In this document: piece by piece, positions 1 through 64,000 of the stretch
Layout: each line of letters begins with the position of its first letter
How positions within the stretch are numbered: position 1 is the first letter of the stretch
Assembly (NCBI GenBank): GCA_028817035.1
Contig: JAPPQH010000010.1
Location: forward strand, 11,546 to 75,545
Length of the DNA stretch: 64,000 nucleotides
Reading direction: 5' to 3'
From: Candidatus Campbellbacteria bacterium
GTDB taxonomy: Bacteria > Patescibacteriota > Minisyncoccia > Phycocordibacterales > JABAAK01
Made by a program: the position numbers and the translations under genes
Notes under the pieces: model-generated
What the model was told of the DNA's origin: nothing
Database searches by the model: none
The model's input: only the letters and a program-made list of their open reading frames with translations

Positions 1-6
1 ATTGGA

Positions 7-351
7 ATGTTGTTTGGTCTTGTGAAGAACGAATGGACAAACGCAATAGCTAATGCTCAAAGTATTGATGTAACAGCATGGTGGTTTTTGTTTAAAGCAA
101 TTGGAAATTTGAGCTTCTTACTTGTTCCTACGGGAATAATATTTGCGTCAATTGTGTTGCTTGGTAACAAAAGCAAATTAGCAAAAGTTGCTGGTGTTTT
201 GGGGCTTACATTTGTCTTTCCTTTAGGATTTGGAATGTATATGCAATCTCTATTCCTATTTATTTTGCTTTGGGGACTGCTTTGGACACTCGTAGTTACA
301 GCGTTATTGTGGGTATGGGCAATAAACCCTAGCAAAATTGAAGAGCAATAG
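7..351 (+). CDS. hypothetical integral membrane protein (possibly 5'-truncated at window edge)
   Basis: ORF track; 114 aa with several hydrophobic helices; no recognisable motif. Confidence 0.35.
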   Translation: MLFGLVKNEWTNAIANAQSIDVTAWWFLFKAIGNLSFLLVPTGIIFASIVLLGNKSKLAKVAGVLGLTFVFPLGFGMYMQSLFLFILLWGLLWTLVVTALLWVWAINPSKIEEQ

Positions 352-367
352 AGTTAATCACTCCCTC

Positions 368-1048
368 CTACTCATCAAACAAGTCCTCCATGTTTTCTTT
401 CATTGAGTAGTAATGGTCTTTGGTGACGATTATGTGGTCCACAAATTCTACGCCGAGGATACTCCCTGCCTCTACCAATCTCTTAGTTACATTTATATCT
501 GCATCAGACGGCTCGCTATCATTAGAAGGATGATTGTGTGCTCCCAATATACTTGCCGCATTGTTTTTAACTGCGTATGAAAACACCTCTCTTGGATGAA
601 CCAAACTTGCGTTAACCGTTCCTATACTCACTATCTCTCTTGATATTTCTTTATTTCTTGAATCAAGAAAAAATATTATAAAATGCTCTTTCTGACTCAC
701 CCTGATATCAGCCAACTTCTCCCAAATCTCCTTTGGATCAACTGAAGTTATTGGATACCTGCCGCCCTTTAATCTTGCAGCCAACTCAACACAGGAAAGT
801 ATCTGGCTTATCTTCGCATCACCAAGCCCATTTATCTTTTCCAAATCAGCCCTCTCAATCTTATAATTCTTTTTGCTAAGAAGTCGCCATATCTCGCTTG
901 AGAGCCTTTTAACATCCTTGCCCCTTATTCCACTACCAAGCAATATCTGCATCAATTGGGCATCAGAAAGTTGCTCTGCCCCTTTTTCTTTGAGTATCTC
1001 TCTTGGTCTATCTTCAGTTTCTAATTCACTAAATTTTTTTATCGCCAT
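368..1048 (-). CDS. radC: RadC-family JAB/MPN domain protein
   Basis: 226 aa; C-terminal JAMM motif HNHPSNDSEPSDADINVTKRL and N-terminal helix-hairpin-helix-like GLGDAKISQIL typical of RadC/UPF0758. Confidence 0.85.
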   Translation of the reverse strand: MAIKKFSELETEDRPREILKEKGAEQLSDAQLMQILLGSGIRGKDVKRLSSEIWRLLSKKNYKIERADLEKINGLGDAKISQILSCVELAARLKGGRYPITSVDPKEIWEKLADIRVSQKEHFIIFFLDSRNKEISREIVSIGTVNASLVHPREVFSYAVKNNAASILGAHNHPSNDSEPSDADINVTKRLVEAGSILGVEFVDHIIVTKDHYYSMKENMEDLFDE

Positions 1049-1122
1049 ACAAAAACTATTGGTCTATGATGCCATACTCAGCCCATTGTTGCAATATGAT
1101 TTTATTGCCTTCTATTATTAAT

Positions 1123-1716
1123 TCACCACCTACCCCAAGCGCGATAGACAGTCCAAAGAAGAGCAAGGACGGATACTGTCAGTTGAATGGTTGTAATTGT
1201 GTTGTAAAAGATTAACTCTTTAATTCCTCCAAACTCTGGAGAAATTGAATACATTAGGTGTAGGTAAGTGAAAAGCGAAAGAACTGAAACTATTTTATAA
1301 AACCAAACCCTGGCATTTTCTCTTTTCGTTGTAGCAAAAAGAAATGCAAGTATAAAAAACAAATATGGTAATAAAACAATAAACCAAAACACTATCGGCG
1401 AATTACCAGAACTTAAATGTAAATCATATTCTACTCCAAAATAATTCTCTCCAAAAAAAATAACAGATACCCAAGCCAGTAAGAAAATTGCCAACAAAAC
1501 TTTTATTAATTTATTTGTCTTTTCTGGGGAAGAAAATCTATAAATCAAAACAAACAATGAACCAACTAAAAGCGGTAGTGTTAGAGATTGGAGTAACAAA
1601 GTCGGTGCATAAAACATGACAGATATGAGAACCAGCAAAGGAATAGCCGCCAATACATCTATCACATTTTTAACAACTCTTGAATTCATATATATATTAT
1701 ACACACAACCACTCAT
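1123..1716 (-). CDS. hypothetical polytopic membrane protein
   Basis: 197 aa, 5-6 hydrophobic segments, no conserved motif recognised. Confidence 0.45.
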   Translation of the reverse strand: MSGCVYNIYMNSRVVKNVIDVLAAIPLLVLISVMFYAPTLLLQSLTLPLLVGSLFVLIYRFSSPEKTNKLIKVLLAIFLLAWVSVIFFGENYFGVEYDLHLSSGNSPIVFWFIVLLPYLFFILAFLFATTKRENARVWFYKIVSVLSLFTYLHLMYSISPEFGGIKELIFYNTITTIQLTVSVLALLWTVYRAWGRW

Positions 1717-1953
1717 CCCCTGTCAAGCACGCAAAACCTGCTTGACATTAAGCCAGTAATTTATGCTTTTATTCTCTAACAAGTACTTATATAGGTGACA
1801 ATCAGAAAAGTTTAAAGGCAAAGATAGTTTATATAAACTATCCGAAAAAACTTTTTTGTTTTAGGAAGATGAGGAGGAGAAAGGTTTTTTCTTGGATAAT
1901 GACTAGAATCAATATTGAATATTGAGTTCGCGCTTCGCGCTCACACTATTTTC

Positions 1954-2838
1954 ACCTTATCTCCCCTTATTATCGGGGGCGACAGAAGTTCTAACCGCCT
2001 TATCTCCCCTTATTATCGGGGAGATAATACAACCACCGCGCCTTATCTCCCCTTATTATCGGGGTAGTTGTAATCTCACTGGGCCTTATCTCCCCTTATT
2101 ATCGGGGGGCCACAAACCAGCACGGGCCTTATCTCCCCTTATTATCGGGGCTCCTTTCTGACTTTGTCGCCTTATCTCCCCTTATTATCGGGGGGATGCA
2201 TTCTGCCCCTCGCCTTATCTCCCCTTATTATCGGGGTCGCTCGCATTCTATAATGCCTTATCTCCCCTTATTATCGGGGAAGCGTCAACACCCCCAGGCC
2301 TTATCTCCCCTTATTATCGGGGCGCAAAAGATAAAGACATGCCTTATCTCCCCTTATTATCGGGGATTTTACGCTTACAACAAGCCTTATCTCCCCTTAT
2401 TATCGGGGGGTTATAAAAGGCATCTCGCCTTATCTCCCCTTATTATCGGGGAGTGTCATATCATGACTAGCCTTATCTCCCCTTATTATCGGGGTGAGAT
2501 AATCCCACGGATGCCTTATCTCCCCTTATTATCGGGGAGTTAGTCCTTCGTTTTCGCCTTATCTCCCCTTATTATCGGGGTATATTCTCTCAGAATCGGC
2601 CTTATCTCCCCTTATTATCGGGGCAGGATTATATCGACCTCGCCTTATCTCCCCTTATTATCGGGGAAATACGATTACCGACATGCCTTATCTCCCCTTA
2701 TTATCGGGGACATCTTCAAAAGAACACGCCTTATCTCCCCTTATTATCGGGGTGCTCTTTTTGTATTCATGCCTTATCTCCCCTTATTATCGGGGTTTTC
2801 AATTTTTAAGGTTGCCTTATCTCCCCTTATTATCGGGG
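1954..2838. CRISPR. CRISPR array: 21 repeats of GCCTTATCTCCCCTTATTATCGGGG (25 nt) with 20 spacers of 18 nt, period 43 nt
   Basis: Repeat copies start at 1955+43k (k=0..20) by direct reading. Repeat contains internal palindrome CCCC-N8-GGGG. The base preceding the repeat is a instead of g at the 1955-side copy and at the 2384 copy. Short repeat and 17-19 nt spacers are characteristic of Cas12d/CasY arrays. Confidence 0.95.
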
Positions 2839-2951
2839 AGTTTATCCGATTTCCCCATATAAATACTTGTTAAAGAACAAAATTAACAAACAAAAGTCAT
2901 ATCAAAACACCAATGTTTATTAACTACTATTTAATTATAGCATACTTTTAT
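2839..2951 (-). promoter_or_regulatory. putative CRISPR leader / array promoter (AT-rich, TATAAT on minus strand)
   Basis: 113-nt AT-rich spacer between cas1 stop and first cas-proximal repeat; minus strand reads ...gtatgcTATAATtaaatag. Degenerate terminal repeat lies at the opposite (1955) end. Confidence 0.35.
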
Positions 2952-3995
2952 TTACTTGTCTCTATCGGTGTTGATAACCCAATCCTTTGAAACTCTTTCT
3001 GCTTCAATGTTAAAGTCGGTAGGTCCAGCAGAGCGACCATACAACTTATACCCAACTTTTTTAGGACGACCTCCAAGTGGCCTTCCGGGGATCGGAACAA
3101 TAAACTTTTTGGCATCGCCCAATAAATACGCCCTCAGTGCCAATATGTTACCATGCAAAAGTTCTTGAAAAGTAACTATCTGCCTTGTTTGATGTGTATA
3201 AACTTTTTTATCAAGTAAGTCTTCTACGCCCTTAGTCGCAAATGCAACCAAATTTTTGTTATCCCTGTTAGTTTTATGTACTCCTTTTATTGTTTCAAAA
3301 ATATTTTTTTCAATATAACCTCTGTAGGGTTCCATAAGATCATATACAAGTGATGGATAGTCAGTTGGTATATGCATAAATCCGTGGTATGGACTCATTT
3401 TGTGATAGGTTATATATCTCAAAATCACACCGCTGATTAACTTGGACACTGCGTTTAACACAGAGCTTATAACATTTTTTCTATTTCTTCTTTCTGATTC
3501 TTTGTTTCCCAATTTTGCATAATACTTCTTCCAATACCTCACCGCATGAAGTGCTTCTATAGATCTTAAGTCCTTTACACTTTTTGCAAATTTTATCTTA
3601 TGTATTGTGTGTTTATTGTTGGGCAGAAGCCACTCCATTGATTTCACTTTTGCTAACAATAATTTCCTTGCTATATGTAAAGATTTTATTTTATTTTCTC
3701 TGAAAATAATTTGTTTAGTCAGTATGTCATCTATATTCGTTGTTGTGGTACCAGTAATCCATATAGCCTTTGACATATGCCTTCTATGTATGCAAATTGG
3801 TATGTTATATCTAATGCATAACTGTAAAAACTCTTCATCCAAAGGACATACAGCACCATAAAATAAAATTGAGGAAATTCTACTCCATGGAATATCAAGC
3901 ACTCCGCCCTTGAATTTAAAAGTAGCCTTGTCTTTTTGCCAAGAAATATCGCTAGTATATGGCAACCAAATTGGTATTTTACTTTTTCCTGGCAT
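2952..3995 (-). CDS. cas1: CRISPR-associated endonuclease Cas1
   Basis: 347 aa; conserved Cas1 catalytic region SPYHGFMH...LVYDLMEPYR; directly flanks CRISPR array; 17-nt overlap with upstream effector gene. Confidence 0.9.
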   Translation of the reverse strand: MPGKSKIPIWLPYTSDISWQKDKATFKFKGGVLDIPWSRISSILFYGAVCPLDEEFLQLCIRYNIPICIHRRHMSKAIWITGTTTTNIDDILTKQIIFRENKIKSLHIARKLLLAKVKSMEWLLPNNKHTIHKIKFAKSVKDLRSIEALHAVRYWKKYYAKLGNKESERRNRKNVISSVLNAVSKLISGVILRYITYHKMSPYHGFMHIPTDYPSLVYDLMEPYRGYIEKNIFETIKGVHKTNRDNKNLVAFATKGVEDLLDKKVYTHQTRQIVTFQELLHGNILALRAYLLGDAKKFIVPIPGRPLGGRPKKVGYKLYGRSAGPTDFNIEAERVSKDWVINTDRDK

Positions 3996-6900
3996 TTTTA
4001 CTTATAATATCATTAAAGGATTTTCTTGGCATGTTTAACTTTACTGGTTTGAAACCCATATCTTTGTATTTGTTCATTTCATCTTGGAAATTGGCTTTTG
4101 TATTTTTCTTATCTTTCTTAAACCAAGCCCTTAAACCTATAATCAAAGATGCTTGTATATCTGCATCTGATATATGTCCACAGCCCTTAAATGGGCAAAC
4201 AAAAATTCCAGAGTTTCCTGCTGTCTCGTAAAACTTTTTCCGTTCCTTGTTATCATATTTCTTGAAGAAAGCGTCTTTTATAACTGGATGGTCTTTAAAA
4301 GACTCGCTGTTTAATTTAACATTCTTTTCATTTTCTACATCAAAGATTGGAGGTCTTGCAAAATCTTGTATAGATTTTATTAGTTCTTTTGTTTTCATAG
4401 CACCCTTCTTTTTATCTCCCTCCAAAAAGCCATACACTTCTTGCCCATTATCTATAGTTGCTTTTATATATTTACTATTATTGATTCTTTCCCACTCCCA
4501 AGAAACTTCTTCTGTTTCCTTCTTTTTGCTTGCTTTCTTTTTAGACTTTTCATTTTGCATATCTCTTATAGTGTACAAACTTCTCCAACATTCTGTACAT
4601 ACATAACTTGTCCCGTAAGCACTTTTATGAACACCAATAAAGTTACTAGTGCCCCATACATGCTCTCTTGTCATTTTTTCTGACGGATTATTTTCTGTTG
4701 CAACATCCGCAGTTTTTACTGTTTTATATAAAGCAGTCAATCGAGAGCTACCCGTCTCAAAGTTACTTATTGAAAGCTCATAACTTGGTATCGCATTATA
4801 CCGAACAGCCACATCATGTATACGGTTTTTTAATGAACTACTTATTGATTTTCTGATTTCTGCAAGTTTTGTATTAGAGGATGTAAAGGTCGCTGCTTTT
4901 TGTTTTTCTTTGTTCTCTTTGAATCGCTCTCTGACTTTCCTTATTCCTTTTTCATAATCAAACCAAGAAAATAAAAGTTTTTTATTTTTAATATCTATTA
5001 AAGAAAAGGCGAGACCATATTCACCAACATCTATGCCAAGATACCTATTCCTTTCTTCAAGCTCTGCCTTTATTTCTTTTTGTCCCAAATTCTTTTTTAC
5101 CTTTAACTCAAATGGAATAGAGATAAAGATTTTGGAACTACCCCTCACTTTATTAAAAACTGGCTGATCTTTTGACCAGTCAATTTGATAATCTTCTTCT
5201 CCTATAAATGAATAATCAGAAATTTTTACATCAAAATCCTTATTAATAGAATTGCCAAAAAATGGAGAAGATTCGTTCAAAAATTGAGTTTGGTATTTTG
5301 AACTTTGGATCTTAAAACCACAATTAATATTTTCAACTGGTATAAAGTTCTTCTTCTTTGATGGGTCCTTTGTCTTATCTGATAATTGTAAAAAGTCTGT
5401 TTCTGTTTTTGTTTTAGATAAGTTTTCCTTTTTGGCTATATACCAAAGATTATCTTTTTTATCAAAAACCAGAGGAAAATCAGCACCAGAACCCATGGGC
5501 TGAACAACATATCTTTCTTTAAATATTTTTTTGCTTAATATATTTAGCGTTCCCTTCATTTCTGCAAAGAAATATCTTTGCAAAATTGTATTAATTTTAT
5601 CTCCATCCAATGTCTTACCCTCTTGTAATTTTAGATATTCCCCAGCTTCTTCAAAACGTTTAGTTTTAGAGAAATTTTTTAGAAAATCACTTTTACTGAC
5701 ACTTATCTTTTTATAGTAAGTAATTAATCCTATTCTAATCTTTTCAAGTTCAATAGCATCAATATGTTCTCTTATATTTTCTAATTTTCTTTTCTTAAAA
5801 TCAGGTCTCAGTAAATCAATTAATTTTGGTATTGAATCAAAAATTTCTTCTATATTTTTACCTAATTCTAACTCTTTCCAATTTCCTCTTCTCTTATACT
5901 TTGTAAAAACTTCTTTCTCCTTAAGTCCTTTAATATCAATGCCTGTTGTTGTTGTGATTGCCTTTTGAATTATATTCTGTGCCCAAGGGGTTGAATCTTT
6001 GTATAGATTGTTTAAAGTATCAAATCTTCTTAACAATGTAATTTTTTCATTCTCAACATCTTCATCTTCAATTTTCCTTAATTCTAAATCATTATCTAAC
6101 ATCTTTCTTAATCGTTCAATTATATCCAAACCATCTTTGTACATTTCTTTTGAATTCAATATTTTTGTCAAGTGCTCTTTTTTTCTTATACCAGGAAAAG
6201 TTGGAAATTTTGGCAATGTCGCAAAAACTGATTTATATTTATTTCTCTCTTTCTTCAATTCTTTTTCTTCCATCTCTGGATTTTGTGCTTGTATAAATTT
6301 ATTTAATTCAACACGAAGATCGCCTAAAATTCTTGAGTATATATCAAATGATTTCGCCAATAAATTAGTTTTTATTGATTTATTTAGATTTATCAACTCA
6401 TTTGTTAAATTTTTTAATCTATCAATATTTTTATTATTTTTTTCTTTGATAATATCAAGCAAAGTTTTTAAATGCTCTTCATGTCCAGGAACCCCTACAT
6501 CTTTGCCATCCTTATCTTTTTTGGTATATCCAAACAAAACATGGTCTATGTCTTCTTTTTGATTTTCTGTATTACTTATCCAAGAACTTAATTTACCGCC
6601 CATCGTTGTTCTATATTCTGCCCAACTTTTTGCCATATATGGTGTTTCGGGTAATAATTTTGCACGGGACGATAACCATTTTAATCTTTTTTCTAATTCT
6701 TTTTCTTTACCCTTCCATAAATCAGAGTTAATATTTAATATCATTTCTTTTGCTTTATCTATATCACCTTCACGAACCGGTTTAAGGAATTTATTAAAGG
6801 CATAACTTAGTGGGTTATGATTGGTTGCCATAGCCAAAAAAGAGATTGGGTTTTCGCCATACTTTTTCCTTACTCTGTCTATTAAATCCTGTTCTTTAAC

Positions 6901-7650
6901 ATCTTCTTTGGCAAACTCAAAATCTGGGTGTATAAACAACGCACCTTCATTATTACCTTTTTCTATAAAACTAACTCCAAAATTTTTTGACCAAAATTCT
7001 TTTTGTTTATCTGCTTTTATAGTCTCGCCATCCGACTTACAAATCCCTTTGTATATCTGTTCTGTGTATTTCCTAACCTCTTTTCTATTTTTTATATATA
7101 TACTGTGCTTAAAAATACCTGTTTTACCCTTTAATTTTTCTTCATTTTTATCTTTTGATAAAATTCCTTCAATTCTATCTTGATTACCATAAAATATATT
7201 TTTTATTTCTTCTTCTCCAGATTTCTTTCTTACACCGCCAGAGAGCCTTATTTTATTATTAAAAGAATCAAAATCTATTAAATCAAAGAATTTTAGATCT
7301 TTCTTCTTCATATCCTTCTTGACCTCATTATTAGCACTGTCATCTATAAAACTCTTTATTTTAAATACATTGTCATGAAACACACTTCCAACTCTTAGAA
7401 AATCAAGATATAAATCAAATAATGAATATTCTCCTCTGCCATCTTTCAATGTTGTTGCATTAAACTGACCAACTTGACCTTCATAATCACATCTTATCTG
7501 ATTCATAAGATTTTCTGTTTCTGATTCATCCTTAAATACAATTGGAAATTTTATTGTTCTGATTGCCTTACCACCAGTATATTTTAACCTTCTTAGATGA
7601 AGTTTATAACCTGTCATTCCCTTGTATTTTCTTGATCGTTTTGCTTTCAT
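3979..7650 (-). CDS. cas12d: type V-D CRISPR effector Cas12d (CasY)-like nuclease
   Basis: 1223 aa. RuvC-I LGIDVGEYGLAFSLID (D874, codon at 5029-5031), RuvC-II ...IPSYELSISNFE (E958), zinc ribbon CTECW (C1018/C1021) ... CPFKGC (C1152/C1157), RuvC-III SDADIQASLIIG (D1162/D1164). N-terminus GYKLHLRRLKYTGGKAIRTIKFP and motif WAEYRTTMGGKLSSW resemble published CasY N-terminal/helical motifs as recalled. Operonic with cas1 and short-spacer array. Confidence 0.85.
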   Translation of the reverse strand: MKAKRSRKYKGMTGYKLHLRRLKYTGGKAIRTIKFPIVFKDESETENLMNQIRCDYEGQVGQFNATTLKDGRGEYSLFDLYLDFLRVGSVFHDNVFKIKSFIDDSANNEVKKDMKKKDLKFFDLIDFDSFNNKIRLSGGVRKKSGEEEIKNIFYGNQDRIEGILSKDKNEEKLKGKTGIFKHSIYIKNRKEVRKYTEQIYKGICKSDGETIKADKQKEFWSKNFGVSFIEKGNNEGALFIHPDFEFAKEDVKEQDLIDRVRKKYGENPISFLAMATNHNPLSYAFNKFLKPVREGDIDKAKEMILNINSDLWKGKEKELEKRLKWLSSRAKLLPETPYMAKSWAEYRTTMGGKLSSWISNTENQKEDIDHVLFGYTKKDKDGKDVGVPGHEEHLKTLLDIIKEKNNKNIDRLKNLTNELINLNKSIKTNLLAKSFDIYSRILGDLRVELNKFIQAQNPEMEEKELKKERNKYKSVFATLPKFPTFPGIRKKEHLTKILNSKEMYKDGLDIIERLRKMLDNDLELRKIEDEDVENEKITLLRRFDTLNNLYKDSTPWAQNIIQKAITTTTGIDIKGLKEKEVFTKYKRRGNWKELELGKNIEEIFDSIPKLIDLLRPDFKKRKLENIREHIDAIELEKIRIGLITYYKKISVSKSDFLKNFSKTKRFEEAGEYLKLQEGKTLDGDKINTILQRYFFAEMKGTLNILSKKIFKERYVVQPMGSGADFPLVFDKKDNLWYIAKKENLSKTKTETDFLQLSDKTKDPSKKKNFIPVENINCGFKIQSSKYQTQFLNESSPFFGNSINKDFDVKISDYSFIGEEDYQIDWSKDQPVFNKVRGSSKIFISIPFELKVKKNLGQKEIKAELEERNRYLGIDVGEYGLAFSLIDIKNKKLLFSWFDYEKGIRKVRERFKENKEKQKAATFTSSNTKLAEIRKSISSSLKNRIHDVAVRYNAIPSYELSISNFETGSSRLTALYKTVKTADVATENNPSEKMTREHVWGTSNFIGVHKSAYGTSYVCTECWRSLYTIRDMQNEKSKKKASKKKETEEVSWEWERINNSKYIKATIDNGQEVYGFLEGDKKKGAMKTKELIKSIQDFARPPIFDVENEKNVKLNSESFKDHPVIKDAFFKKYDNKERKKFYETAGNSGIFVCPFKGCGHISDADIQASLIIGLRAWFKKDKKNTKANFQDEMNKYKDMGFKPVKLNMPRKSFNDIISKNARKK

Positions 7651-7698
7651 ATCAGTTTATTTTAGCACAAAGACTTTTATTTTGGAATAAAGCGATAT

Positions 7699-7735
7699 AA
7701 AAAAAAAGCCCCGAGGCTCGAAGAGCACTCGGGGC
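7699..7735 (-). terminator. Rho-independent terminator for gene 7761..8234
   Basis: GC hairpin gccccgag-N12-ctcggggc (7708-7735) followed on minus strand by T9 (A-run 7699-7707 on plus). Confidence 0.7.
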
Positions 7736-7760
7736 GTAATTCGGTTAGAGGAGAAACGGT

Positions 7761-8234
7761 TTATTCACCATCCTGTGTTGAGTCAGCATCCTGCATCAAC
7801 TTCATAAACTCGTCTCGCGCAACCTCGTTTTGTTCCTGGTTGCGTTCACTATAACCTTCGTTTGCAGCATCTCGCAAATCACTCTCTGCAGGACCGATTT
7901 CAGGTGTTGGAGCTTTGTCATACTCTCGGACTTGCTCCTCAAGCAGAGGATTTGCGGGCTGTATCACCGTTTTGGGTCGATACCCCATTTCTACCTGTGA
8001 GTAGATAATGGCTGCCGCAAAAAACACCATCCAGAGACCGATGCACCACTTGTTTGACCAAAGTACATCGCCGACTGGAGACGCTCTTTCGCTTCCGTCA
8101 ACCATTTTGGGGTCTGCTTGCTCCACTTGGTTCGCCATCCTGCGCCAAATAGCAACTGCCGAAACAATCACTACAAGCCACAGAACAACTTTGATAAGAG
8201 CAAACCCAAAGACTGAGATGGCAGTGATATCCAT
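7761..8234 (-). CDS. hypothetical membrane protein (2 TM, acidic C-terminus), co-operonic with SPFH protein
   Basis: 157 aa; higher-GC than genome background; 13-nt gap to upstream SPFH gene. Confidence 0.5.
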   Translation of the reverse strand: MDITAISVFGFALIKVVLWLVVIVSAVAIWRRMANQVEQADPKMVDGSERASPVGDVLWSNKWCIGLWMVFFAAAIIYSQVEMGYRPKTVIQPANPLLEEQVREYDKAPTPEIGPAESDLRDAANEGYSERNQEQNEVARDEFMKLMQDADSTQDGE

Positions 8235-8246
8235 AACATACCTCCT

Positions 8247-9200
8247 TTACTTTTCTTGGTTCGATTCTGCCATGGCGTTGTTGAGTGTGCCCATAAGGAC
8301 TGCGGGATTCTTAAATCCCTCGAAGGGCATTACAAAGACACGACCATCTGGATTTTTGGCGAGTGTCTCCATAATCTTCAACCAACGCTGAGTGACAAAT
8401 GGTTCACTCACACTGTCAGCAAGTACGCGATTGACAAGCGCTTGAGTTTCTGCCTCCTTGAGGTCAACCTCCTGTTGTTTTTTAGCAACTTCAAGGGCAG
8501 CATCTGCCTGTTTCAAAGCTATCTGCTTTTCAGCTTCAGCTTTTTGAATCCCGATTTCGCGTTCTTTTCTGTTTTCCTGAGCAGTGACAACGATTTGGGG
8601 TGGCTGAATATCAGCCAAACCAAACCTTATGGTCGTGATAGGAGTCGATTTCAAACGCTCACGAATATCCTTCACAAGCATAGCAGAAATTTCGCTTCGG
8701 TTTTCCATCACCTGTGCGATACTGTGCTCGGCAAGGATTGAGCGGACTGCTTCACGAACGACCGGCTGTCCATAGGTGTTGTAGACCTTTGCCATTGAAA
8801 TCAGTCGGACACGATTGCTTGGTTGTTGGTCGGCAGTCACACGACTAAAGACCTTTTCAACATTTTCTTTGTCAGAGCTGATTGCAAACACGCCACGCAC
8901 ATCCACATTGAGGTTCAGTTGGTCCTTTGGCATAAAGATTACCATCTGTTCCAAAACCGCATGGTCTGATGCCTCAACGAGGATGAGAGAGTCACAGTTC
9001 CAACAAAAACCTTCCAGCCTAAACTTTGAAGGCTGTATGATCTTTTCTTGAAGACCAGACTCAGTCGAGAGTTTGCCGACATGGGCAGGTGGCACTTCAA
9101 CTCTCTCGCCACACCCCCCCATGGCAAACATGCCCAGCAAAATTGCCATCATTGCAATAGTTTTTTTCACGAGTTTTCCTCCTCTGTGTAAAAGGTTCAA
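8247..9200 (-). CDS. SPFH/band-7 (stomatin/prohibitin-like) lipoprotein
   Basis: 317 aa; signal peptide with lipobox-like AMGGC; band-7 core and long Ala/Glu/Lys coiled-coil (EREIGIQKAEAEKQIALKQADAALEVAKKQQEVDLKEAE); GC-rich. Confidence 0.7.
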   Translation of the reverse strand: MNLLHRGGKLVKKTIAMMAILLGMFAMGGCGERVEVPPAHVGKLSTESGLQEKIIQPSKFRLEGFCWNCDSLILVEASDHAVLEQMVIFMPKDQLNLNVDVRGVFAISSDKENVEKVFSRVTADQQPSNRVRLISMAKVYNTYGQPVVREAVRSILAEHSIAQVMENRSEISAMLVKDIRERLKSTPITTIRFGLADIQPPQIVVTAQENRKEREIGIQKAEAEKQIALKQADAALEVAKKQQEVDLKEAETQALVNRVLADSVSEPFVTQRWLKIMETLAKNPDGRVFVMPFEGFKNPAVLMGTLNNAMAESNQEK

Positions 9201-9363
9201 AACATGGGCTTTCTCAAGCCCAATGCTATTTTATAGAATAGCATATATATTGAAAAATATCAAGTACCCATATTTATGGCAAAAACCCTTTTTGCAACTC
9301 TTCGGTTTGGTGGCACAAAGGCACTTTGTGTGGGTGGAGTTGTTGGTCTTATGTTATGAAAAA

Positions 9364-9921
9364 TTATATTGATAGTTTTTTTCTTGCGGTTTCAAATAGA
9401 GTTAGAGTTTCGTCAGACAAAATGAAAGGTATGAAACGCTCTTTGTCTTCTTCGGCGAGTCTCGGAAGTATTTCAACGCTCCACACTTCAAAACCTAATA
9501 TCTCCCCCTCTTCTACGACAAGCGCCTCAATAGGTTGTGTGTGTGTGTATGCGTATTGCGCTCTGATGGTGTTGTTTATTAAACCTGTAGTTGTGTCTAT
9601 GGAACGCTCTGCGCTTTTAGTAAGAAAAATTAGTTCGCTTGAGTCAATGTCAATTCCTGTTTCTTCTCTGCATTCTTTGACGGCTGTTTCCTCGTAGGAC
9701 ATCCCTGGTTCAACATGACCACCCACACTGGCATCCAGTCGGTCTGGATATGTGTCTTTGTTTTTTGCTCTGTGTTGAAAGATAATTTCACCTCTCGGAG
9801 TAAAAAACCAAATATGCACTTCTCTGTGGAGTAGTCCCTCTTTGTGTATCTTTGTGCGATTTTCAAGACCAATAACTTCGTCTTGCTCGTTCACAACTTC
9901 AAGCATCTCATTATTGTTCAT
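9364..9921 (-). CDS. Nudix hydrolase
   Basis: 185 aa; Nudix box GGHVEPGMSYEETAVKECREETGI (Gx5Ex7REUxEExGU). Confidence 0.85.
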   Translation of the reverse strand: MNNNEMLEVVNEQDEVIGLENRTKIHKEGLLHREVHIWFFTPRGEIIFQHRAKNKDTYPDRLDASVGGHVEPGMSYEETAVKECREETGIDIDSSELIFLTKSAERSIDTTTGLINNTIRAQYAYTHTQPIEALVVEEGEILGFEVWSVEILPRLAEEDKERFIPFILSDETLTLFETARKKLSI

Positions 9922-9988
9922 TAGGGTAATTTTAACACGGAAATTTTTACCTCTTAACGAAAAGAAATTGCTCTGTGGGGAAACCCGA

Positions 9989-10399
9989 TCACTCGGCGAG
10001 ATTGAGTTGCCACGAGACGCCGTAGCGGTCTTCTACCCACACAAACAATTTACTAAAGCCGTAGTTGCCTAAGGGCATGTGTTCCCTGCCTTCATTACAG
10101 GGTTCTTTGTGGATATGTCTGATTTCATCTTCACTGTCACACTCAATAAAAATGGAGGTTGCGGGTGTAAATGAGAATTTGTGGTCTGCGGGGTTTTCTG
10201 ATGCCATGTACTCAGTGCCAGCGAGTGTAAACAGTGCAGTTTTGACTTGTCCTGCGACGCCCATTGGCTCATCGCCACTCCACCTTTTAATGCTCTTGAT
10301 TTCTGAGTTTGGTATAAGTGATGTGTAAAATTTTAGCGCTTCTTCTGCCTTACCACATTTATCACCAACAAACATAAGGAATGTTTTTGTTTTTTGCAT
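9989..10399 (-). CDS. VOC-family (PhnB / 3-demethylubiquinone-9 3-methyltransferase-like) protein
   Basis: 136 aa; C-terminal YGFSKLFVWVEDRYGVSWQLN typical of PhnB-like glyoxalase-fold proteins. Confidence 0.7.
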   Translation of the reverse strand: MQKTKTFLMFVGDKCGKAEEALKFYTSLIPNSEIKSIKRWSGDEPMGVAGQVKTALFTLAGTEYMASENPADHKFSFTPATSIFIECDSEDEIRHIHKEPCNEGREHMPLGNYGFSKLFVWVEDRYGVSWQLNLAE

Positions 10400-10485
10400 A
10401 GGGATAATTATATACTATATTTTTTTAACAAACATTGTCTGCCTGTTTTGACTTTTGTGACTTTTATAAATAAACAGCGACCTTG

Positions 10486-10557
10486 TGACCCTACGGGGAA
10501 TCGAACCCCGATTTTCGCCGTGAAAGGGCGATGTCCTGGCCGTTAGACGATAGGGCC
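10486..10557 (-). tRNA. tRNA-Glu (anticodon UUC)
   Basis: Reverse complement folds as GGCCCTA/TAGGGTC acceptor, anticodon stem TCGCC/GGCGA with loop CTTTCAC, T-arm CGGGG-TTCGATT-CCCCG; CCA not encoded. Confidence 0.8.
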
Positions 10558-10612
10558 AATGATAAGATTATACTCTAAAATTATAAACCCTTCCCAGTTA
10601 TGGGAAGGGTTG

Positions 10613-10685
10613 TGACCCAGCGGGGATTTGAACCCCGATTTTCGCCTTGAAAGGGCGATGTCCTCACCGGTTAGACGACAGGGTC
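10613..10685 (-). tRNA. tRNA-Glu (anticodon UUC), second copy with divergent acceptor stem
   Basis: Anticodon arm TCGCC-CTTTCAA-GGCGA; T-arm CGGGG-TTCAAAT-CCCCG; acceptor GACCCTG/CTGGGTC has one T-T mismatch in the canonical register (alternative register GTGACCC/GGGTCAC is perfect but gives non-canonical junctions). Confidence 0.6.
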
Positions 10686-10740
10686 ACGGTTGAAATTGTA
10701 AACCCCTCCCATTTGCGGGAGGGGCTGTATGCAAGGTGAA

Positions 10741-10902
10741 TCACTTCCTGCGGAGTTCCTTGTTGCGTTCCAAACCAAAAGCGACCTCTGGCGGTAGCGG
10801 TAAATCAGAAGGAAGTCCGCATTGATCACAAAAATCCACCGTGGGTTCGTTTTCCTTCAAGCATGTGGAACACTTCCAACCTTCTGCGCCTGCAAGACAC
10901 AT
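10741..10902 (-). CDS. small zinc-ribbon protein (53 aa), unannotated in ORF track
   Basis: Translates MCLAGAEGWKCSTCLKENEPTVDFCDQCGLPSDLPLPPEVAFGLERNKELRRK with CxxC...CxxC; GGAGG 8 nt upstream of ATG; followed by hairpin cccctccc-N6-gggagggg (10702-10728). Confidence 0.35.
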   Translation of the reverse strand: MCLAGAEGWKCSTCLKENEPTVDFCDQCGLPSDLPLPPEVAFGLERNKELRRK

Positions 10903-11052
10903 ATCAGTACCTCCGTTGATTTTTGCAAAAGAACTTTGGGGTTTAACCCATTTTTATATGCTATCATATCTCCCAAAATATGTCAAGTATAAGAAAAGCC
11001 GATAATCAAGCCCATTACCTTAACCTAAATCTTTTAGTATAATTACCATGTT

Positions 11053-11126
11053 GGGCGATTAGCTCAGTTGGCTAGAGCGCTCCCTTGACGTGGGAGAGGT
11101 CACAGGTTCGAATCCTGTATCGCCCA
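11053..11126 (+). tRNA. tRNA-Val (anticodon GAC)
   Basis: GGGCGAT/ATCGCCC acceptor, D-arm GCTC-AGTTGGCTA-GAGC, anticodon arm CTCCC-TTGACGT-GGGAG, T-arm ACAGG-TTCGAAT-CCTGT. Confidence 0.85.
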
Positions 11127-11174
11127 CATTCTCATATTTACATTTACACTTAATTATCATATTATATTATTTAT

Positions 11175-11792
11175 ATGAATAAACAAAAAATTCTATTGGT
11201 TTTAGTTGCTTTGGTTGTCGGAGTTGTGGGCGGTTTTGGCGGTGCTTATATGTTTGAATCTTTGGGTGATAAAAACCAAAACAAATTGATAAAAGATTAT
11301 TACTTGGTTGAGAATGCTGTTGGTGTGAGTCCGCATGGCTTGAGATTGAGGATGGATAAGGGTGATCAGACATTTATACTTGTTGATTTAAGAAGTCAGG
11401 AGGAATATGAAAGAGAGCACATCACGGGTGCGATAAATATCCCTGCATATAGTGATAAGTTTACAAGTGCGTATCATGAGGTGGAGAGGATTGTTGGTTC
11501 TTTTAGGGAGTTGCCAGAAGACAAGGAGATAATAACATATTGCTATAGTGTTCCGTGTATGACGAGTCGCAGAATTGGAAAGCTACTTGTTGAAAATGAT
11601 ATTTATGTTAAGCATCTTAATATAGGTTGGAATGAGTGGAGATATTTTTGGAATTTATGGAATGTTGAGCATGAACTTGCAGATACAAGTCCAGAGCAAT
11701 ATGTAACAGAGGGTCCCGAGCCAGGTGTCCTTGAAAATGCAAATCCTTTCCTTATTGACACAGGATGCACGGCAGGTGAATTTGGGTGTTAA
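11175..11792 (+). CDS. rhodanese-domain sulfurtransferase (membrane-anchored)
   Basis: 205 aa; N-terminal TM; rhodanese fold FILVDLRSQEEYEREHITGAINIP with active-site Cys loop ITYCYSVPCMTS. Confidence 0.75.
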   Translation: MNKQKILLVLVALVVGVVGGFGGAYMFESLGDKNQNKLIKDYYLVENAVGVSPHGLRLRMDKGDQTFILVDLRSQEEYEREHITGAINIPAYSDKFTSAYHEVERIVGSFRELPEDKEIITYCYSVPCMTSRRIGKLLVENDIYVKHLNIGWNEWRYFWNLWNVEHELADTSPEQYVTEGPEPGVLENANPFLIDTGCTAGEFGC

Positions 11793-11798
11793 GGTTTT

Positions 11799-12971
11799 AT
11801 GAGGTTGTTCGCTATTGAGACAAGTTGCGATGAAACTGCTGTTTGTTTTTTGGATGCGGTAGAGAAAGATGGTGGCGATCACAAGATAGAGGTTCTGTCT
11901 CATATATTAATCTCACAGGCAGAGAAACACGCTGAATATGGTGGCGTGTTCCCTACTCTTGCGAAACGCGAGCATGCTAAAAATCTTGTTCCCATCACTT
12001 TGAAAGCGCTTGAAGAGGTGGGTGTAGAAAAGGTTGGCGACAGGGTTATGGATAAAAATGATGAGGAGAAAATTGGAAAAATTCTTGAACGGGAGGAGGA
12101 GTTAAAGGAAAGTTTTATTGAGGAAATTGCGAAGTGTGGGGTGCCTGATGTGGATGCTATCGCTGTTTGTGTCGGTCCTGGTTTAGAGCCAACCCTTTGG
12201 GTGGGTATCAATTTTGCAGAGGCGCTTTCTGTTTTGTGGGATAAGCCGATAATACCTGTGAATCATATGGAGGGACACATTGTGTCTTCATTTTTTGATA
12301 ACAATACTTTGAAAAAATTTCCTATGCCGTTGCTTTCGCTTTTAATTTCTGGAGGACATACAGAGCTTGTCCTTTCAGAGAAACAAAATGATTATAGAAA
12401 AATTGGTTCCACGAGAGATGATGCTGTTGGTGAGAGTTTTGACAAGGTGGCGAGGCTTCTTGGTCTTTCTTATCCAGGGGGTCCTGAGGTGGCAAGGTTG
12501 GCAAGTCTATCACGCACAAGGGCTAAAAAGATTGATGTGAGATTTCCACGCCCAATGATAAAAGATGATGGTTTTGATTTCTCTTTCTCTGGTCTTAAAA
12601 CAGCGGTCAGGTATTTTGTTGAGGGAAAAAATTTAACTGATGCGGAGAAAGAAGATGTTGCTTGTGAGTTTGAGGATGCAGTCACAGAGGTCCTTGTGAC
12701 AAAGACAAAAATGGCTATTTTGAAACACCGACCGAGTGCGCTTGCCGTTGGCGGTGGCGTGGCTGCAAACAAGAATATAAAGGAGGCTATGACAAAGATG
12801 GTGGCGGAGCTTGATTTCCCTGTTTCGCTCCACATACCAAAACCAAAAGATGCGACTGACAACGCGATAATGATTGGTCTGTCGGGTTATCTCAACTCAA
12901 TGCAGAAAGATTATGGAATGGCTGTGTATGAGATAAGGGCTGACAGTTCCCTCTCATATCTAAAAAACTGA
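11799..12971 (+). CDS. tsaD: tRNA N6-adenosine threonylcarbamoyltransferase TsaD (Kae1/Gcp family)
   Basis: 390 aa; N-terminal IETSCDETAV and metal-binding region, 6-nt gap after rhodanese gene. Confidence 0.9.
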   Translation: MRLFAIETSCDETAVCFLDAVEKDGGDHKIEVLSHILISQAEKHAEYGGVFPTLAKREHAKNLVPITLKALEEVGVEKVGDRVMDKNDEEKIGKILEREEELKESFIEEIAKCGVPDVDAIAVCVGPGLEPTLWVGINFAEALSVLWDKPIIPVNHMEGHIVSSFFDNNTLKKFPMPLLSLLISGGHTELVLSEKQNDYRKIGSTRDDAVGESFDKVARLLGLSYPGGPEVARLASLSRTRAKKIDVRFPRPMIKDDGFDFSFSGLKTAVRYFVEGKNLTDAEKEDVACEFEDAVTEVLVTKTKMAILKHRPSALAVGGGVAANKNIKEAMTKMVAELDFPVSLHIPKPKDATDNAIMIGLSGYLNSMQKDYGMAVYEIRADSSLSYLKN

Positions 12972-13017
12972 GATTTACAAATTAGGAAAAACTAAATAAA
13001 TTGTATATTATATAGAT

Positions 13018-15216
13018 ATGGACGAGAAATTTTTGTCACCTTACGACCCTAAAAAATACGAGGGCGAGATTTATAAAAAATGGGAAAATAGCGGTTATTT
13101 TAACCCTGACAAGTGTGTAGCAGATGGTATCACAAGCCCTGATGCAGAGCCTTTTTGTATAGTTCTTCCCCCTCCAAATGTAACAGGTGTTTTGCATACC
13201 GGTCATGCTATGGTTGTTGCGGTTGAGGATCTTTTGATTCGCTACAACAGGATGAAGGGAAAAAGGACTCTGTGGATTCCAGGGACAGACCACGCTGCCA
13301 TCGCGACACAGGCGAAGGTGGAGAAGATTTTATACAAAGAGGAGAAAAAAACAAAGGAGGATTTGGGTAGAGAGAAATTTTTAGAATTGGTTAAAAAATT
13401 TGCAAAAGATAATTACAACACAATAGTTAGCCAGATAAGAAGGTCTGCTGCATCTCTTGATTGGAGTCGCGAGGCATACACACTTGATGAAAAGAGAGAG
13501 AAAGCAGTTTATACCGCTTTCAAAAGAATGTATGATGCAGGAATTATTTATCGTGGTAATCGCATAGTTAATTGGGATCCAAAATTGAAGACTTCTGTTT
13601 CTAATGATGAGATTGAATACAAGCAGGAGGTCTCCCCTTTTTATTATTTGAAATATGGACCGTTTGTTATTGGAACTTCAAGACCAGAAACAAAGTTTGG
13701 TGATAAATATGTGGTTGTTCATCCAGATGACAAAAGATACACGGAATACAAGCATGGACAAAAGATAAGTGTGGATTGGATAAATGGAAAGGTTGAGGCG
13801 ACAGTAATAAAAGATGAGTCAATTGATATGGAACTTGGAACAGGTGCGATGACTATAACCCCATGGCATGATGAAACTGACTATGAGATAGCAGAGAGGC
13901 ACAATCTTGATAAAGAACAGATTATTGATTTTAGGGGCGTCCTGCTCCCTATCGCCGGCGAGTTTGAGGGGATGCATATTAAAAAAGCAAGGGATAAGAT
14001 AGTAGAGAAATTCAAATCTCTTGGTCTGCTTGAAAAGATTGACGAAAAATACGAGCATAACATAGCGACAAATTCAAGGGGTGGTGGGATAATTGAGCCA
14101 CAGATAAAAGAGCAATGGTTTCTGGGGCTTGAAAGAGAGTTTGTCCTTGAGAAGTCAAATATAAAAGGGGTTAAATCGGGAGATAAAACAACGCTCAAAA
14201 AAATATTGTTGTGTGCTGTTGAAAATGGTCAGATAGAGATTTTGCCTGAGAGATATTCAAAAGTTTATTTTAATTGGATAAATAATATAAAAGATTGGTG
14301 CATCAGCAGACAGATATGGTTTGGGCATCGCATACCTGTATGGTATAAAGGTGATGATATACATTGTGACGCTGTTGCGCCTAAGGGTGATGGATGGGAA
14401 CAGGATTCTGACACATTGGACACATGGTTTTCTTCTGGGCTGTGGACTTTCTCAACACTTGGATGGCCAGACACAAAAGAAAAAGATTTTCAGGTGTATC
14501 ACCCTACCTCAACCCTTACGACTGGTTATGATATTTTAATTTTTTGGATTGTTAGGATGATACTTATGAGTGGTTTTTGTGTTGGCGATATTCCCTTTAA
14601 GACCGTATATCTGAATGGTCTTGTGAGAGATGAAAAAGGAAGGAAGATGAGTAAGTCGCTTGGCAACGCCATCAACCCTATTGATGTGATAGAGAAATAT
14701 GGAAATGATGCTCTTCGTTTTTCTATTCTTGTAAGCTCTACCCCAGGAAATGATCTGAATTTTTCAGATGACAGAGTGAAGTCGGCAAAACATTTTGCTA
14801 ACAAGATATGGAATATAACAAGGTTTATTCTTTCAAATATGCCTTCAAATTATGATTTTGAAAAAGATGTGGAATTTACAGACAAAGATTTGGTGCTGCA
14901 TAAAGAACTTCAAGTCCATATAAAACATGTTACTGACAATATTGATTCTTACTCATTTCACCTTGCGGCTGAGAAGTTGTATGCTTATGTCTGGCACAAT
15001 TTGGCGGATGTCATAATTGAAGAAAGCAAGGAGGTGTTGAACGGGCAGGACGAAGCCGCAAAGCAATCACGGGCAAGGGTGCTTTATGAAATCCTTACCA
15101 CAAACCTTAAAATGCTCCACCCGTTTATGCCGTCTATAACTGAGGAAATATGGTCTTCCCTGCCTCATAAAAATATGGACTTGCTTATGGTTGAAAAATG
15201 GCCCAAGTTGTCATAA
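13018..15216 (+). CDS. valS: valine--tRNA ligase (compact form)
   Basis: 732 aa class I aaRS; PPPNVTGVLHTGHA (HIGH) typical of ValRS and KMSKS (RKMSKSLGN); shorter than typical ValRS (no C-terminal coiled coil). Confidence 0.75.
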   Translation: MDEKFLSPYDPKKYEGEIYKKWENSGYFNPDKCVADGITSPDAEPFCIVLPPPNVTGVLHTGHAMVVAVEDLLIRYNRMKGKRTLWIPGTDHAAIATQAKVEKILYKEEKKTKEDLGREKFLELVKKFAKDNYNTIVSQIRRSAASLDWSREAYTLDEKREKAVYTAFKRMYDAGIIYRGNRIVNWDPKLKTSVSNDEIEYKQEVSPFYYLKYGPFVIGTSRPETKFGDKYVVVHPDDKRYTEYKHGQKISVDWINGKVEATVIKDESIDMELGTGAMTITPWHDETDYEIAERHNLDKEQIIDFRGVLLPIAGEFEGMHIKKARDKIVEKFKSLGLLEKIDEKYEHNIATNSRGGGIIEPQIKEQWFLGLEREFVLEKSNIKGVKSGDKTTLKKILLCAVENGQIEILPERYSKVYFNWINNIKDWCISRQIWFGHRIPVWYKGDDIHCDAVAPKGDGWEQDSDTLDTWFSSGLWTFSTLGWPDTKEKDFQVYHPTSTLTTGYDILIFWIVRMILMSGFCVGDIPFKTVYLNGLVRDEKGRKMSKSLGNAINPIDVIEKYGNDALRFSILVSSTPGNDLNFSDDRVKSAKHFANKIWNITRFILSNMPSNYDFEKDVEFTDKDLVLHKELQVHIKHVTDNIDSYSFHLAAEKLYAYVWHNLADVIIEESKEVLNGQDEAAKQSRARVLYEILTTNLKMLHPFMPSITEEIWSSLPHKNMDLLMVEKWPKLS

Positions 15217-15259
15217 ATTGTGATACAATTTTTAATAAGTAAGATTTTTTAAAATAAAT

Positions 15260-15742
15260 ATGAAAAATAAAAAAAGCAAAAAGAAAAAAGGGTTCAGTTT
15301 TTTTGAGTTGTTGACTGGGACAAACGAAGACGAACTGGAAGAGGAACTAAGTGATGAAGAAGAAGTAGAAGGGGGTGAAACAAGCAGGGCTTTACCTCAA
15401 AATGAAGATGAGGAGCGACACTTGCCGGTTGATTTGATAAACACGCCAGACGACATAATAATCAGAGCAAATCTTGCAGGGATTAACCCCGACAATATAG
15501 ATCTTTCAGTATCAAGAGAGGTTATTATAATTACCGCGAAAAATGCAAGAAAGCATGAAGAACAAGAATGTGATTATTTTTATCAAGAATTATATTGGGG
15601 AACTTTATCAAGGACTATTGTTCTGCCACAGGAAATAGAGGTAGAAGATGTTACTGCAGATACAAAGAATGGGATGCTTACCATTGTGCTTCCAAAAATA
15701 GATAAAGATAAAAAGACAAAGGTTAGGGTTTCTAAGAGATAA
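15260..15742 (+). CDS. Hsp20/alpha-crystallin family small heat-shock protein
   Basis: 160 aa; acidic N-terminus then alpha-crystallin domain LPVDLINTPDDIIIRANLAGINPDNIDLSV...GMLTIVLPK. Confidence 0.85.
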   Translation: MKNKKSKKKKGFSFFELLTGTNEDELEEELSDEEEVEGGETSRALPQNEDEERHLPVDLINTPDDIIIRANLAGINPDNIDLSVSREVIIITAKNARKHEEQECDYFYQELYWGTLSRTIVLPQEIEVEDVTADTKNGMLTIVLPKIDKDKKTKVRVSKR

Positions 15743-15751
15743 AAATAAAAA

Positions 15752-15794
15752 GGCATCGCCTCCAAAACCACTTGTGGTTTTTTCAGCGATGCCC
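15752..15794 (+). terminator. nested-hairpin terminator after hsp20
   Basis: ggcatcgc...gcgatgcc outer stem enclosing aaaacca-cttg-tggtttt followed by T-run. Confidence 0.55.
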
Positions 15795-15808
15795 GCCCTT
15801 GCGTGCGG

Positions 15809-16054
15809 CTATCCGCTTATGGGATTCTCCTGCAAGAGTTGTTCGCAGTAGGCTGCGACCTGAGGGTCCCTCTTTCGCATCTCCTGCCTATCGTCGGAAG
15901 ACAGTGCTCTATATGTGCGAAGCAACTCCGTGTCCTTCTGGGGTCTTATCAACCACAAAAGAAATGTCTCCATGCTAACTGAACGGTCGTACTCTATGGG
16001 CTCTACAGCCACACTAGAATCCATCCCTTCTGGGATGTGCTCTACAGTTTTCAT
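15809..16054 (-). CDS. small hypothetical protein in GC-rich patch (start moved to RBS-supported ATG)
   Basis: ORF track 15809..16099; internal Met (MKTVEH...) preceded by AAGGAGG at 7 nt and a TTGACA -35 element upstream; GC content well above background. Confidence 0.4.
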   Translation of the reverse strand: MKTVEHIPEGMDSSVAVEPIEYDRSVSMETFLLWLIRPQKDTELLRTYRALSSDDRQEMRKRDPQVAAYCEQLLQENPISG

Positions 16055-16448
16055 ACCTTTTTCCTCCTTTTGAAGAATGAAAAGTTCAGTGATGGACAAA
16101 CTGCCATCTTCTATAATGTTACTACAAACTCTTTAATTTGTCAAGTAGTTCCAAAAATGAAAAGATCCAAGCGGAATGCTTGGCTCTTTGGTTCAACTGC
16201 AGGACGAGAAAATGCAGACCGCAGCATCAGCGATATAAACGGTTGTTATCAAAGCGATGACGGTAATCAAGGACTTGTCAAAATCGTCAAAACCTGAGTC
16301 TTCTGAGGTATGTTTTTCATTCATACCATTTACCCTCCTGTTTTGAAAAGATTATTCGGCAACGAGTTGCCTTCTATTATTAAGTATAGGGTATATAAAT
16401 GTTGGTGTCAAATGAAAAGAGCCAAGCAAATGGAATAGATTGGAATGT

Positions 16449-16611
16449 GTAAGTCTGACCGCAACGAGCCTGCGAGTTGCGTCAAGCGTTCAAATAGTGA
16501 AGTAATGGGTTGGAGGGCGTGAAACTTGACCTTTGCGAGCTTGCGAGCAAAATCAAGCGAGTGGCGAAGCCACGAGCGATAATAAATAAGGTGTGCCGAG
16601 AGTGGGTCTCG
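16449..16611. repeat. diverged tandem copy of the tRNA-Phe 3'-flank, ending in a 19-nt duplicate of the tRNA-Phe 3' end (gtgccgagagtgggtctcg, 16593-16611)
   Basis: taagtctgaccgcaacgagcctgcgagttgcgtcaagcg at 16449-16487 and 16704-16742; gtgccgagagtgggtctcg at 16593-16611 and 16787-16805 (the latter inside tRNA-Phe). Confidence 0.6.
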
Positions 16612-16786
16612 GCGTCAAGTTTCTAAACTCGCTATCGCTCGTTAAGAACTTCCTGCCCAAATTTGCGATATAGCAAAAGTGATAGATTGGGAGAGAATAA
16701 GTCTGACCGCAACGAGCCTGCGAGTTGCGTCAAGCGAACAGCGGAGCTGTTCGCGTTAATAAATAGAAGCGAGTGAAACGAGCGAG

Positions 16787-16859
16787 TGCCGAGAGTGGGT
16801 CTCGAACCCACGACCCCTTGTTCTTCAGACAAGTGCTCTACCAACTGAGCTATCTCGGC
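16787..16859 (-). tRNA. tRNA-Phe (anticodon GAA)
   Basis: Reverse complement: GCCGAGA/TCTCGGC acceptor, D-arm GCTC-AGTTGGTA-GAGC, anticodon arm CTTGT-CTGAAGA-ACAAG, T-arm GTGGG-TTCGAGA-CCCAC, discriminator A. Confidence 0.85.
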
Positions 16860-16868
16860 GGATTTTGG

Positions 16869-17183
16869 TTAGTTCTCTTTATTTTCAGGTGGAACGACAA
16901 GATTGTCAATCACTTCAACAACGGCTTTATATCTTTCTGTTTCATCTTCTATTTTTTCTTCAACACTTTCAACTTTCTGTTCAAATGCCCTGAACACATC
17001 TATTGCTGGGACAACAAAATTTATAGTTCCGTAGTAACCAAAAGCAATCACGATTATAATAAACAAAAAACGAATTATGCTCCCTATCGCAGTGGATCTC
17101 CTGAGAGCACGCAACAATCTATAGTTCTCACGAGATAACTTTATGTTTTGTTTCAATAGTTTTTCTATTTCTTCGTTGTTCAT
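16869..17183 (-). CDS. hypothetical small membrane protein with coiled-coil
   Basis: 104 aa, one central TM segment, no motif. Confidence 0.4.
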   Translation of the reverse strand: MNNEEIEKLLKQNIKLSRENYRLLRALRRSTAIGSIIRFLFIIIVIAFGYYGTINFVVPAIDVFRAFEQKVESVEEKIEDETERYKAVVEVIDNLVVPPENKEN

Positions 17184-17209
17184 TTTAATCTTGTTTATTC
17201 CGAACTCCC

Positions 17210-17283
17210 TGGTCTCCCTGCCAGGAATCGAACCTGAATCTGATCCTTAGGAGGGATCTGTTTTTCCCTTAAACTACAGGGAG
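17210..17283 (-). tRNA. tRNA-Arg (anticodon CCU), CCA encoded
   Basis: Reverse complement: CTCCCTG/CAGGGAG acceptor, anticodon arm GATCC-CTCCTAA-GGATC, T-arm TCAGG-TTCGATT-CCTGG, discriminator A followed by genomically encoded CCA. Confidence 0.8.
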
Positions 17284-17291
17284 CTTGATTG

Positions 17292-17528
17292 TTATAATCC
17301 CAACGCTTTCTTCAACGCATCTTCATCAAAACCTATAATCATTTCTTCACCAACAAATGTAACCGGTATGTGTGCTTGACCGCTGCGTTCTGTTAATTCT
17401 GCCCTCTTTTCTTCGTCTTCAAGAATGTTGATTTCTTTGAAATCTATTTTATTTTCTTCCAAAAAATCTTTCACCTGAACACAGAAAGGACAGGTTGGGC
17501 TGCTGTAAACTTCTACTTTTTTATCCAT
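17292..17528 (-). CDS. glutaredoxin (NrdH/Grx-like thioredoxin-fold protein)
   Basis: 78 aa; CPFC active site (YSSPTCPFCVQVKDFL). Confidence 0.8.
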   Translation of the reverse strand: MDKKVEVYSSPTCPFCVQVKDFLEENKIDFKEINILEDEEKRAELTERSGQAHIPVTFVGEEMIIGFDEDALKKALGL

Positions 17529-17583
17529 ATTTATTACTGATAAATCTTAATTTAATTGTAATAATATAGAAAGTATACCACTT

Positions 17584-17979
17584 TTAGAAAGAGACATCAA
17601 AGGAATATGTGCTGTCTTTAGGAAAGGTTTTTGGTTTATTATCGCCATTTTTCCTCTCTTTCTCATATATGAGAATGAGCTTTTCGCCCTCACCTGATAT
17701 ATTCAAGTAATCGCGGATTTTCTGCTCACGGCTGAATGGGTTTTTTAGGTTTTCTATTTCCGCCATAATTGATGCGTTATGCTGGCTTGTTTCTATGAGT
17801 TTGTTGGTATGTACCCTGTCTATTCTCCACGCATATATGGTCTTTTTTGCGGAATCTATAAGTGAAGGAAGGAGTATGAGGATAAACAACAGCAAAACAC
17901 CATAGTGGAAGATGCTGGATTTAAAGAAACTGCGTTTATAAAATCTTCGCCTTAATGTCATACTAATATGATATAACAA
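17584..17979 (-). CDS. hypothetical single-TM protein, possibly FtsL/DivIC-like septum formation initiator
   Basis: 131 aa; basic N-terminus, one TM, short extracytoplasmic coiled-coil region; weak assignment. Confidence 0.3.
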   Translation of the reverse strand: MLYHISMTLRRRFYKRSFFKSSIFHYGVLLLFILILLPSLIDSAKKTIYAWRIDRVHTNKLIETSQHNASIMAEIENLKNPFSREQKIRDYLNISGEGEKLILIYEKERKNGDNKPKTFPKDSTYSFDVSF

Positions 17980-18148
17980 AAATGCTGATTAATGTGATAT
18001 AATTAGGAAATAATAAATGTATTAAGAATACTATGGAAAAAATGAGAAAAATAATAGCGACAATAATAGCGATATTGCTCGCGATAATAATGATAGCTTC
18101 TTTATTCCTGCCGTTCTTCTATTAATATTTGCAGTATTTATAGGGGGG

Positions 18149-18177
18149 TTGACAAGATTGGGGTTGTTTGATATACT
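18149..18177 (+). promoter_or_regulatory. sigma70-type promoter TTGACA-N17-TATACT for first REC/zinc-finger gene
   Basis: Direct reading 18149-18154 TTGACA, 18172-18177 TATACT; the whole promoter/5'UTR block is duplicated at 19164-19330. Confidence 0.55.
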
Positions 18178-18315
18178 CAAAAATAGTACTGCTCTTTCAC
18201 AAAAAAGGAGGTAAAAGGCAGACAAAGAATTTATGTTTTGAAAGGGTGCCCTTAGGTGCCCAAAATGCCACTCGCAACCGTGAGTGGTCCCACAAACCAA
18301 CAAAAGGAGAACGGT

Positions 18316-19089
18316 ATGCAAAAGCAAACCAACCCTGCCCTGGGTAAAGAGGGCACCACCCCCCTTCGCGTTCTCGTCATTGATGACAGCGAACGCCACC
18401 AAAAGAGTGCGCGACTCACCCTCGCGGACCACGATCTCACGATCGTTGGGACTTACGAGGAGGCAGAGAAGATCCTGCTTCCTGCCATCTATAAGGCAGG
18501 TGGCCCGAAGGTGGAGGAAGAGATGGAGCGTCTCGGTTTTAGCACTGACGTTAAGTCATACAAGGACTGGGAAGAGTTCCGCAAGGTCCAGAAAGAAATC
18601 GCCAAGAAGCTCTTCCCGACCTTTGACGCAGTCCTCTGCGACCTGCTTATGCCAGTGGTGCATATGTCGGTTTTGAGGGAGCAGAAGAATGAGGAGTATG
18701 CCGGGGAGGAAATGCCCTTCGGCTTCAGCCTCGCTTTCCAGGCAGCTAAGCATGGTGCGAAGTATGTGGCGGTTGTGACTGACACCGGTCATCACGACCA
18801 CCCTGCATCCGCAATGCTTGACCCCCTAAGTTTTAAGGTTCAATTCACAATTACCGGCTTCCATCGCCATCGCGGTGTAACAACTGGCGACAGATATGGT
18901 GCTGCTGTAGGTTTCTACAACAGCCCAAAGATGGTGGAAGTGGAAGGGGTATGCCATGCCTGCGACGGCACTGGACAACGGCATGACAGCGAATACAAGT
19001 GCCCGACCTGCAGAGGGTCTGGCAGCGCTCGGGGTAAGGACTGGGGGTGTATCCTCAAGAAACTCCTTGCCGCTGGCGAGACTGCCTGA
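18316..19089 (+). CDS. receiver (REC)-like domain protein with C-terminal DnaJ-type CxxCxGxG zinc-finger pair, paralog 1
   Basis: ATG at 18316 with AAGGAG RBS (ORF track starts at an upstream GTG, 18256). RVLVIDDSE beta1-like, VLCDLLMP phospho-acceptor-like Asp, His-rich TDTGHHDHP, C-terminal CHACDGTG...CPTCRGSGSARG; ~55 percent GC. Confidence 0.6.
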   Translation: MQKQTNPALGKEGTTPLRVLVIDDSERHQKSARLTLADHDLTIVGTYEEAEKILLPAIYKAGGPKVEEEMERLGFSTDVKSYKDWEEFRKVQKEIAKKLFPTFDAVLCDLLMPVVHMSVLREQKNEEYAGEEMPFGFSLAFQAAKHGAKYVAVVTDTGHHDHPASAMLDPLSFKVQFTITGFHRHRGVTTGDRYGAAVGFYNSPKMVEVEGVCHACDGTGQRHDSEYKCPTCRGSGSARGKDWGCILKKLLAAGETA

Positions 19090-19111
19090 CACCTCCGACG
19101 ACGACCACACG

Positions 19112-19153
19112 GCCGCTCAAGAGCTTTTGCTTGCGAGCGGTCGTTTTTATTTT
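19112..19153 (+). terminator. Rho-independent terminator after paralog 1
   Basis: gccgctc...gagcggtc hairpin followed by gtttttatttt. Confidence 0.6.
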
Positions 19154-19163
19154 AATCTTGGGC

Positions 19164-19193
19164 TTGACAAGATTGGGGGTCTTGTGCTACAAT
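19164..19193 (+). promoter_or_regulatory. sigma70-type promoter TTGACA-N18-TACAAT for paralog 2
   Basis: 19164-19169 TTGACA, 19188-19193 TACAAT; preceded by the same ttttattttaatcttggg junction as the paralog-3 promoter. Confidence 0.55.
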
Positions 19194-19331
19194 TAAAAAT
19201 AGTACTGCTCTTTCACAAAAAAGGAGGTAAAAGGCAGACAAAGAATTTATGTTTTGAAAGGGTGCCCTTAGGTGCCCAAAATGCCACTCGCAACCGTGAG
19301 TGGTCCCACAAACCAACAAAAGGAGAACGGT

Positions 19332-20117
19332 ATGCAAAAGCAAACCAACCCTGCCCTGGGTAAAGAGGGCACCACCCCCCTTCGCGTTCTCGTCATTGAT
19401 GACAGCGAACGCCACCAAAAGAGCGCCCGACTCACCCTCGCGGACCACGATCTCACAATCATCGAGACGCATCAGGAGGCGCTTGTGACCTTGAATCGGG
19501 AAGATTTTCCCAGGCTTTATAGCAAAAAGGTGAAGGAAGAGATGGAGTGTCTCGAGCTTAACCCCGATTCATATGGGAGTCCGAGTGAGTATCTTAGGGC
19601 ATGTGACAAGGCAAGGGAGGAGATTGTTAACAAGCACTTTCCACCCTTTGCCTTTGATGTCGTCCTCTGCGATCTGTTCATGAAGCCAGCGGCAAATATA
19701 GTGAACACCATGGATGGTAGAGAAAGCTTGAGGTGGAGGAAGGAGAAGTTTGCCCGAGAGGAAATGCCGGCTGGTTTCGGTCTTGTCCTCATGGCAGTGG
19801 ACAACCCCTTTCATAGTGTGAAGTATGCGGCGGTTGTGACTGATACCAATCACCATGACCACCCTGTTTCTGCTATGCTTGACTATGTAACCCATAGTCA
19901 AGGAGAGAAACCTCGCTTCAAAATCAACGGAGCGACGGTAGGTTTCTACAACAGCCCAGAGATGGTGGAAGTGGAAGGGGTATGCCATGCCTGCGAAGGT
20001 ACTGGGCAAATTGACAGCGACTACGATTGCGAGACCTGCAGAGGGTCTGGCAACGCCCGGGGTAAGGACTGGGGACTCGTCCTCAAGGACCTCCTTGCCG
20101 CTGGCGAGACTGCCTAA
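19332..20117 (+). CDS. receiver (REC)-like domain protein with C-terminal DnaJ-type CxxCxGxG zinc-finger pair, paralog 2
   Basis: First ~40 codons and 5'UTR identical to paralog 1, then diverges; VVLCDLFMKP, TDTNHHDHP, CHACEGTGQ...CETCRGSGNARG. Confidence 0.6.
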   Translation: MQKQTNPALGKEGTTPLRVLVIDDSERHQKSARLTLADHDLTIIETHQEALVTLNREDFPRLYSKKVKEEMECLELNPDSYGSPSEYLRACDKAREEIVNKHFPPFAFDVVLCDLFMKPAANIVNTMDGRESLRWRKEKFAREEMPAGFGLVLMAVDNPFHSVKYAAVVTDTNHHDHPVSAMLDYVTHSQGEKPRFKINGATVGFYNSPEMVEVEGVCHACEGTGQIDSDYDCETCRGSGNARGKDWGLVLKDLLAAGETA

Positions 20118-20135
20118 CGCCTCCGACGACCACAC

Positions 20136-20178
20136 GACCGCTCAAAAGCTATGGCTTGCGAGCGGTCGTTTTTATTTT
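20136..20178 (+). terminator. Rho-independent terminator after paralog 2
   Basis: gaccgctc-N16-gagcggtc then gtttttatttt. Confidence 0.65.
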
Positions 20179-20188
20179 AATCTTGGGG

Positions 20189-20217
20189 TTGACATAAGAG
20201 ATTTAATATATTATCCT
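20189..20217 (+). promoter_or_regulatory. putative promoter (TTGACA, weaker -10) for third REC-like gene
   Basis: ggggTTGACAtaagagatttaatatattatcc; AAGGAGG RBS 8 nt before ATG 20253. Confidence 0.4.
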
Positions 20218-20252
20218 TAATTTAGCTGAACTTTTCAAAAAGGAGGAAAGAT

Positions 20253-20681
20253 ATGATTGTTAGCGTCTACATCGTGGACCATCGGATCCACAGGGCCAAA
20301 AGGCTCTGGAAACTTTCTGGCTGTGGGAATCGCAAAGATGCCTTTGAACTACTGCCTGCCGAACCGTTTAATTCTATTGAACGGACTTGCGAAAGGGTGA
20401 AGAATCTCAGACCAAATGTGATATTGGTCAATTATGACCTGGGGCAAGGTCGGCGTCTTAATGGCGTTAATGTTGTTCGTGCTCTTATCATTGAAGGGTA
20501 TAAAGGTCACATCGTCGCAAACTGTGCCAAAGGTGCTGAGAGATTCGGTCCATCTGGTGTGAAAGTGGATGGAGATACAAACAGAAAGCCTCGTGGTTTG
20601 TGGAATGCACTTGAGCAATCTCGCAAGTGGTATGATAAAAATAGACCACTGTTAGAGGTACCCTCAAGTCCATCTGCTTGA
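20253..20681 (+). CDS. single-domain receiver (REC)-like protein, degenerate
   Basis: 142 aa; VYIVDH (beta1-like), NVILVNYDLGQG (phospho-acceptor-like Asp), VVRALIIEGYKGHIVANCAKG; no output domain; GC-rich. Confidence 0.45.
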   Translation: MIVSVYIVDHRIHRAKRLWKLSGCGNRKDAFELLPAEPFNSIERTCERVKNLRPNVILVNYDLGQGRRLNGVNVVRALIIEGYKGHIVANCAKGAERFGPSGVKVDGDTNRKPRGLWNALEQSRKWYDKNRPLLEVPSSPSA

Positions 20682-20696
20682 TCCCACCCAACGAAC

Positions 20697-20740
20697 GACC
20701 TTCCGCGGTTATAAAAACTGCGGAAGGTCGTTTTTATTTT
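20697..20740 (+). terminator. Rho-independent terminator after third REC-like gene
   Basis: perfect 10-bp stem gaccttccgc / gcggaaggtc followed by tttttatttt. Confidence 0.8.
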
Positions 20741-20767
20741 GGTTTCTTTTGAGTATCTGTCTAGATC

Positions 20768-21721
20768 TTAATCTCCGTGGAAGATTGAGAGCATCATCCT
20801 AAGAACATGGTCTGGGAATGAGGAGTCGTAGTTCTTCCAACTGCTGTATTTGTCTAATTTAATTTTTTGTGGAAGGACATCAAACAATCCATAAACTGCA
20901 AATGGCCCTTGTTCTTTTTGAACTTTAACAATTTCTGCATACACAACATCATATAGGTCGTTGTAATATTCTGCTCCTTCTATGAGCAACTGTGGGTCTG
21001 TGGATTCTGTGTGTGTGCTTATCGCGTGTGTTATGTCCCATTCTTTTATGGTGTTTAAGATTTTTCTTGTTCCTGTGAAGTTCTTATCATCAACCCAGTT
21101 TTTATGTGTGATTTCCTTGTATTCATACATATCTGCTGTAAGAACAATTCCTTCGTCACGGAGAGCTATAACAGTAGTCGCGTCACCGTCTCCTGGTCCA
21201 AAGTGATATAAGTCAACTTTTTTGTCACCTATGTTTATCGTTCTTTGTGTTGTGAAGGTTTCATCTACTTCTGGGACATCACCGAGTGTGTTAAGGTCAA
21301 AGATTGGCTGACAATTTACATGACAATACACTCGCGCATCAGGAAAGATGCTTGTTCCTCCTGCATGGTCATAGTGTTCGTGTGTAAGAGCTATGTGAGA
21401 TACTGGTTTGTCCGTTAGTGTTGCTACATAACTTTTAAGGGCTTCTGCGCGTGGGTCGTTAGATGGATCTGTGATTAAGACATCATCGCCAGAGATTACA
21501 ATAAGACTGTTTGTGAAAAATCCAAACCAACTATAAACCCCATCAGTAAGTTTCTTTGAGGTTGGCTCTGAAGGGATCATTGGTTCTGAGTGATCGTGTC
21601 CGTCATCCATTTCCTTTCTGTCTTCAGAATAATAGGAATCATCTGTTTCACTTGTGCTGAAAAATATTGCTATTATGACAAGCACGACTATAAGTAATAT
21701 GATTATTGTTTTTGTATTCAT
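20768..21721 (-). CDS. metallo-beta-lactamase-fold hydrolase, membrane-anchored
   Basis: 317 aa; N-terminal TM; HxHxDH motif ALTHEHYDHAGG. Confidence 0.8.
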   Translation of the reverse strand: MNTKTIIILLIVVLVIIAIFFSTSETDDSYYSEDRKEMDDGHDHSEPMIPSEPTSKKLTDGVYSWFGFFTNSLIVISGDDVLITDPSNDPRAEALKSYVATLTDKPVSHIALTHEHYDHAGGTSIFPDARVYCHVNCQPIFDLNTLGDVPEVDETFTTQRTINIGDKKVDLYHFGPGDGDATTVIALRDEGIVLTADMYEYKEITHKNWVDDKNFTGTRKILNTIKEWDITHAISTHTESTDPQLLIEGAEYYNDLYDVVYAEIVKVQKEQGPFAVYGLFDVLPQKIKLDKYSSWKNYDSSFPDHVLRMMLSIFHGD

Positions 21722-21784
21722 GATAATGTTAAAAATTCTTACTTTTTATTATGTAATAAATCCTATCACAGCAATCAAATTTTG

Positions 21785-23584
21785 TTAAGAGTCCTTGCCT
21801 CTTATCACTTTTAGCAGGACATCATGCGGTATCTGGACCCGCCCTACTTCTTTCATTTTCTTTTTCCCCTTTTTCTGTTTCTCGCGGAGTTTCATTTTTC
21901 TTGTTATATCACCGCCATATAGTTTTGCTGTAACATCTTTGCGAAGTGCTGATATGGTCCTTGAGGCGATTATCCTGCCGTTTGCCTGTGCTTGTATTTT
22001 TACCACAAACATTCGTTTTGGGAGAGATTTTGATATGAGCTCAGCAAGTGTTTTTGCTTCTTCCTGTAGTCTTCTGTTGGCGACTATTTTTGTAAACTCG
22101 GGTGCAACAGATCCAGCAACCAGAACATCAAGACGGGTTACTGATGCTTCACGGGGTTCGTCTGTGGCGTAAGAGAAAGACGCATAACCAGATGTTATGC
22201 TTTTTAATTTATCAAAAAAGTTTCGCATCAGTTCTCTCAGTGGCATTTTAGATGTTATTCTCATTCTGTCTTCACCAAAGGATTCTGTGCTTTCGTGTTC
22301 AACCTCATACTCAAAGAAAAGTTTCATTACTTCTCCGACATAATCAGAGGGGGTGATGATTGTTATTGAGACCCATGGCTCTATTATTTTTTCTATGAGA
22401 TTGGTATCAACAAAATTCTCTGGAGAATGAACTTCGTATGATTTGCCATTTTTTTCGTATATAACATAACGGACAGTTGGCGGAAGAAGTATAAACTGAA
22501 GATTGTTTTCTCTTTTTATTCTTTCAACCACAACTTCAAGGTGTAACATTCCCAAAAAACCACATCTGAAACCTCTGCCGAAGGATTGTGAGTGTTCTTC
22601 CTCAAATACAAGGGATGCGTCTGACAGGTGCATTGTTCCAAGTGCTTTTTTCATAAGGCTGAAATCGTTTTGATTTTCAGGGTATATTGAGGTCCATATC
22701 ATTGGTTGTGGGTCGTGATACCCAGAGAGGGGGTTGCTTTTGTCATATTCTTCCGCTGCGGTGTCCCCCACTTTTGCTATTCCTGTTTCTTTTATGCCGG
22801 TTACTATGTAGCCTATGTTGCCTTCTCCGATACTTTTCATTTTTGTTCTGTTTGGGATAAATACACCTACTTCCTGTGCTGCAAAAACTTTGCCTGCTAT
22901 TTTTAGTTTTAATTTGTCTCCTGTTTTTACAAATCCACTCATAACGCGAACATAAAGAATCACTCCTAAATGGCTTGAGTATGAGAAATCAAAGACCAAT
23001 GATGTGAAGGAATCTTTATTTTCTGTTTCTGGTGATGGTATTTTGTCTATTATTCCATCAATTAATTTCTGAACGCCTTCTCCTGTTTTTCCAGACACAA
23101 CAAATATGTCTTCTTCGTTGCATTTTATGAGTTCCATTATTTCTTTTTTTGATTCTTCTATTTGTGCGTTTTTTGAATCTGCCTTTGTGAGAACTGGGAT
23201 GATAATTAAATTGGATTCTTTTGCTCTATCAAGTGTTGATAAGGTCTGTGCTTCTACTCCCTGCGTGGAGTCAACCAAAAGTAAGACGCCTTCAACTGCT
23301 GCGAGTGCGCGAGATACTTCATATGAAAAATCTATGTGTCCTGGTGTGTCTATCAGGTTCAGCGTGTATGTTGTGCCGTCTTTTTCATAATGCATTTTTG
23401 CTGGTTGCATTTTTATGGTGATTCCTCTTTCTCTTTCTATATCCATCTGATCCAATACTTGATCTTTCATTTCCCTTGCGCTTATTGTTTTTGTTATTTC
23501 AAGCATCCTGTCGCAGAGCGTGGATTTGCCGTGGTCTATGTGCGCTATGACAGAAAAATTTCTTATGTTTTTTATATTACTCAT
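21785..23584 (-). CDS. lepA: elongation factor 4 (LepA)
   Basis: 599 aa; GTPase G1 AHIDHGKST, LepA-specific C-terminal domain; 4-nt overlap with murJ. Confidence 0.9.
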   Translation of the reverse strand: MSNIKNIRNFSVIAHIDHGKSTLCDRMLEITKTISAREMKDQVLDQMDIERERGITIKMQPAKMHYEKDGTTYTLNLIDTPGHIDFSYEVSRALAAVEGVLLLVDSTQGVEAQTLSTLDRAKESNLIIIPVLTKADSKNAQIEESKKEIMELIKCNEEDIFVVSGKTGEGVQKLIDGIIDKIPSPETENKDSFTSLVFDFSYSSHLGVILYVRVMSGFVKTGDKLKLKIAGKVFAAQEVGVFIPNRTKMKSIGEGNIGYIVTGIKETGIAKVGDTAAEEYDKSNPLSGYHDPQPMIWTSIYPENQNDFSLMKKALGTMHLSDASLVFEEEHSQSFGRGFRCGFLGMLHLEVVVERIKRENNLQFILLPPTVRYVIYEKNGKSYEVHSPENFVDTNLIEKIIEPWVSITIITPSDYVGEVMKLFFEYEVEHESTESFGEDRMRITSKMPLRELMRNFFDKLKSITSGYASFSYATDEPREASVTRLDVLVAGSVAPEFTKIVANRRLQEEAKTLAELISKSLPKRMFVVKIQAQANGRIIASRTISALRKDVTAKLYGGDITRKMKLREKQKKGKKKMKEVGRVQIPHDVLLKVIRGKDS

Positions 23585-25251
23585 CTTTTTATTTTACTCT
23601 GTGCCCACAACAAGACAGGTCTCGCTGTGTCCAAAAATTCCAGCAATTCCCTGCTTCTTGAGATAAATAGGATTATAAACCAAGCCACAATCCCGACTAT
23701 CGCCGCTATGAAGCCGTTCATAAACACGCCTATGAATGTGTTTATATCAAAGACACCGTCTAAAAGGCGCAATACCACATAAGCCGACAAGCCAAACACA
23801 CCGCCCGCTATTGCGCTTTTCCAGAACGCAAGCCACACATCTCTTGATATCAGTTTATATACTGCGTTTATATATATTAAAAGTATTGACATCTGTATCA
23901 CGGATCCAATCACAAAGGCGGCTGGTAGAATTATGATTTCAGAACCTGGGACATCAAGGATTCTGAATGCTGCTGCTATGCTTTGACTTATTTCGTTGTT
24001 CGCCTCGTAAATTTTTAAGAATAAAAGACCTATTGATACAGAGACTATTGTTGATAGAAAACTTGATACCACTGGGATCATTGTTTTGTTTGAGGCATAA
24101 CAAGCCCTTATCAACAAGAGCGATATGCTTTGTGTGATTATAAAGATGGAGAATATCGCAAGTGCTGCTGCGGTCAAACGGGTGTCATACCAATCAAACT
24201 CACCAGATCCCAAAATTATCCTAACTATGTGTGCGCGAAGGACAACAAAAAAGGCAACTGCTGGGAATGCCCAAAAGATAATATGTCTGAGAGCAGTTTG
24301 AAGTCTTTGAATAAATGTATCTATTTTTCCTTCTATGAAGAGTTTTGAGAGTATTGGAAAAGAAACAACAGAGTAACTTACACCTATGAGTGTTAATGGG
24401 ACTTGTCCTAAGTTATAAGCAAAAGAAAAGACACTGATTGATCCTGCGCTAAGCAAAGATGCGATACCTATGAGAACAAAAAGGGTTATGTTGTTTGCGG
24501 ATAGGACCGCTGCACGCGGGAATGATGTCTTTATTACCCTTATTATCTCGGAATCAAACTTAATTTTCGGTCTGTAGCGTGGAAGTGATTTTTCAGACAA
24601 TAGAAAGGGTATGACAAGTGCCATATGGAAAATTGCGCCAAGAACAACGCCGTAGACAACACCCGTTATTCCAAATATAGGGTTTAGGAAGATTATGCCT
24701 AAAATTATTCCTAAATTATAAAGGACTGGGCTTAAACCAAATATTATAAAACGATGTTTCAACTGTGCAATGCTTGAGAAAAAACTGGAAGCACCAAGAA
24801 AAATTGGCTGAAGTAAAAGCAGGCGAGAAAGTGCTATCACATTTTCACGGACATCAGCATCAAGTCCTTTAAAAACTATATCTGCTATTGCGGGCATAAG
24901 AATATATGCCGCTGCAGATATTATTATCAACATTGTAAGAAAAAATGAGAATGTGTTGTCTATAAACTCTTTGAATTTTTCTTGTGATTCTGCGAGTTTT
25001 CTTTCAAAAAAAGGAAGTAGTGCGTAGACGGACATAAAAGAAACAAGTAGCGCAAAAATTATGTCGGGTATGCGAAACGCTGCGAAGTATATGTCAAGAA
25101 TTTCACCTGCACCGAATATATTAGCAAGAAGACGATCTCTTGCGAACGCCATTATTAAAGACAGCAAAAACATGCCTGTCAGTGCATAGGATGCGAGATG
25201 CAATTCAGATATTTTTTTATGAACTACCGAAACAAGAAATTTTCTTACCAT
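23581..25251 (-). CDS. murJ: lipid II flippase MurJ (MviN family)
   Basis: 556 aa, ~14 TM; N-terminal MurJ signature ARDRLLANIFGAGEILDIYFAAFRIPDIIFALL. Confidence 0.75.
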   Translation of the reverse strand: MVRKFLVSVVHKKISELHLASYALTGMFLLSLIMAFARDRLLANIFGAGEILDIYFAAFRIPDIIFALLVSFMSVYALLPFFERKLAESQEKFKEFIDNTFSFFLTMLIIISAAAYILMPAIADIVFKGLDADVRENVIALSRLLLLQPIFLGASSFFSSIAQLKHRFIIFGLSPVLYNLGIILGIIFLNPIFGITGVVYGVVLGAIFHMALVIPFLLSEKSLPRYRPKIKFDSEIIRVIKTSFPRAAVLSANNITLFVLIGIASLLSAGSISVFSFAYNLGQVPLTLIGVSYSVVSFPILSKLFIEGKIDTFIQRLQTALRHIIFWAFPAVAFFVVLRAHIVRIILGSGEFDWYDTRLTAAALAIFSIFIITQSISLLLIRACYASNKTMIPVVSSFLSTIVSVSIGLLFLKIYEANNEISQSIAAAFRILDVPGSEIIILPAAFVIGSVIQMSILLIYINAVYKLISRDVWLAFWKSAIAGGVFGLSAYVVLRLLDGVFDINTFIGVFMNGFIAAIVGIVAWFIILFISRSRELLEFLDTARPVLLWAQSKIKR

Positions 25252-25318
25252 TTTTTTATTTATTATATGCTTTCAATGAGTATACCAAAAAACACACCTT
25301 TTTATCAGTGTGCTTTTT

Positions 25319-25655
25319 GGCGCTTGATCTATAAACCGGATTCTGTATCTCTTGCGAGACAACGATTATTTATCTGGGATCTGCGTTACCGCAAACCTCA
25401 TGCGACACTCCGCCAATTAAGACGACACGGTCTTGCACCCAGATGGGATTTTTGCCGTTTCACCTCGTATGTCACCATACAAGCTCACCTCAAATGAGGT
25501 GCCACATATCTCTCGATTTGTGGCGTCTCTGCTCGCATCCCTCGCTTTGCAGCGGACGGGCGTTACCCGCCATCCTGCTCCGAATTTCTTCGGGGGTGTC
25601 CGGATTTTCCTCATACATCACCTATGTATGTACGCAATCGTTCAACCAAGCATTT
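25319..25655 (-). ncRNA. rnpB: RNase P RNA (bacterial type A), not in ORF track
   Basis: Minus strand contains P4 5' strand GAGGAAAAUCCGGACACC (rc of 25595-25612), GGCGGGUAACGCC (rc of 25560-25572), P4 3' strand ACAGAAUCCGGUUUAUAG (rc of 25331-25348), P3 hairpin CAUACAUAGGUGAUGUAUG. Ends approximate (P1 GCUUG/CAAGC). Confidence 0.8.
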
Positions 25656-25663
25656 ACATTATA

Positions 25664-26122
25664 TCACTTATTCTCCAAAAGTGAAATACCCCCTATTGTG
25701 CCGCCCTTTTGAAGCCCAGATCTTTCAAAAACGCCTGCGTTTACTTCAATGACATAAAGCGCTGGCTCATCTGGTCTGAAGACTGTCGGATAGGTTTCTG
25801 GCTTTACATCTGTTTCAATATGGACGATATTGTAATCTGAATTTATCCAAATTATATCAATTGGAAATCTGGTGTCTTTCATCCAAAACCCCCAAAGACC
25901 TTCTTCCTCAAAAACAAACAGCATTCCCCTATTTTGTGCGAGTGAATCTCTTCCTCCCAAGCCAAGAGTTCTTTTATCTTTAGTGTCTGCAATTTCTGTG
26001 TGAATTGTGAGGTTGCCAAATGATATTGGTATGGTTCCGTCTTCCCTATTTCCATTGGGGTAGAGGAAAAAGCCGAGTATAAATAATAAAGCAATTATTA
26101 TTATAATTATGGTTTTTTTCAT
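25664..26122 (-). CDS. DUF192-domain protein (secreted/membrane-anchored)
   Basis: 152 aa; N-terminal TM; GMLFVFEEEG...IDIIWIN core typical of DUF192/COG1430. Confidence 0.65.
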   Translation of the reverse strand: MKKTIIIIIIALLFILGFFLYPNGNREDGTIPISFGNLTIHTEIADTKDKRTLGLGGRDSLAQNRGMLFVFEEEGLWGFWMKDTRFPIDIIWINSDYNIVHIETDVKPETYPTVFRPDEPALYVIEVNAGVFERSGLQKGGTIGGISLLENK

Positions 26123-26823
26123 TGGGATCGTTTTTTATTATTTTCTCTTTCAACCAAGCGAGGTAAAAGTGAAACCATAACTGCTATTATAACAAGCGGT
26201 ATGATGATTATGAGGAAATTGCTGGCTGTGGTGCCATTTGTAAATATCATAGATATCCCTGTTCCAGAATAGACGAGAAGTGTGGTTGAAATTATATTTG
26301 TTATAAATGTTGCTGAAACATAAGGAATGAATTTTAACTCTTTTATTGTCCCCAGTACCAATGACAGAGGTATGTAAGGCAAGAAAAGTAAACGGAGTAT
26401 TGCTACGCTGATAAATCCGTGTCTACCAGTGTGGACTGATATTTTGTTAAATATGTGTGATAATTTGCCTTTGTTATTTTTTTTCCATTCATATACTTTT
26501 TCACTAAACAACTTGCCTATAAAAAAGGCTATTGAAGCGCTTATGGTTGCTGAGATTATCGCTATCACTACTCCCCACCAGACACCAAACAAAACTCCTG
26601 CGAGAATTGTGAGGGCTAACGCTGAAAATCCCACCATGGTCAAAGACACATAAATGATGACATAAAAGAGTGCTGATTCCACCATATTGTCGCCAACGCT
26701 TTCAATAAATGATACAATCATATCTTGTATGCTCATAAAATCCACTCTGGAGATAAAGAAGAAAAGGGCAATTATCACTAATACCACAATGGCTGTTATT
26801 ATTTTTTTACTTGCATTTTTCAT
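26119..26823 (-). CDS. TVP38/TMEM64 (DedA-like, SNARE-associated) family membrane protein
   Basis: 234 aa; multi-TM with LTILAGVLFG...FIGK core. Confidence 0.65.
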   Translation of the reverse strand: MKNASKKIITAIVVLVIIALFFFISRVDFMSIQDMIVSFIESVGDNMVESALFYVIIYVSLTMVGFSALALTILAGVLFGVWWGVVIAIISATISASIAFFIGKLFSEKVYEWKKNNKGKLSHIFNKISVHTGRHGFISVAILRLLFLPYIPLSLVLGTIKELKFIPYVSATFITNIISTTLLVYSGTGISMIFTNGTTASNFLIIIIPLVIIAVMVSLLPRLVERENNKKRSQ

Positions 26824-26850
26824 TAAAATAAATATATACTATATAACAAT

Positions 26851-27303
26851 ATGATACCTGATATCACAGAAATGATAGCAAAAGCAATGAAAGAAAGGGA
26901 CTCCCTGAGGCTAAGCGTATTGAGGGATATAAGGACCTCAATCACAAATGAGTTGGTGGCGAGCGGGAAAAAGCCCACTGATACTTTGCCGAATGAAGCG
27001 TTAGAAAAAATCATAAGACGGCTTCTAAAACAAAGGAATGAAGCGCAGGAGAAATATGAGGAGGCAAATGCGCAAGAAAAAGCAGAACTTGAACGAAAAG
27101 AAGCAGAAATATTGAGCGAGTTATTACCCGAGCAGGCAACGGATGAAGAATTGGAAAAAGTTTTGAAAGAGTGTGTGGAAGAGATTGGTCTTTCATCCCC
27201 TGCTGATAAGGGTCGTGTGATAAAAACTGTTCTTGAAAGACTTGCAGGAAAAGTAGATGGAAAAAGAGTGTCGCAAGCACTTAGTAAGATGGGGGACAAC
27301 TAA
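26851..27303 (+). CDS. yqeY: GatB/YqeY domain protein
   Basis: 150 aa; MKERDSLRLSVLRDIRTSI ... matches YqeY family pattern. Confidence 0.8.
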   Translation: MIPDITEMIAKAMKERDSLRLSVLRDIRTSITNELVASGKKPTDTLPNEALEKIIRRLLKQRNEAQEKYEEANAQEKAELERKEAEILSELLPEQATDEELEKVLKECVEEIGLSSPADKGRVIKTVLERLAGKVDGKRVSQALSKMGDN

Positions 27304-27329
27304 TCATTTAGTTGTTCTGCCTTTTTGTT

Positions 27330-29399
27330 TTAGGCGTTTGTGCTATACTGCCTCTCATGGATCATTGCGTCACCTATAATTTTTTCCACTTGCTCAATTT
27401 TTCCACTCAACTTAATACCCTTTACTTTTTCAATATGTCTCAAAAAGTCGTGGAGCATAATAGATTTAGAAAGCATTATGCTTGTCTGCTTATATAATTC
27501 TTCCCCTTTGGATAAATAAGATTGGTTATCTATTTGGTCAAGTAGAAATAAAGTTTCTTGCGAAAGACTCTCAACTATCTCTGTAATTCCCAACATACCT
27601 TCTGTATTGTAGAAAATCATATCTGCATTTGCATCAATTTTTTTATATAAGTCTCTATTGTGCCTCTTCTCCTTTTTGATATTGTTTATATAGGTCTTGT
27701 TGAACTCTTTGGCTTCTTCGTCTGTCTTTATGTCGCTTTCATACAACTTTGAGATGTAGTCAAAGAGTACTCTGCTTCTATGAGCCAGTCTTTGCTTGGA
27801 GAAGTGCGCATCTTCTTTTAGCTTCATCTTTTCCATTATAATTTCTTTACTATCGTTGAGGTCTGCAAGTTGTTCTACTGTTTCTTCATAGTTTATTTCA
27901 TCGTTTTCCATCATACCCTCCAGCTTTTTTATCTCTTTGATTTTTGCACCTAATTCCAATAAGTCTTCCTTGTCGTGTTGGTATGGAATTGAATTTATTT
28001 TTTCCTCTGCCTTTGCATATATTTTTTCTAATCTTTTGGATAACACAGACATCCCATCAATTGATTTTCCAGACAAAATACCTTCTGGCTGTCTCTCCAG
28101 TTTTTCATTATATCTATTTATCGCCCCACCAAGATTTTCTTTTATTTGTTTAGAAATAGGGAGTCCATTTGATATATAATCATTAATCACTTTTGATAGG
28201 TTTGGTGAAGATGCTTCATATTTTTCGGTTTTATTATTTTCTTTTAATAGACTTGCATATAAATCATCAAGTTTATCGCTAGTTGTCATAGCGCCTATGT
28301 CTAACATCATAATCTCTATTTTTTCTAACCTATAATTTTTATACTCTGAATCTTTTTCTTTTAACAGACTTGCCTGACAATCATACAATTTACTTAGTGT
28401 TGTGGCTTTTAATTCTTCCACTTGTTTTTCGGACATTTCTTCTAGAACGGAAAATGATAGCGGTGACAGTGAATCTATCACGATTTCATTAATTTTTTTC
28501 TCTGACATTTGCTTTATCATATCTTCCAATGCTGGAAGTGGTTCTGCCATATTAATCTTCTCCACACCAAAAAATGCCATTTTATCCGAAACATTTTTCG
28601 CAACCTCAGAATTTATAAGATCATAAAATTTCATTTTTGATTCATTTATCTTGTTCAAATCTTCTTGGCTTGGGTATGCCTCGCCAACGTCAAATGGAGA
28701 AACTGAGCCTTCACCCACATCTGTTTCTTCCCCTTCACCAGTCGGTGACACTTGTGGTGGTGCTTGTGGGGTCTTATCTTTCCCTTCACCGGTTGGTTGT
28801 GCTTGTGGATTTGTATCTCCAAGTCTGTTTGATGGGATTCTCAAAGAACCTTCGCCTAATCCTGTTGGCGGTGCTTGTGGTGGTGCTTGTGGGGTCTTAT
28901 CTTCCCCTTCACTGGTTGTTGGTGCTTGTGGGGTCCCATCTTCCTCTTCACCGGGAAGTATCAAAAAATCTTTGCCTAGTCCTGTTGGCGGTGCTTGTGG
29001 AATTGTCTTTTCAAGCTCATCTACTGTTGCTTTCTGTTTCGCTGCCTTTATTGCTTCCTGTCTCGCTTTATCTTTCTTTGCGCTTGCTATTATTATTTTT
29101 ATTACTCTTGGTGACATTCCTTTAAATAATGCTTCTAATTTATCCAATACCTCTGACTTTCTCATCAATTTAACCCTCGCCATATTTTCATTAGCCAACT
29201 TTTTCGCATCCACACATAGACCTTCAATTTTCCGACGAGTTTCTTTATCTTCAATAGTATCGGCAAGTTGAACTATTTCATTTAATTTTTCCAGTATTTT
29301 AAAATCAATCTGATCTGCTGATTCAATAAATCGCCTAAACACCTTCCACTGGACTCTTATATCTTCACCTTCTCTACTTTTATAAAATCTCTCATCCAT
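27330..29399 (-). CDS. hypothetical coiled-coil protein with Pro/Gln-rich TPQAPPTGLG/TPQAPPQAPPTGEG repeats
   Basis: 689 aa; low-complexity repeat block around residues 130-230; no TM; adjacent to ATPase gene. Confidence 0.5.
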   Translation of the reverse strand: MDERFYKSREGEDIRVQWKVFRRFIESADQIDFKILEKLNEIVQLADTIEDKETRRKIEGLCVDAKKLANENMARVKLMRKSEVLDKLEALFKGMSPRVIKIIIASAKKDKARQEAIKAAKQKATVDELEKTIPQAPPTGLGKDFLILPGEEEDGTPQAPTTSEGEDKTPQAPPQAPPTGLGEGSLRIPSNRLGDTNPQAQPTGEGKDKTPQAPPQVSPTGEGEETDVGEGSVSPFDVGEAYPSQEDLNKINESKMKFYDLINSEVAKNVSDKMAFFGVEKINMAEPLPALEDMIKQMSEKKINEIVIDSLSPLSFSVLEEMSEKQVEELKATTLSKLYDCQASLLKEKDSEYKNYRLEKIEIMMLDIGAMTTSDKLDDLYASLLKENNKTEKYEASSPNLSKVINDYISNGLPISKQIKENLGGAINRYNEKLERQPEGILSGKSIDGMSVLSKRLEKIYAKAEEKINSIPYQHDKEDLLELGAKIKEIKKLEGMMENDEINYEETVEQLADLNDSKEIIMEKMKLKEDAHFSKQRLAHRSRVLFDYISKLYESDIKTDEEAKEFNKTYINNIKKEKRHNRDLYKKIDANADMIFYNTEGMLGITEIVESLSQETLFLLDQIDNQSYLSKGEELYKQTSIMLSKSIMLHDFLRHIEKVKGIKLSGKIEQVEKIIGDAMIHERQYSTNA

Positions 29400-29410
29400 A
29401 ATTATATATA

Positions 29411-31801
29411 CTACATTTGTGTAATTTTTCTTATATTATCTTCAACCTCTTCTGATGGACTTCCATATCTTTCAAGTGATTTCATAACAATGAAATCGGC
29501 TATCTCCCTATCCCCTCTATCTACAAACTTAACATTCATAGAAAACGGTTTCTTGGGATGACCGCCAGAGAGAATGCGAACTGCGGCATTCAGATTTTTC
29601 ATTGATATGAGATCATAAGCAGAGAAGGATGGCTCCAGTTGTTTTTCAAGAATCTCGGCGTCCTCATTTCCTATCCTAAAACTCACTATTGTTCCGACAT
29701 TTCCAAAGACAGCACCTTTTATCTTGTCGGACAGTTGTTGGACATACTGGTGGGCTATCATCAGATTCAATCTATACTTTCTCGCCTCTGAAAGTATTGT
29801 TGATATGGTGTCGGTGGTGAAATTCTGAAACTCGTCAATATATAGATAAAAATCTTTTCTTGATTCTTCTGGGATATCTTCGCGAGCAAATGCAGCAAGT
29901 GTGAGTTTGTTTGTTATCATCATTCCGAGTAGGTGTTGATTTATTTCCCCTATACGACCTTTTGATAATTTTACCAGAAGAACATTACCTTCATCAATTA
30001 TTTTTCTAAAATCTATTGAGGAATACGGCTGTCCCATAATCGGACGGATGTAGTCATTTGCTATAAAAACATTGAATTTTGAGGTTATATATGGCGTTAT
30101 GTTGGAGAGTGATGCCTCACCTGTAACCACTGATGCCTCTTTCTCCCAAAAGTCAATGACGATGCCCGTCTTGGCAAGAGATATTTTTCTCCTACGGAAT
30201 TCTTCATCAACAAAAATACGCGGAAGTTCTATGAGTGTTGAGGGTCTTCCCTCTTCTGATTCCATAAGTAGCAACAGCGCGTTTCTCATGTATTGTTCAA
30301 ACATTGGACCCATTGTTTCTTCCGAAAAGAGTGATTTGAATATATTTAATATTTCGTTTACTATAAAAGTTTTTTCCTCTGGTCTTGAGTGGTCGTATTC
30401 GAGCATATTGAGAGCAAATGGTCTTTCCAAATTGTCGGGATTAAACAAAATTGTGTCTTCGCTTCTGTGCTCTGGTATTAGACTGGAAAGATCGTCTATC
30501 ATGTCACCTGCGGGATCAAGAACGCACACACCTCTTCCTTCATATATATCTTGAACCACCATACTTTTTATGAGACTTGTTTTACCTGTTCCTGTCTGTC
30601 CGATGGAATAAATATGTCTTCTTCTGTCTTCATGTGACAGTCGGATTTCTTTTGTTCCATCTTTGCCTACATATTCTCCAAGCAAAAGTCCTTCGGTTGG
30701 AAGATCGTGTGGTGGTGCAACTGTTTTGTTCTCTTCCCACTCAACAAGCCTGTGTCTATCTGTAAATGTGGGCAAGTGAAAGATACTTACCAACTCGGCA
30801 AGGTTCAGACGCATCCTTTTGCTTTCATCAAAAAGAGAGAAGGACAAGTCAGAAGCAAACTTAGATATATCTTTTGCCTTCTTTACCACAAACTCATTAT
30901 AATTTGTTCCTAAAAATTGACCGAAGCCGCTTGAAAGAACATCAAAAAGGCTCTCTGCGGCGTCTTCTGTTGTTGCAGATGCACACACCCTAACAACAAC
31001 ATCCAGTATCGGCTTTTCCACCTTTGCTTTCAATATTTCTACCTCATCCTGATTGACTTCTGGTTGCTGTGGTACCTCCCCTTTTTTCTTATCTTTAGCA
31101 CCAGAAAAAGAGGAAACGAGAGAATGAAAAGCATTTTCTGCCTTGATTGCTTTTTTCAAGGAAGAGCCCTTTGTTAATCTGCCCAATATACGATGGACTG
31201 TACTGCTGTTGCTTTTTGAACTTTGGCGGACAATTACTTGCATCATAAGACCTATGTTTTTTTGCGAAGCGCCTGTAAAAGTGTTTAGTATCGGAAGAAA
31301 GGTGTCTTTTTCAGTTAGTTTATATGTTCGTATTGGAATTGAGAAATGCTTTTTTGTTTCTACATACCCTCCAACTGCGTGCGATTTTTCACTAAAAATA
31401 GTGTAGTCATTTGTCTTTACCACTTTTGCTTCTGGAAATATTCCCTTTATTTGTTCTTCTGTAACATCTTCTTTATCTCTTGCAACTCTTATAAAAAATT
31501 GTAAAGATGGTTTTCCATAAGGAAGCGCCATTTCAAAAGCAAACACGCTGTTCACCGCAGCAAGTGCGTTGAATAACTGTTCGGATCTTGCAACCTCTTC
31601 TATTGGATTTTTTGTTTCTTTTTGTTTTTCATCCCTATATATAGATACAGAAAGAAGTGTCATCTGAAGAGATTGGGCAATCATCTTTTTTTTATTGATT
31701 TTGCGGATAAAAAATAAAAAAAGAATTATCAGACCAAGAATAATGGCAGACGCCCCCGCTATTATCAGAATTAGTATTGGATTTGAAAGAAGATTCAACA
31801 T
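29411..31801 (-). CDS. membrane-anchored AAA-like ATPase (DUF87; VirB4/TraD/HerA-like), putative DNA/protein translocation ATPase
   Basis: 796 aa; N-terminal TM; Walker A IYSIGQTGTGKTS, downstream VCVLDPAGD and Walker B-like LYIDEFQNF. Confidence 0.5.
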   Translation of the reverse strand: MLNLLSNPILILIIAGASAIILGLIILFLFFIRKINKKKMIAQSLQMTLLSVSIYRDEKQKETKNPIEEVARSEQLFNALAAVNSVFAFEMALPYGKPSLQFFIRVARDKEDVTEEQIKGIFPEAKVVKTNDYTIFSEKSHAVGGYVETKKHFSIPIRTYKLTEKDTFLPILNTFTGASQKNIGLMMQVIVRQSSKSNSSTVHRILGRLTKGSSLKKAIKAENAFHSLVSSFSGAKDKKKGEVPQQPEVNQDEVEILKAKVEKPILDVVVRVCASATTEDAAESLFDVLSSGFGQFLGTNYNEFVVKKAKDISKFASDLSFSLFDESKRMRLNLAELVSIFHLPTFTDRHRLVEWEENKTVAPPHDLPTEGLLLGEYVGKDGTKEIRLSHEDRRRHIYSIGQTGTGKTSLIKSMVVQDIYEGRGVCVLDPAGDMIDDLSSLIPEHRSEDTILFNPDNLERPFALNMLEYDHSRPEEKTFIVNEILNIFKSLFSEETMGPMFEQYMRNALLLLMESEEGRPSTLIELPRIFVDEEFRRRKISLAKTGIVIDFWEKEASVVTGEASLSNITPYITSKFNVFIANDYIRPIMGQPYSSIDFRKIIDEGNVLLVKLSKGRIGEINQHLLGMMITNKLTLAAFAREDIPEESRKDFYLYIDEFQNFTTDTISTILSEARKYRLNLMIAHQYVQQLSDKIKGAVFGNVGTIVSFRIGNEDAEILEKQLEPSFSAYDLISMKNLNAAVRILSGGHPKKPFSMNVKFVDRGDREIADFIVMKSLERYGSPSEEVEDNIRKITQM

Positions 31802-31802
31802 A

Positions 31803-32255
31803 TTACTTGTTTTTTTCTTTTATTATCCCCTTTTTGACAAAGTCATCATAAAGAAAATCTGCAACGACATCATGAAACGCATCAATAACAAAAGGGCTTT
31901 GTTTGTTCAGTTCTTTTATAAATTTTGCGCTTATTTTTTCATTGTTTAATAGGTCAAAAATCTTTTCAAGTTGTTTCGCGGTCTCGCCATCTATATCTTG
32001 TGTGTAGTGTTTTGAGTTTTGGTTGGTTACATTGTTATTCACAATAGGTAAAGATTTGCCTATCTGTTTATTTTTCCACGGATTCTCAATTTTTATTTTC
32101 TCAGATTCCAGAGTTTTTTCAATTTTTTCTTCTCCTATGGATTCCAAGTCAAGCTCTATATCCTTCTCTTCACCACCGAGTCGCTCCTCTAATCGCCCTA
32201 TCACCGAGTTTAGTATGTCCTGTTTTTCAAGGGATGCTTTATCGCTTTTTGCCAT
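31803..32255 (-). CDS. hypothetical acidic protein
   Basis: 150 aa; 2-nt gap to ATPase gene; no motif. Confidence 0.4.
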   Translation of the reverse strand: MAKSDKASLEKQDILNSVIGRLEERLGGEEKDIELDLESIGEEKIEKTLESEKIKIENPWKNKQIGKSLPIVNNNVTNQNSKHYTQDIDGETAKQLEKIFDLLNNEKISAKFIKELNKQSPFVIDAFHDVVADFLYDDFVKKGIIKEKNK

Positions 32256-32305
32256 TGCCTTAATTATAACAAATACAGGTAATATTTTAATAAAAAACTA
32301 TAAAA

Positions 32306-33259
32306 TTAAGTTGATTGTTCTGTTTCATCGGCCGCCTCTTCCTTTGTATTTATATGCCTAATGGTTCTATTTACAAGCGTTTTTACATCAATAAACCTCT
32401 TCTCCTTTGTTGAGCCAAGCACGGTGACTATGAAAGGGTTTGACACACCAGGGGCAAAGGAAAGCACGAGATTGCCGCCTGCCTGATCTGTAAATCCAGT
32501 CTTGGAGGAAAATAGGAAGGGTATGTCATCGGTGCTTATGTTTGTGTTCCTCGCCTTTTTGGGCAAACCGCCTATGGGAGATTTAACTATTTCTTTCTGT
32601 GATGTCGCCTCCGAAAGAGATGGGAATTCTTTTATAAAGATTTTCATTAAAATGGCGACTTCGTAGGCAGAACCATAACCTCCGGCTATCGCAGGGGTCA
32701 TATCAAGCCCTGTAGGGTTCAAAAACACGGTCTGAACAAAGCCAAGGTCGTTCGCCTTTTTGTTCATCAGTTCAACAAAAGATTTATACTCTCCGCTGTT
32801 CTGAAAAGATGCCTCCTCAGCGCTTCTTGCAATCGCGGAGACACCGTCATTTGATGAGACAACGAGAGAGTAAGCAGAAAGGTCTTCAAGGGTCCATTTT
32901 TCTCCCACGCGGAGATTGCTTTCACCTTCCACATCTGTATCTGATTTTTTAATAACTATTATTGAATCACTGGAAAGGTAGTCATAAGCGGTTATCACCG
33001 TCATCAATTTTGTTATGGAAGCAAGAGGCAGAGGCACTCTCTCATTTTTTCCATAAAGAACCATATCTTTATCAATATCATAAACAACAGCACCAAGACC
33101 TTCTATGTTTGGCACTTCAAGGGATGGTATTCTTTCTTCCTCTTCAGATTCAGCTAACACACCTTCTGTTGTGTTTCTTTCAAAGACAACAAAAAATAGA
33201 GAAGCGACAAACACCACTATCAATAACCCAACTGCGAGTATAAATATATTTTTTCTCAT
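32306..33259 (-). CDS. dacA: D-alanyl-D-alanine carboxypeptidase (peptidase S11, PBP5-like)
   Basis: 317 aa; N-terminal TM; SxxK (ASITKLMT), SxN (SSNDG), KTG (KTGFT) motifs. Confidence 0.8.
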   Translation of the reverse strand: MRKNIFILAVGLLIVVFVASLFFVVFERNTTEGVLAESEEEERIPSLEVPNIEGLGAVVYDIDKDMVLYGKNERVPLPLASITKLMTVITAYDYLSSDSIIVIKKSDTDVEGESNLRVGEKWTLEDLSAYSLVVSSNDGVSAIARSAEEASFQNSGEYKSFVELMNKKANDLGFVQTVFLNPTGLDMTPAIAGGYGSAYEVAILMKIFIKEFPSLSEATSQKEIVKSPIGGLPKKARNTNISTDDIPFLFSSKTGFTDQAGGNLVLSFAPGVSNPFIVTVLGSTKEKRFIDVKTLVNRTIRHINTKEEAADETEQST

Positions 33260-33262
33260 AAA

Positions 33263-33820
33263 TTATTCTTCTGATTTGTTCAAGCTCTCTTGTCTTTGAT
33301 TAAGTAATTCTTGCAATTTTGTTTTCACACTTTCGTATTCAGGAAGTTCTTCTTTGCTTTTTACACCAAGATGTGAGAGAGAGTTTATGCTCAATGTATA
33401 TTTTGGAGTCCTTTTGTCTTCTCCTGATTCTGCCCTTTCGATAAGACCTCTTATAAGAAGTTTTCTAACTATGAACTGCGAGTTAACCCCTCTTATGTAA
33501 TCAATGGTCGCACGCGATACCGGACCCATATAGGAAATGATAGCAAGAGTTTCGGCACCTGCGTTACCAATTTCACCTTTTAGTTGTTCTTTCCTATATT
33601 TTTCTATTATATCAGCGTTATTTTTACCAGTTACCAAGGCGATTTTACTACCACTATCCACAACAGAAATGCCCCTGTCTTCATATATTGCCTTTATTTC
33701 ACTTATTGCTTCTTCTAATTCTTCTTTTTTTATGCCAAGAATTTTTGAAACCTCATCGCGTGCCATTGGCTCACCAGTATAAAATAAAAGTGCTTCAAGT
33801 TGTTTTGTTATATTATTCAT
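33263..33820 (-). CDS. scpB: segregation and condensation protein B
   Basis: 185 aa; tandem winged-helix ScpB pattern (LEALLFYTGEPMARDEV..., LAIISYMGPVSRATIDYIRG). Confidence 0.85.
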   Translation of the reverse strand: MNNITKQLEALLFYTGEPMARDEVSKILGIKKEELEEAISEIKAIYEDRGISVVDSGSKIALVTGKNNADIIEKYRKEQLKGEIGNAGAETLAIISYMGPVSRATIDYIRGVNSQFIVRKLLIRGLIERAESGEDKRTPKYTLSINSLSHLGVKSKEELPEYESVKTKLQELLNQRQESLNKSEE

Positions 33821-34548
33821 AAAGATTTTGGAACCATACTTATTTCAACAAATAAATCATCCTGCGAGACCAACAGCATATCCTGTTTGACCAGTTCAAG
33901 AAGTGCGAGAAAAGAAACTACTGTGTCGTAACGATTCTTTCCTATCTCTGAAACAAAATCTGAAAATGTCGTCTGTTTGAGTGTGGTTGTAATGCGCTCT
34001 GTTATTTCTTTCATCACTTCTTCAAGTGTTACTGTTGCACGAACAACTTTCTTTGGCAGTTCTTCTTTAACGGTATACTCTTTGTTGGACATGCCATAAA
34101 CTGCACTTAACATTTGATTACTGCTCACAAAACTGTCGGGAAAAAACACAACAGTTGCATCTCTCATTTTTTTTCTTTCTAATGGATAAAGAAAATTTGA
34201 GTCATAATCAGCAGAGATCTGTTTTGCAATCTTTTTTATATGAGAATATATTTTAAGACGCCTTTCCAACTCACTGACATTCTCCTCCTCTTCCTGAGTA
34301 AGTTCAAAGAGAGGAAGAAGTGAACGGGCTTTTATCAGCATCAATGTTGCTATTATTACTGATGTTTCTGCTACCTCATTTGCTGGAAACGGCTGTATTG
34401 TCTTTATTTTTTCAAGGTATGTAGATGCAACTTCTGACAATGAAACCCTATCTATAGAGAGTTTTTTCTCTACCACCATATCGTACAGCATTGGCAATGG
34501 ACCTTTAAATGCTGTTGTATTCACGCTGTAATCAGTATTTATTGTCAT
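33817..34548 (-). CDS. scpA: segregation and condensation protein A
   Basis: 243 aa; kleisin ScpA; 4-nt overlap with scpB. Confidence 0.8.
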   Translation of the reverse strand: MTINTDYSVNTTAFKGPLPMLYDMVVEKKLSIDRVSLSEVASTYLEKIKTIQPFPANEVAETSVIIATLMLIKARSLLPLFELTQEEEENVSELERRLKIYSHIKKIAKQISADYDSNFLYPLERKKMRDATVVFFPDSFVSSNQMLSAVYGMSNKEYTVKEELPKKVVRATVTLEEVMKEITERITTTLKQTTFSDFVSEIGKNRYDTVVSFLALLELVKQDMLLVSQDDLFVEISMVPKSL

Positions 34549-35870
34549 ATATCCTTTAATGGTTTATCTATACGACCCATATCTCTTGGAAATAAGCTTG
34601 CTTCCTTTACATTTTGTATGCCAAGCAGTGCTGCTGTTATCCTTTCAAGTCCAAGACCGGCGCCCCCATGTGGAGGCATTCCATATTTAAACGCTTGTAA
34701 GTAAAAAGAAAAGTTTTCAATATTTAGATTGCGTTTCTTTATGTTTTCTTTTAGTTGTTCGTATGAGTGTATTCGTTGACCGCCAGTTGCAATTTCTTTT
34801 CCACGAAACAATAGATCAAAACTTTTTGTAAGCCCTTTTGCGTTTTCATCTTCGTATGTATACATAGGTCTTTTACTGATTGGATAATGTGTAACAAATA
34901 TAACATCTGACTTATATTCTTTTTTGGAAAACTCACAGAGTATTCTTTCATGTGATGGATCAAGGTCCGATGCACCAACACATTTTTCATCGGACTCCTT
35001 CTCAACTATCTCCTGCGCCTCTTTCAGCGTTACCAAAGGAAAGGTCTCTTTAGGAAGCAATACTTTTGGAACATCAAATTTCTCAACATATTCATTACAA
35101 ACATTTTCAATGTTGGACACTGCTTGTCTTATAAAACCTTCCGCGTGTTTCATTACATCTTTATGATCATCAATGAAACCAAGTTCAAAGTCTAAACTTG
35201 TGTATTCATTAAGATGGCGGGTTGTGCTGTGCTTCTCTGCCCTATAGACATTTCCTATGGTAAAGACTCTTTCAAACACACCGACCATTATCTGTTTGTA
35301 GAGTTGCGGACTTGTTGCAAGACACGCTTCATAACCGAAGTATTGTGTTTTGAATACGCCTGCACCACCCTCTGCATCATCACCGACTAATTTTGGCGAT
35401 TGAAATTCAACAAAATCATTTTTATTAAAATATTCTCTGAAAGCGTTAACAACACACTCCTGAATCATAAAAATTGCCATTTGGTTTTTGGATCTCAGAG
35501 TTATGGGTCTGTTATCAAGAAGTGTGTCTATATTTAGGTTTGTATTCAAATCAAATGGCAATTCTTCTGCTTGAGATATAACATTTATGGACTCAATAGA
35601 TATCTCCACATCTTCCTCATCGCGCTTCTCTTTTGACGGTCTTTCAGTTGCAGTCCCAGTTATTTCAACTATACTTTCTGGGTTTAATGATTTCGCAACA
35701 CCGCAAAGATTTTCATTTTTTGCCACACACTGAACAGTGCCACTTCTATCACGCAATACTACAAAAACCACTTTACTGTGGTCGCGAACTTTTTGAACCC
35801 ATCCTAAACAACGGATTGTATTGCCTATATTTTTCTTTATGTCTTTTATAACAGTTCTTTCCATCATCAT
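34545..35870 (-). CDS. aspS: aspartate--tRNA ligase (class IIb, archaeal/type-2 compact form)
   Basis: 441 aa; N-terminal OB fold; motif 3 region GMPPHGGAGLGLERI; size matches non-discriminating type-2 AspRS (AsnRS not excluded). Confidence 0.65.
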   Translation of the reverse strand: MMMERTVIKDIKKNIGNTIRCLGWVQKVRDHSKVVFVVLRDRSGTVQCVAKNENLCGVAKSLNPESIVEITGTATERPSKEKRDEEDVEISIESINVISQAEELPFDLNTNLNIDTLLDNRPITLRSKNQMAIFMIQECVVNAFREYFNKNDFVEFQSPKLVGDDAEGGAGVFKTQYFGYEACLATSPQLYKQIMVGVFERVFTIGNVYRAEKHSTTRHLNEYTSLDFELGFIDDHKDVMKHAEGFIRQAVSNIENVCNEYVEKFDVPKVLLPKETFPLVTLKEAQEIVEKESDEKCVGASDLDPSHERILCEFSKKEYKSDVIFVTHYPISKRPMYTYEDENAKGLTKSFDLLFRGKEIATGGQRIHSYEQLKENIKKRNLNIENFSFYLQAFKYGMPPHGGAGLGLERITAALLGIQNVKEASLFPRDMGRIDKPLKDI

Positions 35871-35886
35871 TTATTATAAATCTTTA

Positions 35887-36870
35887 TCAGAGGATTCCAA
35901 CAGTTTTTTTGATTTGTTTGAGAATTTCTGTTATTTTGCTCCTTGCCTGTGAAGTTCCTTTCTCAAGAATTTCTGACACAAGTTGTGGATTGTCCTCATA
36001 TTCTTTACGCTTTTTTTCAAAAGGAGCAAAATAAGAGATTATACTATCAACGAGTATTTCTTTGGATTCTTTGTAATTTATTTTTCCACTTTTATATCTG
36101 TCCTCAATGTCTGAAAGTGCATCTTTGCTGAATATGGTGTGATAATTAAAGACAGTGCAATTTGACGGATCAAGTGGCTCCCCTTCTTTTTTAGAGTCAG
36201 TTACTATACCCATTACAGCTTTTTTTATATCATCTTTACCGACAAATAAAGGTATTGTGTTTTTGTATGATTTGCTCATCTTTCTTCCATCCGTTCCGAC
36301 AACTTCTTCCATATCACAAAAATGCCCTTTTGGTATTTTCAAAAGTTCACATTTATAATTGCTGTTAAACTTTCTTGCTATTTCCCTTGTAAGTTCTAAA
36401 TGTTGTTTTTGATCTTTACCAACAGGCACAACATCAGCAGATACAGACAATATGTCTGATGCCATAAGCAATGGATATGCAAACAAACCAAACATAAGCT
36501 CCTTCTTACTGGACTTTGCCGCTTTGTAGGCATGACCCAAGGATAAAGTCGGAACCGTTATGAAATTGGAGAGAATCCACATTATCTCTGATATTTCTGG
36601 TATTTCTGATTGCTTATATATATAAGTTTCATCTGGATTAACACCAAGTGCGAGAGAGTCCAAGACTATATCATTAATGAAGTCATTAAATTTTTTTGAA
36701 TCTTTTTGTATTTCATTTGAGGTTATGGCGTGTAAATCTGCGATAAAAAAATATGACTCATATGTGTTTTGTAATTCTACAAACTGATGAAATGCGCCAA
36801 AATAATTTCCTATGTGTAACCTACCTGTCGGTTGAATTCCTGTTACTAATGTTTTTGTTTTGTTTGTCAT
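35887..36870 (-). CDS. trpS: tryptophan--tRNA ligase
   Basis: 327 aa; TGIQPTGRLHIGNYFGA (HIGH-like) and KMSKS (GRKMSKSYKNTI). Confidence 0.85.
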   Translation of the reverse strand: MTNKTKTLVTGIQPTGRLHIGNYFGAFHQFVELQNTYESYFFIADLHAITSNEIQKDSKKFNDFINDIVLDSLALGVNPDETYIYKQSEIPEISEIMWILSNFITVPTLSLGHAYKAAKSSKKELMFGLFAYPLLMASDILSVSADVVPVGKDQKQHLELTREIARKFNSNYKCELLKIPKGHFCDMEEVVGTDGRKMSKSYKNTIPLFVGKDDIKKAVMGIVTDSKKEGEPLDPSNCTVFNYHTIFSKDALSDIEDRYKSGKINYKESKEILVDSIISYFAPFEKKRKEYEDNPQLVSEILEKGTSQARSKITEILKQIKKTVGIL

Positions 36871-36871
36871 A

Positions 36872-37342
36872 TTAACGAGTTGCGAGATAAACTAATACAA
36901 GGGGGATGAGTTGTTGGTAAAAATTGTATGGCTTGCCGAATATAGTGTCTATTATATCAGAAGTTTCAAAAACATTATTCAGACCGATTGTGTTGTAAAC
37001 AACAAGGGCAACCAGTATTCCAAAACTTATCCCTAACAATACTGCTTCCCAAAATGCTACATTTACTTCACCCAGAGAATCTGAAATTATTTGATGCACA
37101 ACCATAAACGAAAATACATAAAATATCAAAAACAAAAGAAGTGCTTCATAATTAACCCAAGATTCTGGCAAAAAGTTTTCAAAAGGAGTGAGCGGATATA
37201 ATATGAGCGCAGGATAAAAAGATATTATGAGTGCAAGTGTTAACTCCTTACGCATCACTGCGAACACAGAACCAACTATAACCAACAAAATAAAAGAGAG
37301 AAGGTCATAGGGTATGAATAGACTTCCAATTGTTACACCCAT
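36872..37342 (-). CDS. hypothetical membrane protein
   Basis: 156 aa; 4-5 TM; 1-nt gap to trpS. Confidence 0.4.
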   Translation of the reverse strand: MGVTIGSLFIPYDLLSFILLVIVGSVFAVMRKELTLALIISFYPALILYPLTPFENFLPESWVNYEALLLFLIFYVFSFMVVHQIISDSLGEVNVAFWEAVLLGISFGILVALVVYNTIGLNNVFETSDIIDTIFGKPYNFYQQLIPLVLVYLATR

Positions 37343-37349
37343 AAAAGTA

Positions 37350-38396
37350 TTATACCCCTTCCCCTTTCAAATCTTCTATTAAGCGTTTTGCTTTTGTAGA
37401 AAGTTTTTGTGGCATACTCAAAGATACTTCTATCATTACATTCTTATATATACCTTCTTTGAGCGGTATGCCCCCTATGCGTATCCTAAATCGCTCTCCA
37501 TGTGTGGCTCCTGGTGGGACTTTTATACTAAGCGGTTTTTTGTTGAGTGTCTGAATGGAGTAAGAGCCGCCAAGAAGGGCATCTGTTATCTTTACGGGAA
37601 GCCTGTATATAAGTGTCTGTCCTTCACGAAACCAATTTTTGTCTTGAATTATATGGATTTTTACATATAAATCACCCGATATGCCCTTGCTCACAGCCTC
37701 ACCAAAGCCGTTCATACGGATGACATTACTGTCTTCAATGCCCGATGGTATCACGATATTAATTGATTCTGTCATACGGCTGACCCCTTCACCAAGACAT
37801 TTTTTGCATTTTACTTTTGGAATTTTACCAGAACCCAAACATATCTCACATGTGACTGTTGCGCTTATAGATCCAAATATTGTCCTACGACTTTCATTTA
37901 TAGAACCATTGCCCCCACACTTCGTGCAAGTTATTTCTTCTGAACCTGCTTCTCCTCCAGAGCCACCACACGCACCACACTTTGTTCTATGTGTTAATTC
38001 TATTTTTCTCTCCACTCCATACACAGCCTCAGCAAGTGTTATCTCTATATCAACCGCTATGTCTGCGCCTCTACTCTTTCTTCTTGATCCGCCAAAAAAT
38101 GTTTCAAAAATGTTGCTAAAGTCAGCCGTGTTTCTAAAAGAAGAAAAGTCAAAATCATTTGCTCCGCCTTGAAAACCAGACGAGAAAGACATTCCGTATG
38201 TGTCATACTCAGCGCGTTTTTTATCATTAGACAAAACATTATACGCTTCACTTATATCTTTAAAAGATGCCTCATCCCCTCCTTTGTCGGGATGATGTTT
38301 GTGTGCGAGTTTCCTAAATGCTTTTTTTATCTCTTCTTTTGTCGCGTTTTTTGAGACGCCAAGTATTTTGTAATAATCTTTCTTTGACATATACAA
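37350..38396 (-). CDS. dnaJ: chaperone DnaJ
   Basis: 348 aa; J domain with HPD (KHHPDKG), four CxxCxGxG repeats ([32 protein letters not shown]). Confidence 0.9.
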
Positions 38397-38399
38397 TGG

Positions 38400-40286
38400 T
38401 TATTTGTCTTTGTCGTCTTTTGCTTCTTCTCCTTCTGTCGCATCGGCATCCCGTGTTTCTTTTTTGTCTGCTTGATTCTCTGCGTTTGTTTTCACATTAC
38501 GCTGTGCAACTTCTTGAATAATACTTGTAAGTGAGTTTGTTGCTTCTTTCAATTTTTCAGTTCCAACTTCTTTTTTTGCTGATTTTAAGTCTTCTATAGA
38601 TTTTGTTATCTTATTTTTATCATCATCACTTATTGTTTCTTTGTTGTCATTTAGAAACTTTTCAGCTGTATAAATCGCCTGATCTGCAAAGTTGTTTGCC
38701 TCTACTTCTTCTTTTTTCTTAAGATCTTCTTCGCCATGTGTTTCAGCATCAGTCTTCATTTTTTCTATCTCTTCATCAGAAAGACCAGATGTCGCCTCAA
38801 TTCTTATGGACTGCTCTTTCTTTGTTTTTTCATCAACCGCCTTTACATCAAGTATTCCATTGGCATCAACATCAAATGACACCTTGATTTGTGGAACACC
38901 GCGAGGTGCTGGAGATATTCCGTCTAAAAGAAACCTGCCTAAACTTTTGTTATCAGAAGCCATGGCGCGTTCACCTTGAACTATGTGTATATCAACAGAT
39001 GGCTGGTTGTCTGTTGCTGTAGAAAAAACCTGTGAATGACTTGTTGGTAGTGTTGTATTCCTATCAATGAGTTTTGTGGAGACGCCCCCCATAGTCTCAA
39101 TTCCAAGAGAAAGCGGTATGACATCAAGCAATAATATGTCTTTCACATCACCTGCAAGTATGCCCGCTTGAATTGCAGCGCCTTGTGCTACAACTTCATC
39201 TGGATTTATGCTTAGATTGGGCTCTTTATTGAAGAATTCTTTAACTTTTTCCTGTATCAATGGCATGCGGGTCTGACCACCGACAAGTATAACCTCGTTT
39301 ATTTCATTAACCGTTATACCGGAATCTTCAACTGCTTTTTTTGTTATATCAAGTGCACGGTCAACATATTCCCCAGCGAGTTTATCAAGCTGTGCTCTGT
39401 TAATCTGCATAACAAGATGTTTTGGACCAGACGCATCGGATGTTATGAAAGGTATGTTTATGTCTGTTTGGCTTGCTTGCGACAACTCAATTTTTGCTTT
39501 TTCTGCTGCCTCATCCAATCTTTGGAGTGCTAACGGATCTTTAACTATATCTATACCCTGTTCTTTTTTAAATTCATCAGCAATGAAATAAATTAATTTT
39601 CTGTCTATATCACGACCTCCCATATGAGAATCACCGTTAGTAGATTTTACTTCAACAGTGTCATCTCCAACCTCCAATATAGACACATCAAATGTTCCGC
39701 CACCAAAATCAAACACAACAATTTTTTCATTTTTCTTTTTCTCAAAACCATAAGCAAGCGCTGCGGCAGTTGGCTCATTTATTATTCTCTTAACCTCAAG
39801 ACCTGCGATTTTACCCGCATCTTTTGTTGCTTTTCTCTGTGAATCATTGAAATATGCAGGAACAGTTATTATCGCCTCTGTGACAGGAGTGCCAAGTTTC
39901 TGACTCGCATCTTCTTTTAGTTTTCGCAATATCATTGCTGATATCTCTTCTGGTCTGTACTCCTTGCCGTCCATAACAACGAGCACACCACCATTTTCAC
40001 TTTTTTTCACTTCGTATGGGACTGTTTTTTTATCTTCCTGGACTACCTTGTCATCAAAATTATGACCTATGAACCGTTTTATTCCATATACTGTATTCTT
40101 CGGATTTGTTACCGCCTGTCTTTTTGACAAAAGACCAACAAGCCGCTGTCCGTTCTTTGAAATTGCGACCGTTGAAGGAGTCGTTCTATTACCCTCTGTG
40201 TTTTCAATTATTCTTGCACCATCAGGGGTCATATACGCCATTGCGGAATTTGTTGTTCCTAAGTCTATGCCTATTATTTTTCCCAT
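38400..40286 (-). CDS. dnaK: chaperone DnaK (Hsp70)
   Basis: 628 aa; [18 protein letters not shown] signatures. Confidence 0.95.
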
Positions 40287-40322
40287 AATTTGATATTAAT
40301 TAAAAGTTTTTTATAATTTATT

Positions 40323-40829
40323 TTATTTTTTTTCTTCCCAAAAACCTATCATAACTTTTGCAGGTCTGAGAATCGTTTTTTCTATCTTATACCCCTTCTG
40401 CACAACCTCAACAATCCTACCGTCATCTTTCTTTTTCTCAACGGGGCAAGACCCTACAGATTCATGGTTCATAGGATCAAACATCTCATCAGTTGGATCA
40501 AATTGTGAAACACCACACGACTTTAATGAATCTATGAATTGCTTGTGGATGCCTACGATACCTTTGTGTAAAGTTTTGTCCGAAGAATCGTGAGAAAGTG
40601 CGATTTCAATGCTATCTATCACTTGGATAATGTTCTTTGCACAATATATTATCCCGTTCAATCTTGACTGTTCACCCATTTTTTCAAATTGCTTTCTCTC
40701 GTTTGCCGAATCCGCAAGAGCACGCTTCCATCCTTTTAAGTATTCTTCTCGCTCCTTTTTGCATTTTTCAAGTTCTTTCAATACCTTTTCTTCGTTATCG
40801 CCCACTTTTTGTTGTGGCTTTTTCTTCAT
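40323..40829 (-). CDS. grpE: nucleotide exchange factor GrpE
   Basis: 168 aa; coiled-coil N-terminus and C-terminal GrpE beta domain (IVEVVQKGYKIEKTILRPAKV). Confidence 0.8.
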   Translation of the reverse strand: MKKKPQQKVGDNEEKVLKELEKCKKEREEYLKGWKRALADSANERKQFEKMGEQSRLNGIIYCAKNIIQVIDSIEIALSHDSSDKTLHKGIVGIHKQFIDSLKSCGVSQFDPTDEMFDPMNHESVGSCPVEKKKDDGRIVEVVQKGYKIEKTILRPAKVMIGFWEEKK

Positions 40830-40833
40830 ACCA

Positions 40834-41262
40834 CTATCTCTTGCTCCACTGTGGAGCCCTTCTTGCTTTTTTCAAGCCATATTTCTTCCTCTCTTTCCTT
40901 CTCGGATCTCTTCTCAAAAGAGAATTCTGTTTTAATAATTTTCTATGCTCCTGTTTGTGTTTTACAACCGCCCTTGCAATCCCAAGACAAACCGCGTCTG
41001 CTTGGGATGTGAGACCGCCACCTGTTACTCTTGCATCCACTGTAAATGCATCGTCAATAACCTCAAATGGAGATTTTACTTTCTTCTGGTGGCTCTTGTT
41101 CTTAAAATATTGCTCAAGGTCTGACTTGTTTACTGATATAACTGTATTAGAACTTGGCACGACACGAACACGAGCCACAGAAGTTTTTCTCCTTCCTATT
41201 CCTTCTGTGTATCTACTGCTATTAGTATTCTTTTTTTGCTTGGTTTCCACGGTCATACGCAT
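40834..41262 (-). CDS. rpsI: 30S ribosomal protein S9
   Basis: 142 aa; GGGLTSQADAVCLGIARAV, C-terminal ...RRAPQWSKR. Confidence 0.9.
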   Translation of the reverse strand: MRMTVETKQKKNTNSSRYTEGIGRRKTSVARVRVVPSSNTVISVNKSDLEQYFKNKSHQKKVKSPFEVIDDAFTVDARVTGGGLTSQADAVCLGIARAVVKHKQEHRKLLKQNSLLRRDPRRKERKKYGLKKARRAPQWSKR

Positions 41263-41597
41263 TTTATTTTATTTAATTTTACTTGTCTTAGTTTGTTTTT
41301 AGGAAGCATCCCCGACACTGCACGCATCAAAACTTCTTCCTTACCCTTTGCCTCAATCACTTGTTTGACTGTTTTTGTTTTGTCGTTTCCAACATAACCA
41401 GAATGTGAGAAATATTTTTTATCTGTCAGCTTGTTTCCGCTTATTTTCATCTGTGGCACATTCTTAACCAACACGGAAACATCAAGCACACGATTTGGAG
41501 CATAATTTACATCTGTTTTTCCGTTTAACACATTGGCGACTTCTGTAGCGACCCTGCCTAAACTTTGTCCTTTTGCATCAATAGTAACTTCTTTCAT
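41253..41597 (-). CDS. rplM: 50S ribosomal protein L13
   Basis: 114 aa; L13 pattern (GQSLGRVATEVANVLNGK, SGYVGN). Confidence 0.85.
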   Translation of the reverse strand: MKEVTIDAKGQSLGRVATEVANVLNGKTDVNYAPNRVLDVSVLVKNVPQMKISGNKLTDKKYFSHSGYVGNDKTKTVKQVIEAKGKEEVLMRAVSGMLPKNKLRQVKLNKIKCV

Positions 41598-41600
41598 ATT

Positions 41601-41954
41601 TTATACAAATTCAATTATTGCTTCTTTAGCACCGTCTGTACGATTAGAAGATATTTTGGTTATGCGTGTATATCCCCCGTTTCTTTCCATATATCGCGGA
41701 CCTATCGCACTTAGAAGTTTGGACACTGTTTTGTTGTCATTACCAAGCGCCTTTAACAAAATCCTTCTTGAGTGAAGAGTGTTTGTTTTTGAACGGGTTA
41801 TCATTTTTTCAACCTGTGGGCGCAACTCCTTTGCTTTTGCTTCTGTTGTCTTTATTTTTTCATTGAGAATAAGAGAACGAGCAAGAGAACGCATAAGCGC
41901 ATTCCTTATATCTCGAGTTCTGCCAAATTTTCTTTCTTTTATTCTCTTTTTCAT
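41601..41954 (-). CDS. rplQ: 50S ribosomal protein L17
   Basis: 117 aa; RHRK-like KERKFGRTRDIRNALMRSLARSL, ...GGYTRI. Confidence 0.9.
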   Translation of the reverse strand: MKKRIKERKFGRTRDIRNALMRSLARSLILNEKIKTTEAKAKELRPQVEKMITRSKTNTLHSRRILLKALGNDNKTVSKLLSAIGPRYMERNGGYTRITKISSNRTDGAKEAIIEFV

Positions 41955-41957
41955 AAA

Positions 41958-42905
41958 TTATTTATCTGCTTTTCTGATTGAAAGACCTCTCTCTGCGAGA
42001 ACCATCTCAATTTCATCTATTGCCCTTTCACCAAGACCTGGGAGGGCTGCAAGCTCTTTTCTTGTCTTTTCTTCCAAATGATTTAAGCTTACTATCCCTG
42101 CTTTTTTGAGGGCATTTGTTACGCGATTTTTCAAGCCAAGCTGATCAACCGTTCCCCTCTCCGCCTCAAGTTCTTTTTCTGTCATCTTAATCTCCTCGCT
42201 GTCTGAATCATCCTTAAACCCTACAATAGCCTGAAGCTGCGTTATGATTATTGAAACAGTTCTGCGAAATACTTCTTTTGGTGTTATCGTCCCATCTGTT
42301 TCTATAAACACGCGAAGCCTGTTGAAATCAATCCTATCACCAACTCTCATTGGCTCTACTTCATAATTCACTCTTCTTATAGGAGAGAAAAAAGAATCAA
42401 CAACTATGGTTCCAATCTCAACACGATCTTTGTGACTATCTCTCTGAACAAAACCAACACCTCTTTCAATTGTCAGTTCTGCAGAGAACTCTACTTTAGG
42501 ATCAGTTATTTCGGCTATATTATAATCTTTATTCACCACTTCAACCTGTGGGTTGTTTGATATGTCCCCCGCTGTTATAACACCTATGCCTTTTTTCTTA
42601 ATTTTTACTTTCTGCGGTTCATTTGTATGCATTTTGAATAATATTCTCTTTAAGTTAAGAAGTATTATCAAAACTTCTTCTTTTATTCCTTTTATGGTAG
42701 TGAACTCGTGAGACACTCCATCTATCTTCACGCTTGTAATCGCTGTTCCTGGTATTGAAGAAAGGATAACACGGCGTAAAATATTTCCTAATGTATATCC
42801 ATAACCTGGATACAGACCATCTATCTCATAGACGGCACTTGTCTCGTTTTCCTTTACCACACGGGGTTTAGAAGGAAGATTTATGCTATATTCATCTAAC
42901 ATCAT
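41958..42905 (-). CDS. rpoA: DNA-directed RNA polymerase subunit alpha
   Basis: 315 aa; N-terminal dimerisation domain and C-terminal alphaCTD (ALPGLGERAIDEIEMVL). Confidence 0.9.
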   Translation of the reverse strand: MMLDEYSINLPSKPRVVKENETSAVYEIDGLYPGYGYTLGNILRRVILSSIPGTAITSVKIDGVSHEFTTIKGIKEEVLIILLNLKRILFKMHTNEPQKVKIKKKGIGVITAGDISNNPQVEVVNKDYNIAEITDPKVEFSAELTIERGVGFVQRDSHKDRVEIGTIVVDSFFSPIRRVNYEVEPMRVGDRIDFNRLRVFIETDGTITPKEVFRRTVSIIITQLQAIVGFKDDSDSEEIKMTEKELEAERGTVDQLGLKNRVTNALKKAGIVSLNHLEEKTRKELAALPGLGERAIDEIEMVLAERGLSIRKADK

Positions 42906-42908
42906 AAT

Positions 42909-43517
42909 TTATCTACTGTAATATTCAAACACTCTTGAAACATCAAACAATATGTCCTGAGGTGTAGTTGTTGGTAATTCTTTTACAGTTCCTGCACTGG
43001 TTTTGTTGTCAAATGACAGCCAGCTTGGAATTTTTCGTTCCTTCTGCAATTCTGCCATTCCATCAAAATTCTTTTTATTCTTGCTCGCCTCTCGGATGCC
43101 TACGACATCACCCACACGAAGGGCTCGTGAAGGTATGCGGATTTTTCTTCCGTTTACTGTGATGTGCCCGTGTGAAACCATCTGCCTTGCTTTTTTTCTT
43201 GTCTCTGCAAATGAAAGACGATACACCACATTATCAACCCTTCTCTCAAGTGAACAAATAAAATAATCAGTTACTCCTATGCCTTTTTGTTTTTCGGCTT
43301 CTCTTACATATTTCTTTAACTGACCTTCACGTATTCCATAGGTATATCTTGCTTTTTGTTTTTCAACAAGCTGTTTGCCATATTCTGACACGCCAGAATA
43401 AGAAGATTTGCTTTTTCTTTTTCTCTCTTCGGAGCGAGTATATTTAGCAGTCTGACACTTCTCAAACACAGGAGCGCCGAGTCGTCTACTTATTTTATAT
43501 TTTTTAAGTTTAATCAT
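42909..43517 (-). CDS. rpsD: 30S ribosomal protein S4
   Basis: 202 aa; MIKLKKYKISRRLGAPVFEKC N-terminus and S4 domain. Confidence 0.9.
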   Translation of the reverse strand: MIKLKKYKISRRLGAPVFEKCQTAKYTRSEERKRKSKSSYSGVSEYGKQLVEKQKARYTYGIREGQLKKYVREAEKQKGIGVTDYFICSLERRVDNVVYRLSFAETRKKARQMVSHGHITVNGRKIRIPSRALRVGDVVGIREASKNKKNFDGMAELQKERKIPSWLSFDNKTSAGTVKELPTTTPQDILFDVSRVFEYYSR

Positions 43518-43523
43518 ACTAAT

Positions 43524-43958
43524 CTATACTCTTCTTGGTTTTCTTCTCTTAGGTCCGTTATGTGGAATTGGTGTTTTGTCTACGATAGAACCAATTACAA
43601 AACCTTTATTAACAAAAGAACGCATAGCCGATTCTCTTCCAGGACCCACTCCTTTTATCACCACATCAACATCTTGAAGACCTATTGCTTCTGCTTTGTC
43701 TGCGAGAAGTGCTGCAACCTTTGCTGCCGCAAAAGGAGTTGATTTTTTGGTTCCCTTGAAACCAAGCGCACCGGTTGATGACCACATAACAGAATTTCCC
43801 TTTTCATCACACAAAGACAATTTTGTGTTGTTATATGTAGCATTTACATGCAATACACCAGTTTTTATCTTGCGTTTTGGAAGGCGTGAAAGCGACCTTG
43901 AAAGAAGGCCTCTATCTGCTGTCCCACCCGCTTTTTGAACAGATCGTTTCTTACCCAT
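43524..43958 (-). CDS. rpsK: 30S ribosomal protein S11
   Basis: 144 aa; GTKKSTPFAAAKVAALLADKA...KGVGPGRESAMRSF. Confidence 0.9.
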   Translation of the reverse strand: MGKKRSVQKAGGTADRGLLSRSLSRLPKRKIKTGVLHVNATYNNTKLSLCDEKGNSVMWSSTGALGFKGTKKSTPFAAAKVAALLADKAEAIGLQDVDVVIKGVGPGRESAMRSFVNKGFVIGSIVDKTPIPHNGPKRRKPRRV

Positions 43959-43959
43959 A

Positions 43960-44337
43960 CTACTTCTTCTGCAATTTTACGCGACCAGAACCCATTGTTT
44001 TAACGGCACCCTTCCTTGTTCTTGCGTTTGTCTTTGTTCTTTGTCCACGAACAGGCAATCTGACCATATGTCTTTTTCCCTGATAAGAACCTATATCTTT
44101 TTTTCTTTTTATATTAGAGGAAACCTCCCTTCTTAAGTCACCTTCTATTTTCAGAGACTCAATAGATTTTCTTATTGCTTGATCTTGAGCTTCTGTTAAA
44201 TTTTCTGGGGTGGTGTGCTCTTTTATATTAGCTTCCTTTAATATGCGACGCGCACTTACACGACCTACACCGTATATGGTTGTTAGGCCTATCTCAAGAT
44301 GAGTTTTTTCTGGAATTGTTATCCCTGCTATTCTCAT
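43960..44337 (-). CDS. rpsM: 30S ribosomal protein S13
   Basis: 125 aa; MRIAGITIPEKTHLEIGLTTIYGVG. Confidence 0.9.
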   Translation of the reverse strand: MRIAGITIPEKTHLEIGLTTIYGVGRVSARRILKEANIKEHTTPENLTEAQDQAIRKSIESLKIEGDLRREVSSNIKRKKDIGSYQGKRHMVRLPVRGQRTKTNARTRKGAVKTMGSGRVKLQKK

Positions 44338-44340
44338 ATT

Positions 44341-44457
44341 TTATCTTTGTCGCTGCTTATTTCTTGGGTTCTTTTTGTTAATTACATAAATTCGTCCCCC
44401 GCGACGGACAATCTGATCGTTTTTATCTCTTTTCTTAATAGAGGATTTTACTTTCAT
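44341..44457 (-). CDS. rpmJ: 50S ribosomal protein L36 (38 aa), below ORF-track size cutoff
   Basis: Minus-strand translation [38 protein letters not shown]; sits between rpsM and infA as in conserved operon. Confidence 0.8.
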
Positions 44458-44491
44458 ACTTTGTTTACCAAGAAGTCAAAACACACAAAGA

Positions 44492-44713
44492 TTAAAGACG
44501 CTGAATAATACGCGCCTTACCTCCATATTCGTCTAATACAATCATCACTTTGTCGCCAACAAGTACACGGATTCGATTTATTCTCATCTTTCCAGAAACA
44601 TAGGCAATAACCTGCTCCTTTGTATCATCGACTGTTACAAGGAAGTTTGCATTGGAAAGTGATTCGTCAATCGTCCCCATGACACCCTTAGCTTTCTTAT
44701 TATTTGCTTCCAT
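44492..44713 (-). CDS. infA: translation initiation factor IF-1
   Basis: 73 aa; S1-like OB fold, ...GKMRINRIRVLVGDKVMIVLDEYGGKARIIQRL. Confidence 0.9.
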   Translation of the reverse strand: MEANNKKAKGVMGTIDESLSNANFLVTVDDTKEQVIAYVSGKMRINRIRVLVGDKVMIVLDEYGGKARIIQRL

Positions 44714-44769
44714 CTATCATTGTTTTGACAAGTTATATAATAACAGATAGGCCAATTATTTGCAAGTGT

Positions 44770-45414
44770 CTATTTTCTGCCCTTTTTCCATTTATCTATA
44801 TCCCCGTGATGACCTGATAAAAGGACCTTTGGGACCCTATATTTCCTATTCTTATAGCAAAATACCTCTGGTCTCGTATATACCTCGCTATTTGAGACAC
44901 GGGATTCCTCTATGGAATCTGGGTTACCAAGGACATTCGGCAGATGTCTTGAAATGGCGTCTATGACAAACATGGCAGGCAGTTCGCCGCCCGTCAATAT
45001 GCACCTACCAACCGAAATTTTTTTTGCTTTTGTTATTTTTTGAACACGCGCATCAATCCCCTCATAATGACCGGATATCAGTATTATGTGTTTATATTTT
45101 TTTCTGATTCTGTTTGATATGGAAGATGTAAATTCTTCACCGCTTGGTGTAAAGAAAAAAGATACCACATCTTTTTTTCTTCCAACCGCTTTTTCAAAAG
45201 CTTTAAGCACCGGCATTGGTTCAATAACCATCCCTGGTCCACCACCGTATGGTCTTTTGTCTATTCTCTTTCCTTTCTTTTCAGAAAAATCAATTGGGTT
45301 GTAAAAAGATACTTTTATTGATTTTTGTTTTACTGCACGCCCTATTATTGAGGTATTAAGATATTCTTTGAATACATCTGGGAACAAAGTTATTATGTGA
45401 AAATGCATAGACAT
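44770..45414 (-). CDS. trmD: tRNA (guanine37-N1)-methyltransferase
   Basis: 214 aa; MHFHIITLFPDVF N-terminus, RPYGGGPGMV SAM-binding knot. Confidence 0.9.
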   Translation of the reverse strand: MSMHFHIITLFPDVFKEYLNTSIIGRAVKQKSIKVSFYNPIDFSEKKGKRIDKRPYGGGPGMVIEPMPVLKAFEKAVGRKKDVVSFFFTPSGEEFTSSISNRIRKKYKHIILISGHYEGIDARVQKITKAKKISVGRCILTGGELPAMFVIDAISRHLPNVLGNPDSIEESRVSNSEVYTRPEVFCYKNRKYRVPKVLLSGHHGDIDKWKKGRK

Positions 45415-45470
45415 AACTAACCTCGCCTTGTGGGCGACAAATTTATAGTTTTATTGATTTCTTAATTTAT

Positions 45471-45749
45471 CTACTCGTTTCGTGGGGGTCGCTCCGACTC
45501 ATCAAGTCGAAAACTTACATAAGCATTGTTTTTTCTTCCGACTGCCCTCAAAAGTGTTCTTATTGCATCTCTGGTTTTTCCGGACCTTCCTATAATTTTA
45601 CCTCTCTCCGCTGGGTCAACAGAAAGCGTTAGCAATACCCCCTTAGGGTCTACTCTTCTATCCACTTTAACGCTGTCTGTATTATCAACGAGTGCCTTAA
45701 CTATGAATTCCAAAAAATCCTGATCTAAATTTGCTGAACTATTATCCAT
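45471..45749 (-). CDS. KH-domain RNA-binding protein (UPF0109/YlqC-like)
   Basis: 92 aa; KH GxxG loop IIGRSGKTRDAIR; conserved neighbour of rpsP/trmD. Confidence 0.8.
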   Translation of the reverse strand: MDNSSANLDQDFLEFIVKALVDNTDSVKVDRRVDPKGVLLTLSVDPAERGKIIGRSGKTRDAIRTLLRAVGRKNNAYVSFRLDESERPPRNE

Positions 45750-45890
45750 ACTAATCTCCTCTAAATTACCTTGTTCTTAAAAACGACTCAAAGAAAATCT
45801 TCCTGTCGTATAGATTAATTCTATATTATCCCTCCCATTTTGGTCAAGTATCCTCAGGGCTCGCATTCATCCACCCCATTTGTGCCCTAT

Positions 45891-45934
45891 TTTAATTAAA
45901 AAACCACCCACAGCGACAAGGTCGCGTGGGTGGT
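45891..45934 (-). terminator. bidirectional-looking terminator hairpin after paralog A
   Basis: aaccacccac-agcgacaaggtcgc-gtgggtggtt perfect stem, T-run on minus strand (A-run 45893-45900 on plus). Confidence 0.7.
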
Positions 45935-45981
45935 TGAAAACTTGGGTGGCACATATGATTTCAATAGCGTCTGCCAGGGGC

Positions 45982-46674
45982 TTAAAGGACTTGGTTGACA
46001 TTCCGAGAAAGGTTTTCAACACCTTCCAAAGATATCCCACTTGAAGACTCTCTAGCATACTCTTTGCCCAATCTCTCGATACACCACTCTTTGACTTCCC
46101 TGAAGTGTTCTGGACGACAATCCTCGTTATCCAAGAGTTTGCCAATTTTCATGAGTGCTGCAAGAACATTGCGATCATTTCGCGCATTGCCAAGATACCA
46201 TTGGTATCCGCGTATGCCGTGGTGTAGGCGATATCTTCCAAACCACCTGTCCTTACCATCGAGAACATCATTGTAAGCATTGCCGATGATGTAACCACCA
46301 AAACCCATTCTCATCAAAAAACAGATGTCATCATGACAATAATATGGGTTGTTAAGGTAGTGTCCAACAACTAAAAAGTCCAGTTTGGCAGATCTTACAA
46401 TACAAGCTGTTTTTCTTGGGTCAAGAGCGACTGAAACAATGTCGTCACCTTTGGGTGGGACGTATTTCTTCGCCATAGGGTCAACAGGTACACGGTACAC
46501 TACAAAGAAGGTAGCTTCGTATACTTCGCCTTCTTCCCACGCCACCATGTTCTTCATATTCTTCTCCAACAAATTTTTGGTTTTTTTCCACAAACTTCTA
46601 GTGAAAGATAGCGATTCGTCATCACAAAGAAACCCTACCCTGAATTCCTTCTTAGGCTTTTTCTCAGTAGCCAT
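45982..46674 (-). CDS. hypothetical protein, triplicated family copy A (possible Rossmann-like fold)
   Basis: 230 aa; shares FRVGFLCDDESLSF, LDFLVVGHYLNNPYYCHDDICFLMRMGFGGYIIGNAY with copy B (~85 percent) and more distantly with copy C. Confidence 0.6.
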   Translation of the reverse strand: MATEKKPKKEFRVGFLCDDESLSFTRSLWKKTKNLLEKNMKNMVAWEEGEVYEATFFVVYRVPVDPMAKKYVPPKGDDIVSVALDPRKTACIVRSAKLDFLVVGHYLNNPYYCHDDICFLMRMGFGGYIIGNAYNDVLDGKDRWFGRYRLHHGIRGYQWYLGNARNDRNVLAALMKIGKLLDNEDCRPEHFREVKEWCIERLGKEYARESSSGISLEGVENLSRNVNQVL

Positions 46675-46813
46675 AAGATTTTCCTCCTCTTTCCTTTACT
46701 TCCACAAAGTGAAACCTGTTTTCGGGATGCGACAAGCATCCCTTTCAAAGAACACGCGAGGACTTTCGTCCCCACATTGCTTTTATTATATTACCAAAAC
46801 AAGCATTTTGTCA
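46675..46813 (-). promoter_or_regulatory. promoter (TTGACA-N18-TATAAT) plus conserved structured 5' leader of copy A
   Basis: Minus strand: TTGACA (rc 46808-46813), TATAAT (rc 46784-46789), then ~105-nt leader with GGAC-GAAA-GUCC tetraloop hairpin, GGGAUGC-UUGUC-GCAUCCC hairpin, UUCAC-UUU-GUGGA hairpin, AGGAGG RBS; leader identical in all three copies. Confidence 0.6.
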
Positions 46814-46860
46814 AACCACTCAGTTCTTCTATTTCATTATCGCTCTGTGGTTTCATTGCT

Positions 46861-46904
46861 TTAATTAAAAAACCACCCACGGCGACAAGGTCGCGTGGGT
46901 GGTT
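46861..46904 (-). terminator. terminator hairpin after paralog B
   Basis: aaccacccacggcgacaaggtcgcgtgggtggtt preceded by A-run on plus strand. Confidence 0.7.
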
Positions 46905-46939
46905 GAAAACTTGGGTGGCACATATGCCAACCCGAGATG

Positions 46940-47647
46940 TCAATAGGGTCTGTCAGGGGCATCAAGGACTTGGACGACATTCCGAGAAAAGTTTTCAGCA
47001 CCTTCCAAAGATATCTCACCTGAAGACTCTCTAACATACTCTTTGCCCAATCTCTTGATACACCACTCTTTGACTTCCCCGAAGTGTTCTGGATAACTAG
47101 GATTGTTATCCAAAAGTTTGCCAATTTTCATGAGTGCTGCAAGAACATTGCAATCTTTACGCGCATTGCCAAGATACCAATTGTGTCCTCGCCATTTCCC
47201 AAACCATCCGTTTTGTTCATCGGGAACATCATCGTAAGCATTGCCGATGATGTAACCACCAAAACCCATTTGCATCAAAAAACAGATGTCATCATGACAA
47301 TAATATGGGTTGTTAAGGTAGTGTCCAGCAACCAAAAAGTCCAGTTTGGCAGCTCTTACAACACAAGACGCTTTTCTTTTGTCTTCGTAAGCAGTGGCTG
47401 AAACGATTGAAACAATGTCGTCACCTTTGGGTGGGATGTATTTCTTCGTCTGGTCAACAGGTACACGGTACACTACAAAGAAGGTAGCTTCGTATACTTC
47501 GCCTTCTTCCCACGCCACCATGTTCTTCATATTCTTCTCCAACAAATTTTTGGTTTTTTTCCACAAACTTCTAGTGAAAGATAGCGATTCGTCATCACAA
47601 AGAAACCCTACCCTGAATTCCTTCTTAGGCTTTTTCTCAGTAGCCAT
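46940..47647 (-). CDS. hypothetical protein, triplicated family copy B
   Basis: 235 aa; paralog of 45982..46674. Confidence 0.6.
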   Translation of the reverse strand: MATEKKPKKEFRVGFLCDDESLSFTRSLWKKTKNLLEKNMKNMVAWEEGEVYEATFFVVYRVPVDQTKKYIPPKGDDIVSIVSATAYEDKRKASCVVRAAKLDFLVAGHYLNNPYYCHDDICFLMQMGFGGYIIGNAYDDVPDEQNGWFGKWRGHNWYLGNARKDCNVLAALMKIGKLLDNNPSYPEHFGEVKEWCIKRLGKEYVRESSGEISLEGAENFSRNVVQVLDAPDRPY

Positions 47648-47786
47648 AAGATTTTCCTCCTCTTTCCTTTACTTCCACAAAGTGAAACCTGTTTTCGGGA
47701 TGCGACAAGCATCCCTTTCAAAGAACACGCGAGGACTTTCGTCCCCACATTGCTTTTATTATATTACCAAAACAAGCATTTTGTCA
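47648..47786 (-). promoter_or_regulatory. promoter plus conserved structured 5' leader of copy B
   Basis: Same leader sequence as copy A; minus strand TTGACAaaatgcttgttttggtaaTATAAT upstream. Confidence 0.6.
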
Positions 47787-47837
47787 AACCACTCAGTTCT
47801 TCTATTTCATTATCGCTCGGCAGTTTCATTTTCATTA

Positions 47838-47878
47838 ATTAAAAAACCACCCACGACGACAAAGTCGCGTGGGTGGTT
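47838..47878 (-). terminator. terminator hairpin after paralog C
   Basis: aaccacccacgacgacaaagtcgcgtgggtggtt with flanking A-run on plus strand. Confidence 0.7.
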
Positions 47879-47888
47879 TGGGTCAACC

Positions 47889-48740
47889 TCAACCTGTGCG
47901 TTCCATTATGCTAAGAACACTACCCTGTGTGCGAAAGTCAAGGGCAGAGAGAATATCTCTACCTAAAAATACAAGCTTTTCACAACATTCTTCGTTTGGG
48001 TCTTCACCCCAGTATTCAGGTTTTTCTTTACCAACAAAATCTTGGATAAACCCAAGAATGCAGTCGGCATCTATTTTCTGTAAGCAATCACGAGCGCTCA
48101 AAGAATGGCGTTCATCCACTCCGTGATTAACGATTCCCATGGATCGTATAAACAACTTAAGAAGATGAGGATTTTCGCTCATATCGCCAAGGTAGTTCGC
48201 TACACCATAGGGTGGTCTAACGGGAAGCCTGCCCAAACCCACGGTCCCCTTGAGATCATAACCTCCCTCGTTGCCGATGAAATAACAACCTCCACATCCA
48301 CCATGTAACAAAGAAACGTAGAAATCATGACCACTAAATTTCCCACCACCACTAAGATAGTTCCCATCTCCAAGATAGGGGTTGATGATGAGAAAATCTG
48401 GTCTGACAGTTTTTACAAGATCTTTTGTTTCTTTCTTGCCATTGCGGTAGAACAACAATATATTGTCGTCTTCGCGTTCGGGTATAGGACTGCCATCACA
48501 AGACACAACATAGAAATCTTTGTAGATGTTGTATGCATCCCATTTCTCCTTGCCCTTTCTCAGGAGTTCTCTCGTTTTCCTCCAAAAATCTTGTGTTTGC
48601 GGTAACTCACTGAGATGACAGAGAAACGCAATCCTTACTGTTCTCTCAATCCTCCCATTGACTTTTGCTTCTGTGCTCATTTCTTTTCCTCCTCTTTCCT
48701 TTACTTCCACAAAGTGAAACCTGTTTTCGGGATGCGACAA
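47889..48740 (-). CDS. hypothetical protein, triplicated family copy C (divergent, Gly/Cys-rich insert)
   Basis: 283 aa; conserved blocks VRIAFLCHLSE, PDFLIINPYLGDGNY...GHDFYVSLLHGGCGGCYFIGNEGG align with copies A/B. Confidence 0.55.
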   Translation of the reverse strand: MSHPENRFHFVEVKERGGKEMSTEAKVNGRIERTVRIAFLCHLSELPQTQDFWRKTRELLRKGKEKWDAYNIYKDFYVVSCDGSPIPEREDDNILLFYRNGKKETKDLVKTVRPDFLIINPYLGDGNYLSGGGKFSGHDFYVSLLHGGCGGCYFIGNEGGYDLKGTVGLGRLPVRPPYGVANYLGDMSENPHLLKLFIRSMGIVNHGVDERHSLSARDCLQKIDADCILGFIQDFVGKEKPEYWGEDPNEECCEKLVFLGRDILSALDFRTQGSVLSIMERTG

Positions 48741-48819
48741 GCATCCCTTTCAAAGAACACGCGAGGACTTTCGTCCCCACATTGCTTTTATTATATCTCA
48801 CTAACCAAAGTTTTGTCAA
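48741..48819 (-). promoter_or_regulatory. promoter (TTGACA rc 48814-48819, TATAAT rc 48790-48795) plus conserved leader of copy C, immediately downstream of rpsP
   Basis: Leader identical to copies A/B although coding sequence is strongly diverged. Confidence 0.6.
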
Positions 48820-48853
48820 ACCCGCGCTCTGCGACCTATTACTTCCCCCTTCT

Positions 48854-49444
48854 TTATTGTTCTTTCTTTTCTTCGGTTGGCGCTTCACCCTCTGTTTTCT
48901 GTTCTGCTGTTGCTTCCTTATTTTCCACCACCTCTTCTTTTTGTTCTGGCTTCTGCTCTGTCGTCTCCTCTGGCTTCTGCTCTGTCGCCTCCTCTACCTT
49001 TTGTTCTGCCTGTGGTTGTTCGGTTGGTGCTTTTTCCTCGCCAACTTTTTCCTCTCCACTTTTTTGTTCAGCTGACACTTCACCCTCTGCTTTTTGAGTG
49101 GCTACTTCTTCTGTCTTATTTTCATTGGCAACACCAGCCTCTTGTTTTTCTTCGTTAACTTCTTTCTTTATAGGTGTTTTCTTTGGTAGGACATTTTTCT
49201 TTTTTCCTTTGAGCATACCGTCTGCTACCAATATATTAAAAACTGTCTCAGACACTTCTGCACCGTTGTTCATCCAATGTTGTATTCTCTCCTTTTCTAT
49301 TGATTTGGTTTTTCTTATGCTGTCGTAAGTTCCCAACTTTTCTATATACTTTCCACTTTTAGGACCAACGCTGGAGTCCACAACAATAATACGATATGAA
49401 GGATTGTTTTTTCTTCCTGTTCTTTGTAATCTTATTTTAAGCAT
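48854..49444 (-). CDS. rpsP: 30S ribosomal protein S16 with long Lys/Glu-rich C-terminal extension
   Basis: 196 aa; MLKIRLQRTGRKNNPSYRIIVVDS N-terminal S16 domain (~80 aa) then low-complexity KE-rich tail. Confidence 0.85.
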   Translation of the reverse strand: MLKIRLQRTGRKNNPSYRIIVVDSSVGPKSGKYIEKLGTYDSIRKTKSIEKERIQHWMNNGAEVSETVFNILVADGMLKGKKKNVLPKKTPIKKEVNEEKQEAGVANENKTEEVATQKAEGEVSAEQKSGEEKVGEEKAPTEQPQAEQKVEEATEQKPEETTEQKPEQKEEVVENKEATAEQKTEGEAPTEEKKEQ

Positions 49445-49487
49445 TATAGTGTTTAATAGTAGGTGTCATTGAATAATTTGTCAATGT

Positions 49488-50870
49488 TTAGTAATAATTC
49501 TTTAGATTCTTTGTCTTTTTGTGTGATTGAATCTTGTTTATCGCTTTTGCCTCAATCTGCCTTATTCTCTCACGGGTTACACTGAATTTCTTACCCACTT
49601 CTTCAAGAGTTCTCGCGTGTCCGTCCTTTAGTCCGTGCCTCATTTCAATAACTTCTCTTTCTTTTTCAGTGAGGTCTCCAAGAATTTCCTGTATTTGTGT
49701 TGACAGGATACTTTTTGATGCCTGTGTGTCTGGTGATTCTGTGGTTGTGTCAGCAGTAAATTCACCCAATGACGATCTTTCTGGGTCACTTGAATCACCG
49801 ATTTGCTTATCAAGTGATGCGGTGTCTTGCCTTATTCTCTGTATCATCCACACTTTCTCAACAGGAATATCCATCTCAACTGCGACTTCTTCTGCATGTG
49901 GTTCGCGACCAAATTCTTGTGTGAGACGATTACAAACCTTGCGATACTGGTGAATTGTGTCCACCATGTGAACTGGTATGCGGATAATTCTTGATTGGTC
50001 TGCAAGAGCTCTGCTTATTGATTGTCTTATCCACCAAGTCGCGTATGTAGAGAATTTGTAGTCCATTCTATAATCAAATTTTTCAGCCGCTTTGAAAAGT
50101 CCAAATGTTCCTTCCTGAATCAAATCAAGCAGGGTTAAATTAGGGTTTTTGTTTACATATCTCCTTGCATGTGAAACAACCAAGCGCAAGTTTGCTTGTA
50201 TCAATATTTTTTTAGCATCTTCGTCCCCATTTTGTATTCTTTTACTCAATTCTTTTTCTTCTTGGGCTGTTAAAAGCTTATGCCTTCCTATCTCTTTCAG
50301 ATACATCTGAACAAGGTCGCTTGAAGAGGTCTTTACATTTCCTCTTGTCGGAGTGTTTGTTATTCCAGGTAGTGTTATTTTGGACAAATCATCAAAATTG
50401 CTTATTGATTCTGCGACTTTTATATTCCTTATATCCATCTCGTCATAAAGTTTCTCAAGTAGTTGTATCTTCTTTTCTATCAAAGGGAATTGTTTCAATA
50501 TCTCATCGTATGTTATAAAGCCCCTTTGCTGACCGACTTTAACCAATGTATTAATTCTGGATTGCGCGATTTTTGAAAGAGTAAATGGCTTTTTCCTTCC
50601 GACCTTTTTCACTTTCACTTTTTTCTTCGCAACTTTTTTTGGCGCCCTTTTTACAACCTTCTTTGCTTTTTTCTTCGTGACTTTTTTCACCTTTTTTCTT
50701 CCAACCTTTCTTCCGACTTTTCTTGCTTTTCTTGGAACTTTTTTTACAACCCTCCTCTTCTTTGTCTTTTTGGTTGTTGATTTTCTCTTTTTAGACACTC
50801 TTTTAGACAGAGAAGTTTTTCTTCTTGTTGTCTTTTTTGATTTTTTTGTGGTTTTTGTCTTTTTGGGCAT
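49488..50870 (-). CDS. rpoD: RNA polymerase sigma factor RpoD (sigma-70) with Lys-rich N-terminal extension
   Basis: 460 aa; region 2 (DLIQEGTFGLFKAAEKFDYRMDYKFSTYATWWIRQSISRA), region 4 HTH; ~100-aa KKx-rich N-terminus. Confidence 0.9.
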   Translation of the reverse strand: MPKKTKTTKKSKKTTRRKTSLSKRVSKKRKSTTKKTKKRRVVKKVPRKARKVGRKVGRKKVKKVTKKKAKKVVKRAPKKVAKKKVKVKKVGRKKPFTLSKIAQSRINTLVKVGQQRGFITYDEILKQFPLIEKKIQLLEKLYDEMDIRNIKVAESISNFDDLSKITLPGITNTPTRGNVKTSSSDLVQMYLKEIGRHKLLTAQEEKELSKRIQNGDEDAKKILIQANLRLVVSHARRYVNKNPNLTLLDLIQEGTFGLFKAAEKFDYRMDYKFSTYATWWIRQSISRALADQSRIIRIPVHMVDTIHQYRKVCNRLTQEFGREPHAEEVAVEMDIPVEKVWMIQRIRQDTASLDKQIGDSSDPERSSLGEFTADTTTESPDTQASKSILSTQIQEILGDLTEKEREVIEMRHGLKDGHARTLEEVGKKFSVTRERIRQIEAKAINKIQSHKKTKNLKNYY

Positions 50871-50873
50871 ATA

Positions 50874-52568
50874 TTAATCTGTATGTTTTTCAAGTGACTT
50901 CAACTTATTTAATATATCATACAACTCTCTCTCAAACTTCTCCTTGTTTTCTGAGTCCGCTTCGTCAATTGCTTTTGCTATATTATTTTGGCGCTCCTTT
51001 AGCAAAACTCGGAAAAGTCTTTCTGTTATCTCTTCAAGGGCTATGAGCATGTTTGATACCCTGTGCGTTTCATCTGGGTACTCCTGCTCAAAACGAAGGG
51101 CAGCAACTTCAGGATCAACTGGATTTTTCTCGTCCATATATTCCTCCGTGATTTCTTCAATGAGATTTTTAAGCGAGTCCTTACACTCTATGCTATTTGT
51201 TTTTATATAACTCAAATATGCAAAAAATTCATTTGATAATTTCTCTTTCGGCAATTTGTCAGTTTGAGGGTTGGGTGTCTTTTGAGTATAGATTACTTTA
51301 TTTTCCTTTGTTTTTTCATATTGCCTTCTTACATCATCAATAGGCACATCAAACTCTTTTGATACTTTGTTAAGCAATGTCGCCTGCAACAAATCATCAG
51401 AAGAAGCGTTTATAAGAGAAAATACAAGTTCGTTTGTTTTCTTTATCTGTTTTACCACATCACCTTCTTTTTTCACCTGTGCGATAAAAAAGTCAAACAC
51501 ATCGGCAGACTCTCTTATGACTTTCTTCCAATTTGATGAATCTTCGTTTATTATGTCTGCGGGATCTTTATTCTCGGGCATACCCACAACCTTTACAGTC
51601 ATTGAGTTTTTTACTGCTTTTAATGCAGCCCTATGAAGTGCTTTTAACCCAGCTTCATCTGCATCAAACGCAAAGAGTATATTGTCTGAAAACCTTTTAA
51701 TAACCATTATGTGTTCATCCGTCATCGCTGTTCCGCAGACCGCTAATGCGTTTGCATAATCTGCTTGGGCAGAAAAAACAACATCCAAATGACCTTCAAC
51801 AATAATTGAGAATTTATATTTTCTTATATTCTGTTTCGCCTCGTAAATTCCATATAGAGCCCGCGATTTCTTGTATAAAATTGTTTCAGGTCCGTTTATA
51901 TACTTTCCAGCGTTTTTATTCTCCTTTATCAACCTTCCAGAAAACGAGATTACATTTCCCTCTGTGTCTTTTATAGGAAACATTACCCTGTCTCTAAAAT
52001 GTGAATATATATCTTTGTTGTCTGCCTGTTTTGCAAGACCTGCCTTTATGACTTCTTCTTTTGTGAAACCTTTTAACACCAAGTGCTGAATTAGTGAGTT
52101 GTTACTGGGCGCATAACCTATCTCAAAAAAATTAATTGATTTTTGTGATACTCCGCGAGTTTCTAAATATTTTTTTGATTGGTCGGTGTGATTGTTTGAA
52201 AAAAACTTGTTTGCTTCTTTTAGCACATCCCTCAAACGATTGATTTCATTTTTGTTTGTGGAAGTTTTGTAAGAATACTCATTAGGATCTATGCCAGACC
52301 TTTCTGCGAGTAATTTAACGGCATCCTTGAAATCTAATCCCTCTACCTCTTGGATAAAAGTGAATATATCACCACCTCTATTTGTAGAGAAACAATAAAA
52401 TAAATTTTTATCAGGTGAAACAATAAATGAAGGTGTTTTCTCATTGGAAAAAGGTGACTTGCCTTTCATATTTTTACCCGCACGGACTAACTTTACATAC
52501 TGAGAAGCGACATCCTGCATTGAGAGGCGTGATTTTATTTCATCAACGATTGAATTTTGATGCTTCAT
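50874..52568 (-). CDS. dnaG: DNA primase DnaG
   Basis: 564 aa; N-terminal zinc-binding region (SPFSNEKTPSFIVSPDKNLFYCFSTNRGGD), TOPRIM (EGHLDV...DADEAG). Confidence 0.85.
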   Translation of the reverse strand: MKHQNSIVDEIKSRLSMQDVASQYVKLVRAGKNMKGKSPFSNEKTPSFIVSPDKNLFYCFSTNRGGDIFTFIQEVEGLDFKDAVKLLAERSGIDPNEYSYKTSTNKNEINRLRDVLKEANKFFSNNHTDQSKKYLETRGVSQKSINFFEIGYAPSNNSLIQHLVLKGFTKEEVIKAGLAKQADNKDIYSHFRDRVMFPIKDTEGNVISFSGRLIKENKNAGKYINGPETILYKKSRALYGIYEAKQNIRKYKFSIIVEGHLDVVFSAQADYANALAVCGTAMTDEHIMVIKRFSDNILFAFDADEAGLKALHRAALKAVKNSMTVKVVGMPENKDPADIINEDSSNWKKVIRESADVFDFFIAQVKKEGDVVKQIKKTNELVFSLINASSDDLLQATLLNKVSKEFDVPIDDVRRQYEKTKENKVIYTQKTPNPQTDKLPKEKLSNEFFAYLSYIKTNSIECKDSLKNLIEEITEEYMDEKNPVDPEVAALRFEQEYPDETHRVSNMLIALEEITERLFRVLLKERQNNIAKAIDEADSENKEKFERELYDILNKLKSLEKHTD

Positions 52569-52569
52569 A

Positions 52570-55500
52570 TTATTGTTGAGAATCTACTTCTTCAACATCA
52601 AGCTCTTTTTCCTGTCTACGCCTTTCCTCTTCTTCATCAAGTCGCTTCTGAAGGTCGGCAATCATTGAGTGTTTTTTACTTCCCTTATACCCTGTTCCTG
52701 CTGGGAGAAGTCGACCTGTTATAACATTCTCCTTAAGCCCTTCAAGGTGATCTGTGGTTCCGTTAAGAGCCGCCCGTATCAGAACATAAGTTGTGTTTTG
52801 GAAAGATGCAGCCGATAGGAAGCCTGGTCTGAATATAGACATTTTAGTTATTCCAAGCAAAATAGGCTCTATTTTCACCAAATTCCTTCCTTCTTTTTTG
52901 AACGCCTCATTAATTCTGTCGCACTCTTCATGCTCAATCAAATCACCGGCAACATATAGCGTATCTCCAGGTTCTTTGACAGAACAGGAAGAGAACATCT
53001 GTTTCAAAATCAGTTCAAAGTGCTTTGTTGCCAGAGATCTTCCCTGCAATTCATAAATCTTTGTTATCTCATCAAACATGTATTTTTGTGTTGCCTCCTT
53101 GCCGACATATTTGTATAGGTCTGATAGGTTGATGGAACCATCTGTCATAATTTTTCCTTTTTTCACTTCATCTCCTTTGTTTACAAAAACATGTCTATAC
53201 TTATTCACACTATACTCTGTTTCTTTCTTTGATGCCTTTGTGTCATTTTTAGGAGAGATTATTATTATCTTTTCATTTCCTTCAACTCTTATGTCACTTA
53301 TGATGCCGTCAATCATTGCGATAACTGCTGGTGATTTTGGGGTTCTATTTTCAAAAATCTCAACCACACGAGGCAAACCTGTTGTTATGTCACCAGATGC
53401 CGAGTATGCACCAGCAAAGTGAACGGTGTTCATGGTAAGCTGTGTTCCTGGCTCACCTATTGCTTGTGCGGCTATTGTTCCCACTGCTTCTCCCAAATCA
53501 ACTTCTTTGTTGGTTGATGGGTCATCACCATAACACTTTTTGCAAACCCCTCTTTTGTTTTTACAGCTAATAGGAGAACGAGCGGTGATATGTTCAACCC
53601 CAGAATTATCAATCTTGATTGATAATTCTTGATCTATGTATTCACCCTTTTTAGCAATGACCTTCTTTGAAGAATCTACGACATCTTTTGCGAGATATCT
53701 TCCTTTTATCTTTTTGTAGAAAGGAAACTCAATACCAGAGGCACTTGTACGATACAGATTGAAACCACCTGTTGTTCTACAATTGTCGGAGTTTATTATC
53801 ACATCCTGAGCCACATCAAACAATCTCCTTCCAAAATAACCTGACTCTGAAGTTTTTAGAGCCGAGTCCGAAAGTCCTTTTCTTCCGCCATAACCATCAA
53901 TGAAATACTCAACAGGGTTAAGACCTTTTTTGTAAGAACTTATGATTGGTGTCTCAATAGGCATTCCTTTTGCGCTGGCAATTATTCCTTTTATTCCGAT
54001 TATATATGTCAAATCCACAGCAGAACCTCTTGCTCCTGAGGCTATTATATCTTTTGTTGATCCGTCTTCATCCAAACCTTGCATGACAAAATCATTTTTC
54101 AATTTTGAAAATATTCCATGCCATACTTCAATACGCAACCTTCTCTGCTCTACACTAGACAAAAGACCATCTCTATATTGGTCTATTATCTCAGAAGATT
54201 TTTTGAGACCTTCATCAATAAGTGCATCAAGTTCTTTTGGCTCGGGTGTATCACTCAGAGACCAAGAAGCACCCGAAACCGTTGAGTACTTGAAACCAAA
54301 TCTTTTTATTTTATCAAGCGATTCAAGGACATCCTCTAATGGATATCTCTCTATTATATCGCTTATTATTTTTGATATATATTTTTTCGTTATCAGCTCA
54401 TTTATAAAAGGAAAGTCATCTGGTAACACAGTGTTGAACAACAACCGACCTACTGTTGTTTCAAAAGGTTTGTTATTAAATTTCTCATACTTTTTCTTTT
54501 CAGTTCCCAAAACTTTTATCTTTGCCCTTATATCAACGGCACCATATTCATATGCTGATATGGCTTCATTTGGATATGTAAACAGTTTTCCTTCACCTTC
54601 TGCGCCATCAATCATCTTTGTCATCCAATAACAGCCAAGTGCCATGTCCTGTTGGTTTGGTGATGCGATTATTTCTCCGTCACCAGGGTTAAGCACATTT
54701 TGACTTGCCGCCATGATATTTTTTGCCTCAAACTGTGACTCTTCCATAAGAGGAACATGAACTGCCATCTGGTCACCGTCAAAGTCAGCGTTGAATGCCT
54801 TACACACAAGCGGGTGTAGTTGTATCGCCTTTGTCTCTATCAAAAGTGGTTTGAAGGCTTGTAGACCCTGTCTGTGAAGTGTCGGAGCCCTGTTTAGTAA
54901 GACATATTTCTCTTTCACGACTTCTTCAAGCGCCTTCCAAACTTCTGCACCGCGATCATCAATCAATCTTCCAGCGGCTCTTATGTTGTAAGCAAGGTCT
55001 CTCTTGAATAGTTTCTCCATTACAAACGGCTTGAACAATTCCAAAGCCATTTCTTTTGGAATACCACATTCGTTCAATTTCAGCTCTGGACCTGCAACAA
55101 TAACAGAACGCCCAGAGTAGTCCACTCTTTTTCCGAGAAGATTGGAACGGAAACATCCTCTTTTACCACCCAAATGTTCGGCAAGTGATTTTAATTCCCT
55201 TTTTTGGAACTGTCTCATGCCACCTGAATTTGTCCTTGAACGGATGGAGTTATCAAGCAAAGCATCTACCGCTTCCTGCAACAATCTTTTTTCATTTCTC
55301 AATATTACTTCTGGCGCACCAAGTGAAATAAGTCGCTTCAATCTTATATTTCTATTTATGATACGGCGATACAAATCATTTATATCAGATGTGGCATAGC
55401 GACCACCGTCAAGGGCAACCATCGGTCTTAAACCAGCAGGTATTATCGGCAAATGTAGGAAAAACATCCACTCTGGACGCGTTTTTGATTTTATGAAAGA

Positions 55501-56325
55501 ACGAACCAAGCTCAATCGTCTGCGCATTTTCTCCCCTTCAATCTTGGATGCCGACTGAATCTTTTTGACAAGATTTTTTTCAAGAGAACGAAGATCTATT
55601 GACTTCAACGCCTCATATACGATTTCACCACCAATCCCTGCTTTGAACATAGAAGAGTATCTGAGAACATAGCGATAATATCTGTCCTCCCTTATCACAG
55701 CGCCCTTTTGTATTGACTGTATTTCTTTTTGTCTTATTTGATATGTCTCTTTAACCTTCTTCGCTTTTTTGTCATCTCCTTTTACCTCTTTCGCTTCTTT
55801 GGTATATTCTTTTCTCAGATTTTCAAGCAATACCTTTCTTTCATCTTCGTTCGTGTCTGTTATCATATATCCACCGAAGTAAACAACACTTTGCACTTCT
55901 GTAGCAGTAACGCCAAGCATCAAAGCTATGCGGGAAGGGACTGATTTCAAATACCATATATGAGCGACAGGTGCTGCGAGTTCAATATGACCCATCCTGT
56001 TTCTTCTCACCCCTGAGTGTGTAACTTCAACACCACACTTGTCACACACAATTCCTTTGTAACGAATATCGCGATACTTTCCACAAGAACATTCATAGTT
56101 ACGCTCTGTTCCAAACACACGCTCATCAAACAAGCCATCTTTTTCTGCTCTTTGTGTTCTGTAGTTTATAGTTTCTGCCTTTTTTATTTCTCCTCTTGAC
56201 CAATTCAATATTTCTTCTGGCGATGAAATACTTAAAGTTATGGATTCAAAATCGCTTCTTGAGTTAATCTTTTTTTCTTTTTTTATATTTTTGTTTTCCA
56301 TATTATTCTTCTTCTTCTTCATCAT
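52570..56325 (-). CDS. rpoC: DNA-directed RNA polymerase subunit beta'
   Basis: 1251 aa; NADFDGDQMAVHVP catalytic motif, zinc-binding CxxC N-terminus. Confidence 0.95.
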   Translation of the reverse strand: MMKKKKNNMENKNIKKEKKINSRSDFESITLSISSPEEILNWSRGEIKKAETINYRTQRAEKDGLFDERVFGTERNYECSCGKYRDIRYKGIVCDKCGVEVTHSGVRRNRMGHIELAAPVAHIWYLKSVPSRIALMLGVTATEVQSVVYFGGYMITDTNEDERKVLLENLRKEYTKEAKEVKGDDKKAKKVKETYQIRQKEIQSIQKGAVIREDRYYRYVLRYSSMFKAGIGGEIVYEALKSIDLRSLEKNLVKKIQSASKIEGEKMRRRLSLVRSFIKSKTRPEWMFFLHLPIIPAGLRPMVALDGGRYATSDINDLYRRIINRNIRLKRLISLGAPEVILRNEKRLLQEAVDALLDNSIRSRTNSGGMRQFQKRELKSLAEHLGGKRGCFRSNLLGKRVDYSGRSVIVAGPELKLNECGIPKEMALELFKPFVMEKLFKRDLAYNIRAAGRLIDDRGAEVWKALEEVVKEKYVLLNRAPTLHRQGLQAFKPLLIETKAIQLHPLVCKAFNADFDGDQMAVHVPLMEESQFEAKNIMAASQNVLNPGDGEIIASPNQQDMALGCYWMTKMIDGAEGEGKLFTYPNEAISAYEYGAVDIRAKIKVLGTEKKKYEKFNNKPFETTVGRLLFNTVLPDDFPFINELITKKYISKIISDIIERYPLEDVLESLDKIKRFGFKYSTVSGASWSLSDTPEPKELDALIDEGLKKSSEIIDQYRDGLLSSVEQRRLRIEVWHGIFSKLKNDFVMQGLDEDGSTKDIIASGARGSAVDLTYIIGIKGIIASAKGMPIETPIISSYKKGLNPVEYFIDGYGGRKGLSDSALKTSESGYFGRRLFDVAQDVIINSDNCRTTGGFNLYRTSASGIEFPFYKKIKGRYLAKDVVDSSKKVIAKKGEYIDQELSIKIDNSGVEHITARSPISCKNKRGVCKKCYGDDPSTNKEVDLGEAVGTIAAQAIGEPGTQLTMNTVHFAGAYSASGDITTGLPRVVEIFENRTPKSPAVIAMIDGIISDIRVEGNEKIIIISPKNDTKASKKETEYSVNKYRHVFVNKGDEVKKGKIMTDGSINLSDLYKYVGKEATQKYMFDEITKIYELQGRSLATKHFELILKQMFSSCSVKEPGDTLYVAGDLIEHEECDRINEAFKKEGRNLVKIEPILLGITKMSIFRPGFLSAASFQNTTYVLIRAALNGTTDHLEGLKENVITGRLLPAGTGYKGSKKHSMIADLQKRLDEEEERRRQEKELDVEEVDSQQ

Positions 56326-59300
56326 TGTTTTCTCTATTAAAAGTCATATTCAGACCAAGACCGCGGAGATAATGAATAAGCACATTAAAAGACTCAGGCA
56401 GATTAATCTGCTTTATGCGATCCCCATCTATCATTGCCTTAAACGCTGCAGAACGACCATACATATCGTCTGATTTTATAGTCATCATTTCGCGCAGATT
56501 GTAAGCCGCACCATAACCAAGAAACGCCCATACTTCCATTTCACCCAATCTCTGACCTCCTTCGCGAGTTCTACCCTGTAGCGGTTGCTGATGAACGATA
56601 GCATAGTTTCCAAAAGATCTCATATGCAACTTGTCTTCAACCATGTGGCTAATTTTCATAAGATACATATTTCCTACTGTTACTTTTCTTGCAAGTTTTT
56701 CACCTGTTCTTCCGTCATAAAGTGTCTCTTTTCCTGTTTTATCAAACCCTGCTTTTACAAGTTCCTCTCTTACCTCTTCTTCTGTTGCTCCGCTGAATGA
56801 CGGAACCACAGCTTGATAACCGAGGGCTTGTGCGGCAAGTCCAAGGTGTGCTTCAAATACCTGACCGACATTCGCTCTTGAAGCAATTCCAAGAGGGCTC
56901 AAAACTATATCAACCGGCTCACCATCTTCTGTGTGTGGCATATCTTCAGCGGGAAGTATTCTTGCGACCACACCTTTATTTCCGTGCCGTCCTGTGAGCT
57001 TGTCACCCACAGTTATATTTCTCATCTGCGCTATAGTAACTCTTATTTCTTCAAGAACACCTGGGTCTAATTGATCACCATTTTCTTTATTAAAGACCTT
57101 AACATTTATCACGCGACCTTGATGACCTGGGCTTAGTTTTTCAGAAGAGTCTTTTATGTCGCGTGCCCTTTCACCAAAGATGGAACGAAGCAACCTTTCT
57201 TCTGGAGTCAATTGTGTTTCACCCTTAGGGGTTACCTTACCTACTAAAATATCTCCAGGTTTTACTTCTGCACCTATGCGGACAATACCCCTCTCATCAA
57301 GGTTTCTAAGTTTTGCTTCTGATACATTTGGTATATCAAAAGTTGTCATTTCTGGTCCCAACTTTGTGTCTCTTACGCTGACCTTAAAATCTTTTGCGTG
57401 TAGTGAAACAAACTTTCCCTGCTCCACAATTTTGCTTGAAATCAAAATCGCATCTTCATAAGTCATGCCGTGCCAACACACAAACGCAACTCTAAGATTT
57501 TGACCGAGAGCAAGTTGACCTTGATCGGTTGATGCTGCGTCTGCCAATATCTGACCCTGCTTGACTTTTTGTTTGAGAGAAACGATGGATCTTTGATGAT
57601 GTATGGAAGGGCTGTTGGTTCTGCCAAATTTAATCAAGTGGTAATGATAGTTTTTACCACTCACCCCTTTCATTTTTATCTCCTCTGCATCAACATATGT
57701 TATTTCGCCATCCTCTTCCGCGACAATCATACGCCTTGAGCTTTTTGCGACATCACCCTCAATTCCCGTTGAAACATAAGGGGCTTCTGGTGAAACATAT
57801 ATCGTTGCCTGTTTTTGTGTGTTCGCACCGAGAAGCGCTCTGTGTGCGGCATCATGCTCAATAAAAGGAATAAGCGCTGCTGCTACAGACAAAGTTTGAT
57901 TGCTTGAGACATCTATGTATTCTATTTTTTTAGGAGAACTAAATCTTGGCTTGCTGTCTTTTCTGATTATCACTTGTTTATCTAAAATTTTTCCGTCCTT
58001 ATCACACGACACAACCCTATGAGCAATCCTATATTTTTCTTCTTCCTCTGCATTTAGGCTGACTACTTTTTTTGTTATAACACCATCCTCAACTTTGGCA
58101 TAAGTTGTTTCAATGATTCCATATCTGTTGACATCTGCATACAGTGCCAACTGAAGATTCAAACCAATGTTTGGACCTTCTGGCGTATGAACAGGACAAA
58201 TACGACCGTAGTGTGATGGGTGCAAGTCGCGAACAGCGATGCCGGCATGCTCGCGCGTCAAACCACCAGGACCAAGTGCAGAAATTGTTCTTCTATGCTC
58301 AATCTCTGCAACTATGTTTTCCTGTTTCATAACATGAGAAAGTTGGTCTGTAAGGAAAAATTCATTAACAGAAGAACGAAAAGGCTGCGGGTTTAGAAAA
58401 TGTGGAGTTGTAAAAGAAGTATCTATCGTTGTCATACGATCTTGCGTGTTTTTGGCCAATCGTGCTATTCCCCTCCTTATCCTTAACTGAAAAAGTTCAC
58501 CTACATATCTAACCCTTCTTGAAGAAAGATTGTCTATATCATCTGGCTGTGCTTTTGGATCATTGTTGAGACGGACAATCTCCCCAAGTATAGTCATCAC
58601 ATCTTCAATAGAAATAGTTCTTCTTTCTATAGAACCTTTTGTCATTTTTATACCAAATCTTTTGTTAAATCTGATTCTTCCGAGCTCAGAGATATCGTAT
58701 TGCTCTTTGGAAAACATATCATTTATCTTTGCTTTTGCATTTTCTGGCGTCAATTGGTCTCCTGACCGTATTTTCTTGTAGAATTCAACACAGGCATCAT
58801 CTACTGTCTCTATGCTGTCTTTAAGTATCGTCTTTTTTAGCATATCGCGAACATCTTTGTTAGATGTTGCTTTTAATATCTGGTCGTCTGTTTTTAACCC
58901 AAAAGCACGCAAAAAAGTACTCACATACACCTTTCCAGTCCTATCCACGCGGACAGAACATGTTCCATTTATGTCCGTCTCAAACTCAAGCCACGGACCT
59001 TTTGATGGGGTAATTCTCGCAGAGAAACACCGCACATTTTTCACATCTTTTGCATTAAAGAAAACACCAAATGACCGTGTCAATTGTGACATTATAATTC
59101 TCTCAACACCGTTTATTATAAATGTTCCCCTGTCTGTCATAATTGGCACTTTGCCAAACAGAATTTCTTGTTTCTTTTCCGTTTTCTGAATTTTGTTTTT
59201 GAACTTTACCATTACTTTTAGCGGCGCATCATAAGTAAGCATGTTTTCTTTTGCATGCTGTTCGCTATATTTTGGAGAATCAAAACTATAAGAGACAAAA

Positions 59301-59488
59301 GATAGTTCAAATTTATCTCCGCTGTAGTCAGATATAGGAGAGTAGCTTTTAAACATTTCCCACATCCCCTCTTCCATAAACCAATTAAAAGACTCCTTTT
59401 GTGGTCCCAAAAGGTCTGGCAATTTAAGTAATGGTTTTTTATAACCAAGAAAATATTTTTTCTTTTTTGATCCTACTGTTTCACCCAT
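56303..59488 (-). CDS. rpoB: DNA-directed RNA polymerase subunit beta
   Basis: 1061 aa; conserved beta-subunit blocks; 23-nt overlap with rpoC start. Confidence 0.95.
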   Translation of the reverse strand: MGETVGSKKKKYFLGYKKPLLKLPDLLGPQKESFNWFMEEGMWEMFKSYSPISDYSGDKFELSFVSYSFDSPKYSEQHAKENMLTYDAPLKVMVKFKNKIQKTEKKQEILFGKVPIMTDRGTFIINGVERIIMSQLTRSFGVFFNAKDVKNVRCFSARITPSKGPWLEFETDINGTCSVRVDRTGKVYVSTFLRAFGLKTDDQILKATSNKDVRDMLKKTILKDSIETVDDACVEFYKKIRSGDQLTPENAKAKINDMFSKEQYDISELGRIRFNKRFGIKMTKGSIERRTISIEDVMTILGEIVRLNNDPKAQPDDIDNLSSRRVRYVGELFQLRIRRGIARLAKNTQDRMTTIDTSFTTPHFLNPQPFRSSVNEFFLTDQLSHVMKQENIVAEIEHRRTISALGPGGLTREHAGIAVRDLHPSHYGRICPVHTPEGPNIGLNLQLALYADVNRYGIIETTYAKVEDGVITKKVVSLNAEEEEKYRIAHRVVSCDKDGKILDKQVIIRKDSKPRFSSPKKIEYIDVSSNQTLSVAAALIPFIEHDAAHRALLGANTQKQATIYVSPEAPYVSTGIEGDVAKSSRRMIVAEEDGEITYVDAEEIKMKGVSGKNYHYHLIKFGRTNSPSIHHQRSIVSLKQKVKQGQILADAASTDQGQLALGQNLRVAFVCWHGMTYEDAILISSKIVEQGKFVSLHAKDFKVSVRDTKLGPEMTTFDIPNVSEAKLRNLDERGIVRIGAEVKPGDILVGKVTPKGETQLTPEERLLRSIFGERARDIKDSSEKLSPGHQGRVINVKVFNKENGDQLDPGVLEEIRVTIAQMRNITVGDKLTGRHGNKGVVARILPAEDMPHTEDGEPVDIVLSPLGIASRANVGQVFEAHLGLAAQALGYQAVVPSFSGATEEEVREELVKAGFDKTGKETLYDGRTGEKLARKVTVGNMYLMKISHMVEDKLHMRSFGNYAIVHQQPLQGRTREGGQRLGEMEVWAFLGYGAAYNLREMMTIKSDDMYGRSAAFKAMIDGDRIKQINLPESFNVLIHYLRGLGLNMTFNRENNDEEEEE

Positions 59489-59656
59489 GCGTCAATAAGA
59501 CAATAATAAGTAAACAAAAAACTAAACGCTTAAACGCGTAAAGTGTTTTTTATACCCCTTTTATATAATTATTTATAATTTTTATGTGTATTAAAAATAA
59601 ACCCCACTGGTCATTGATTTTCTCACCTTTGCCACAATGTCTGAACACAATCATAA

Positions 59657-59684
59657 ATTATAGCAAATCTCAATATATTGTCAA
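59657..59684 (-). promoter_or_regulatory. rpoBC promoter TTGACA-N16-TATAAT with ~170-nt leader
   Basis: Minus strand reads ggggtggTTGACAatatattgagatttgcTATAATttatg (rc of 59657-59684). Confidence 0.6.
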
Positions 59685-59704
59685 CCACCCCTATTTTTAG
59701 GGCT

Positions 59705-61012
59705 TTATTCACCCTCCGTGAAAGAAACAGATATTGAGTCAGGGTCGTCAGGTATTGTTGATTTCCACGATGGGAAAACGCTTGCCTCTCCACTCTCTAT
59801 ACTTGGAAATGTTGAGAGTATATTGGGTATATTAGACAGTTTCTTCCCCTTTATCTCATCAATCAGCTTATTCTCATTGACAGACCAACCAAGTTTCACA
59901 GAACCATTTAGAGTAAATTCTATATCCTCCAAGTCGTCTGGGTCGTCCAAATCCTCCTCAAAAGAAATATCAAGCGAGTTGTAATCAAGAAATGTTTGTG
60001 GCGTTTCGTCAAAATTTATATTCCTTGTTACCAAACCGATTAATACCGCCTCATTGAACGCAAGAGCCCTTGCCGTTGCCCTCTCTCTTAAAATTATTGA
60101 TTCATTTTCTTTGTTGTCTGTCTGAGATACAGATTCGTATGTTATGAAAAGAGTGTCATCAAGGTCAAAAATCAGCGCACCATCAAGTGTTGTTGTTTTT
60201 ATTATGTCCTCTGCTTTTGTTTTAAGTTTTTCTCTCAATCTGTTTCTTGCACTTTCTATTAATGTATCCTCAGCAACAAAACGAGTTCCCGAAAAACCAC
60301 CCTTTATACTTGCATCTGAACGAGCAGTAAGTTTTGCATATAGTTCAAGATCGCCCGCTTCTTTTAATCCTGGAAAACGAAATGTTGTAGGACCTATGTT
60401 GTATTCCTCACCAGCAGCATCTGCAAATATCTCTACCTCAATTGTTCCAGGGACTTCATTTCCATCAACAACCTTGAGCGCAGGAACCGTTGTTCTTTTA
60501 GGAGTGCGGTATATAAGACCATCCTCTGTCTCAAAACGGGTTGTCGCCTTCAGTCTTATAGGGGTTTTGCTTATCGCGTTTATTATCGTTACCTTACCTG
60601 TCGCATTTAAGTTTACTTCCTTTGAACCATCAGCAGGTATCGCAACAGTATCTTCAATTTCTATGGACTCGGTTATTATGTATGTTGGCTGACTGCCTAT
60701 ATCACTCTCCTTTTTACCCGTATAAGATCCATCAACCTCAACAGTCTGCTCCTTCAAAGTAATCTCAACAGAAGCGCTTGAGAAAAAGGTTGTCAGTAAA
60801 ACACCGACCAACGCAACAATGATTAAAACAAAAATAGACAACCTCACAAGTGCCCTTAATACAAGACCCCTGCCACTCCGCCTCCGCCTCACCTTACCAT
60901 TAAACTCAGAAGAATGAGTTTGTTCTACAGATTTGTTCCCCTGTCTTGAGGGCTTTTTTACTTTCGGCTTTTCAATAGCGCTTATTCTATTTGTCGGCTC
61001 ATCACCATTCAT
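59705..61012 (-). CDS. hypothetical membrane-anchored protein (basic N-terminus, one TM, large acidic ectodomain)
   Basis: 435 aa; RRRRSGRGLVLRALVRLSIFVLIIVALVGVLL TM; no motif recognised. Confidence 0.5.
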   Translation of the reverse strand: MNGDEPTNRISAIEKPKVKKPSRQGNKSVEQTHSSEFNGKVRRRRSGRGLVLRALVRLSIFVLIIVALVGVLLTTFFSSASVEITLKEQTVEVDGSYTGKKESDIGSQPTYIITESIEIEDTVAIPADGSKEVNLNATGKVTIINAISKTPIRLKATTRFETEDGLIYRTPKRTTVPALKVVDGNEVPGTIEVEIFADAAGEEYNIGPTTFRFPGLKEAGDLELYAKLTARSDASIKGGFSGTRFVAEDTLIESARNRLREKLKTKAEDIIKTTTLDGALIFDLDDTLFITYESVSQTDNKENESIILRERATARALAFNEAVLIGLVTRNINFDETPQTFLDYNSLDISFEEDLDDPDDLEDIEFTLNGSVKLGWSVNENKLIDEIKGKKLSNIPNILSTFPSIESGEASVFPSWKSTIPDDPDSISVSFTEGE

Positions 61013-61033
61013 ATATTTAATATTATACTACAA

Positions 61034-61094
61034 AAGGCAGGGGTCATGTGGTGGGGGTGTGAAACTGGGTTGATTGTGTAGGTGGTTATTCTTT
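61034..61094. repeat. conserved ~60-nt 3'-flank shared by both LRR paralogs (second copy 63590-63648)
   Basis: aggcaggggtcatgtggtgggggtgtgaaactgggttgattgtgtaggtggttattctttt present downstream of both stop codons. Confidence 0.7.
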
Positions 61095-61095
61095 T

Positions 61096-63552
61096 CTATT
61101 TTTCTAACCTATGAATATGAATATTGGGATATTGCCTTTCGAGTTTATTAAATTCTTCATCACTCATATTTCGGCTAACAACTAGTCTTTCTAAATTATA
61201 AGGACGACGTGGTGGTGGAAATTCTTCTGCATTTGTGAGACCTTTGAGTTCAAGCCACCAAACACTCTCAGGTATCTTCAACCCTTCTGCAGTTTTGAGA
61301 CCGTTGAGAGAAAGCCTCTTCACACTCTCAGGCATCTTCAACCCTTCTGGGTTTGTGAGACCGTTGAGAGAAAGAATCTTCACACCCCCAGGTATATTCA
61401 ACCCTTCTGGGTTTGTGAGACCGTTGAGTTCAAGATGCTTCACACCCTCAGGTATATTCAACCCTTCTGGGTTTGTGAGACCGTTGAGTTCAAGATGCTT
61501 CACACCCTCAGGTATATTCAACCCTTCTGGGTTTGTGAGACCGTTGAGTTCAAGATGCTTCACACCCTCAGGTATCTTCAACCCTTCTGCAGTTTTGAGA
61601 CCGTTGAGATAAAGCTCCTCCACACCCTCAGGTATATTCAACCCTTCTGGGTTTGTGAGACCGTTGAGATAAAGCCACCTCACACCCTCAGGTATATTCA
61701 ACCTTTCTGGGTTTGTGAGACCGTTGAGAGAAAGACCCCTCACACCCTTAGGTATCTTCAACCCTTCTGGGTTTGTGAGACCGTCGAGAGAAAGAATCTT
61801 CATGCCCTCAGGTATATTCAACCCTTCTGGGTTTGTGAGACCGTTGAGAAAAAGTGCCATCACACCCTTAGGTATCTTCAACCCTTCTGCAGTTTTGAGA
61901 CCGTTGAAATCAAGTTCCAACACACCCTCAGGTATATTCAACCCTTCTGGGTTTGTGAGACCGTTGAGATGAAGATGCTGCACGCCCTCAGGTATATTCA
62001 ACCCTTCTGGGTTTGTGAGACCGTTGAGAGAAAGTGACCACACACCCTCAGGTATATTCAACCCTTCTGGGTTTGTGAGACCATTGAGTTCAAGATTCTC
62101 CACACCCTCAGGTAATGGCGGAATGTCTTTTATATTTGTGGTTGAAAGAATAATTATGTATTCACCCCCAACAACAATTGGAAATTTAGTTCCGCCGTTT
62201 CTTTTTAGTTCTGCTAATTCTTTATCTTCAATTAATAAATTCCCAAGGTGATACACGCATTTACCAGATAGGGCTTCTTCTTCCGAAGTGCTTATTTGAT
62301 CCTTTGGAACACCAAAGATATATGCAACATCTTCTATTTTATCTCTTCCTCTCAGTATTTCTTCTATCATCTCTTCACCTCCTAAGAAGTTGTGTATCTT
62401 GCCATCAATTTCATATAGAAAGCGTAGGTCTTCTTTTGATATTGATAGTGGGCTGTTGTGGATCTCTGTAACCCGTTTCATGTCCTCCGCTGCCTTGTTG
62501 TATCTCTCCGCTTCTTGTGGGTATTCCTCAAGCTTTTCTTTGAGGACAGGGAATATGTATTCATCTAATGTTTGCCCCTCTTCTATCCCGCTTATCTCGC
62601 GTATACCTTTCCCTCTAAACGCTATCGTCAATCTTGGGATAGTGGGGTCTCCTCTTTTATCATTGGAATAGTAGATAAGGGCATCTCCATTGTCTAAGTA
62701 CCCTTCGCAAGTATTGATAGAACCTTCTAAACACCAGCCAGTGTGATGTCCTTGAAGTGAATCAAACATTTCTTTTTCTTGTCCTTTTGTAAATCTTCTC
62801 CACTTACCATCAATCACCTCAAGATGCTCAGCACCTCTGTTTCTTTTCAATATCTCCATCCTTCTGATGTATGCCTTTACAAAGTTTTTGTTCTCTAAGT
62901 ATGTTCTAAATTCCTCATCTTCTGTTTCTATGTCCTTACCTTCCACTATCTTATTGAAATGCTCATATATTCCCGCAAGGGCTTGTTTGTTTAATGTTAG
63001 GAATGGTTTTGCTGTGTATTTTGTTCTTTTGTAGAATTGCTTCTCATTTACTTTGTATTCACCCACACGCAACACATTCTTTAGGGCAAGGAACTTAAAC
63101 CAAAGGGGATATGCGTCTGTCTCATGTGATGCAAAATACTCTATCCAATTGTAGAGACTATCCTCTTGGTCTCCTATCACCCTTTCTGCATATTCTTTCT
63201 TCAGTCTTGGAATCTCACTCTTTGTTATGTCCTCACCCCATGATATGTCCTTACCCCTATCTCTTTCTATTTTTAGATGATTATTAAATGCCTTAGATAT
63301 ATTCTCCTCTTTTATGATATGGTTTCTCTTCACCATCCTCCATATCGCCTCTACCCCTCTTTCCCTCTTTTGTTCGTCCTCCCTTTGCAACACTTGTGCA
63401 TAACGATCCAGAAATACCTTAATAATTTCTTCTGGCTTGTCTATCTTTTCACCAGTCCTTACCTCCTCCCTTTTTGCAGGTCCTCTAATCTTTTTGAATA
63501 AATGTTGGTCGGCACCTCCCAAGAACTCTGCACCCATCTTGTTTTCTTTCAT
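61096..63552 (-). CDS. leucine-rich-repeat protein (about 20 tandem 22-aa LNGLTNPEGLNIPEGVxxLxLNG repeats) with ~470-aa N-terminal domain of unknown function
   Basis: 818 aa; repeats encoded by near-identical 66-bp DNA units; no signal peptide seen; conserved C-terminal tail ERLVVSRNMSDEEFNKLERQYPNIHIHRLEK. Confidence 0.7.
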   Translation of the reverse strand: MKENKMGAEFLGGADQHLFKKIRGPAKREEVRTGEKIDKPEEIIKVFLDRYAQVLQREDEQKRERGVEAIWRMVKRNHIIKEENISKAFNNHLKIERDRGKDISWGEDITKSEIPRLKKEYAERVIGDQEDSLYNWIEYFASHETDAYPLWFKFLALKNVLRVGEYKVNEKQFYKRTKYTAKPFLTLNKQALAGIYEHFNKIVEGKDIETEDEEFRTYLENKNFVKAYIRRMEILKRNRGAEHLEVIDGKWRRFTKGQEKEMFDSLQGHHTGWCLEGSINTCEGYLDNGDALIYYSNDKRGDPTIPRLTIAFRGKGIREISGIEEGQTLDEYIFPVLKEKLEEYPQEAERYNKAAEDMKRVTEIHNSPLSISKEDLRFLYEIDGKIHNFLGGEEMIEEILRGRDKIEDVAYIFGVPKDQISTSEEEALSGKCVYHLGNLLIEDKELAELKRNGGTKFPIVVGGEYIIILSTTNIKDIPPLPEGVENLELNGLTNPEGLNIPEGVWSLSLNGLTNPEGLNIPEGVQHLHLNGLTNPEGLNIPEGVLELDFNGLKTAEGLKIPKGVMALFLNGLTNPEGLNIPEGMKILSLDGLTNPEGLKIPKGVRGLSLNGLTNPERLNIPEGVRWLYLNGLTNPEGLNIPEGVEELYLNGLKTAEGLKIPEGVKHLELNGLTNPEGLNIPEGVKHLELNGLTNPEGLNIPEGVKHLELNGLTNPEGLNIPGGVKILSLNGLTNPEGLKMPESVKRLSLNGLKTAEGLKIPESVWWLELKGLTNAEEFPPPRRPYNLERLVVSRNMSDEEFNKLERQYPNIHIHRLEK
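61235..62110. repeat. array of ~13 tandem 66-bp coding repeats (several copies 100 percent identical)
   Basis: e.g. cacaccctcaggtatattcaacccttctgggtttgtgagaccgttgagttcaagatgctt repeated back-to-back at 61440, 61506. Confidence 0.85.
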
Positions 63553-63654
63553 ATATTCTTATTATACCTTACTCAAAAGCGAGGAAGGGCAGGGGTCATG
63601 TGGTGGGGGTGTGAAACTGGGTTGATTGTGTAGGTGGTTATTCTTTTATTCTGG

Positions 63655-64000
63655 TTATCTCCGCTCAATTTCAATATGAGGATATTGCTCTTTGAGTTTA
63701 TTAACTTCTTCATCACTCATATGTTGGCTAACAGTTAGTCTTTCTAAATCATTAGGAAGTGGTGGAAATTCTTCTGCACTTGGGAGACCCTTGAGTTCAA
63801 GCCACACCACCCTCTCAGGCATATTCAACCCTTCTGGGTTTGTGAGACCGTTGAGAGAAAGATCCAGCACACTCTCAGGTATCTTCAACCCTTCTGGGTT
63901 TGTGAGACCGTTGAGTTCAAGATTCTGCACACCCTCAGGTATATTCAACCCTTCTGGGTTTGTGAGACCGTTGAGAGAAAGACACCTCACACCCTCAGGT
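63655..64000 (-). CDS. LRR protein paralog, C-terminal part (5' end beyond window)
   Basis: Same 22-aa repeats and C-terminal tail (ERLTVSQHMSDEEVNKLKEQYPHIEIERR) as 61096..63552. Confidence 0.65.
   Translation of the reverse strand, partial: PEGVRCLSLNGLTNPEGLNIPEGVQNLELNGLTNPEGLKIPESVLDLSLNGLTNPEGLNMPERVVWLELKGLPSAEEFPPLPNDLERLTVSQHMSDEEVNKLKEQYPHIEIERR

Follow-up and report, generated by a model that had tools for sequence, protein, structure and literature searches.

How an intact tRNA gene came to be followed by an exact copy of its own 3' end, and whether the DNA beside it entered the chromosome as a mobile element, was examined at the locus between hsp20 and tRNA-Phe in a 64-kb stretch (hereafter the window) of DNA from a member of the candidate phylum Campbellbacteria. 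The initial annotation, made from the letters of the window, had read the locus as the remnant of an integrative element.

The tRNA-Phe gene and the copy of its 3' end

An intact tRNA-Phe (GAA) gene in which CCA is not encoded was identified on the minus strand at 16786 to 16859 by ARAGORN and Rfam (73.4 bits); its start differs by one base between the two calls (16786/7-16859, minus). A promoter-like site, TTGACA-17-GAAAAT, was found upstream of the gene at 16881 to 16909 on the minus strand. The last 19 nt of the gene, GTGCCGAGAGTGGGTCTCG (the proximal core, 16786-16804, minus), were reported in the initial annotation to recur in the same orientation, and this recurrence was exact. The distal core is located at 16593 to 16611 (minus), downstream of the gene and in direct orientation, and 174 nt (16612-16785) separate the two copies. 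These were the only exact occurrences of the 19-mer in the window; allowing up to 3 mismatches revealed no further site there, none of 100 shuffles yielded a match, and duplicated ends of other tRNAs were not found in the window. The copy extends from C56 in the T-loop to the discriminator A73 plus one further base, which places its boundary at the T-loop/junction sublocation reportedly described by Williams in 2002. A second tRNA or another known RNA at the copy, one of the outcomes that the initial annotation had set against its own reading, was rejected. In a search for a cloverleaf between 15700 and 16900 with ARAGORN and the Rfam tRNA model (E up to 10), only the bona fide tRNA-Phe was reported, and the Rfam 15 families matched nothing in the region except tRNAs, the best other hits scoring 14-21 bits, far under the gathering threshold.

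An intact tRNA gene followed by a direct terminal 3' fragment that starts in the T-loop is the signature of tyrosine integrases, for which the anticodon loop, the T-loop and the T/acceptor junction are the recognised crossover sublocations; T-loop/junction sites account for 1836 of 3919 islands (PMC4383910). The locus resembles the islands and prophages collected in Islander in having the same arrangement of an intact tRNA gene and a downstream direct fragment that runs from the T-loop to the 3' end. As demanded of those islands, the fragment lies downstream on the same replicon and in the same orientation, begins at a recognised sublocation (C56 to A73 plus one base), and has its unoccupied counterpart in related genomes, namely the distant relatives L016 (9 nt) and L036 (36 nt) (PMC4383910). 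Foreign-looking intervening DNA together with an empty site in relatives is likewise common to both. In contrast, Islander requires a tyrosine integrase gene between the tRNA and the fragment and a length of 2-200 kb (PMC4383910), whereas no such gene lies there and the repeats are separated by 174 nt within a variable segment of 1043 nt. Unlike in the islands, moreover, the distal part lacks a closing fragment and the flanks after both cores are homologous. The initial annotation had stated that no integrase is left; none was called within ~5 kb on either side, and no recombinase other than Cas1 was detected among the 16 larger ORFs of the window scanned against Pfam. By reading, no inverted-repeat core-type site resembling the T-stem was recognised immediately 5' of the distal core.

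A quite different origin of the 19-mer was suggested by a type V-D (Cas12d) locus with 18-nt spacers ~10 kb away in the window: the copy might be an orphan or degenerate crRNA whose 19-mer guides Cas12d to tRNA-Phe for regulation or homing. The sequence CGATAATAAATAAGGT, found just before the 19-mer on the plus strand, is similar to the CRISPR repeat CCCCGATAATAAGGGGAGATAAGGC minus 6 nt, and this pseudo-repeat directly adjoins the 19-mer in the correct orientation. The length of the 19-mer also falls within the range of Cas12d spacers, which are 17-19 nt long and are used with a 5'-TR PAM (bioRxiv 10.1101/2023.12.12.571249). However, the score of the pseudo-repeat ranked only fourth among the matches in the window, which is chance level, and the pseudo-repeat is missing the CCCC/GGGG hairpin, the GGGGAG half of which is absent. 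The target (16786-16804) is preceded by GA and not by a TR PAM, the 19-mer has no second repeat after it, and the homologous block in the 174-nt insert is not adjacent to the tRNA core. The CRISPR spacers gave no matches to the window and the fetched loci. An orphan Cas12d crRNA or self-targeting spacer was therefore rejected on account of the chance-level pseudo-repeat and the lack of a PAM, and we regard it as extremely unlikely. Saito et al. are said to have described in 2021 a delocalised crRNA of a type V-K CRISPR-associated transposon, consisting of a truncated repeat and a ~17-nt spacer matching a tRNA gene. The locus is similar to that case in its short tRNA-matching segment beside a truncated repeat-like sequence and in the type V effector of the genome. 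It differs in that the effector is Cas12d, Tn7-like genes and a PAM are absent, the resemblance to a repeat does not exceed chance, and the tRNA-matching segment is itself a direct genomic repeat, located 174 nt away from the tRNA.

A variable hotspot between hsp20 and tRNA-Phe

The hsp20 gene (15260-15742, plus) is followed by an inverted repeat with 20-bp arms at 15752 to 15793, a terminator shared by the convergent hsp20 and an 81-aa gene; this repeat forms the left-hand boundary of the variable segment. The 81-aa ORF (15809-16054, minus) belongs to cassette S4 (15809-16172, minus), and the initial annotation had correctly described it as a small gene with a ribosome-binding site and a TTGACA promoter: AGGAGG and a promoter-like TTGACA-17-TAACAT (16144 to 16116, minus) were found upstream. 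Cassette S3 (16155-16427, minus) contains a promoter, TTGACA-17-TATACT (16411 to 16383, minus), a ribosome-binding site, a 43-aa ORF with a hydrophobic C-terminus (16193-16324, minus) and a terminator-like hairpin (16167-16183, minus). An 18-nt direct repeat (16155-16172 and 16410-16427) delimits this cassette. S3 and S4 share homologous 5' regions (z=11), the promoter being duplicated along with them.

A homolog search, which had been proposed for the 81-aa protein, identified it as an orphan with no homolog outside its own organism among 5.8 billion sequences; homologs of the neighbouring 104-aa protein outside the organism were not found either. The 43-aa protein, also classed as an orphan, was looked up by exact sequence only. 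Neither the 81-aa nor the 43-aa protein matched a family in Pfam, PHROGs, NCBIfam or PADLOC, and comparison of the region with phage and plasmid collections yielded chance matches within coding regions only. The GC content is 0.45-0.52 over 15700-16100 and 16400-16900, compared with ~0.30-0.39 in the surroundings, so that the GC-rich patch of the initial annotation is real and the composition of the segment is foreign to its neighborhood.

The gene order TsaD-ValRS-(PrsW)-HSP20 / tRNA-Phe-small protein-tRNA-Arg-Grx is kept in most of the fetched relatives and is partly rearranged in L020 and L036. Amid this conserved order, the spacer from HSP20 to tRNA-Phe is 9 nt in L016, 36 nt in L036, 365 nt in L017, 1043 nt in the window, 1738 nt in L021 and 1801 nt in L019. 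Therefore, the gap between tRNA-Phe and hsp20 is a variable hotspot of this Parcubacteria lineage that holds lineage-specific, GC-richer DNA. The locus without the duplication, which the initial annotation had suggested looking for, was seen in the syntenic L016 and L036, where the site is essentially empty; both are distant relatives, with ValRS 63-65% identical. A tRNA-Phe fragment or an integrase was present in none of six relatives with variable hotspot content (0/6), so the content of the hotspot can change with no att scar being detectable.

Two related units and their origin

In the tRNA sense, the 174-nt insert (unit 1, 16612-16785, minus) consists of a T-rich block, hairpin X2, a 39-nt repeat with hairpin H3, and hairpin M1. 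X2 (GCGAACAGC GGA GCTGTTCGC; 16734-16754, plus) is closed by a GNA triloop, H3 (CGCAA CGAG-CCTG-CGAG TTGCG; 16708-16729, plus) lies within copy 2 of the repeat (16698-16736, plus), and M1 (GGAAGTTCTTAACGAGCGATAGCGAGTTTAGAAACTTGACGC; 16612-16655, minus) directly adjoins the distal core. Unit 1 contains no credible coding gene; its ORFs of 35-70 aa are mechanical, and one of them starts inside the tRNA. On the far side of the distal core, unit 2 (16412-16592, minus) is homologous to unit 1 and comprises a T-rich block, hairpin X1 (16561-16573), a degenerate repeat (16521-16559) with hairpin H2 (stem TTTG/CAAA, tip CGAG-CTTG-CGAG), a 32-nt spacer, and copy 1 of the 39-nt repeat with hairpin H1 (16450-16488). 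Copies 1 and 2 form an exact direct repeat, to which the third copy (16521-16559) is 64% identical, and hairpins with a CGAG...CGAG tip were found nowhere else in the window.

The diverged tandem copies of the flank described in the initial annotation were thus recovered as an exact 39-nt repeat within two alignable units: local alignment of unit 1 with unit 2 gave z=23 against shuffles, and the flank after each 19-nt copy is homologous. The identity between the units is a mosaic, with 19/19 in the core, 39/39 in the repeat and ~17/27 in the adjacent X hairpin, whose stem changes are compensatory. A 16-nt indel follows immediately after the core, and the terminal 60 nt of unit 1 have no counterpart after unit 2. 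By our own calculation, the probability of a perfect run of 39 nt at ~70% identity is ~1e-6.

Repeats of this kind may be collapsed or mis-joined by an assembler, and the initial annotation had named such an artefact as a possible objection. The window and a SPIRE scaffold are different assemblies of one sample and are identical over 12913-18233, the differences being a SNP at 12912 and an N-gap near 18234; the two therefore agree base for base across the region. Contigs from three other assemblies were 99.8-100% identical to the window up to their breaks at 16481, 16700, 16724, 16757 and 15850. Three of these five ends fall inside a copy of the 39-nt repeat, whereas those at 16757 and 15850 lie outside the copies. 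The 19-nt copy is supported by two assemblies of one read set only, the stretch 16482-16699 being spanned by no contig of the other three, and independent contigs over this stretch, sought via the small ORF products, were not found. On the other hand, an assembly with k=31 would break inside a real 39-nt repeat, and the other samples reproduce unit 1 beside the tRNA up to position 16700. The structure does not depend on a particular assembler, and an artefact is very improbable.

The homologous flanks differ from the prediction for a single attL/attR pair and call either for two related elements accreted in tandem or for a tandem duplication of local origin. In the latter case, the main rival explanation, tRNA-Phe and ~190 nt of its own 3' flank would have been duplicated without an integrase by unequal crossing-over or replication slippage, the downstream tRNA would have lost its first 55 nt, leaving the 19-nt stump, and further slippage would have generated the R sub-repeats and the S3/S4 cassettes. 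The homology runs past the tRNA end into both flanks, as if the flank had been in the duplicated unit, and other tandem duplications with similar periods (190-270 nt) occur in the same intergenic region without a link to att sites. Tandem tRNA genes are present elsewhere in the window, in the form of two tRNA-Glu genes 127 nt apart, and a partial tRNA copy close downstream with a homologous flank is also what a tandem tRNA duplication with a truncated pseudo-copy looks like. Moreover, in L017, where an att copy is absent, two sequences homologous to M1 lie downstream of tRNA-Phe; part of the insert could accordingly be ancestral flank. The lack of an integrase or att scar at the hotspot of any relative is equally in line with a duplication.

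However, the copy consists of the last 19 nt only and its boundary lies at a known integrase crossover position. A duplication followed by drift would spread differences evenly, so the mosaic of perfect 19- and 39-mers beside ~60% blocks favors site-specific recombination, which yields perfect cores by mechanism. The unmatched last 60 nt of unit 1 are a further difficulty for a duplication. Truncation at C56 is shared with an unrelated Acidobacteriota case carrying the same hairpin (see below), a coincidence of ~1 in 55 if the endpoints were random. Import is favored by the GC-richer orphan DNA, but a segment may have been both imported and duplicated. Duplication without an integrase is therefore a possible explanation, but a rather unlikely one.

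The best reading of the locus, to which we give about an even chance, is a decayed and tandemly accreted insertion of the integrase type with its crossover in the T-loop. Under site-specific recombination of the tyrosine-integrase type, the ~1.04 kb between hsp20 and tRNA-Phe would be accessory DNA acquired at the tRNA-Phe 3' end. The incoming elements would have brought the part of the tRNA that runs from C56 to its 3' terminus and so regenerated the gene, and the displaced copy would be the one seen at 16593-16611. Two related elements would lie in tandem: unit 1, reduced to 174 nt of hairpins, and unit 2 (from 16592 leftwards), which would keep the hairpin module and two orphan cassettes and would have lost its distal att copy. 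Loss of the integrase and any mobility genes would have left an inert scar, later reshaped by the local duplications that gave the R sub-repeat and the S3/S4 cassettes. We infer that an integrase made the repeat, that two insertions occurred in succession, and that the remainder was deleted. Precise excision at the 19-nt repeats would join ...GACCCACTCTCGGCAC to ACCTTATTTATTATCGC, the tRNA core then being joined to ACCTTATTTATT..., and the excised form would have the circle junction ...GAAACTTGACGC-CGAGACCCACTCTCGGCAC-TCGCTCGTTTCAC.

Such a scar has a parallel in CIMEs (cis-mobilizable elements), decayed remnants of ICEs or IMEs that keep attL and attR, and tandem accretion onto these integrase-less, att-flanked elements is a documented pathway (PMC5704250). 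The locus is similar to CIMEs in its perfect 19-nt direct repeats at a tRNA 3' end, here of putative att function, in the absence of an integrase, and in the tandem arrangement of a second related unit. Described CIMEs differ in being of kilobase scale, in coming from Firmicutes and in having a known cognate ICE or IME; the att sites here are putative and no cognate element is known. An element with the same att specificity was sought by exact match with the 19-mer in IMG/VR and with 20- and 26-mers in IMG/VR and Patescibacteria, and none was found. The initial annotation had proposed a search for circular elements carrying the 19-nt core; no circular form was found.

The initial interpretation as an integrative-element remnant stands in part. 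The 3' fragment beginning in the T-loop, the hotspot with empty sites, the GC-richer orphan DNA and the Acidobacteriota parallel speak for it, and the locus looks like a decayed mobile-element scar rather than a working system. Against it are the missing integrase and the homologous flanks; the distance of 174 nt, which is far below any autonomous element; the failure to find a related autonomous element, a circular form or a strain-level empty form of the segment; and the absence, at up to 3 mismatches, of a third core copy closing the distal, gene-carrying unit 2. If the integration reading is true, the locus illustrates on a small scale how elements integrate at a tRNA gene and accrete in tandem in a genome of the Candidate Phyla Radiation, where integrative elements are poorly documented.

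The capped hairpin in this and other genomes

The 12-nt hairpin tip CGAG-CYTG-CGAG is conserved while its stems covary: 73.8% of cells were paired around the invariant tip compared with 59.7% in shuffles (0/500 shuffles as high), and slid controls gave 30-45%. The tip presumably forms tandem sheared G.A pairs closing a CYUG tetraloop, and we take CGCAACGAGCCUGCGAGUUGCG to be the capped hairpin with this predicted cap. Within the window, compensatory changes distinguish H1 from H2 and X1 from X2, and the folding of the region surpasses that of shuffled sequences (z -3.2 for the minus and -2.3 for the plus strand).

These features raise the question of whether the hairpin array and the tRNA-like stump are a functional non-coding module and not debris, for example a co-transcribed 3' trailer or a small RNA, with the stump folding as an acceptor-stem minihelix that serves as a terminator or processing signal, or else a single-stranded DNA origin or priming signal from a mobile element. 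Together with two bases on its 5' side, the distal copy can pair as GCCGAGA-CCCAC-TCTCGGC, which reproduces all 7 bp of the acceptor stem and is followed by a T-rich tract, and the stump occupies the position of a terminator hairpin after the M motif in L017. In phage contigs, moreover, the tips sit beside iteron-like repeats. However, the two extra base pairs of the minihelix are a 1-in-16 chance expectation, the Rfam families remained unmatched even at E up to 10, and a convincing promoter or U-tract terminator for a discrete RNA was not found. The hairpin module is also absent at the locus from most relatives and is therefore dispensable. A functional module is accordingly improbable.

Outside this genome, the closest counterpart was found in the Acidobacteriota contigs L010-L012, in which a 78-nt insert separates tRNA-Lys from a 21-nt repeat of its 3' end; this repeat starts exactly at C56, as does the tRNA-Phe copy. 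An identical 22-mer, CGCAACTCGCAGGCTCGTTGCG, lies within that insert, 49 nt from the tRNA end, in Acidobacteriota and 57 nt from the tRNA end here. It is conceivable, though doubtful, that the 174-nt unit and the 78-nt insert represent one cross-phylum class of integrase-less mini-elements that insert at T-loop C56, duplicate the tRNA sequence between this base and the 3' terminus, and carry the capped hairpin ~50-57 nt from the tRNA. In such elements, the hairpin may be a recognition or structural module, common to phage non-coding regions, and mobilisation may occur in trans by an integrase encoded elsewhere.

The CGAG...CGAG tip was also found in non-coding regions of AT-rich phage contigs, where it is iteron-like in three of four, and the hairpin module is thus typical of mobile elements. 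The capped hairpin, which matches no Rfam family and is found both in phage non-coding regions and beside tRNA genes of three phyla, is the more useful lead; it could mark tRNA-targeting mini-elements, be an att-proximal module of integrative elements, or be an unusually stable cap that arises repeatedly. Nothing on the tip sequence was found in the literature. Exact scans with the repeat 26-mer and 20-mer gave no match in IMG/VR or in other Patescibacteria genomes, the 26-mer had none in GTDB genomes, and the M-motif halves gave chance or promoter-like matches only, IMG/VR included. The 20-mer matched GTDB genomes at one Acidobacteriota locus and at one Pseudarthrobacter locus near tRNA-Met, and no integrase was seen in the short stretches available around the Acidobacteriota and Pseudarthrobacter copies. 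Two more GTDB matches to the 20-mer lie inside coding sequence and are probably due to chance.

The duplicated 3' end of tRNA-Phe and its flanks

Of the five tRNA genes that ARAGORN and Rfam identified in the window, the minus-strand gene at 16786-16859 is tRNA-Phe(GAA), in which CCA is not encoded. The last 19 nt of this gene, GTGCCGAGAGTGGGTCTCG when written as the plus strand, occurred exactly twice in the window and in the same orientation, at 16786-16804 and 16593-16611, with 174 nt between the two cores. No third site with up to three mismatches was found in the window, and shuffled sequences yielded no match. In tRNA numbering, the copy extends from C56 of the T-loop to one base past the discriminator A73. 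Thus, the duplicated tRNA end described in the initial annotation is real. No 3'-end copy was detected for any of the other four tRNAs of the window. A tandem tRNA-Glu(TTC) pair was seen at 10485-10685 (127 nt apart; 88% identity over 60 nt), indicating that tandem tRNA duplication occurs in this genome.

The 3' flank of the tRNA gene was homologous to that of its 19-nt copy (local alignment z=23), and the two shared a perfect 39-nt direct repeat, R, at 16450-16488 and 16698-16736, which confirms the flank duplication noticed earlier; a third, 64% copy of R lies at 16521-16559. Read in the tRNA sense (minus strand), unit 1 (16612-16785) consists of a 16-nt spacer, a T-rich block (CTTCTATTTATTAA) and hairpin X2, an R unit (CGCTTGAC, hairpin H3, then GGTCAGACTTA...CCAATCTAT...TTTGCT), and a 60-nt stretch with hairpin M1 ahead of the 19-nt copy. 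Unit 2 (16412-16592), beyond the copy, consists of a T-rich block (CTTATTTATTAT) and hairpin X1, a degenerate R unit 2 with hairpin H2, and R unit 1 with hairpin H1. It is followed by the cassettes S3 (promoter, ribosome-binding site, 43-aa ORF and terminator) and S4 (promoter, ribosome-binding site and 81-aa ORF), which share homologous promoters, 5' UTRs and initial codons (z=11), and the segment ends in a convergent terminator with 20-bp arms common to the S4 side and hsp20. The 81-aa ORF, with its ribosome-binding site and TTGACA promoter-like site, had been described correctly; a homology search with its product, as initially suggested, returned only the protein itself, and neither the 81-aa nor the 43-aa protein matched the family libraries.

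The identity between the two units was strongly uneven: the core (19/19) and R (39/39) matched perfectly, but the X hairpins agreed at only about 17 of 27 positions. The X hairpins resemble GCGAAGC-type mini-hairpins, and their stems differ by compensatory changes (GAACAGC/GCTGTTC vs GTGGC/GCCAC). Similarly, H2 retains the loop of H1 on a stem that differs in sequence yet is still complementary.

The window, from a Candidatus Campbellbacteria MAG, and a SPIRE scaffold are different assemblies of one sample: position 12912 shows a SNP, and an N-gap lies at about 18234-18330. Between these points, across 12913-18233, the two agreed completely, making an assembly artefact unlikely. Contigs of three other assemblies, 99.8-100% identical to the window, ended at 16481, 16700 and 16724 (within the copies of R), 16757 and 15850, and none of them spanned 16482-16699; the 19-nt copy is therefore supported by two assemblies of one read set. 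One contig from another sample (MEGAHIT, k=141) ends at 16700, at most 2 nt from the boundary of R. Since a 39-nt repeat alone should not interrupt a k=141 assembly graph, this end may represent a population variant in which the repeats have recombined and 16450-16697 has been deleted.

The hsp20/tRNA-Phe site in related genomes

In the nearest relatives found, in which ValRS was just 63-65% identical, the gene order was largely kept (TsaD-ValRS-(PrsW)-HSP20 converging on tRNA-Phe, small membrane protein, tRNA-Arg, Grx, DivIC and LepA), the downstream portions differing in loci L020 and L036. The spacer from the hsp20 stop to the tRNA-Phe 3' end was 9 nt in L016, 36 nt in L036, 365 nt in L017, 1043 nt in the window, 1738 nt in L021 and 1801 nt in L019, and in L020 the segment was inverted. 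This wide variation indicates that the site is a hotspot and that the 1 kb of the window is lineage-specific. The near-empty spacers of L016 and L036 provide the related genomes without the duplication that had been called for, although these relatives are distant. The GC content of the segment was 0.45-0.52, compared with 0.30-0.39 around it. The relatives have neither a tRNA-Phe fragment nor an integrase at the hotspot.

L017 has the M hairpin twice downstream of its tRNA-Phe, oriented as in the window, and one copy (GGAAGTTCTTAACGAGCCTGCGAGTTTAGAAACTTGAC) is near-identical to M1 although the two genomes are deeply diverged. A GAA-triloop hairpin, GAGCGCGAAGCGCGAAC, occurs on the minus strand at window 1925-1955, right after the last CRISPR repeat, and is near-identical to GAGCACGAAGTGCGAAC inside the second M motif of L017 (9478-9508), from which it differs by a compensatory change of A-T to G-C. 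This likeness suggests that the small GC-rich hairpins form a lineage-wide family. In L019, cassettes repeated in tandem over about 1.8 kb fill the hotspot (7730-9520) and run opposite to the tRNA. They are made up of a terminator, a promoter, a ribosome-binding site and a small hydrophobic-peptide ORF, one example of which encodes 42 aa (8011-8139).

The capped hairpin and the origin of the duplication

In the 64-kb window, CGAG...CGAG-capped hairpins were confined to 16460-16729 (16460-16481, 16532-16551 and 16708-16729). In JGI metagenomes, exact matches to the 22-mer CGCAACGAGCCTGCGAGTTGCG were found in two soil contigs of 67% GC, and a 20-mer genome scan also retrieved an Acidobacteriota MAG. 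In L011 (100-310), tRNA-Lys(CTT) is separated by a 78-nt insert with the hairpin (161-184) from a 21-nt copy of its own 3' end, CGATTCCTACCGGGCTCACCA, which begins at C56 like the tRNA-Phe copy of the window. The same insert and copy follow tRNA-Lys remnants of 45 nt in L012 (1840-2015; hairpin 1958-1981) and 9 nt in L010 (1-145; hairpin 92-115), and the downstream flanks of the three contigs are unrelated. The distance from hairpin to tRNA end was 49 nt in Acidobacteriota vs 57 nt in the window. In L012, 17-nt direct repeats (GTGTGGCACTTCTTCCG), 438 nt apart, enclose the tRNA-Lys structure.

A Pseudarthrobacter chromosome (L013) carries the motif and an inverted variant (706-731 and 767-792) 70 nt upstream of tRNA-Met, among other repeats. 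The 16-mer core AACGAGCCTGCGAGTT was present in 10 IMG/VR contigs. In four AT-rich ones (31-34% GC), it caps hairpins with AT-rich stems unrelated to those of the window, next to the cap variants CGAG-CGTTAG-CGAG and CGAG-GACA-CGAG, and in three of the four (capped hairpins at L023 1548-1688, L027 2300-2382 and L031 1261-1292) iteron-like repeats abound in the surrounding non-coding region. Further members are at L017 9624-9655 and L026 10965-10990. When all 14 retrieved instances were examined, stems not being a selection criterion, the 8 positions flanking the core were paired in 73.8% of cases vs 59.7% after shuffling (0/500 shuffles as high) and 30-45% in slid controls.

The family thus has an invariant tip, CGAG-CYTG-CGAG, on covarying stems, with variants of 4-6-nt inner loops. 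Its members lie beside tRNA genes of three phyla (Patescibacteria, Acidobacteriota and Actinomycetota) and, in AT-rich phage contigs, within non-coding regions. No Rfam family matched, and a search of the accessible literature did not retrieve the tip sequence. Tandem sheared G.A pairs are most stable in the context 5'-CGAG/3'-GAGC, and the CUUG tetraloops form a classic family; therefore, the tip may be an exceptionally stable cap. Its recurrence by tRNA 3'-end duplications across phyla makes it the one element worth a systematic survey. The covarying stems, together with the acceptor-stem-like fold of the 19-nt stump, would also fit a functional RNA or single-stranded-DNA module. This is quite improbable, however, because the structure is dispensable in relatives and transcript signals were not found.

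A tyrosine integrase acting on a tRNA gene leaves a regenerated gene and a displaced terminal fragment in direct orientation, and T-loop/junction crossover sites represent about half of the mapped islands (PMC4383910). The locus showed this signature, whereas it failed to resemble an island in integrase content and size. The integration scar proposed in the initial annotation is accordingly reasonable and only partly supported. Decayed, att-flanked remnants lacking an integrase (CIMEs) and tandem accretion onto them have been documented (PMC5704250). There is about an even chance that the locus is such a decayed, tandemly accreted scar, for which we infer an integrase step, two insertions and deletions; insertion of two related elements would have produced the homology with which units 1 and 2 begin. 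We favour this model because it explains this homology, the perfect cores beside diverged arms, the foreign composition, the relatives' empty sites, and the identical C56 boundary in Acidobacteriota. Tandem duplication of the tRNA and its flank, with the second tRNA truncated afterwards, would account for the flank homology in a region rich in other local duplications, and would be consistent with the occurrence of the M motif in L017. Nevertheless, this history is rather unlikely, since it leaves unexplained the mosaic identity, the 60-nt end of unit 1 that lacks a counterpart, and the coinciding C56 boundary. As a tRNA-gene integration remnant, the feature would belong to a known kind and be of modest importance.

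The type V-D CRISPR-Cas locus and other features

A complete type V-D CRISPR-Cas locus was found on the minus strand at 1955-7650, comprising an array (1955-2840; 21 repeats CCCCGATAATAAGGGGAGATAAGG(C), period 43, 18-nt spacers), cas1 (2952-3995) and cas12d/CasY (3979-7650; NCBIfam NF033951, 1054 bits). Its scoutRNA was not located, and no spacer matched the window or any fetched locus with up to three mismatches. A link between the 19-nt copy and this system was considered because CGATAATAAATAAGGT, which equals the CRISPR repeat minus 6 nt, immediately precedes the 19-mer (16577-16611, plus strand). However, its similarity score was just the fourth highest of the window, it is without the hairpin half of the repeat, a TR PAM is missing at the tRNA target, and none of the spacers matches this region. 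The link was therefore rejected as extremely improbable, and the repeat-like sequence is probably due to chance.

A GC-rich insert (0.50-0.59) at 18100-21721, between the DivIC-like gene and LepA, is absent in L016 and L017. It encodes two paralogous proteins (277 and 281 aa) whose C-termini both carry a CxxCxGxG zinc-finger-like motif and whose genes are each preceded by a repeated upstream region, as well as a 142-aa product and a Lactamase_B protein; the N-gap of the SPIRE scaffold falls within it. In addition, 60-nt tandem repeat arrays (14 copies, 88% matches) are located at 61262-62114, within a long minus-strand ORF (61096-63552), and at 63780-64000, reaching the end of the window. These arrays likely encode a repeat protein.

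Follow-up and report, generated by a model that had tools for sequence, protein, structure and literature searches.

A tandem cassette of receiver-like genes in a Campbellbacteria contig and its unnamed HHxHP protein family

Patescibacteria (CPR) account for a large share of bacterial diversity, and to our knowledge their means of sensing and regulation are poorly understood. Three consecutive genes (g1, g2 and g3) in a 64,000-nt stretch of a Candidatus Campbellbacteria contig (the window below) raise the question of what receiver-like proteins with DnaJ-type zinc motifs could do in such an organism, and where they belong among known proteins. The initial annotation, made from the letters of the window, took g1 and g2 for duplicated receiver–zinc finger proteins, a domain combination that it did not know from described families, and g3 for a stand-alone degenerate receiver. 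As an observation the cassette is confirmed: the described features lie where they had been placed and exceed what chance would give. The interpretation is partly supported, as set out below.

Layout of the cassette and history of the duplication

Judging by their signals, the three genes are transcribed separately: each has its own strong promoter, good Shine–Dalgarno sequence and intrinsic terminator (Table 1). Near-consensus sigma-70 boxes were indeed found upstream of all three, and folding returned the Rho-independent terminators that had been assigned to each (z from –5.7 to –8.0). The sequence GGGNTTGACA has five occurrences in the window where 0.68 would be expected, three of the five being at P1, P2 and P3; GGTCGTTTTTATTTT, common to T1, T2 and T3, occurs three times against 0.02 expected. 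The terminator–promoter junction is repeated, as had been noticed: two copies agree at 93% over 71 nt, and compared by eye they share a 34-nt exact core. The g1 leader is predicted to fold into two strong hairpins, GGGUGCC/GGUGCCC and CCACUCGC/GUGAGUGG (MFE –41.6 kcal/mol, z –2.9), and a GGAG Shine–Dalgarno sequence stands 7 nt before the ATG. It has no Rfam match at E≤1 in the 15–22 kb interval, where two tRNAs were the only matches, nor any similar sequence in 94 other loci searched with nhmmer and blastn; among the loci compared, the leader is present only in its own population.

Table 1. Features of the cassette in window coordinates
Feature	Position	Strand	Description
P1, promoter of g1	18149..18177	+	TTGACA-17-TATACT, TG extended –10, GGGGGG in front; 11 of 12 consensus positions
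5' leader of g1	18185..18315	+	~131 nt; start inferred from the –10 box
g1	18316..19089	+	257 aa; MDD9868001.1, NCBI label hypothetical protein; HHxHP-family receiver-fold protein; zinc knuckles C213–G220 and C229–G236
T1, intrinsic terminator of g1	19109..19153	+	–24.6 kcal/mol, z –5.65, then U-tract
P2, promoter of g2	19164..19193	+	TTGACA-18-TACAAT, TG extended –10
Exact repeat, copy 2	19195..19423	+	229 nt; copy 1 at 18179–18407
g2	19332..20117	+	261 aa; MDD9868002.1; g1 paralog (57% aa identity) of like architecture
T2, intrinsic terminator of g2	20134..20178	+	–23.4 kcal/mol, z –5.85
P3, promoter of g3	20189..20217	+	TTGACA-17-TATCCT, GGGG in front
g3	20253..20681	+	142 aa; MDD9868003.1; orphan, probably a degenerate aspartate-less receiver
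T3, intrinsic terminator of g3	20693..20740	+	–31.7 kcal/mol, z –7.98; GGTCGTTTTTATTTT tail as in T1 and T2

The 5' parts of g1 and g2 had been described as identical over a 170-nt promoter and leader and the first ~40 codons. An exact repeat does exist, but it consists of 137 nt of leader and 30 codons, and the promoters proper are not identical, since the –10 boxes and spacers of P1 and P2 differ. Along the genes dS changes from 0.11 (codons 1–42) to 1.24 (codons 43–195) and back to 0.22 (codons 196–257). This low–high–low mosaic bears out the suggested duplication with gene conversion and supports conversion at both ends together with purifying selection in the middle, where dN/dS is 0.30. 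The middles would have diverged long ago, while conversion would keep both ends alike, and the cassette is a lineage-specific duplication shaped by this process. The diversification proposed along with it left no sign: in the divergent middle dN/dS speaks against it, and on the range of 0.27–0.43 across the divergent segments we rejected diversifying selection.

With repeats of this kind one has to ask whether the tandem, or its jump in GC, comes from a chimeric join, or whether strain variants of one gene were laid in tandem by the assembler. In L095, an independent scaffold from the same population, a run of N falls exactly in the repeated leader of g1, and the N-terminus encoded for g1 is longer and different; some of the perfect 5' identity may hence be the assembler's choice, which makes it partly assembly-dependent. 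Short-read contigs also break at the repeats. However, the k=31 Logan contigs of SRR10996920 stop about 30 nt inside the exact repeats (18208 and ~20158, converted from L098 coordinates), as real repeats predict, and therefore the repeats exist in the reads. Moreover, two assemblies, one a contig of 76 kb and the other a scaffold of 97 kb, agree at 99.9% elsewhere in the cassette and on either flank, the unique T1–P2 and T2–P3 sequences physically link g1, g2 and g3, and with every segment used once the tandem order would be the sole linear path. We consider an assembly artefact very improbable.

Receiver fold and the HHxHP family

The receiver domain proposed for g1 and g2 is recovered as a (beta-alpha)5 flavodoxin-like fold both by hhalign against a 7-sequence REC profile (97% probability, E 1e-10) and in an AlphaFold2 model built from a 37-sequence alignment (pLDDT 84.6, pTM 0.82). 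hhalign equates D23/D24 with CheY D12/D13, D109 with D57 and T155 with T87. The acceptor Asp and the Thr, whose conservation had been in question, are present throughout 220 family representatives (D109 in 100%; position 155 is T in 88% and S in 12%), and the acidic pair is nearly as constant (D24 98%, D23 as D/E 98%). The candidate for the receiver Lys is K241 (98%), the single invariant Lys, which lies in a G-K-D/N-W motif that directly precedes the terminal helix and recalls K109-P-F111 of CheY. It should be noted that hhalign puts CheY K109 elsewhere or two residues off, and that neither an alignment of the C-terminal 24 columns nor a spliced alignment fixed the equivalence. General searches catch the domain poorly: Pfam Response_reg (PF00072) scores 12.9 bits on g1 against a cut-off of 30.2, the same profile search has no match for g2, and a precomputed PF00072 match exists in only a few family members. 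From the PDB, Foldseek returned only weak receiver matches (best E 0.016), and from BFVD no significant fold match. On the strength of profile alignment and predicted structure, we take the g1/g2 core to be a genuine (beta-alpha)5 receiver keeping D23, D24, D109 and T155.

That the domain combination is absent from described families holds for Pfam, NCBIfam, PHROGs and PADLOC, none of which gave a match, and we found no description of such a family in the literature. The proteins are not a one-off fusion: the family to which they belong has no name but is large, and its cluster representatives (clusters at 50% identity) number 993 at E≤1e-10, 1257 at E≤1e-3 and 334 at 1e-30. Species-representative genomes contain 79 loci of it, many Patescibacteria lineages account for most of the named records, and the sequences are labelled only 'hypothetical' or 'CheY-like'. 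Against the family profile g1 and g2 score 254 and 233 bits, and both carry the full motif set: ILVIDD, (C/S)DLLMP, GQEMPxG, (N/G)HHxHPAS and the GKDW-helix. The long members contain no further known domains, and hence none that would tie the family to TrmB or a kinase as a Rosetta-stone fusion.

Compared with stand-alone CheY-like receivers (PF00072), g1 and g2 have three insertions. The one that had been noticed, put at ~40 aa, measures ~45 aa and is helical; throughout the family a helical insert separates alpha2 from beta3, and it varies between members. The other two are an extended GQEMPxG loop after beta3 and a beta-hairpin which, depending on the member, would hold zero to two DnaJ-like zinc centres. 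A further difference is the His-rich motif, which is present as reported and turns out to be an invariant (N/G)HHxHPAS directly after T155. Among the 220 representatives H159 and H160 reach 100%, H162 93%, P163 96%, D169 98%, W243 99% and H39 89%. HHxHP after the Thr and the terminal GKDW-helix define the family, the former being its hallmark. We know of no counterpart of the invariant HH pair in well-studied receivers, and a different chemistry is possible. For the receiver field the family is a natural experiment on how a His cluster beside the switch Thr affects phosphoryl chemistry.

The zinc units hold a less central place than had been thought. Both CxxCxGxG units are present, but the proteins do not end in them: the conserved GKDW motif and the terminal helix come after. 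Likewise, the DnaJ pattern is there, but PF00684 (DnaJ_CXXCXGXG) gives 23 bits against a Pfam cut-off of 32.7 (E 9e-5). Anti-TRAP (PF15777), which shares the repeated knuckles with the DnaJ CR domain, also matches weakly and below its gathering threshold (E 3e-3), and with Foldseek a DnaJ-like protein of a phage came up as a local structural match. DnaJ itself has four CxxCxGxG repeats and two zinc centres, whereas g1 and g2 have two repeats and one predicted centre, give no J-domain match and lack the C-terminal substrate-binding domains. In addition, their module sits inside the receiver domain and is missing in about half of the family: CxxC is absent from 98 of the 220 members, two or more are found in 107, and some relatives have three or four. 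The alignment thus presents the knuckles as an optional insert before the last strand and helix.

A TrmB-type neighbour and possible functions

The statement that no cognate histidine kinase is nearby stands: there is none within ~7 kb on either side, and no kinase is a conserved neighbour in 72 family loci. In place of a histidine kinase, the HHxHP family has a TrmB-type regulator as its conserved neighbour, and this is its only conserved neighbour cluster (62 of the 72 loci). Of 67 family genes in other genomes, 39 have a divergent TrmB-family gene no more than 1.1 kb upstream, where the local background would give ~4%, and the association is independent of the zinc module. The winged-helix domain of the neighbour (PF01978, E 1e-12 to 1e-18) matches TrmB and TrmBL2 in the PDB, and is where the likeness to these regulators of Thermococcales lies; a TrmB–receiver pairing was not found in the literature searched. 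This divergent neighbour had been overlooked in the initial annotation. At the present cassette the proposed partner is not local, as the 64-kb window has no TrmB homolog. The link could also be transcriptional only, with the regulator controlling the divergent gene instead of contacting its product; a k-mer search for a shared operator in 41 TrmB–REC intergenic regions gave only the promoter boxes TATTGACAA and GCTATACT.

Beyond fold and conservation, what the family does we infer from its sequences. The reading that we prefer, at a probability of roughly 0.55, takes g1 and g2 for tandem paralogs from a stand-alone CheY-like receiver family without a name, mainly of Patescibacteria, and for orphan switches acting by protein contact. 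As orphan single-domain response regulators they would receive a phosphoryl group at D109, either from a kinase whose gene lies elsewhere or from acetyl phosphate or another small phosphodonor. The signal would then pass via T155 and the adjoining His cluster, a possible binding site for a transition metal as well. Its output would lie on the alpha4-beta5-alpha5 face; here the zinc module and hairpin are predicted to protrude and touch a partner protein. The likeliest class of partner would be the TrmB-family winged-helix regulator that is divergently encoded beside family members in most other genomes. In any case, a family of about 1,000 clusters forms a coherent atypical receiver with an invariant His–His, an optional zinc module, a TrmB pairing and no kinase in view, and together with TrmB it offers a concrete candidate signalling module for Patescibacteria.

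A bolder form of this proposal, which we put forward only tentatively and think rather unlikely, is a two-gene module that operates independently of a histidine kinase and pairs the HHxHP receiver with the divergent TrmB-type regulator, a 'split response regulator' largely specific to Patescibacteria. If true, the receiver would integrate a metabolic phosphodonor and/or a transition metal via its His cluster and directly control a separate winged-helix DNA-binding protein. Such a system could be a main route of signal transduction in episymbionts with reduced genomes, and the GC3 excess of the whole family would in that case stem from selection, or from biased gene conversion, acting on a gene in heavy use.

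The same conserved residues can be read differently. HHxH together with H39, D169, E132 and the acidic pocket might bind Zn, Ni, Fe or Mn, so that a pseudo-receiver reports or buffers metal status without Asp phosphorylation, the cysteine knuckles being a second metal site. The His and Asp positions of this set are conserved above some canonical receiver positions, Cys4 knuckles occur in half of the members, and the neighbourhoods examined offer no histidine kinase partner. However, aspartate-less receivers normally lose the acidic pair, the acceptor Asp, the Thr/Ser and the Lys, while here the first three are kept at 98–100% and the candidate Lys at 98%, which is hard to explain without phosphoryl chemistry; the knuckles, moreover, are dispensable in the other half of the family. 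We hold metal sensing or handling without phosphorylation to be unlikely, about on a par with the two-gene module. An enzyme on the receiver fold seems to us distinctly less probable again. It would use D109 as nucleophile, with the His cluster serving as metal ligand or general acid/base, after the manner of HAD- or DHH-like phosphatases or phosphodiesterases, and its substrate would be a small molecule or a nucleotide messenger. The clustering of invariant residues round the predicted active site and the stand-alone nature of the proteins, with no output domain, would suit it, as would the resemblance of VVTDxNHHxHP to motif III of the DHH family (..TDHH..).

A further possibility is that the cassette was recently acquired as a mobile, phage-derived or defence element and plays a role in conflict and not in housekeeping signalling. 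Its composition gives some reason for this. The GC content of ~55% that had been stated for all three genes fits g1 (55.4%) and g2 (52.8%) but not g3 (46.2%), in a window with a mean of 38.8%; g1 and g2 are the top two GC3 outliers among 55 ORFs (0.63 and 0.60, the window median being 0.33), and AAG makes up 81% of their Lys codons versus 27% in host genes. Furthermore, tRNA-Phe and tRNA-Arg lie just upstream (tRNA-Arg 0.9 kb from the cassette), the promoter–terminator modules are self-contained, some homologs sit near KilA-N/ORF6N, integrase or TraG-like genes, and the TrmB partner is absent here. On the other side, the high GC is not peculiar to this cassette: GC3 is elevated over the whole HHxHP family and follows host GC3 (slope 0.69, r 0.63), which speaks for an intrinsic property no less than for transfer. 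The flanks are syntenic in independent assemblies, and no integrase or repeat-flanked boundary turned up among the annotated genes and in repeat searches around the cassette. Among phage and plasmid sequences, which the initial annotation had proposed to search, no relative came up in IMG/VR, GenBank phages or PLSDB; PADLOC and PHROGs gave nothing significant, nor did the BFVD fold search. By the tests run here the cassette is not phage- or plasmid-borne, and we regard recent mobile origin as improbable, only slightly less so than the enzyme. When the adjacent MBL protein was used to scan metagenomes for cassette-free relatives, distant MBL proteins alone came back. As the cause of the high GC in g1 and g2, translational selection was considered and rejected: G-ending codons such as AAG are raised to the same extent as C-ending codons, and the reference housekeeping genes are AT3-rich.

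The third gene

The description of g3 as a degenerate receiver was borne out only via an intermediate sequence. Alone, g3 gives an hhalign probability of <3% against REC and a single-sequence AlphaFold2 model with pLDDT 36; a profile of g3 and its L025 homolog reaches 94% (E 1e-7) over 110 columns. D9-H10 takes the place of the acidic pair, N60 that of the acceptor, with an Asp two residues on, and N90/C91 that of the Thr/Ser, so that K112-P113 are the only canonical residues kept. Through this single intermediate sequence g3 is probably an aspartate-less receiver, and without an acceptor Asp it might serve as a decoy or adaptor. It differs from known aspartate-less and pseudo-receivers in being nearly homolog-free (essentially none, with one near-identical sequence among 5.8 billion) and resembles them in that, with L025, it is colinear with the receiver profile and has Lys-Pro before the last helix.

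The three-gene cassette and its assembly

The window belongs to a MAG of Candidatus Campbellbacteria (CPR/Patescibacteria) with the locus-tag prefix OXU73 and has a GC content of 38.8%. The cassette of three tandem genes, g1 to g3, is surrounded by housekeeping genes: rhodanese, TsaD, class I tRNA synthetase, Hsp20, tRNA-Phe, tRNA-Arg and glutaredoxin on its 5' side, MBL-fold hydrolase, LepA and MurJ on its 3' side. The products (MDD9868001.1 to MDD9868003.1 at NCBI) are each labelled 'hypothetical protein'. The initial annotation had assigned every gene its own promoter and terminator, and this is borne out: each is preceded by a near-consensus sigma-70 promoter with TTGACA as the -35 box (the -10 box is TG-extended in two of the three) and ends in a hairpin with a U-tract (-24.6, -23.4 and -31.7 kcal/mol for g1, g2 and g3; z <= -5.6). 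The window has five copies of GGGNTTGACA versus 0.68 expected, three of them in the cassette, while the tail GGTCGTTTTTATTTT is common to all three terminators (3 copies versus 0.02 expected). The terminator-promoter junction is indeed repeated, 71 nt being present twice at 93% identity. Other claims stood in part. A GC content of about 55% describes g1 (55.4%) and g2 (52.8%) but not g3 (46.2%), and the identical 5' end of g1 and g2 is an exact repeat composed of 137 nt of leader and 30 codons, not ~40, with -10 boxes and spacers that differ between the two promoters. The cassette is a real, well-delimited feature.

Coordinates of the cassette and of other features of the window
Feature	Position	Strand	Size
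g1	18316-19089	+	257 aa
g2	19332-20117	+	261 aa
g3	20253-20681	+	142 aa
Exact g1/g2 repeat	18179-18407 and 19195-19423		229 nt
Shared g1/g2 leader	18185-18315 and 19201-19331		131 nt
Hydrophobic ORF MEKMRKIIATIIAILLAIIMIASLFLPFFY	18034-18126	+	30 aa
GC-enriched accessory patch	7761-10399	-	
tRNA-Glu x2 and tRNA-Val	10485-11127		
Large ORF	3979-7650	-	1223 aa
Large ORF	61096-63552	-	818 aa

Tandem repeats of this kind might be an assembly artefact, and a chimeric join had been named as a possibility. An independent 96.8-kb scaffold of the same population carries the same cassette and the same flanks at 99.9-99.99% identity outside window 18234-18330, a stretch that corresponds to L095:5000-5440 (-) of the scaffold, with an N run inside the g1 leader. 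The N-terminus of g1 reads MQKQTNPALGKEGTTP in one version and MKTPPLVLGNEGTTTVLGNEDNRALGNEGTTP in the independent scaffold, the latter being a longer tail with three LGNE(G/D) repeats; the net length change of the scaffold versus the window leaves an upstream ATG (window 18265) in the g1 frame. Short-read Logan contigs of run SRR10996920 end at window 18208 and ~20158; this is about 30 nt inside the exact repeats, where contigs built with k=31 should stop. A contig from another sample begins 36 nt 5' of g3 and runs on into MBL and LepA. Together the matching scaffold and these contigs show that neither the repeats nor the tandem order is an artefact; we infer that the order g1-g2-g3 is forced by the unique T1-P2 and T2-P3 junctions between consecutive terminators and promoters. 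The assembler may overstate the perfect identity of the g1 and g2 5' ends.

Folding of the shared leader gives two stable hairpins (z -2.9), and an SD-like AAGGAGG lies ~20 nt 5' of a two-codon ORF, ATG-TTT-TGA. The leader has no match in Rfam and no homolog 5' of other family genes. Directly 5' of the g1 promoter lies the small MEKMRKIIATIIAILLAIIMIASLFLPFFY ORF, which gene calling on the independent scaffold also picks up.

An atypical receiver family

Against library profiles g1 and g2 gave sub-threshold matches only (DnaJ_CXXCXGXG 23 bits with a cut-off of 32.7, Response_reg 12.9 with 30.2), and nothing significant was found in NCBIfam, PHROGs or PADLOC. A word-indexed search returned 86 relatives at 29-57% identity, the named ones being 'hypothetical' or 'CheY-like chemotaxis protein' of Patescibacteria. 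A 37-member profile matched 1257, 993 and 334 cluster representatives, among 1.84 billion, at E<=1e-3, 1e-10 and 1e-30. A scan of species-representative genomes yielded 79 loci, most of whose named records are spread over numerous lineages of Patescibacteria (Uhr-, Falkow-, Wolfe-, Kerfeld-, Nomura-, Moran-, Doudna-, Buchanan-, Vogel-, Taylor-, Zambryski-, Komeili-, Berkel-, Azam-, Staskawicz- and Peribacteria); ~12 records are otherwise labelled, mostly with automated 'Gammaproteobacteria' or 'Bdellovibrionales' names. The receiver family to which g1 and g2 belong is atypical, has no name and occurs mostly in CPR bacteria; the most useful new facts about it are an invariant HHxHP, an optional zinc module, pairing with TrmB and a family-wide GC3 excess.

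Comparison by hhalign of the family with a small receiver profile (CheY, Spo0F, PhoB, NtrC, OmpR, FixJ and NarL) gave 97% probability and E 1e-10, and AlphaFold2 with the family alignment gave pLDDT 84.6 and pTM 0.82. The hhalign comparison pairs D23/D24 with CheY D12/D13, D109 with D57 and T155 with T87. Conservation of the receiver Asp, Thr and Lys positions, proposed earlier as a check, is clear for the first two: among 220 representatives D23 (D/E) and D24 are kept in 98% each, D109 in 100% and T155 (T/S) in 100%. The sole conserved Lys is K241 (98%), part of a G-K-(D/N)-W motif whose short strand directly precedes the terminal helix, much as K109-P-F111 precedes alpha5 in CheY. K241 would be the fifth active-site residue, and the hairpin and zinc-knuckle segment (~residues 176-236) would be inserted within the receiver, not fused to its C-terminus; hhalign gave no confirmation of the register.

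Directly after the switch Thr the family has an invariant (N/G)-H-H-x-H-P-A-S, with H159 and H160 conserved in 100%, H162 in 93% and P163 in 96%. It also has a GQEMPxG loop (G136, 100%) and, between alpha2 and beta3, a helical insert of 0-50 aa that varies across members. CxxC motifs are absent from 98 of the 220 members, while 75 have two and 32 three or four, so the zinc knuckles are optional and no family hallmark. Of the proposed receiver fused to DnaJ zinc fingers, the CxxCxGxG signature is retained, at sub-threshold score; the fusion would be an internal insertion instead. No further known domain was found in long family members.

For g3, a search of 5.8 billion proteins gave a single near-identical homolog; taken alone, g3 shows no significant receiver likeness. 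It matches a 132-aa protein between two family genes at locus L025 (27% identity, pairwise E 1e-7), and a profile of these two sequences matches the receiver profile with 94% probability (E 1e-7, 110 columns). Its acidic pair reads D-H, the acceptor position is N60 and Thr is replaced by N/C, while K112-P113 is kept. Given the joint match and these losses, the earlier description of g3 as a stand-alone degenerate receiver, here an aspartate-less one, is plausible on sequence grounds. L025:5000-8800 is a comparable multi-receiver array: a divergent TrmB, a zinc-knuckle family gene, a 138-aa protein, the 132-aa receiver-like protein (the sole g3 homolog outside g3's own population), a 127-aa protein and a knuckle-less family gene.

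Duplication, composition and the question of transfer

g1 and g2 are mutual closest relatives (57% identity, <=44% to any other member). Their dS is 0.11 over codons 1-42, 1.24 over 43-195 (dN/dS 0.30) and 0.22 over 196-257, values consistent with an old duplication in which gene conversion has homogenised both ends and purifying selection has acted on the divergent middle. Of the suggested conversion or diversification, the former agrees with these values; the dN/dS of the middle gives no sign of diversifying selection.

A mobile or conflict cassette would be a less likely alternative explanation, and composition bears on it. GC3 of g1 (0.63) and g2 (0.60) is the highest of 55 window ORFs (median 0.33, sd 0.08). 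High GC is not peculiar to the cassette: at loci L001-L094 family GC3 exceeds that of neighbours by a median of 0.115 (positive in 84%, Wilcoxon p = 1.7e-10) and follows host GC3 (slope 0.69, r 0.63), while adjacent TrmB genes lack the excess (-0.03). Expression-linked codon bias, GC-biased gene conversion and frequent transfer are candidate causes. Since the excess in the window (+0.3) is at the upper end of the family range and G-ending codons are raised too (AAG 81% in g1/g2 versus 27% in host genes), recent transfer from a GC-richer relative is possible. The search for phage or plasmid carriage suggested earlier came back empty: IMG/VR, GenBank phages and PLSDB plasmids contain no relatives.

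TrmB neighbours and a possible function

When the 1,080 ORFs that neighbour family genes at 72 loci were clustered, just one conserved family emerged, a ~250-aa protein bearing a TrmB winged-helix domain and occurring at 62 of the loci; no kinase cluster was among the conserved neighbours. The TrmB gene is divergent and <=1.1 kb upstream of 39 of the 67 family genes with enough upstream sequence, compared with a chance level of ~4% judged from how dense TrmB genes are in the rest of these loci, and members that have the zinc module and members that lack it both show the link. Adjacent pairs are, for instance, L012:4036-4737 with L012:3086-3817 and L001:6001-6621 with L001:4966-5763. The 64-kb window contains no TrmB homolog. 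Nearby family paralogs recur (L010, L025, L029, L033, L050, L057).

In the likeliest mechanism, g1 and g2 would act as orphan response regulators of the single-domain type. A small phosphodonor or a distant kinase would phosphorylate D109, and the signal would be relayed via T155 and the His cluster, a possible metal site as well, to the face bearing the hairpin and zinc module; this would contact a partner, and among candidate classes the TrmB-type regulators rank first. A metal sensor independent of phosphorylation, to which the His cluster and knuckles would also be suited, is a less likely alternative, and a receiver-fold enzyme an unlikely one.

Intergenic regions between TrmB and family genes (41 regions, loci L001-L093) are most enriched in the words TATTGACAA and GCTATACT, so divergent promoter regions of this kind commonly carry a near-consensus -35 and an extended -10, which the window shows too. 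At L004:3000-11200 and L014:5600-10500 the family gene lies within runs of small same-strand hypothetical genes with long spacers, GC-rich in L014, which look like variable islands downstream of a TrmB gene.

Elsewhere in the window, the two very large ORFs match nothing in Pfam at E<=1e-5. A second group of accessory genes is moderately enriched in GC (GC3 0.45-0.47 versus a median of 0.33); this patch, encoding SPFH/Band 7, NUDIX, a PhnB-like 3-dmu-9_3-mt protein and an unknown 157-aa protein, adjoins the tRNA-Glu and tRNA-Val genes and may be another acquired island.

Follow-up and report, generated by a model that had tools for sequence, protein, structure and literature searches.

Concerted evolution of duplicated genes by gene conversion is known, for example, for tuf genes and rRNA operons, and the tandem array analyzed here was like such systems in that otherwise diverged paralogs shared sharply bounded blocks of perfect identity. 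It was also like the lineage-specific tandem ORFan islets found at flexible genome sites of CPR bacteria with reduced genomes, being composed of tandem paralogs that encoded hypothetical proteins and had atypical composition, being restricted to one species and missing from its near relatives, and being accompanied by a second array in the window (the whole 64-kb stretch of DNA that was analyzed). With polymorphic toxin immunity/effector arrays it shared small, soluble, fast-evolving tandem paralogs of narrow distribution.

The window, from the genome of an uncultured sponge-associated Candidatus Campbellbacteria, contained three paralogous ORFs between rpsP (48854..49444; encoding the 196-aa ribosomal protein S16, whose C-terminal tail is long and rich in E/K/Q; Pfam PF00886, E=1.5e-17) and a KhpA-type KH-domain gene (45471..45749; Pfam PF13083, E=4e-18), followed by trmD (44770..45414; Pfam PF01746, E=4e-34). 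These genes and all array features given below were located on the minus strand, and their coordinates gave the module order C, B, and A from rpsP toward the KH gene. ORFs and Pfam-assigned neighbors agreed with the preliminary description, which had placed three paralogous genes of unknown function inside the rpsP–KH–trmD cluster. The three coding sequences were as follows: (i) CDS C (47889..48680), an old diverged paralog of 263 aa delimited by alignment and one gene caller; (ii) CDS B (46940..47647), encoding a 235-aa hypothetical protein (NCBI MDD9868034.1); and (iii) CDS A (45982..46674), encoding a 230-aa hypothetical protein (NCBI MDD9868033.1), the latter two taken from the ORF list and NCBI records. 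The length of 283 aa first given for C was not sustained: its CDS began at the ATG that follows the common GGAGG, in agreement with the gene caller, and the longer form was an over-extension, because the extension from TTG crossed the leader, where A and B were read in a different frame. A and B were close duplicates (79-83% identical) and C was strongly diverged (29% identical to A/B), as had been proposed, with C being alignable to A/B over ~140 N-terminal residues (BLASTP E=3e-11). The out-of-frame ORFs at 45867-46145 and 46861-47124 overlapped CDS 3′ ends and terminators and were indeed by-products. GC3 of the array genes was 0.39-0.43, compared to 0.325 ± 0.038 for other genes of the window. 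Our preferred reading, held as probable but well short of secure, is that the array represents duplicated whole transcription units, with flanks homogenized by gene conversion, that encode a fast-evolving soluble protein and constitute a species-specific accessory insert.

All three array ORFs were preceded by a promoter matching the consensus at 12/12 positions with an 18-nt spacer, namely TTGACA-18 nt-TATAAT in module C (48790..48819) and its counterparts in modules B (47758..47787) and A (46785..46814); four such sites were present in the 64-kb window versus 0.06 expected. The hexamers of module C were the same as those of A and B, while its spacer differed at ~8/18 positions. Folding located one intrinsic terminator in each module: (i) 47839..47878 in C, with a 16-bp stem containing one bulge and followed by T6; (ii) 46865..46904 in B; and (iii) 45896..45935 in A. 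These hairpins had dG values of −25 to −26 kcal/mol and z of about −7, and T6 followed each of them. All three modules were thus predicted from sequence to have a sigma-70 promoter and an intrinsic terminator, and the claim that each is self-contained, with promoter, leader, CDS, and terminator, held up, but the stems described as perfect 16-bp stems were 15-16 bp with one bulged base. Each copy would be strongly and independently transcribed, promoter use and termination being predicted. No terminator was found in the sequence between the rpsP stop codon and the module C promoter, ~35 nt apart; read-through from rpsP would be halted at the first terminator, and KH–trmD would be driven from its own predicted promoter (TTGACC-18-TAGAAT; 45818..45847).

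The leaders, delimited by leader alignment, were ~110 nt long and located at 48681..48789 in C (the block ending at GGAGGAAAA), 47648..47757 in B, and 46675..46784 in A. Over the 113 nt that extend from the −10 hexamer as far as the Shine-Dalgarno sequence, all three modules were 100% identical, a feature absent from the preliminary description. The leader was predicted to form three hairpins (MFE −36.4 kcal/mol, z=−2.9); its 5′-proximal hairpins would most likely serve in mRNA stabilization, and its exposed GGAGG would give efficient translation. The best match in Rfam 15, in which no family reached the gathering threshold, was the ylbH leader (RF00516), to which it aligned weakly through a purine-rich Shine-Dalgarno region downstream of a 5′ hairpin. 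With a score of 20.6 bits versus a gathering threshold of 50 (E=0.31), it was not a member; the ylbH leader is found ahead of unrelated genes in an unrelated phylum. A leader covariance model detected no additional copy, either in the window or in relatives; metagenome contigs contained no match to the leader 21-mer and viral contigs none to the leader 19-mer, and 11 exact matches of the 19-mer in genome contigs, a collection without the source MAG, were chance matches in unrelated high-GC genomes.

That the identical block coincides exactly with the transcribed leader could reflect direct selection on an RNA element instead of conversion. The leader might accordingly be read as a new cis-regulatory RNA, a riboswitch or an autoregulatory protein site co-regulating the three genes, which we regard as unlikely. 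The block stopped where the adjoining promoter spacer and codons had diverged, it was kept by the old paralog C, and the predicted hairpins would suit such a role; however, structural selection would permit loop changes and compensatory pairs, and 0/113 nt differences beside saturated synonymous sites fit recent conversion better. Moreover, the terminator arms were also conserved in sequence, which a riboswitch does not explain, the leader had neither an Rfam family nor other copies in the window, relatives, or contig collections, and three identical copies can show no covariation. Extending that idea, the modules would be a new kind of expression cassette in an episymbiotic CPR bacterium, in which the invariant structured leader acts as a shared regulatory RNA sensing a ligand or protein and controls a hypervariable family of new-fold enzymes or effectors, with recombination at the conserved flanks exchanging or diversifying them; we consider this improbable.

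Sequence comparison of the modules displayed a mosaic of ages. Between C and A/B, identity was 100% in the leader, ~45% in the CDS, and ~90% in the terminator; synonymous sites were saturated (pS 0.66-0.72), and the same codon was used at 27/61 conserved residues versus 25.1 expected by chance. Between A and B, a repeat search identified a 300-nt tract (46479..46778, 100% identical to 47452-47751) that spanned the leader and the initial ~65 codons, and beyond it A and B were 85-93% identical. This tract is presumed to be a gene-conversion tract. Its identity may be partly a short-read consensus artifact; short reads cannot separate the two copies there. Under the reading of duplicated and homogenized transcription units, the array would have grown by unequal recombination between repeated flanks, gene conversion would hold the leader and terminator (plus the first ~65 codons in A/B) identical, and the coding bodies would be free to diverge (A/B dN/dS ~1.2 and C saturated).

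A and B differed by 47 nonsynonymous and 10 synonymous changes, giving a dN/dS of ~1.2-1.3; an omega of 0.3 was rejected (p=7e-6) and an omega of 1 was not (p=0.63). A dN/dS of ~1 between A and B is equally compatible with neutral decay of a redundant copy. The copies would then be redundant duplicates from the amplification of one ancestral gene, with A, B, or both now free of selection, and the omega indistinguishable from 1 is what such decay predicts; this explanation seems quite unlikely to us, because all three ORFs were intact, the A/B indels (gaps of 3, 15, and 18 nt) were all in frame, C retained its ORF and 58 invariant residues despite synonymous saturation, and the promoter hexamers were kept while the spacer drifted. 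A target of a diversity-generating retroelement was also considered and rejected, the A/B mismatches being symmetric (41 transitions and 25 transversions); no reverse transcriptase was present among the listed Pfam-annotated genes of the window.

The reliability of the tandem order was assessed by comparison with other assemblies. The window and an ENA scaffold agreed in order and sequence except for one SNP, which was mirrored in A and B; rpsP–C adjacency was found in three samples, with rpsP–C being 100% identical in the two others, while A and B were recovered at full length from just a single sample. Logan contigs from the same run broke at 45942 and 48767, both positions being within the repeats, and contigs from other samples ended at the C terminator. 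These breaks and ends, the mirrored SNP, and the short-read origin of every assembly are what would be seen if strain alleles of one gene had been joined serially or the copy number were wrong. Such an assembly artifact is nevertheless highly unlikely: the three coding bodies were distinct, the window and the ENA scaffold agreed, rpsP–C adjacency recurred across samples, and the C-to-B and B-to-A junction sequences differed, therefore requiring at least two different terminator-to-promoter joins. The preliminary description had named an assembly collapse or expansion as a possible source of the triplication; with distinct bodies, two differing inter-module junctions, and a second assembly in agreement, the array was not a simple artifact.

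The distribution of the family was narrow. Relatives with TrmD 65-68% identical had the arrangement S16–KH–TrmD, the spacer being 57 nt or ~500 nt, and the family was absent at this locus. In a closer relative (L023; 91.4% identical), the alignment began only at 45849, at the −35 of the KH promoter, and the 3′ end of another gene was located upstream. Given the absence of the family in relatives and the divergence of the ~91% relative at the KH promoter, the array was a species-level insertion, and on these sequence comparisons it is best read as an accessory insert, specific to this species, within the rpsP–khpA spacer. Kinship with the five orphan genes located after trmD in relative L002 was rejected, no BLASTP match being found, and no CRISPR spacer matched the array.

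The absence of rimM, pointed out in the preliminary description, stood as such, but it is not linked to the insert, relatives without the array also being without rimM. RimM is almost absent across CPR bacteria (PMC12641178, PMC6744442), and the absence was uninformative on the insert because the trait is clade-wide in CPR. Identity of the array proteins with RimM was rejected, no match to PF01782 or PF05239 being found in Pfam or NCBIfam (E≤1) and the genes being located upstream of KH. A ribosome-assembly factor replacing the missing RimM would be in keeping with the position beside rpsP, khpA, and trmD and with the strong promoters, whose class was also found ahead of rpoB. We give this proposal hardly any credence, however: RimM was near-absent across CPR and yet the family occurred in one species only, relatives lacking RimM also lacked the family, no RimM or PRC-barrel match was obtained, the insert was upstream of KH and not at the rimM position between KH and trmD, and a dN/dS of ~1 is unusual for assembly factors.

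Homology to a housekeeping family, which was looked for because it would have contradicted the preliminary description, was not found, and the array proteins matched only each other. A word-indexed search with protein B returned only B and A, and a profile of A, B, and C against 5.8e9 proteins returned A, B, and C only. The phmmer search of C against 1.84e9 representatives returned C itself and one spurious repeat protein, P0004, which was rejected as a relative, being a 1721-aa Gly/Thr repeat protein whose summed weak repeats matched the Gly-rich loop of C. No array protein had a match in Pfam or NCBIfam (E≤1), in PDB sequences, or in PADLOC anti-phage defense profiles; PHROGs phage families gave just three weak matches, all to B (best E=0.11); tblastn against phage records gave nothing; and no family member turned up when viral and metagenome contigs were pattern-scanned with the protein profile.

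The proteins had a top 19-residue Kyte-Doolittle hydropathy of ~1.0 and no signal peptide, and two AlphaFold models had low pLDDT (51.7 and 40.1), with alternating beta/alpha elements predicted at low confidence in the N-terminal half only. The products would be soluble cytoplasmic alpha/beta proteins. For the Rossmann-like or flavodoxin-like fold at which the preliminary description had hinted, Foldseek searches with these unreliable, low-pLDDT models gave a best E-value of 0.036. The protein alignment contained the motif blocks common to the copies and, in C, the Gly/Cys-rich insert, both as reported earlier, and a small set of polar residues was invariant across A, B, and C (C17, D77-D78, D99, H114-D115, and GGY-IGN), which makes a ligand-binding or catalytic domain probable. 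Several specific assignments were rejected: (i) a GT-A glycosyltransferase, being without a Pfam match, with the invariant DD ahead of the strand rather than after it and a Foldseek glycosyltransferase probability of at most 0.25; (ii) a response-regulator receiver, being without a Pfam match and having an hhalign probability of 0.1 against the receiver-like second array; and (iii) motif resemblances to GT-A, HAD, LMW-PTP, and metallophosphoesterase, which had no profile support. From the evolutionary rate, paralogy, and orphan status, we would guess, with rather low confidence, at a fast-evolving conflict or host-interaction function and not at ribosome biogenesis, on which the array carried no bearing.

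The second tandem array, at 18.1-20.2 kb, was unrelated but had a similar module design and the same pattern of identical 5′ ends; kinship of the rpsP array with it was rejected at an hhalign probability of 0.1. Because of this second unrelated array of like design, tandem arrays of transcription units are a habit of this genome. Present data reveal no new mechanism. The array is a source of candidate parts (strong promoter, leader, and terminator) for a phylum without genetic tools.

Compared to known systems, the array was distinguished as follows. Integron gene cassettes were rejected as a counterpart, each ORF having its own consensus promoter and U-tract terminator and no integrase being present in the annotated neighborhood. 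Unlike polymorphic toxin arrays, the array adjoined no toxin or secretion-system gene and gave no family match. Unlike CPR ORFan islets, it was inserted inside a normally compact ribosomal cluster, carried a perfect consensus promoter on every copy, and harbored an invariant 113-nt leader beside coding bodies of very different age; if the reading of duplicated and homogenized transcription units holds, it would be a small clean case of a reduced CPR genome gaining and amplifying accessory genes as ready-made transcription units, and doing so even within a ribosomal cluster. Unlike the usual concerted evolution, the array was homogenized in its non-coding flanks (plus the 5′ end of the A/B CDS) while the coding bodies escaped, and on the same reading gene conversion would be able to keep regulatory flanks identical while coding bodies diverge.

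All genes of the rpsP–trmD region lay on the minus strand, in the order rpsP (48854-49444; Pfam S16), three paralogous ORFs C (47889-48680), B (46940-47647), and A (45982-46674), the KhpA-type KH gene (45471-45749), and trmD (44770-45414). As the preliminary description had it, each of the three ORFs possessed its own promoter, leader, and terminator: (i) a perfect TTGACA-18 nt-TATAAT promoter, of which the 64 kb contained four sites (0.06 expected), the fourth being upstream of rpoB; (ii) a ~110-nt leader with the 3′ end GGAGGAAAA; and (iii) a hairpin and a T6 run (dG -25 to -26 kcal/mol; z about -7), the stem being 15-16 bp long and interrupted by a single bulged base, unlike the perfect 16-bp stem originally claimed. 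KH–trmD had its own promoter motif TTGACC-18-TAGAAT (45818-45847), and inspection of the sequence from rpsP to the C promoter disclosed no terminator. The C product was corrected from 283 to 263 aa (also called by one gene caller): the TTG extension read through the shared leader, and the same leader in A and B was in a different frame relative to ATG. The rpsP product S16 (196 aa, versus 128-147 aa in relatives) displayed a ~110-residue Glu/Lys/Gln/Thr-rich C-terminal tail (48854-49180, minus strand), partly encoded by 24-nt tandem repeats (48945-49008).

The A/B/C proteins were annotated as hypothetical in the Candidatus Campbellbacteria MAG (MDD9868033-35). The window was equal to a second assembly, an ENA scaffold (record label ROBB21-1_SAMN13943219), across 20.8 kb save one T/C SNP, located 4 nt before the ATG in the leaders of A (window 46678) and B (47651) alike; this mirrored SNP suggests that reads within the 300-nt identical A/B tract (see below) were not assignable to a single copy. 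Logan contigs from the same run ended inside the repeats at 45942 (A terminator) and 48767 (C leader), and contigs from two other samples were 100% identical to rpsP–C and stopped at the C terminator. The C-to-B and B-to-A junctions differed in sequence, and thus at least two terminator-to-promoter joins existed. An assembly artefact is unlikely given these distinct junctions, the ENA scaffold agreement, and the recovery of rpsP–C in two other samples; we conclude that the tandem array is real, and the feature is tidy, short reads alone being no proof of the exact copy number or of the perfect identity of the 300-nt tract.

The most informative result on the array was its mosaic of sequence ages. 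C and A/B shared 100% nucleotide identity over 113 nt from the -10 hexamer to the Shine-Dalgarno, ~45% from the start codon onward, and ~90% again in the terminator. At B/C sites with the same amino acid, leaving out Met and Trp, the codon was identical in 27 of 61, versus 25.1 expected by chance, and pS between C and A/B was 0.66-0.72; the coding divergence of C, correctly recognized before as strong, was therefore old and saturated at synonymous sites. A and B were likewise borne out as close duplicates, sharing a perfectly identical 300-nt tract (the leader plus about 65 codons; chance about 2e-17 given 12% divergence, by our own arithmetic) and being 85-93% identical past it. Of the changes in their diverged part, 47 were nonsynonymous and 10 synonymous (omega 1.2-1.3; 0.3 rejected at p=7e-6, 1 not rejected), and all indels were in frame. 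The A/B mismatch spectrum was symmetric, which excluded DGR-type mutagenesis. The promoter spacer of C differed from those of A and B at ~8/18 bases with the hexamers kept, a signature of selection on the hexamers.

In the simplest account, whole transcription units would have been duplicated via unequal recombination; repeated gene conversion would then have been limited to the flanks, since any conversion reaching the C body would yield non-functional chimeras, and the coding bodies would have evolved fast under relaxed or diversifying selection. Three hairpins were predicted in the leader, hairpin 1 of which would lie no more than a few bases from the predicted transcription start. Stem-loops at the 5′ terminus, such as those of the ompA and aprE leaders, stabilise mRNA, and by analogy we infer an mRNA-stabilising, high-expression leader here. 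A true regulatory RNA is a possible alternative; no further leader copy was found beyond the three identical ones.

The sequence comparison was also applied to relatives. L023, a closer relative, encoded an identical KhpA and was 91.4% identical in DNA over KH–trmD–infA, but its alignment with the window began only at the KH promoter -35 (45849); beyond it, on the upstream side, lay the 3′ end of another gene. From these two observations, the KH promoter is older than the insert, with a variable spot upstream of it. The A/B/C array thus appears, from such alignments, to be an insertion recent at the species level; GC3 was higher in A (0.43), B (0.42), and C (0.39) than in window genes (0.325 +/- 0.038). 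The other gene in L023 (1-210; JGI metagenome 3300005074) terminated in a KGWKGWGDWLG motif and weakly matched the Integrase repeat (Pfam INT_rpt, E=0.0034). The S16–KH gap was 57 nt in L002 and ~500 nt in L003 and L004; in L003, the spacer had a predicted ORF of 80 aa that was unrelated. These three relatives (TrmD 65-68% identical) displayed S16–KH–TrmD without RimM, and RimM is reportedly nearly absent across CPR (PMC12641178, PMC6744442); the absence of rimM was thus upheld, as a trait of the clade. A role of the A/B/C proteins in ribosome assembly is improbable given that a single species has the family. Right after trmD in L002 (3825-8054; TrmD 67% identical) were five consecutive genes without Pfam match, including two paralog pairs (302/311 aa, 29% identity; 229/238 aa, 33% identity), none related to A/B/C. 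In several CPR lineages, paralogs peculiar to the lineage seem to gather around the ribosomal cluster.

The plus strand harbored a second tandem array, again built of self-contained modules, at 18149-20220 (CDSs 18256-19089 and 19272-20117), where the ENA scaffold had a 100-N gap. Its design resembled that of A/B/C, with TTGACA promoters and with each terminator followed directly by the next promoter, and its two paralogs (277 and 281 aa; 60-70% identical) displayed the same pattern, the first 63 residues being identical and the remainder diverged. Its composition was clearly foreign (GC 0.53-0.55 and GC3 0.60-0.63, versus 0.38 and 0.325 for the genome). The proteins weakly matched the DnaJ CXXCXGXG zinc finger and a receiver domain, and they are unrelated to A/B/C. 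Amplifying self-contained accessory modules is thus habitual in this genome, which makes the rpsP location less specially significant.

The window also contained a type V-D CRISPR-Cas locus (1955-7650), composed of an array (1955-2838) whose 21 repeats of 24 nt (CCTTATCTCCCCTTATTATCGGGG) are all identical and whose 19-nt spacers matched nowhere else in the window, Cas1 (2952-3995, minus strand), and the 1223-aa Cas12d/CasY (3979-7650, minus strand; NCBIfam NF033951, 1054 bits). An 818-aa ORF (61096-63552) with weak leucine-rich-repeat-like matches harbored 14 copies of a 60-nt tandem repeat (61262-62114; 88% matches), which resumed at the window end (63808-64000). At 27330-31801 (minus strand), a 689-aa protein without any family adjoined a DUF8128 protein of 796 aa that weakly matched TrwB/VirD4-type coupling proteins; the two may belong to a machinery for DNA or protein transfer.

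The unknown function first ascribed to A/B/C was consistent with a check for housekeeping homology. With B as query, a word-indexed protein search retrieved B and A alone; for C, a full phmmer run over 1.84 billion representatives gave only C itself and one repeat protein judged spurious; and an A/B/C profile against 5.8 billion proteins returned only A, B, and C, relatives as distant as C from B (48 bits) being invisible at these database sizes. No significant match was found in Pfam, NCBIfam, PADLOC, PHROGs, PDB sequences, phage records, viral contigs, or metagenome contigs. The products constitute a new protein family, predicted to be soluble (no signal peptide or membrane segment); AlphaFold models built on the three-sequence alignment had a pLDDT of 51.7 for A and 40.1 for C. 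The 58 invariant alignment columns, including C17, D77-D78, D99, H114-D115, and GGY-IGN, hint at a putative binding or catalytic site. A conflict or host-interaction role was rated the most likely, though tentatively and at low confidence. The phenomenon itself falls into a known category: a tandem islet of lineage-specific ORFans whose flanks undergo concerted evolution.
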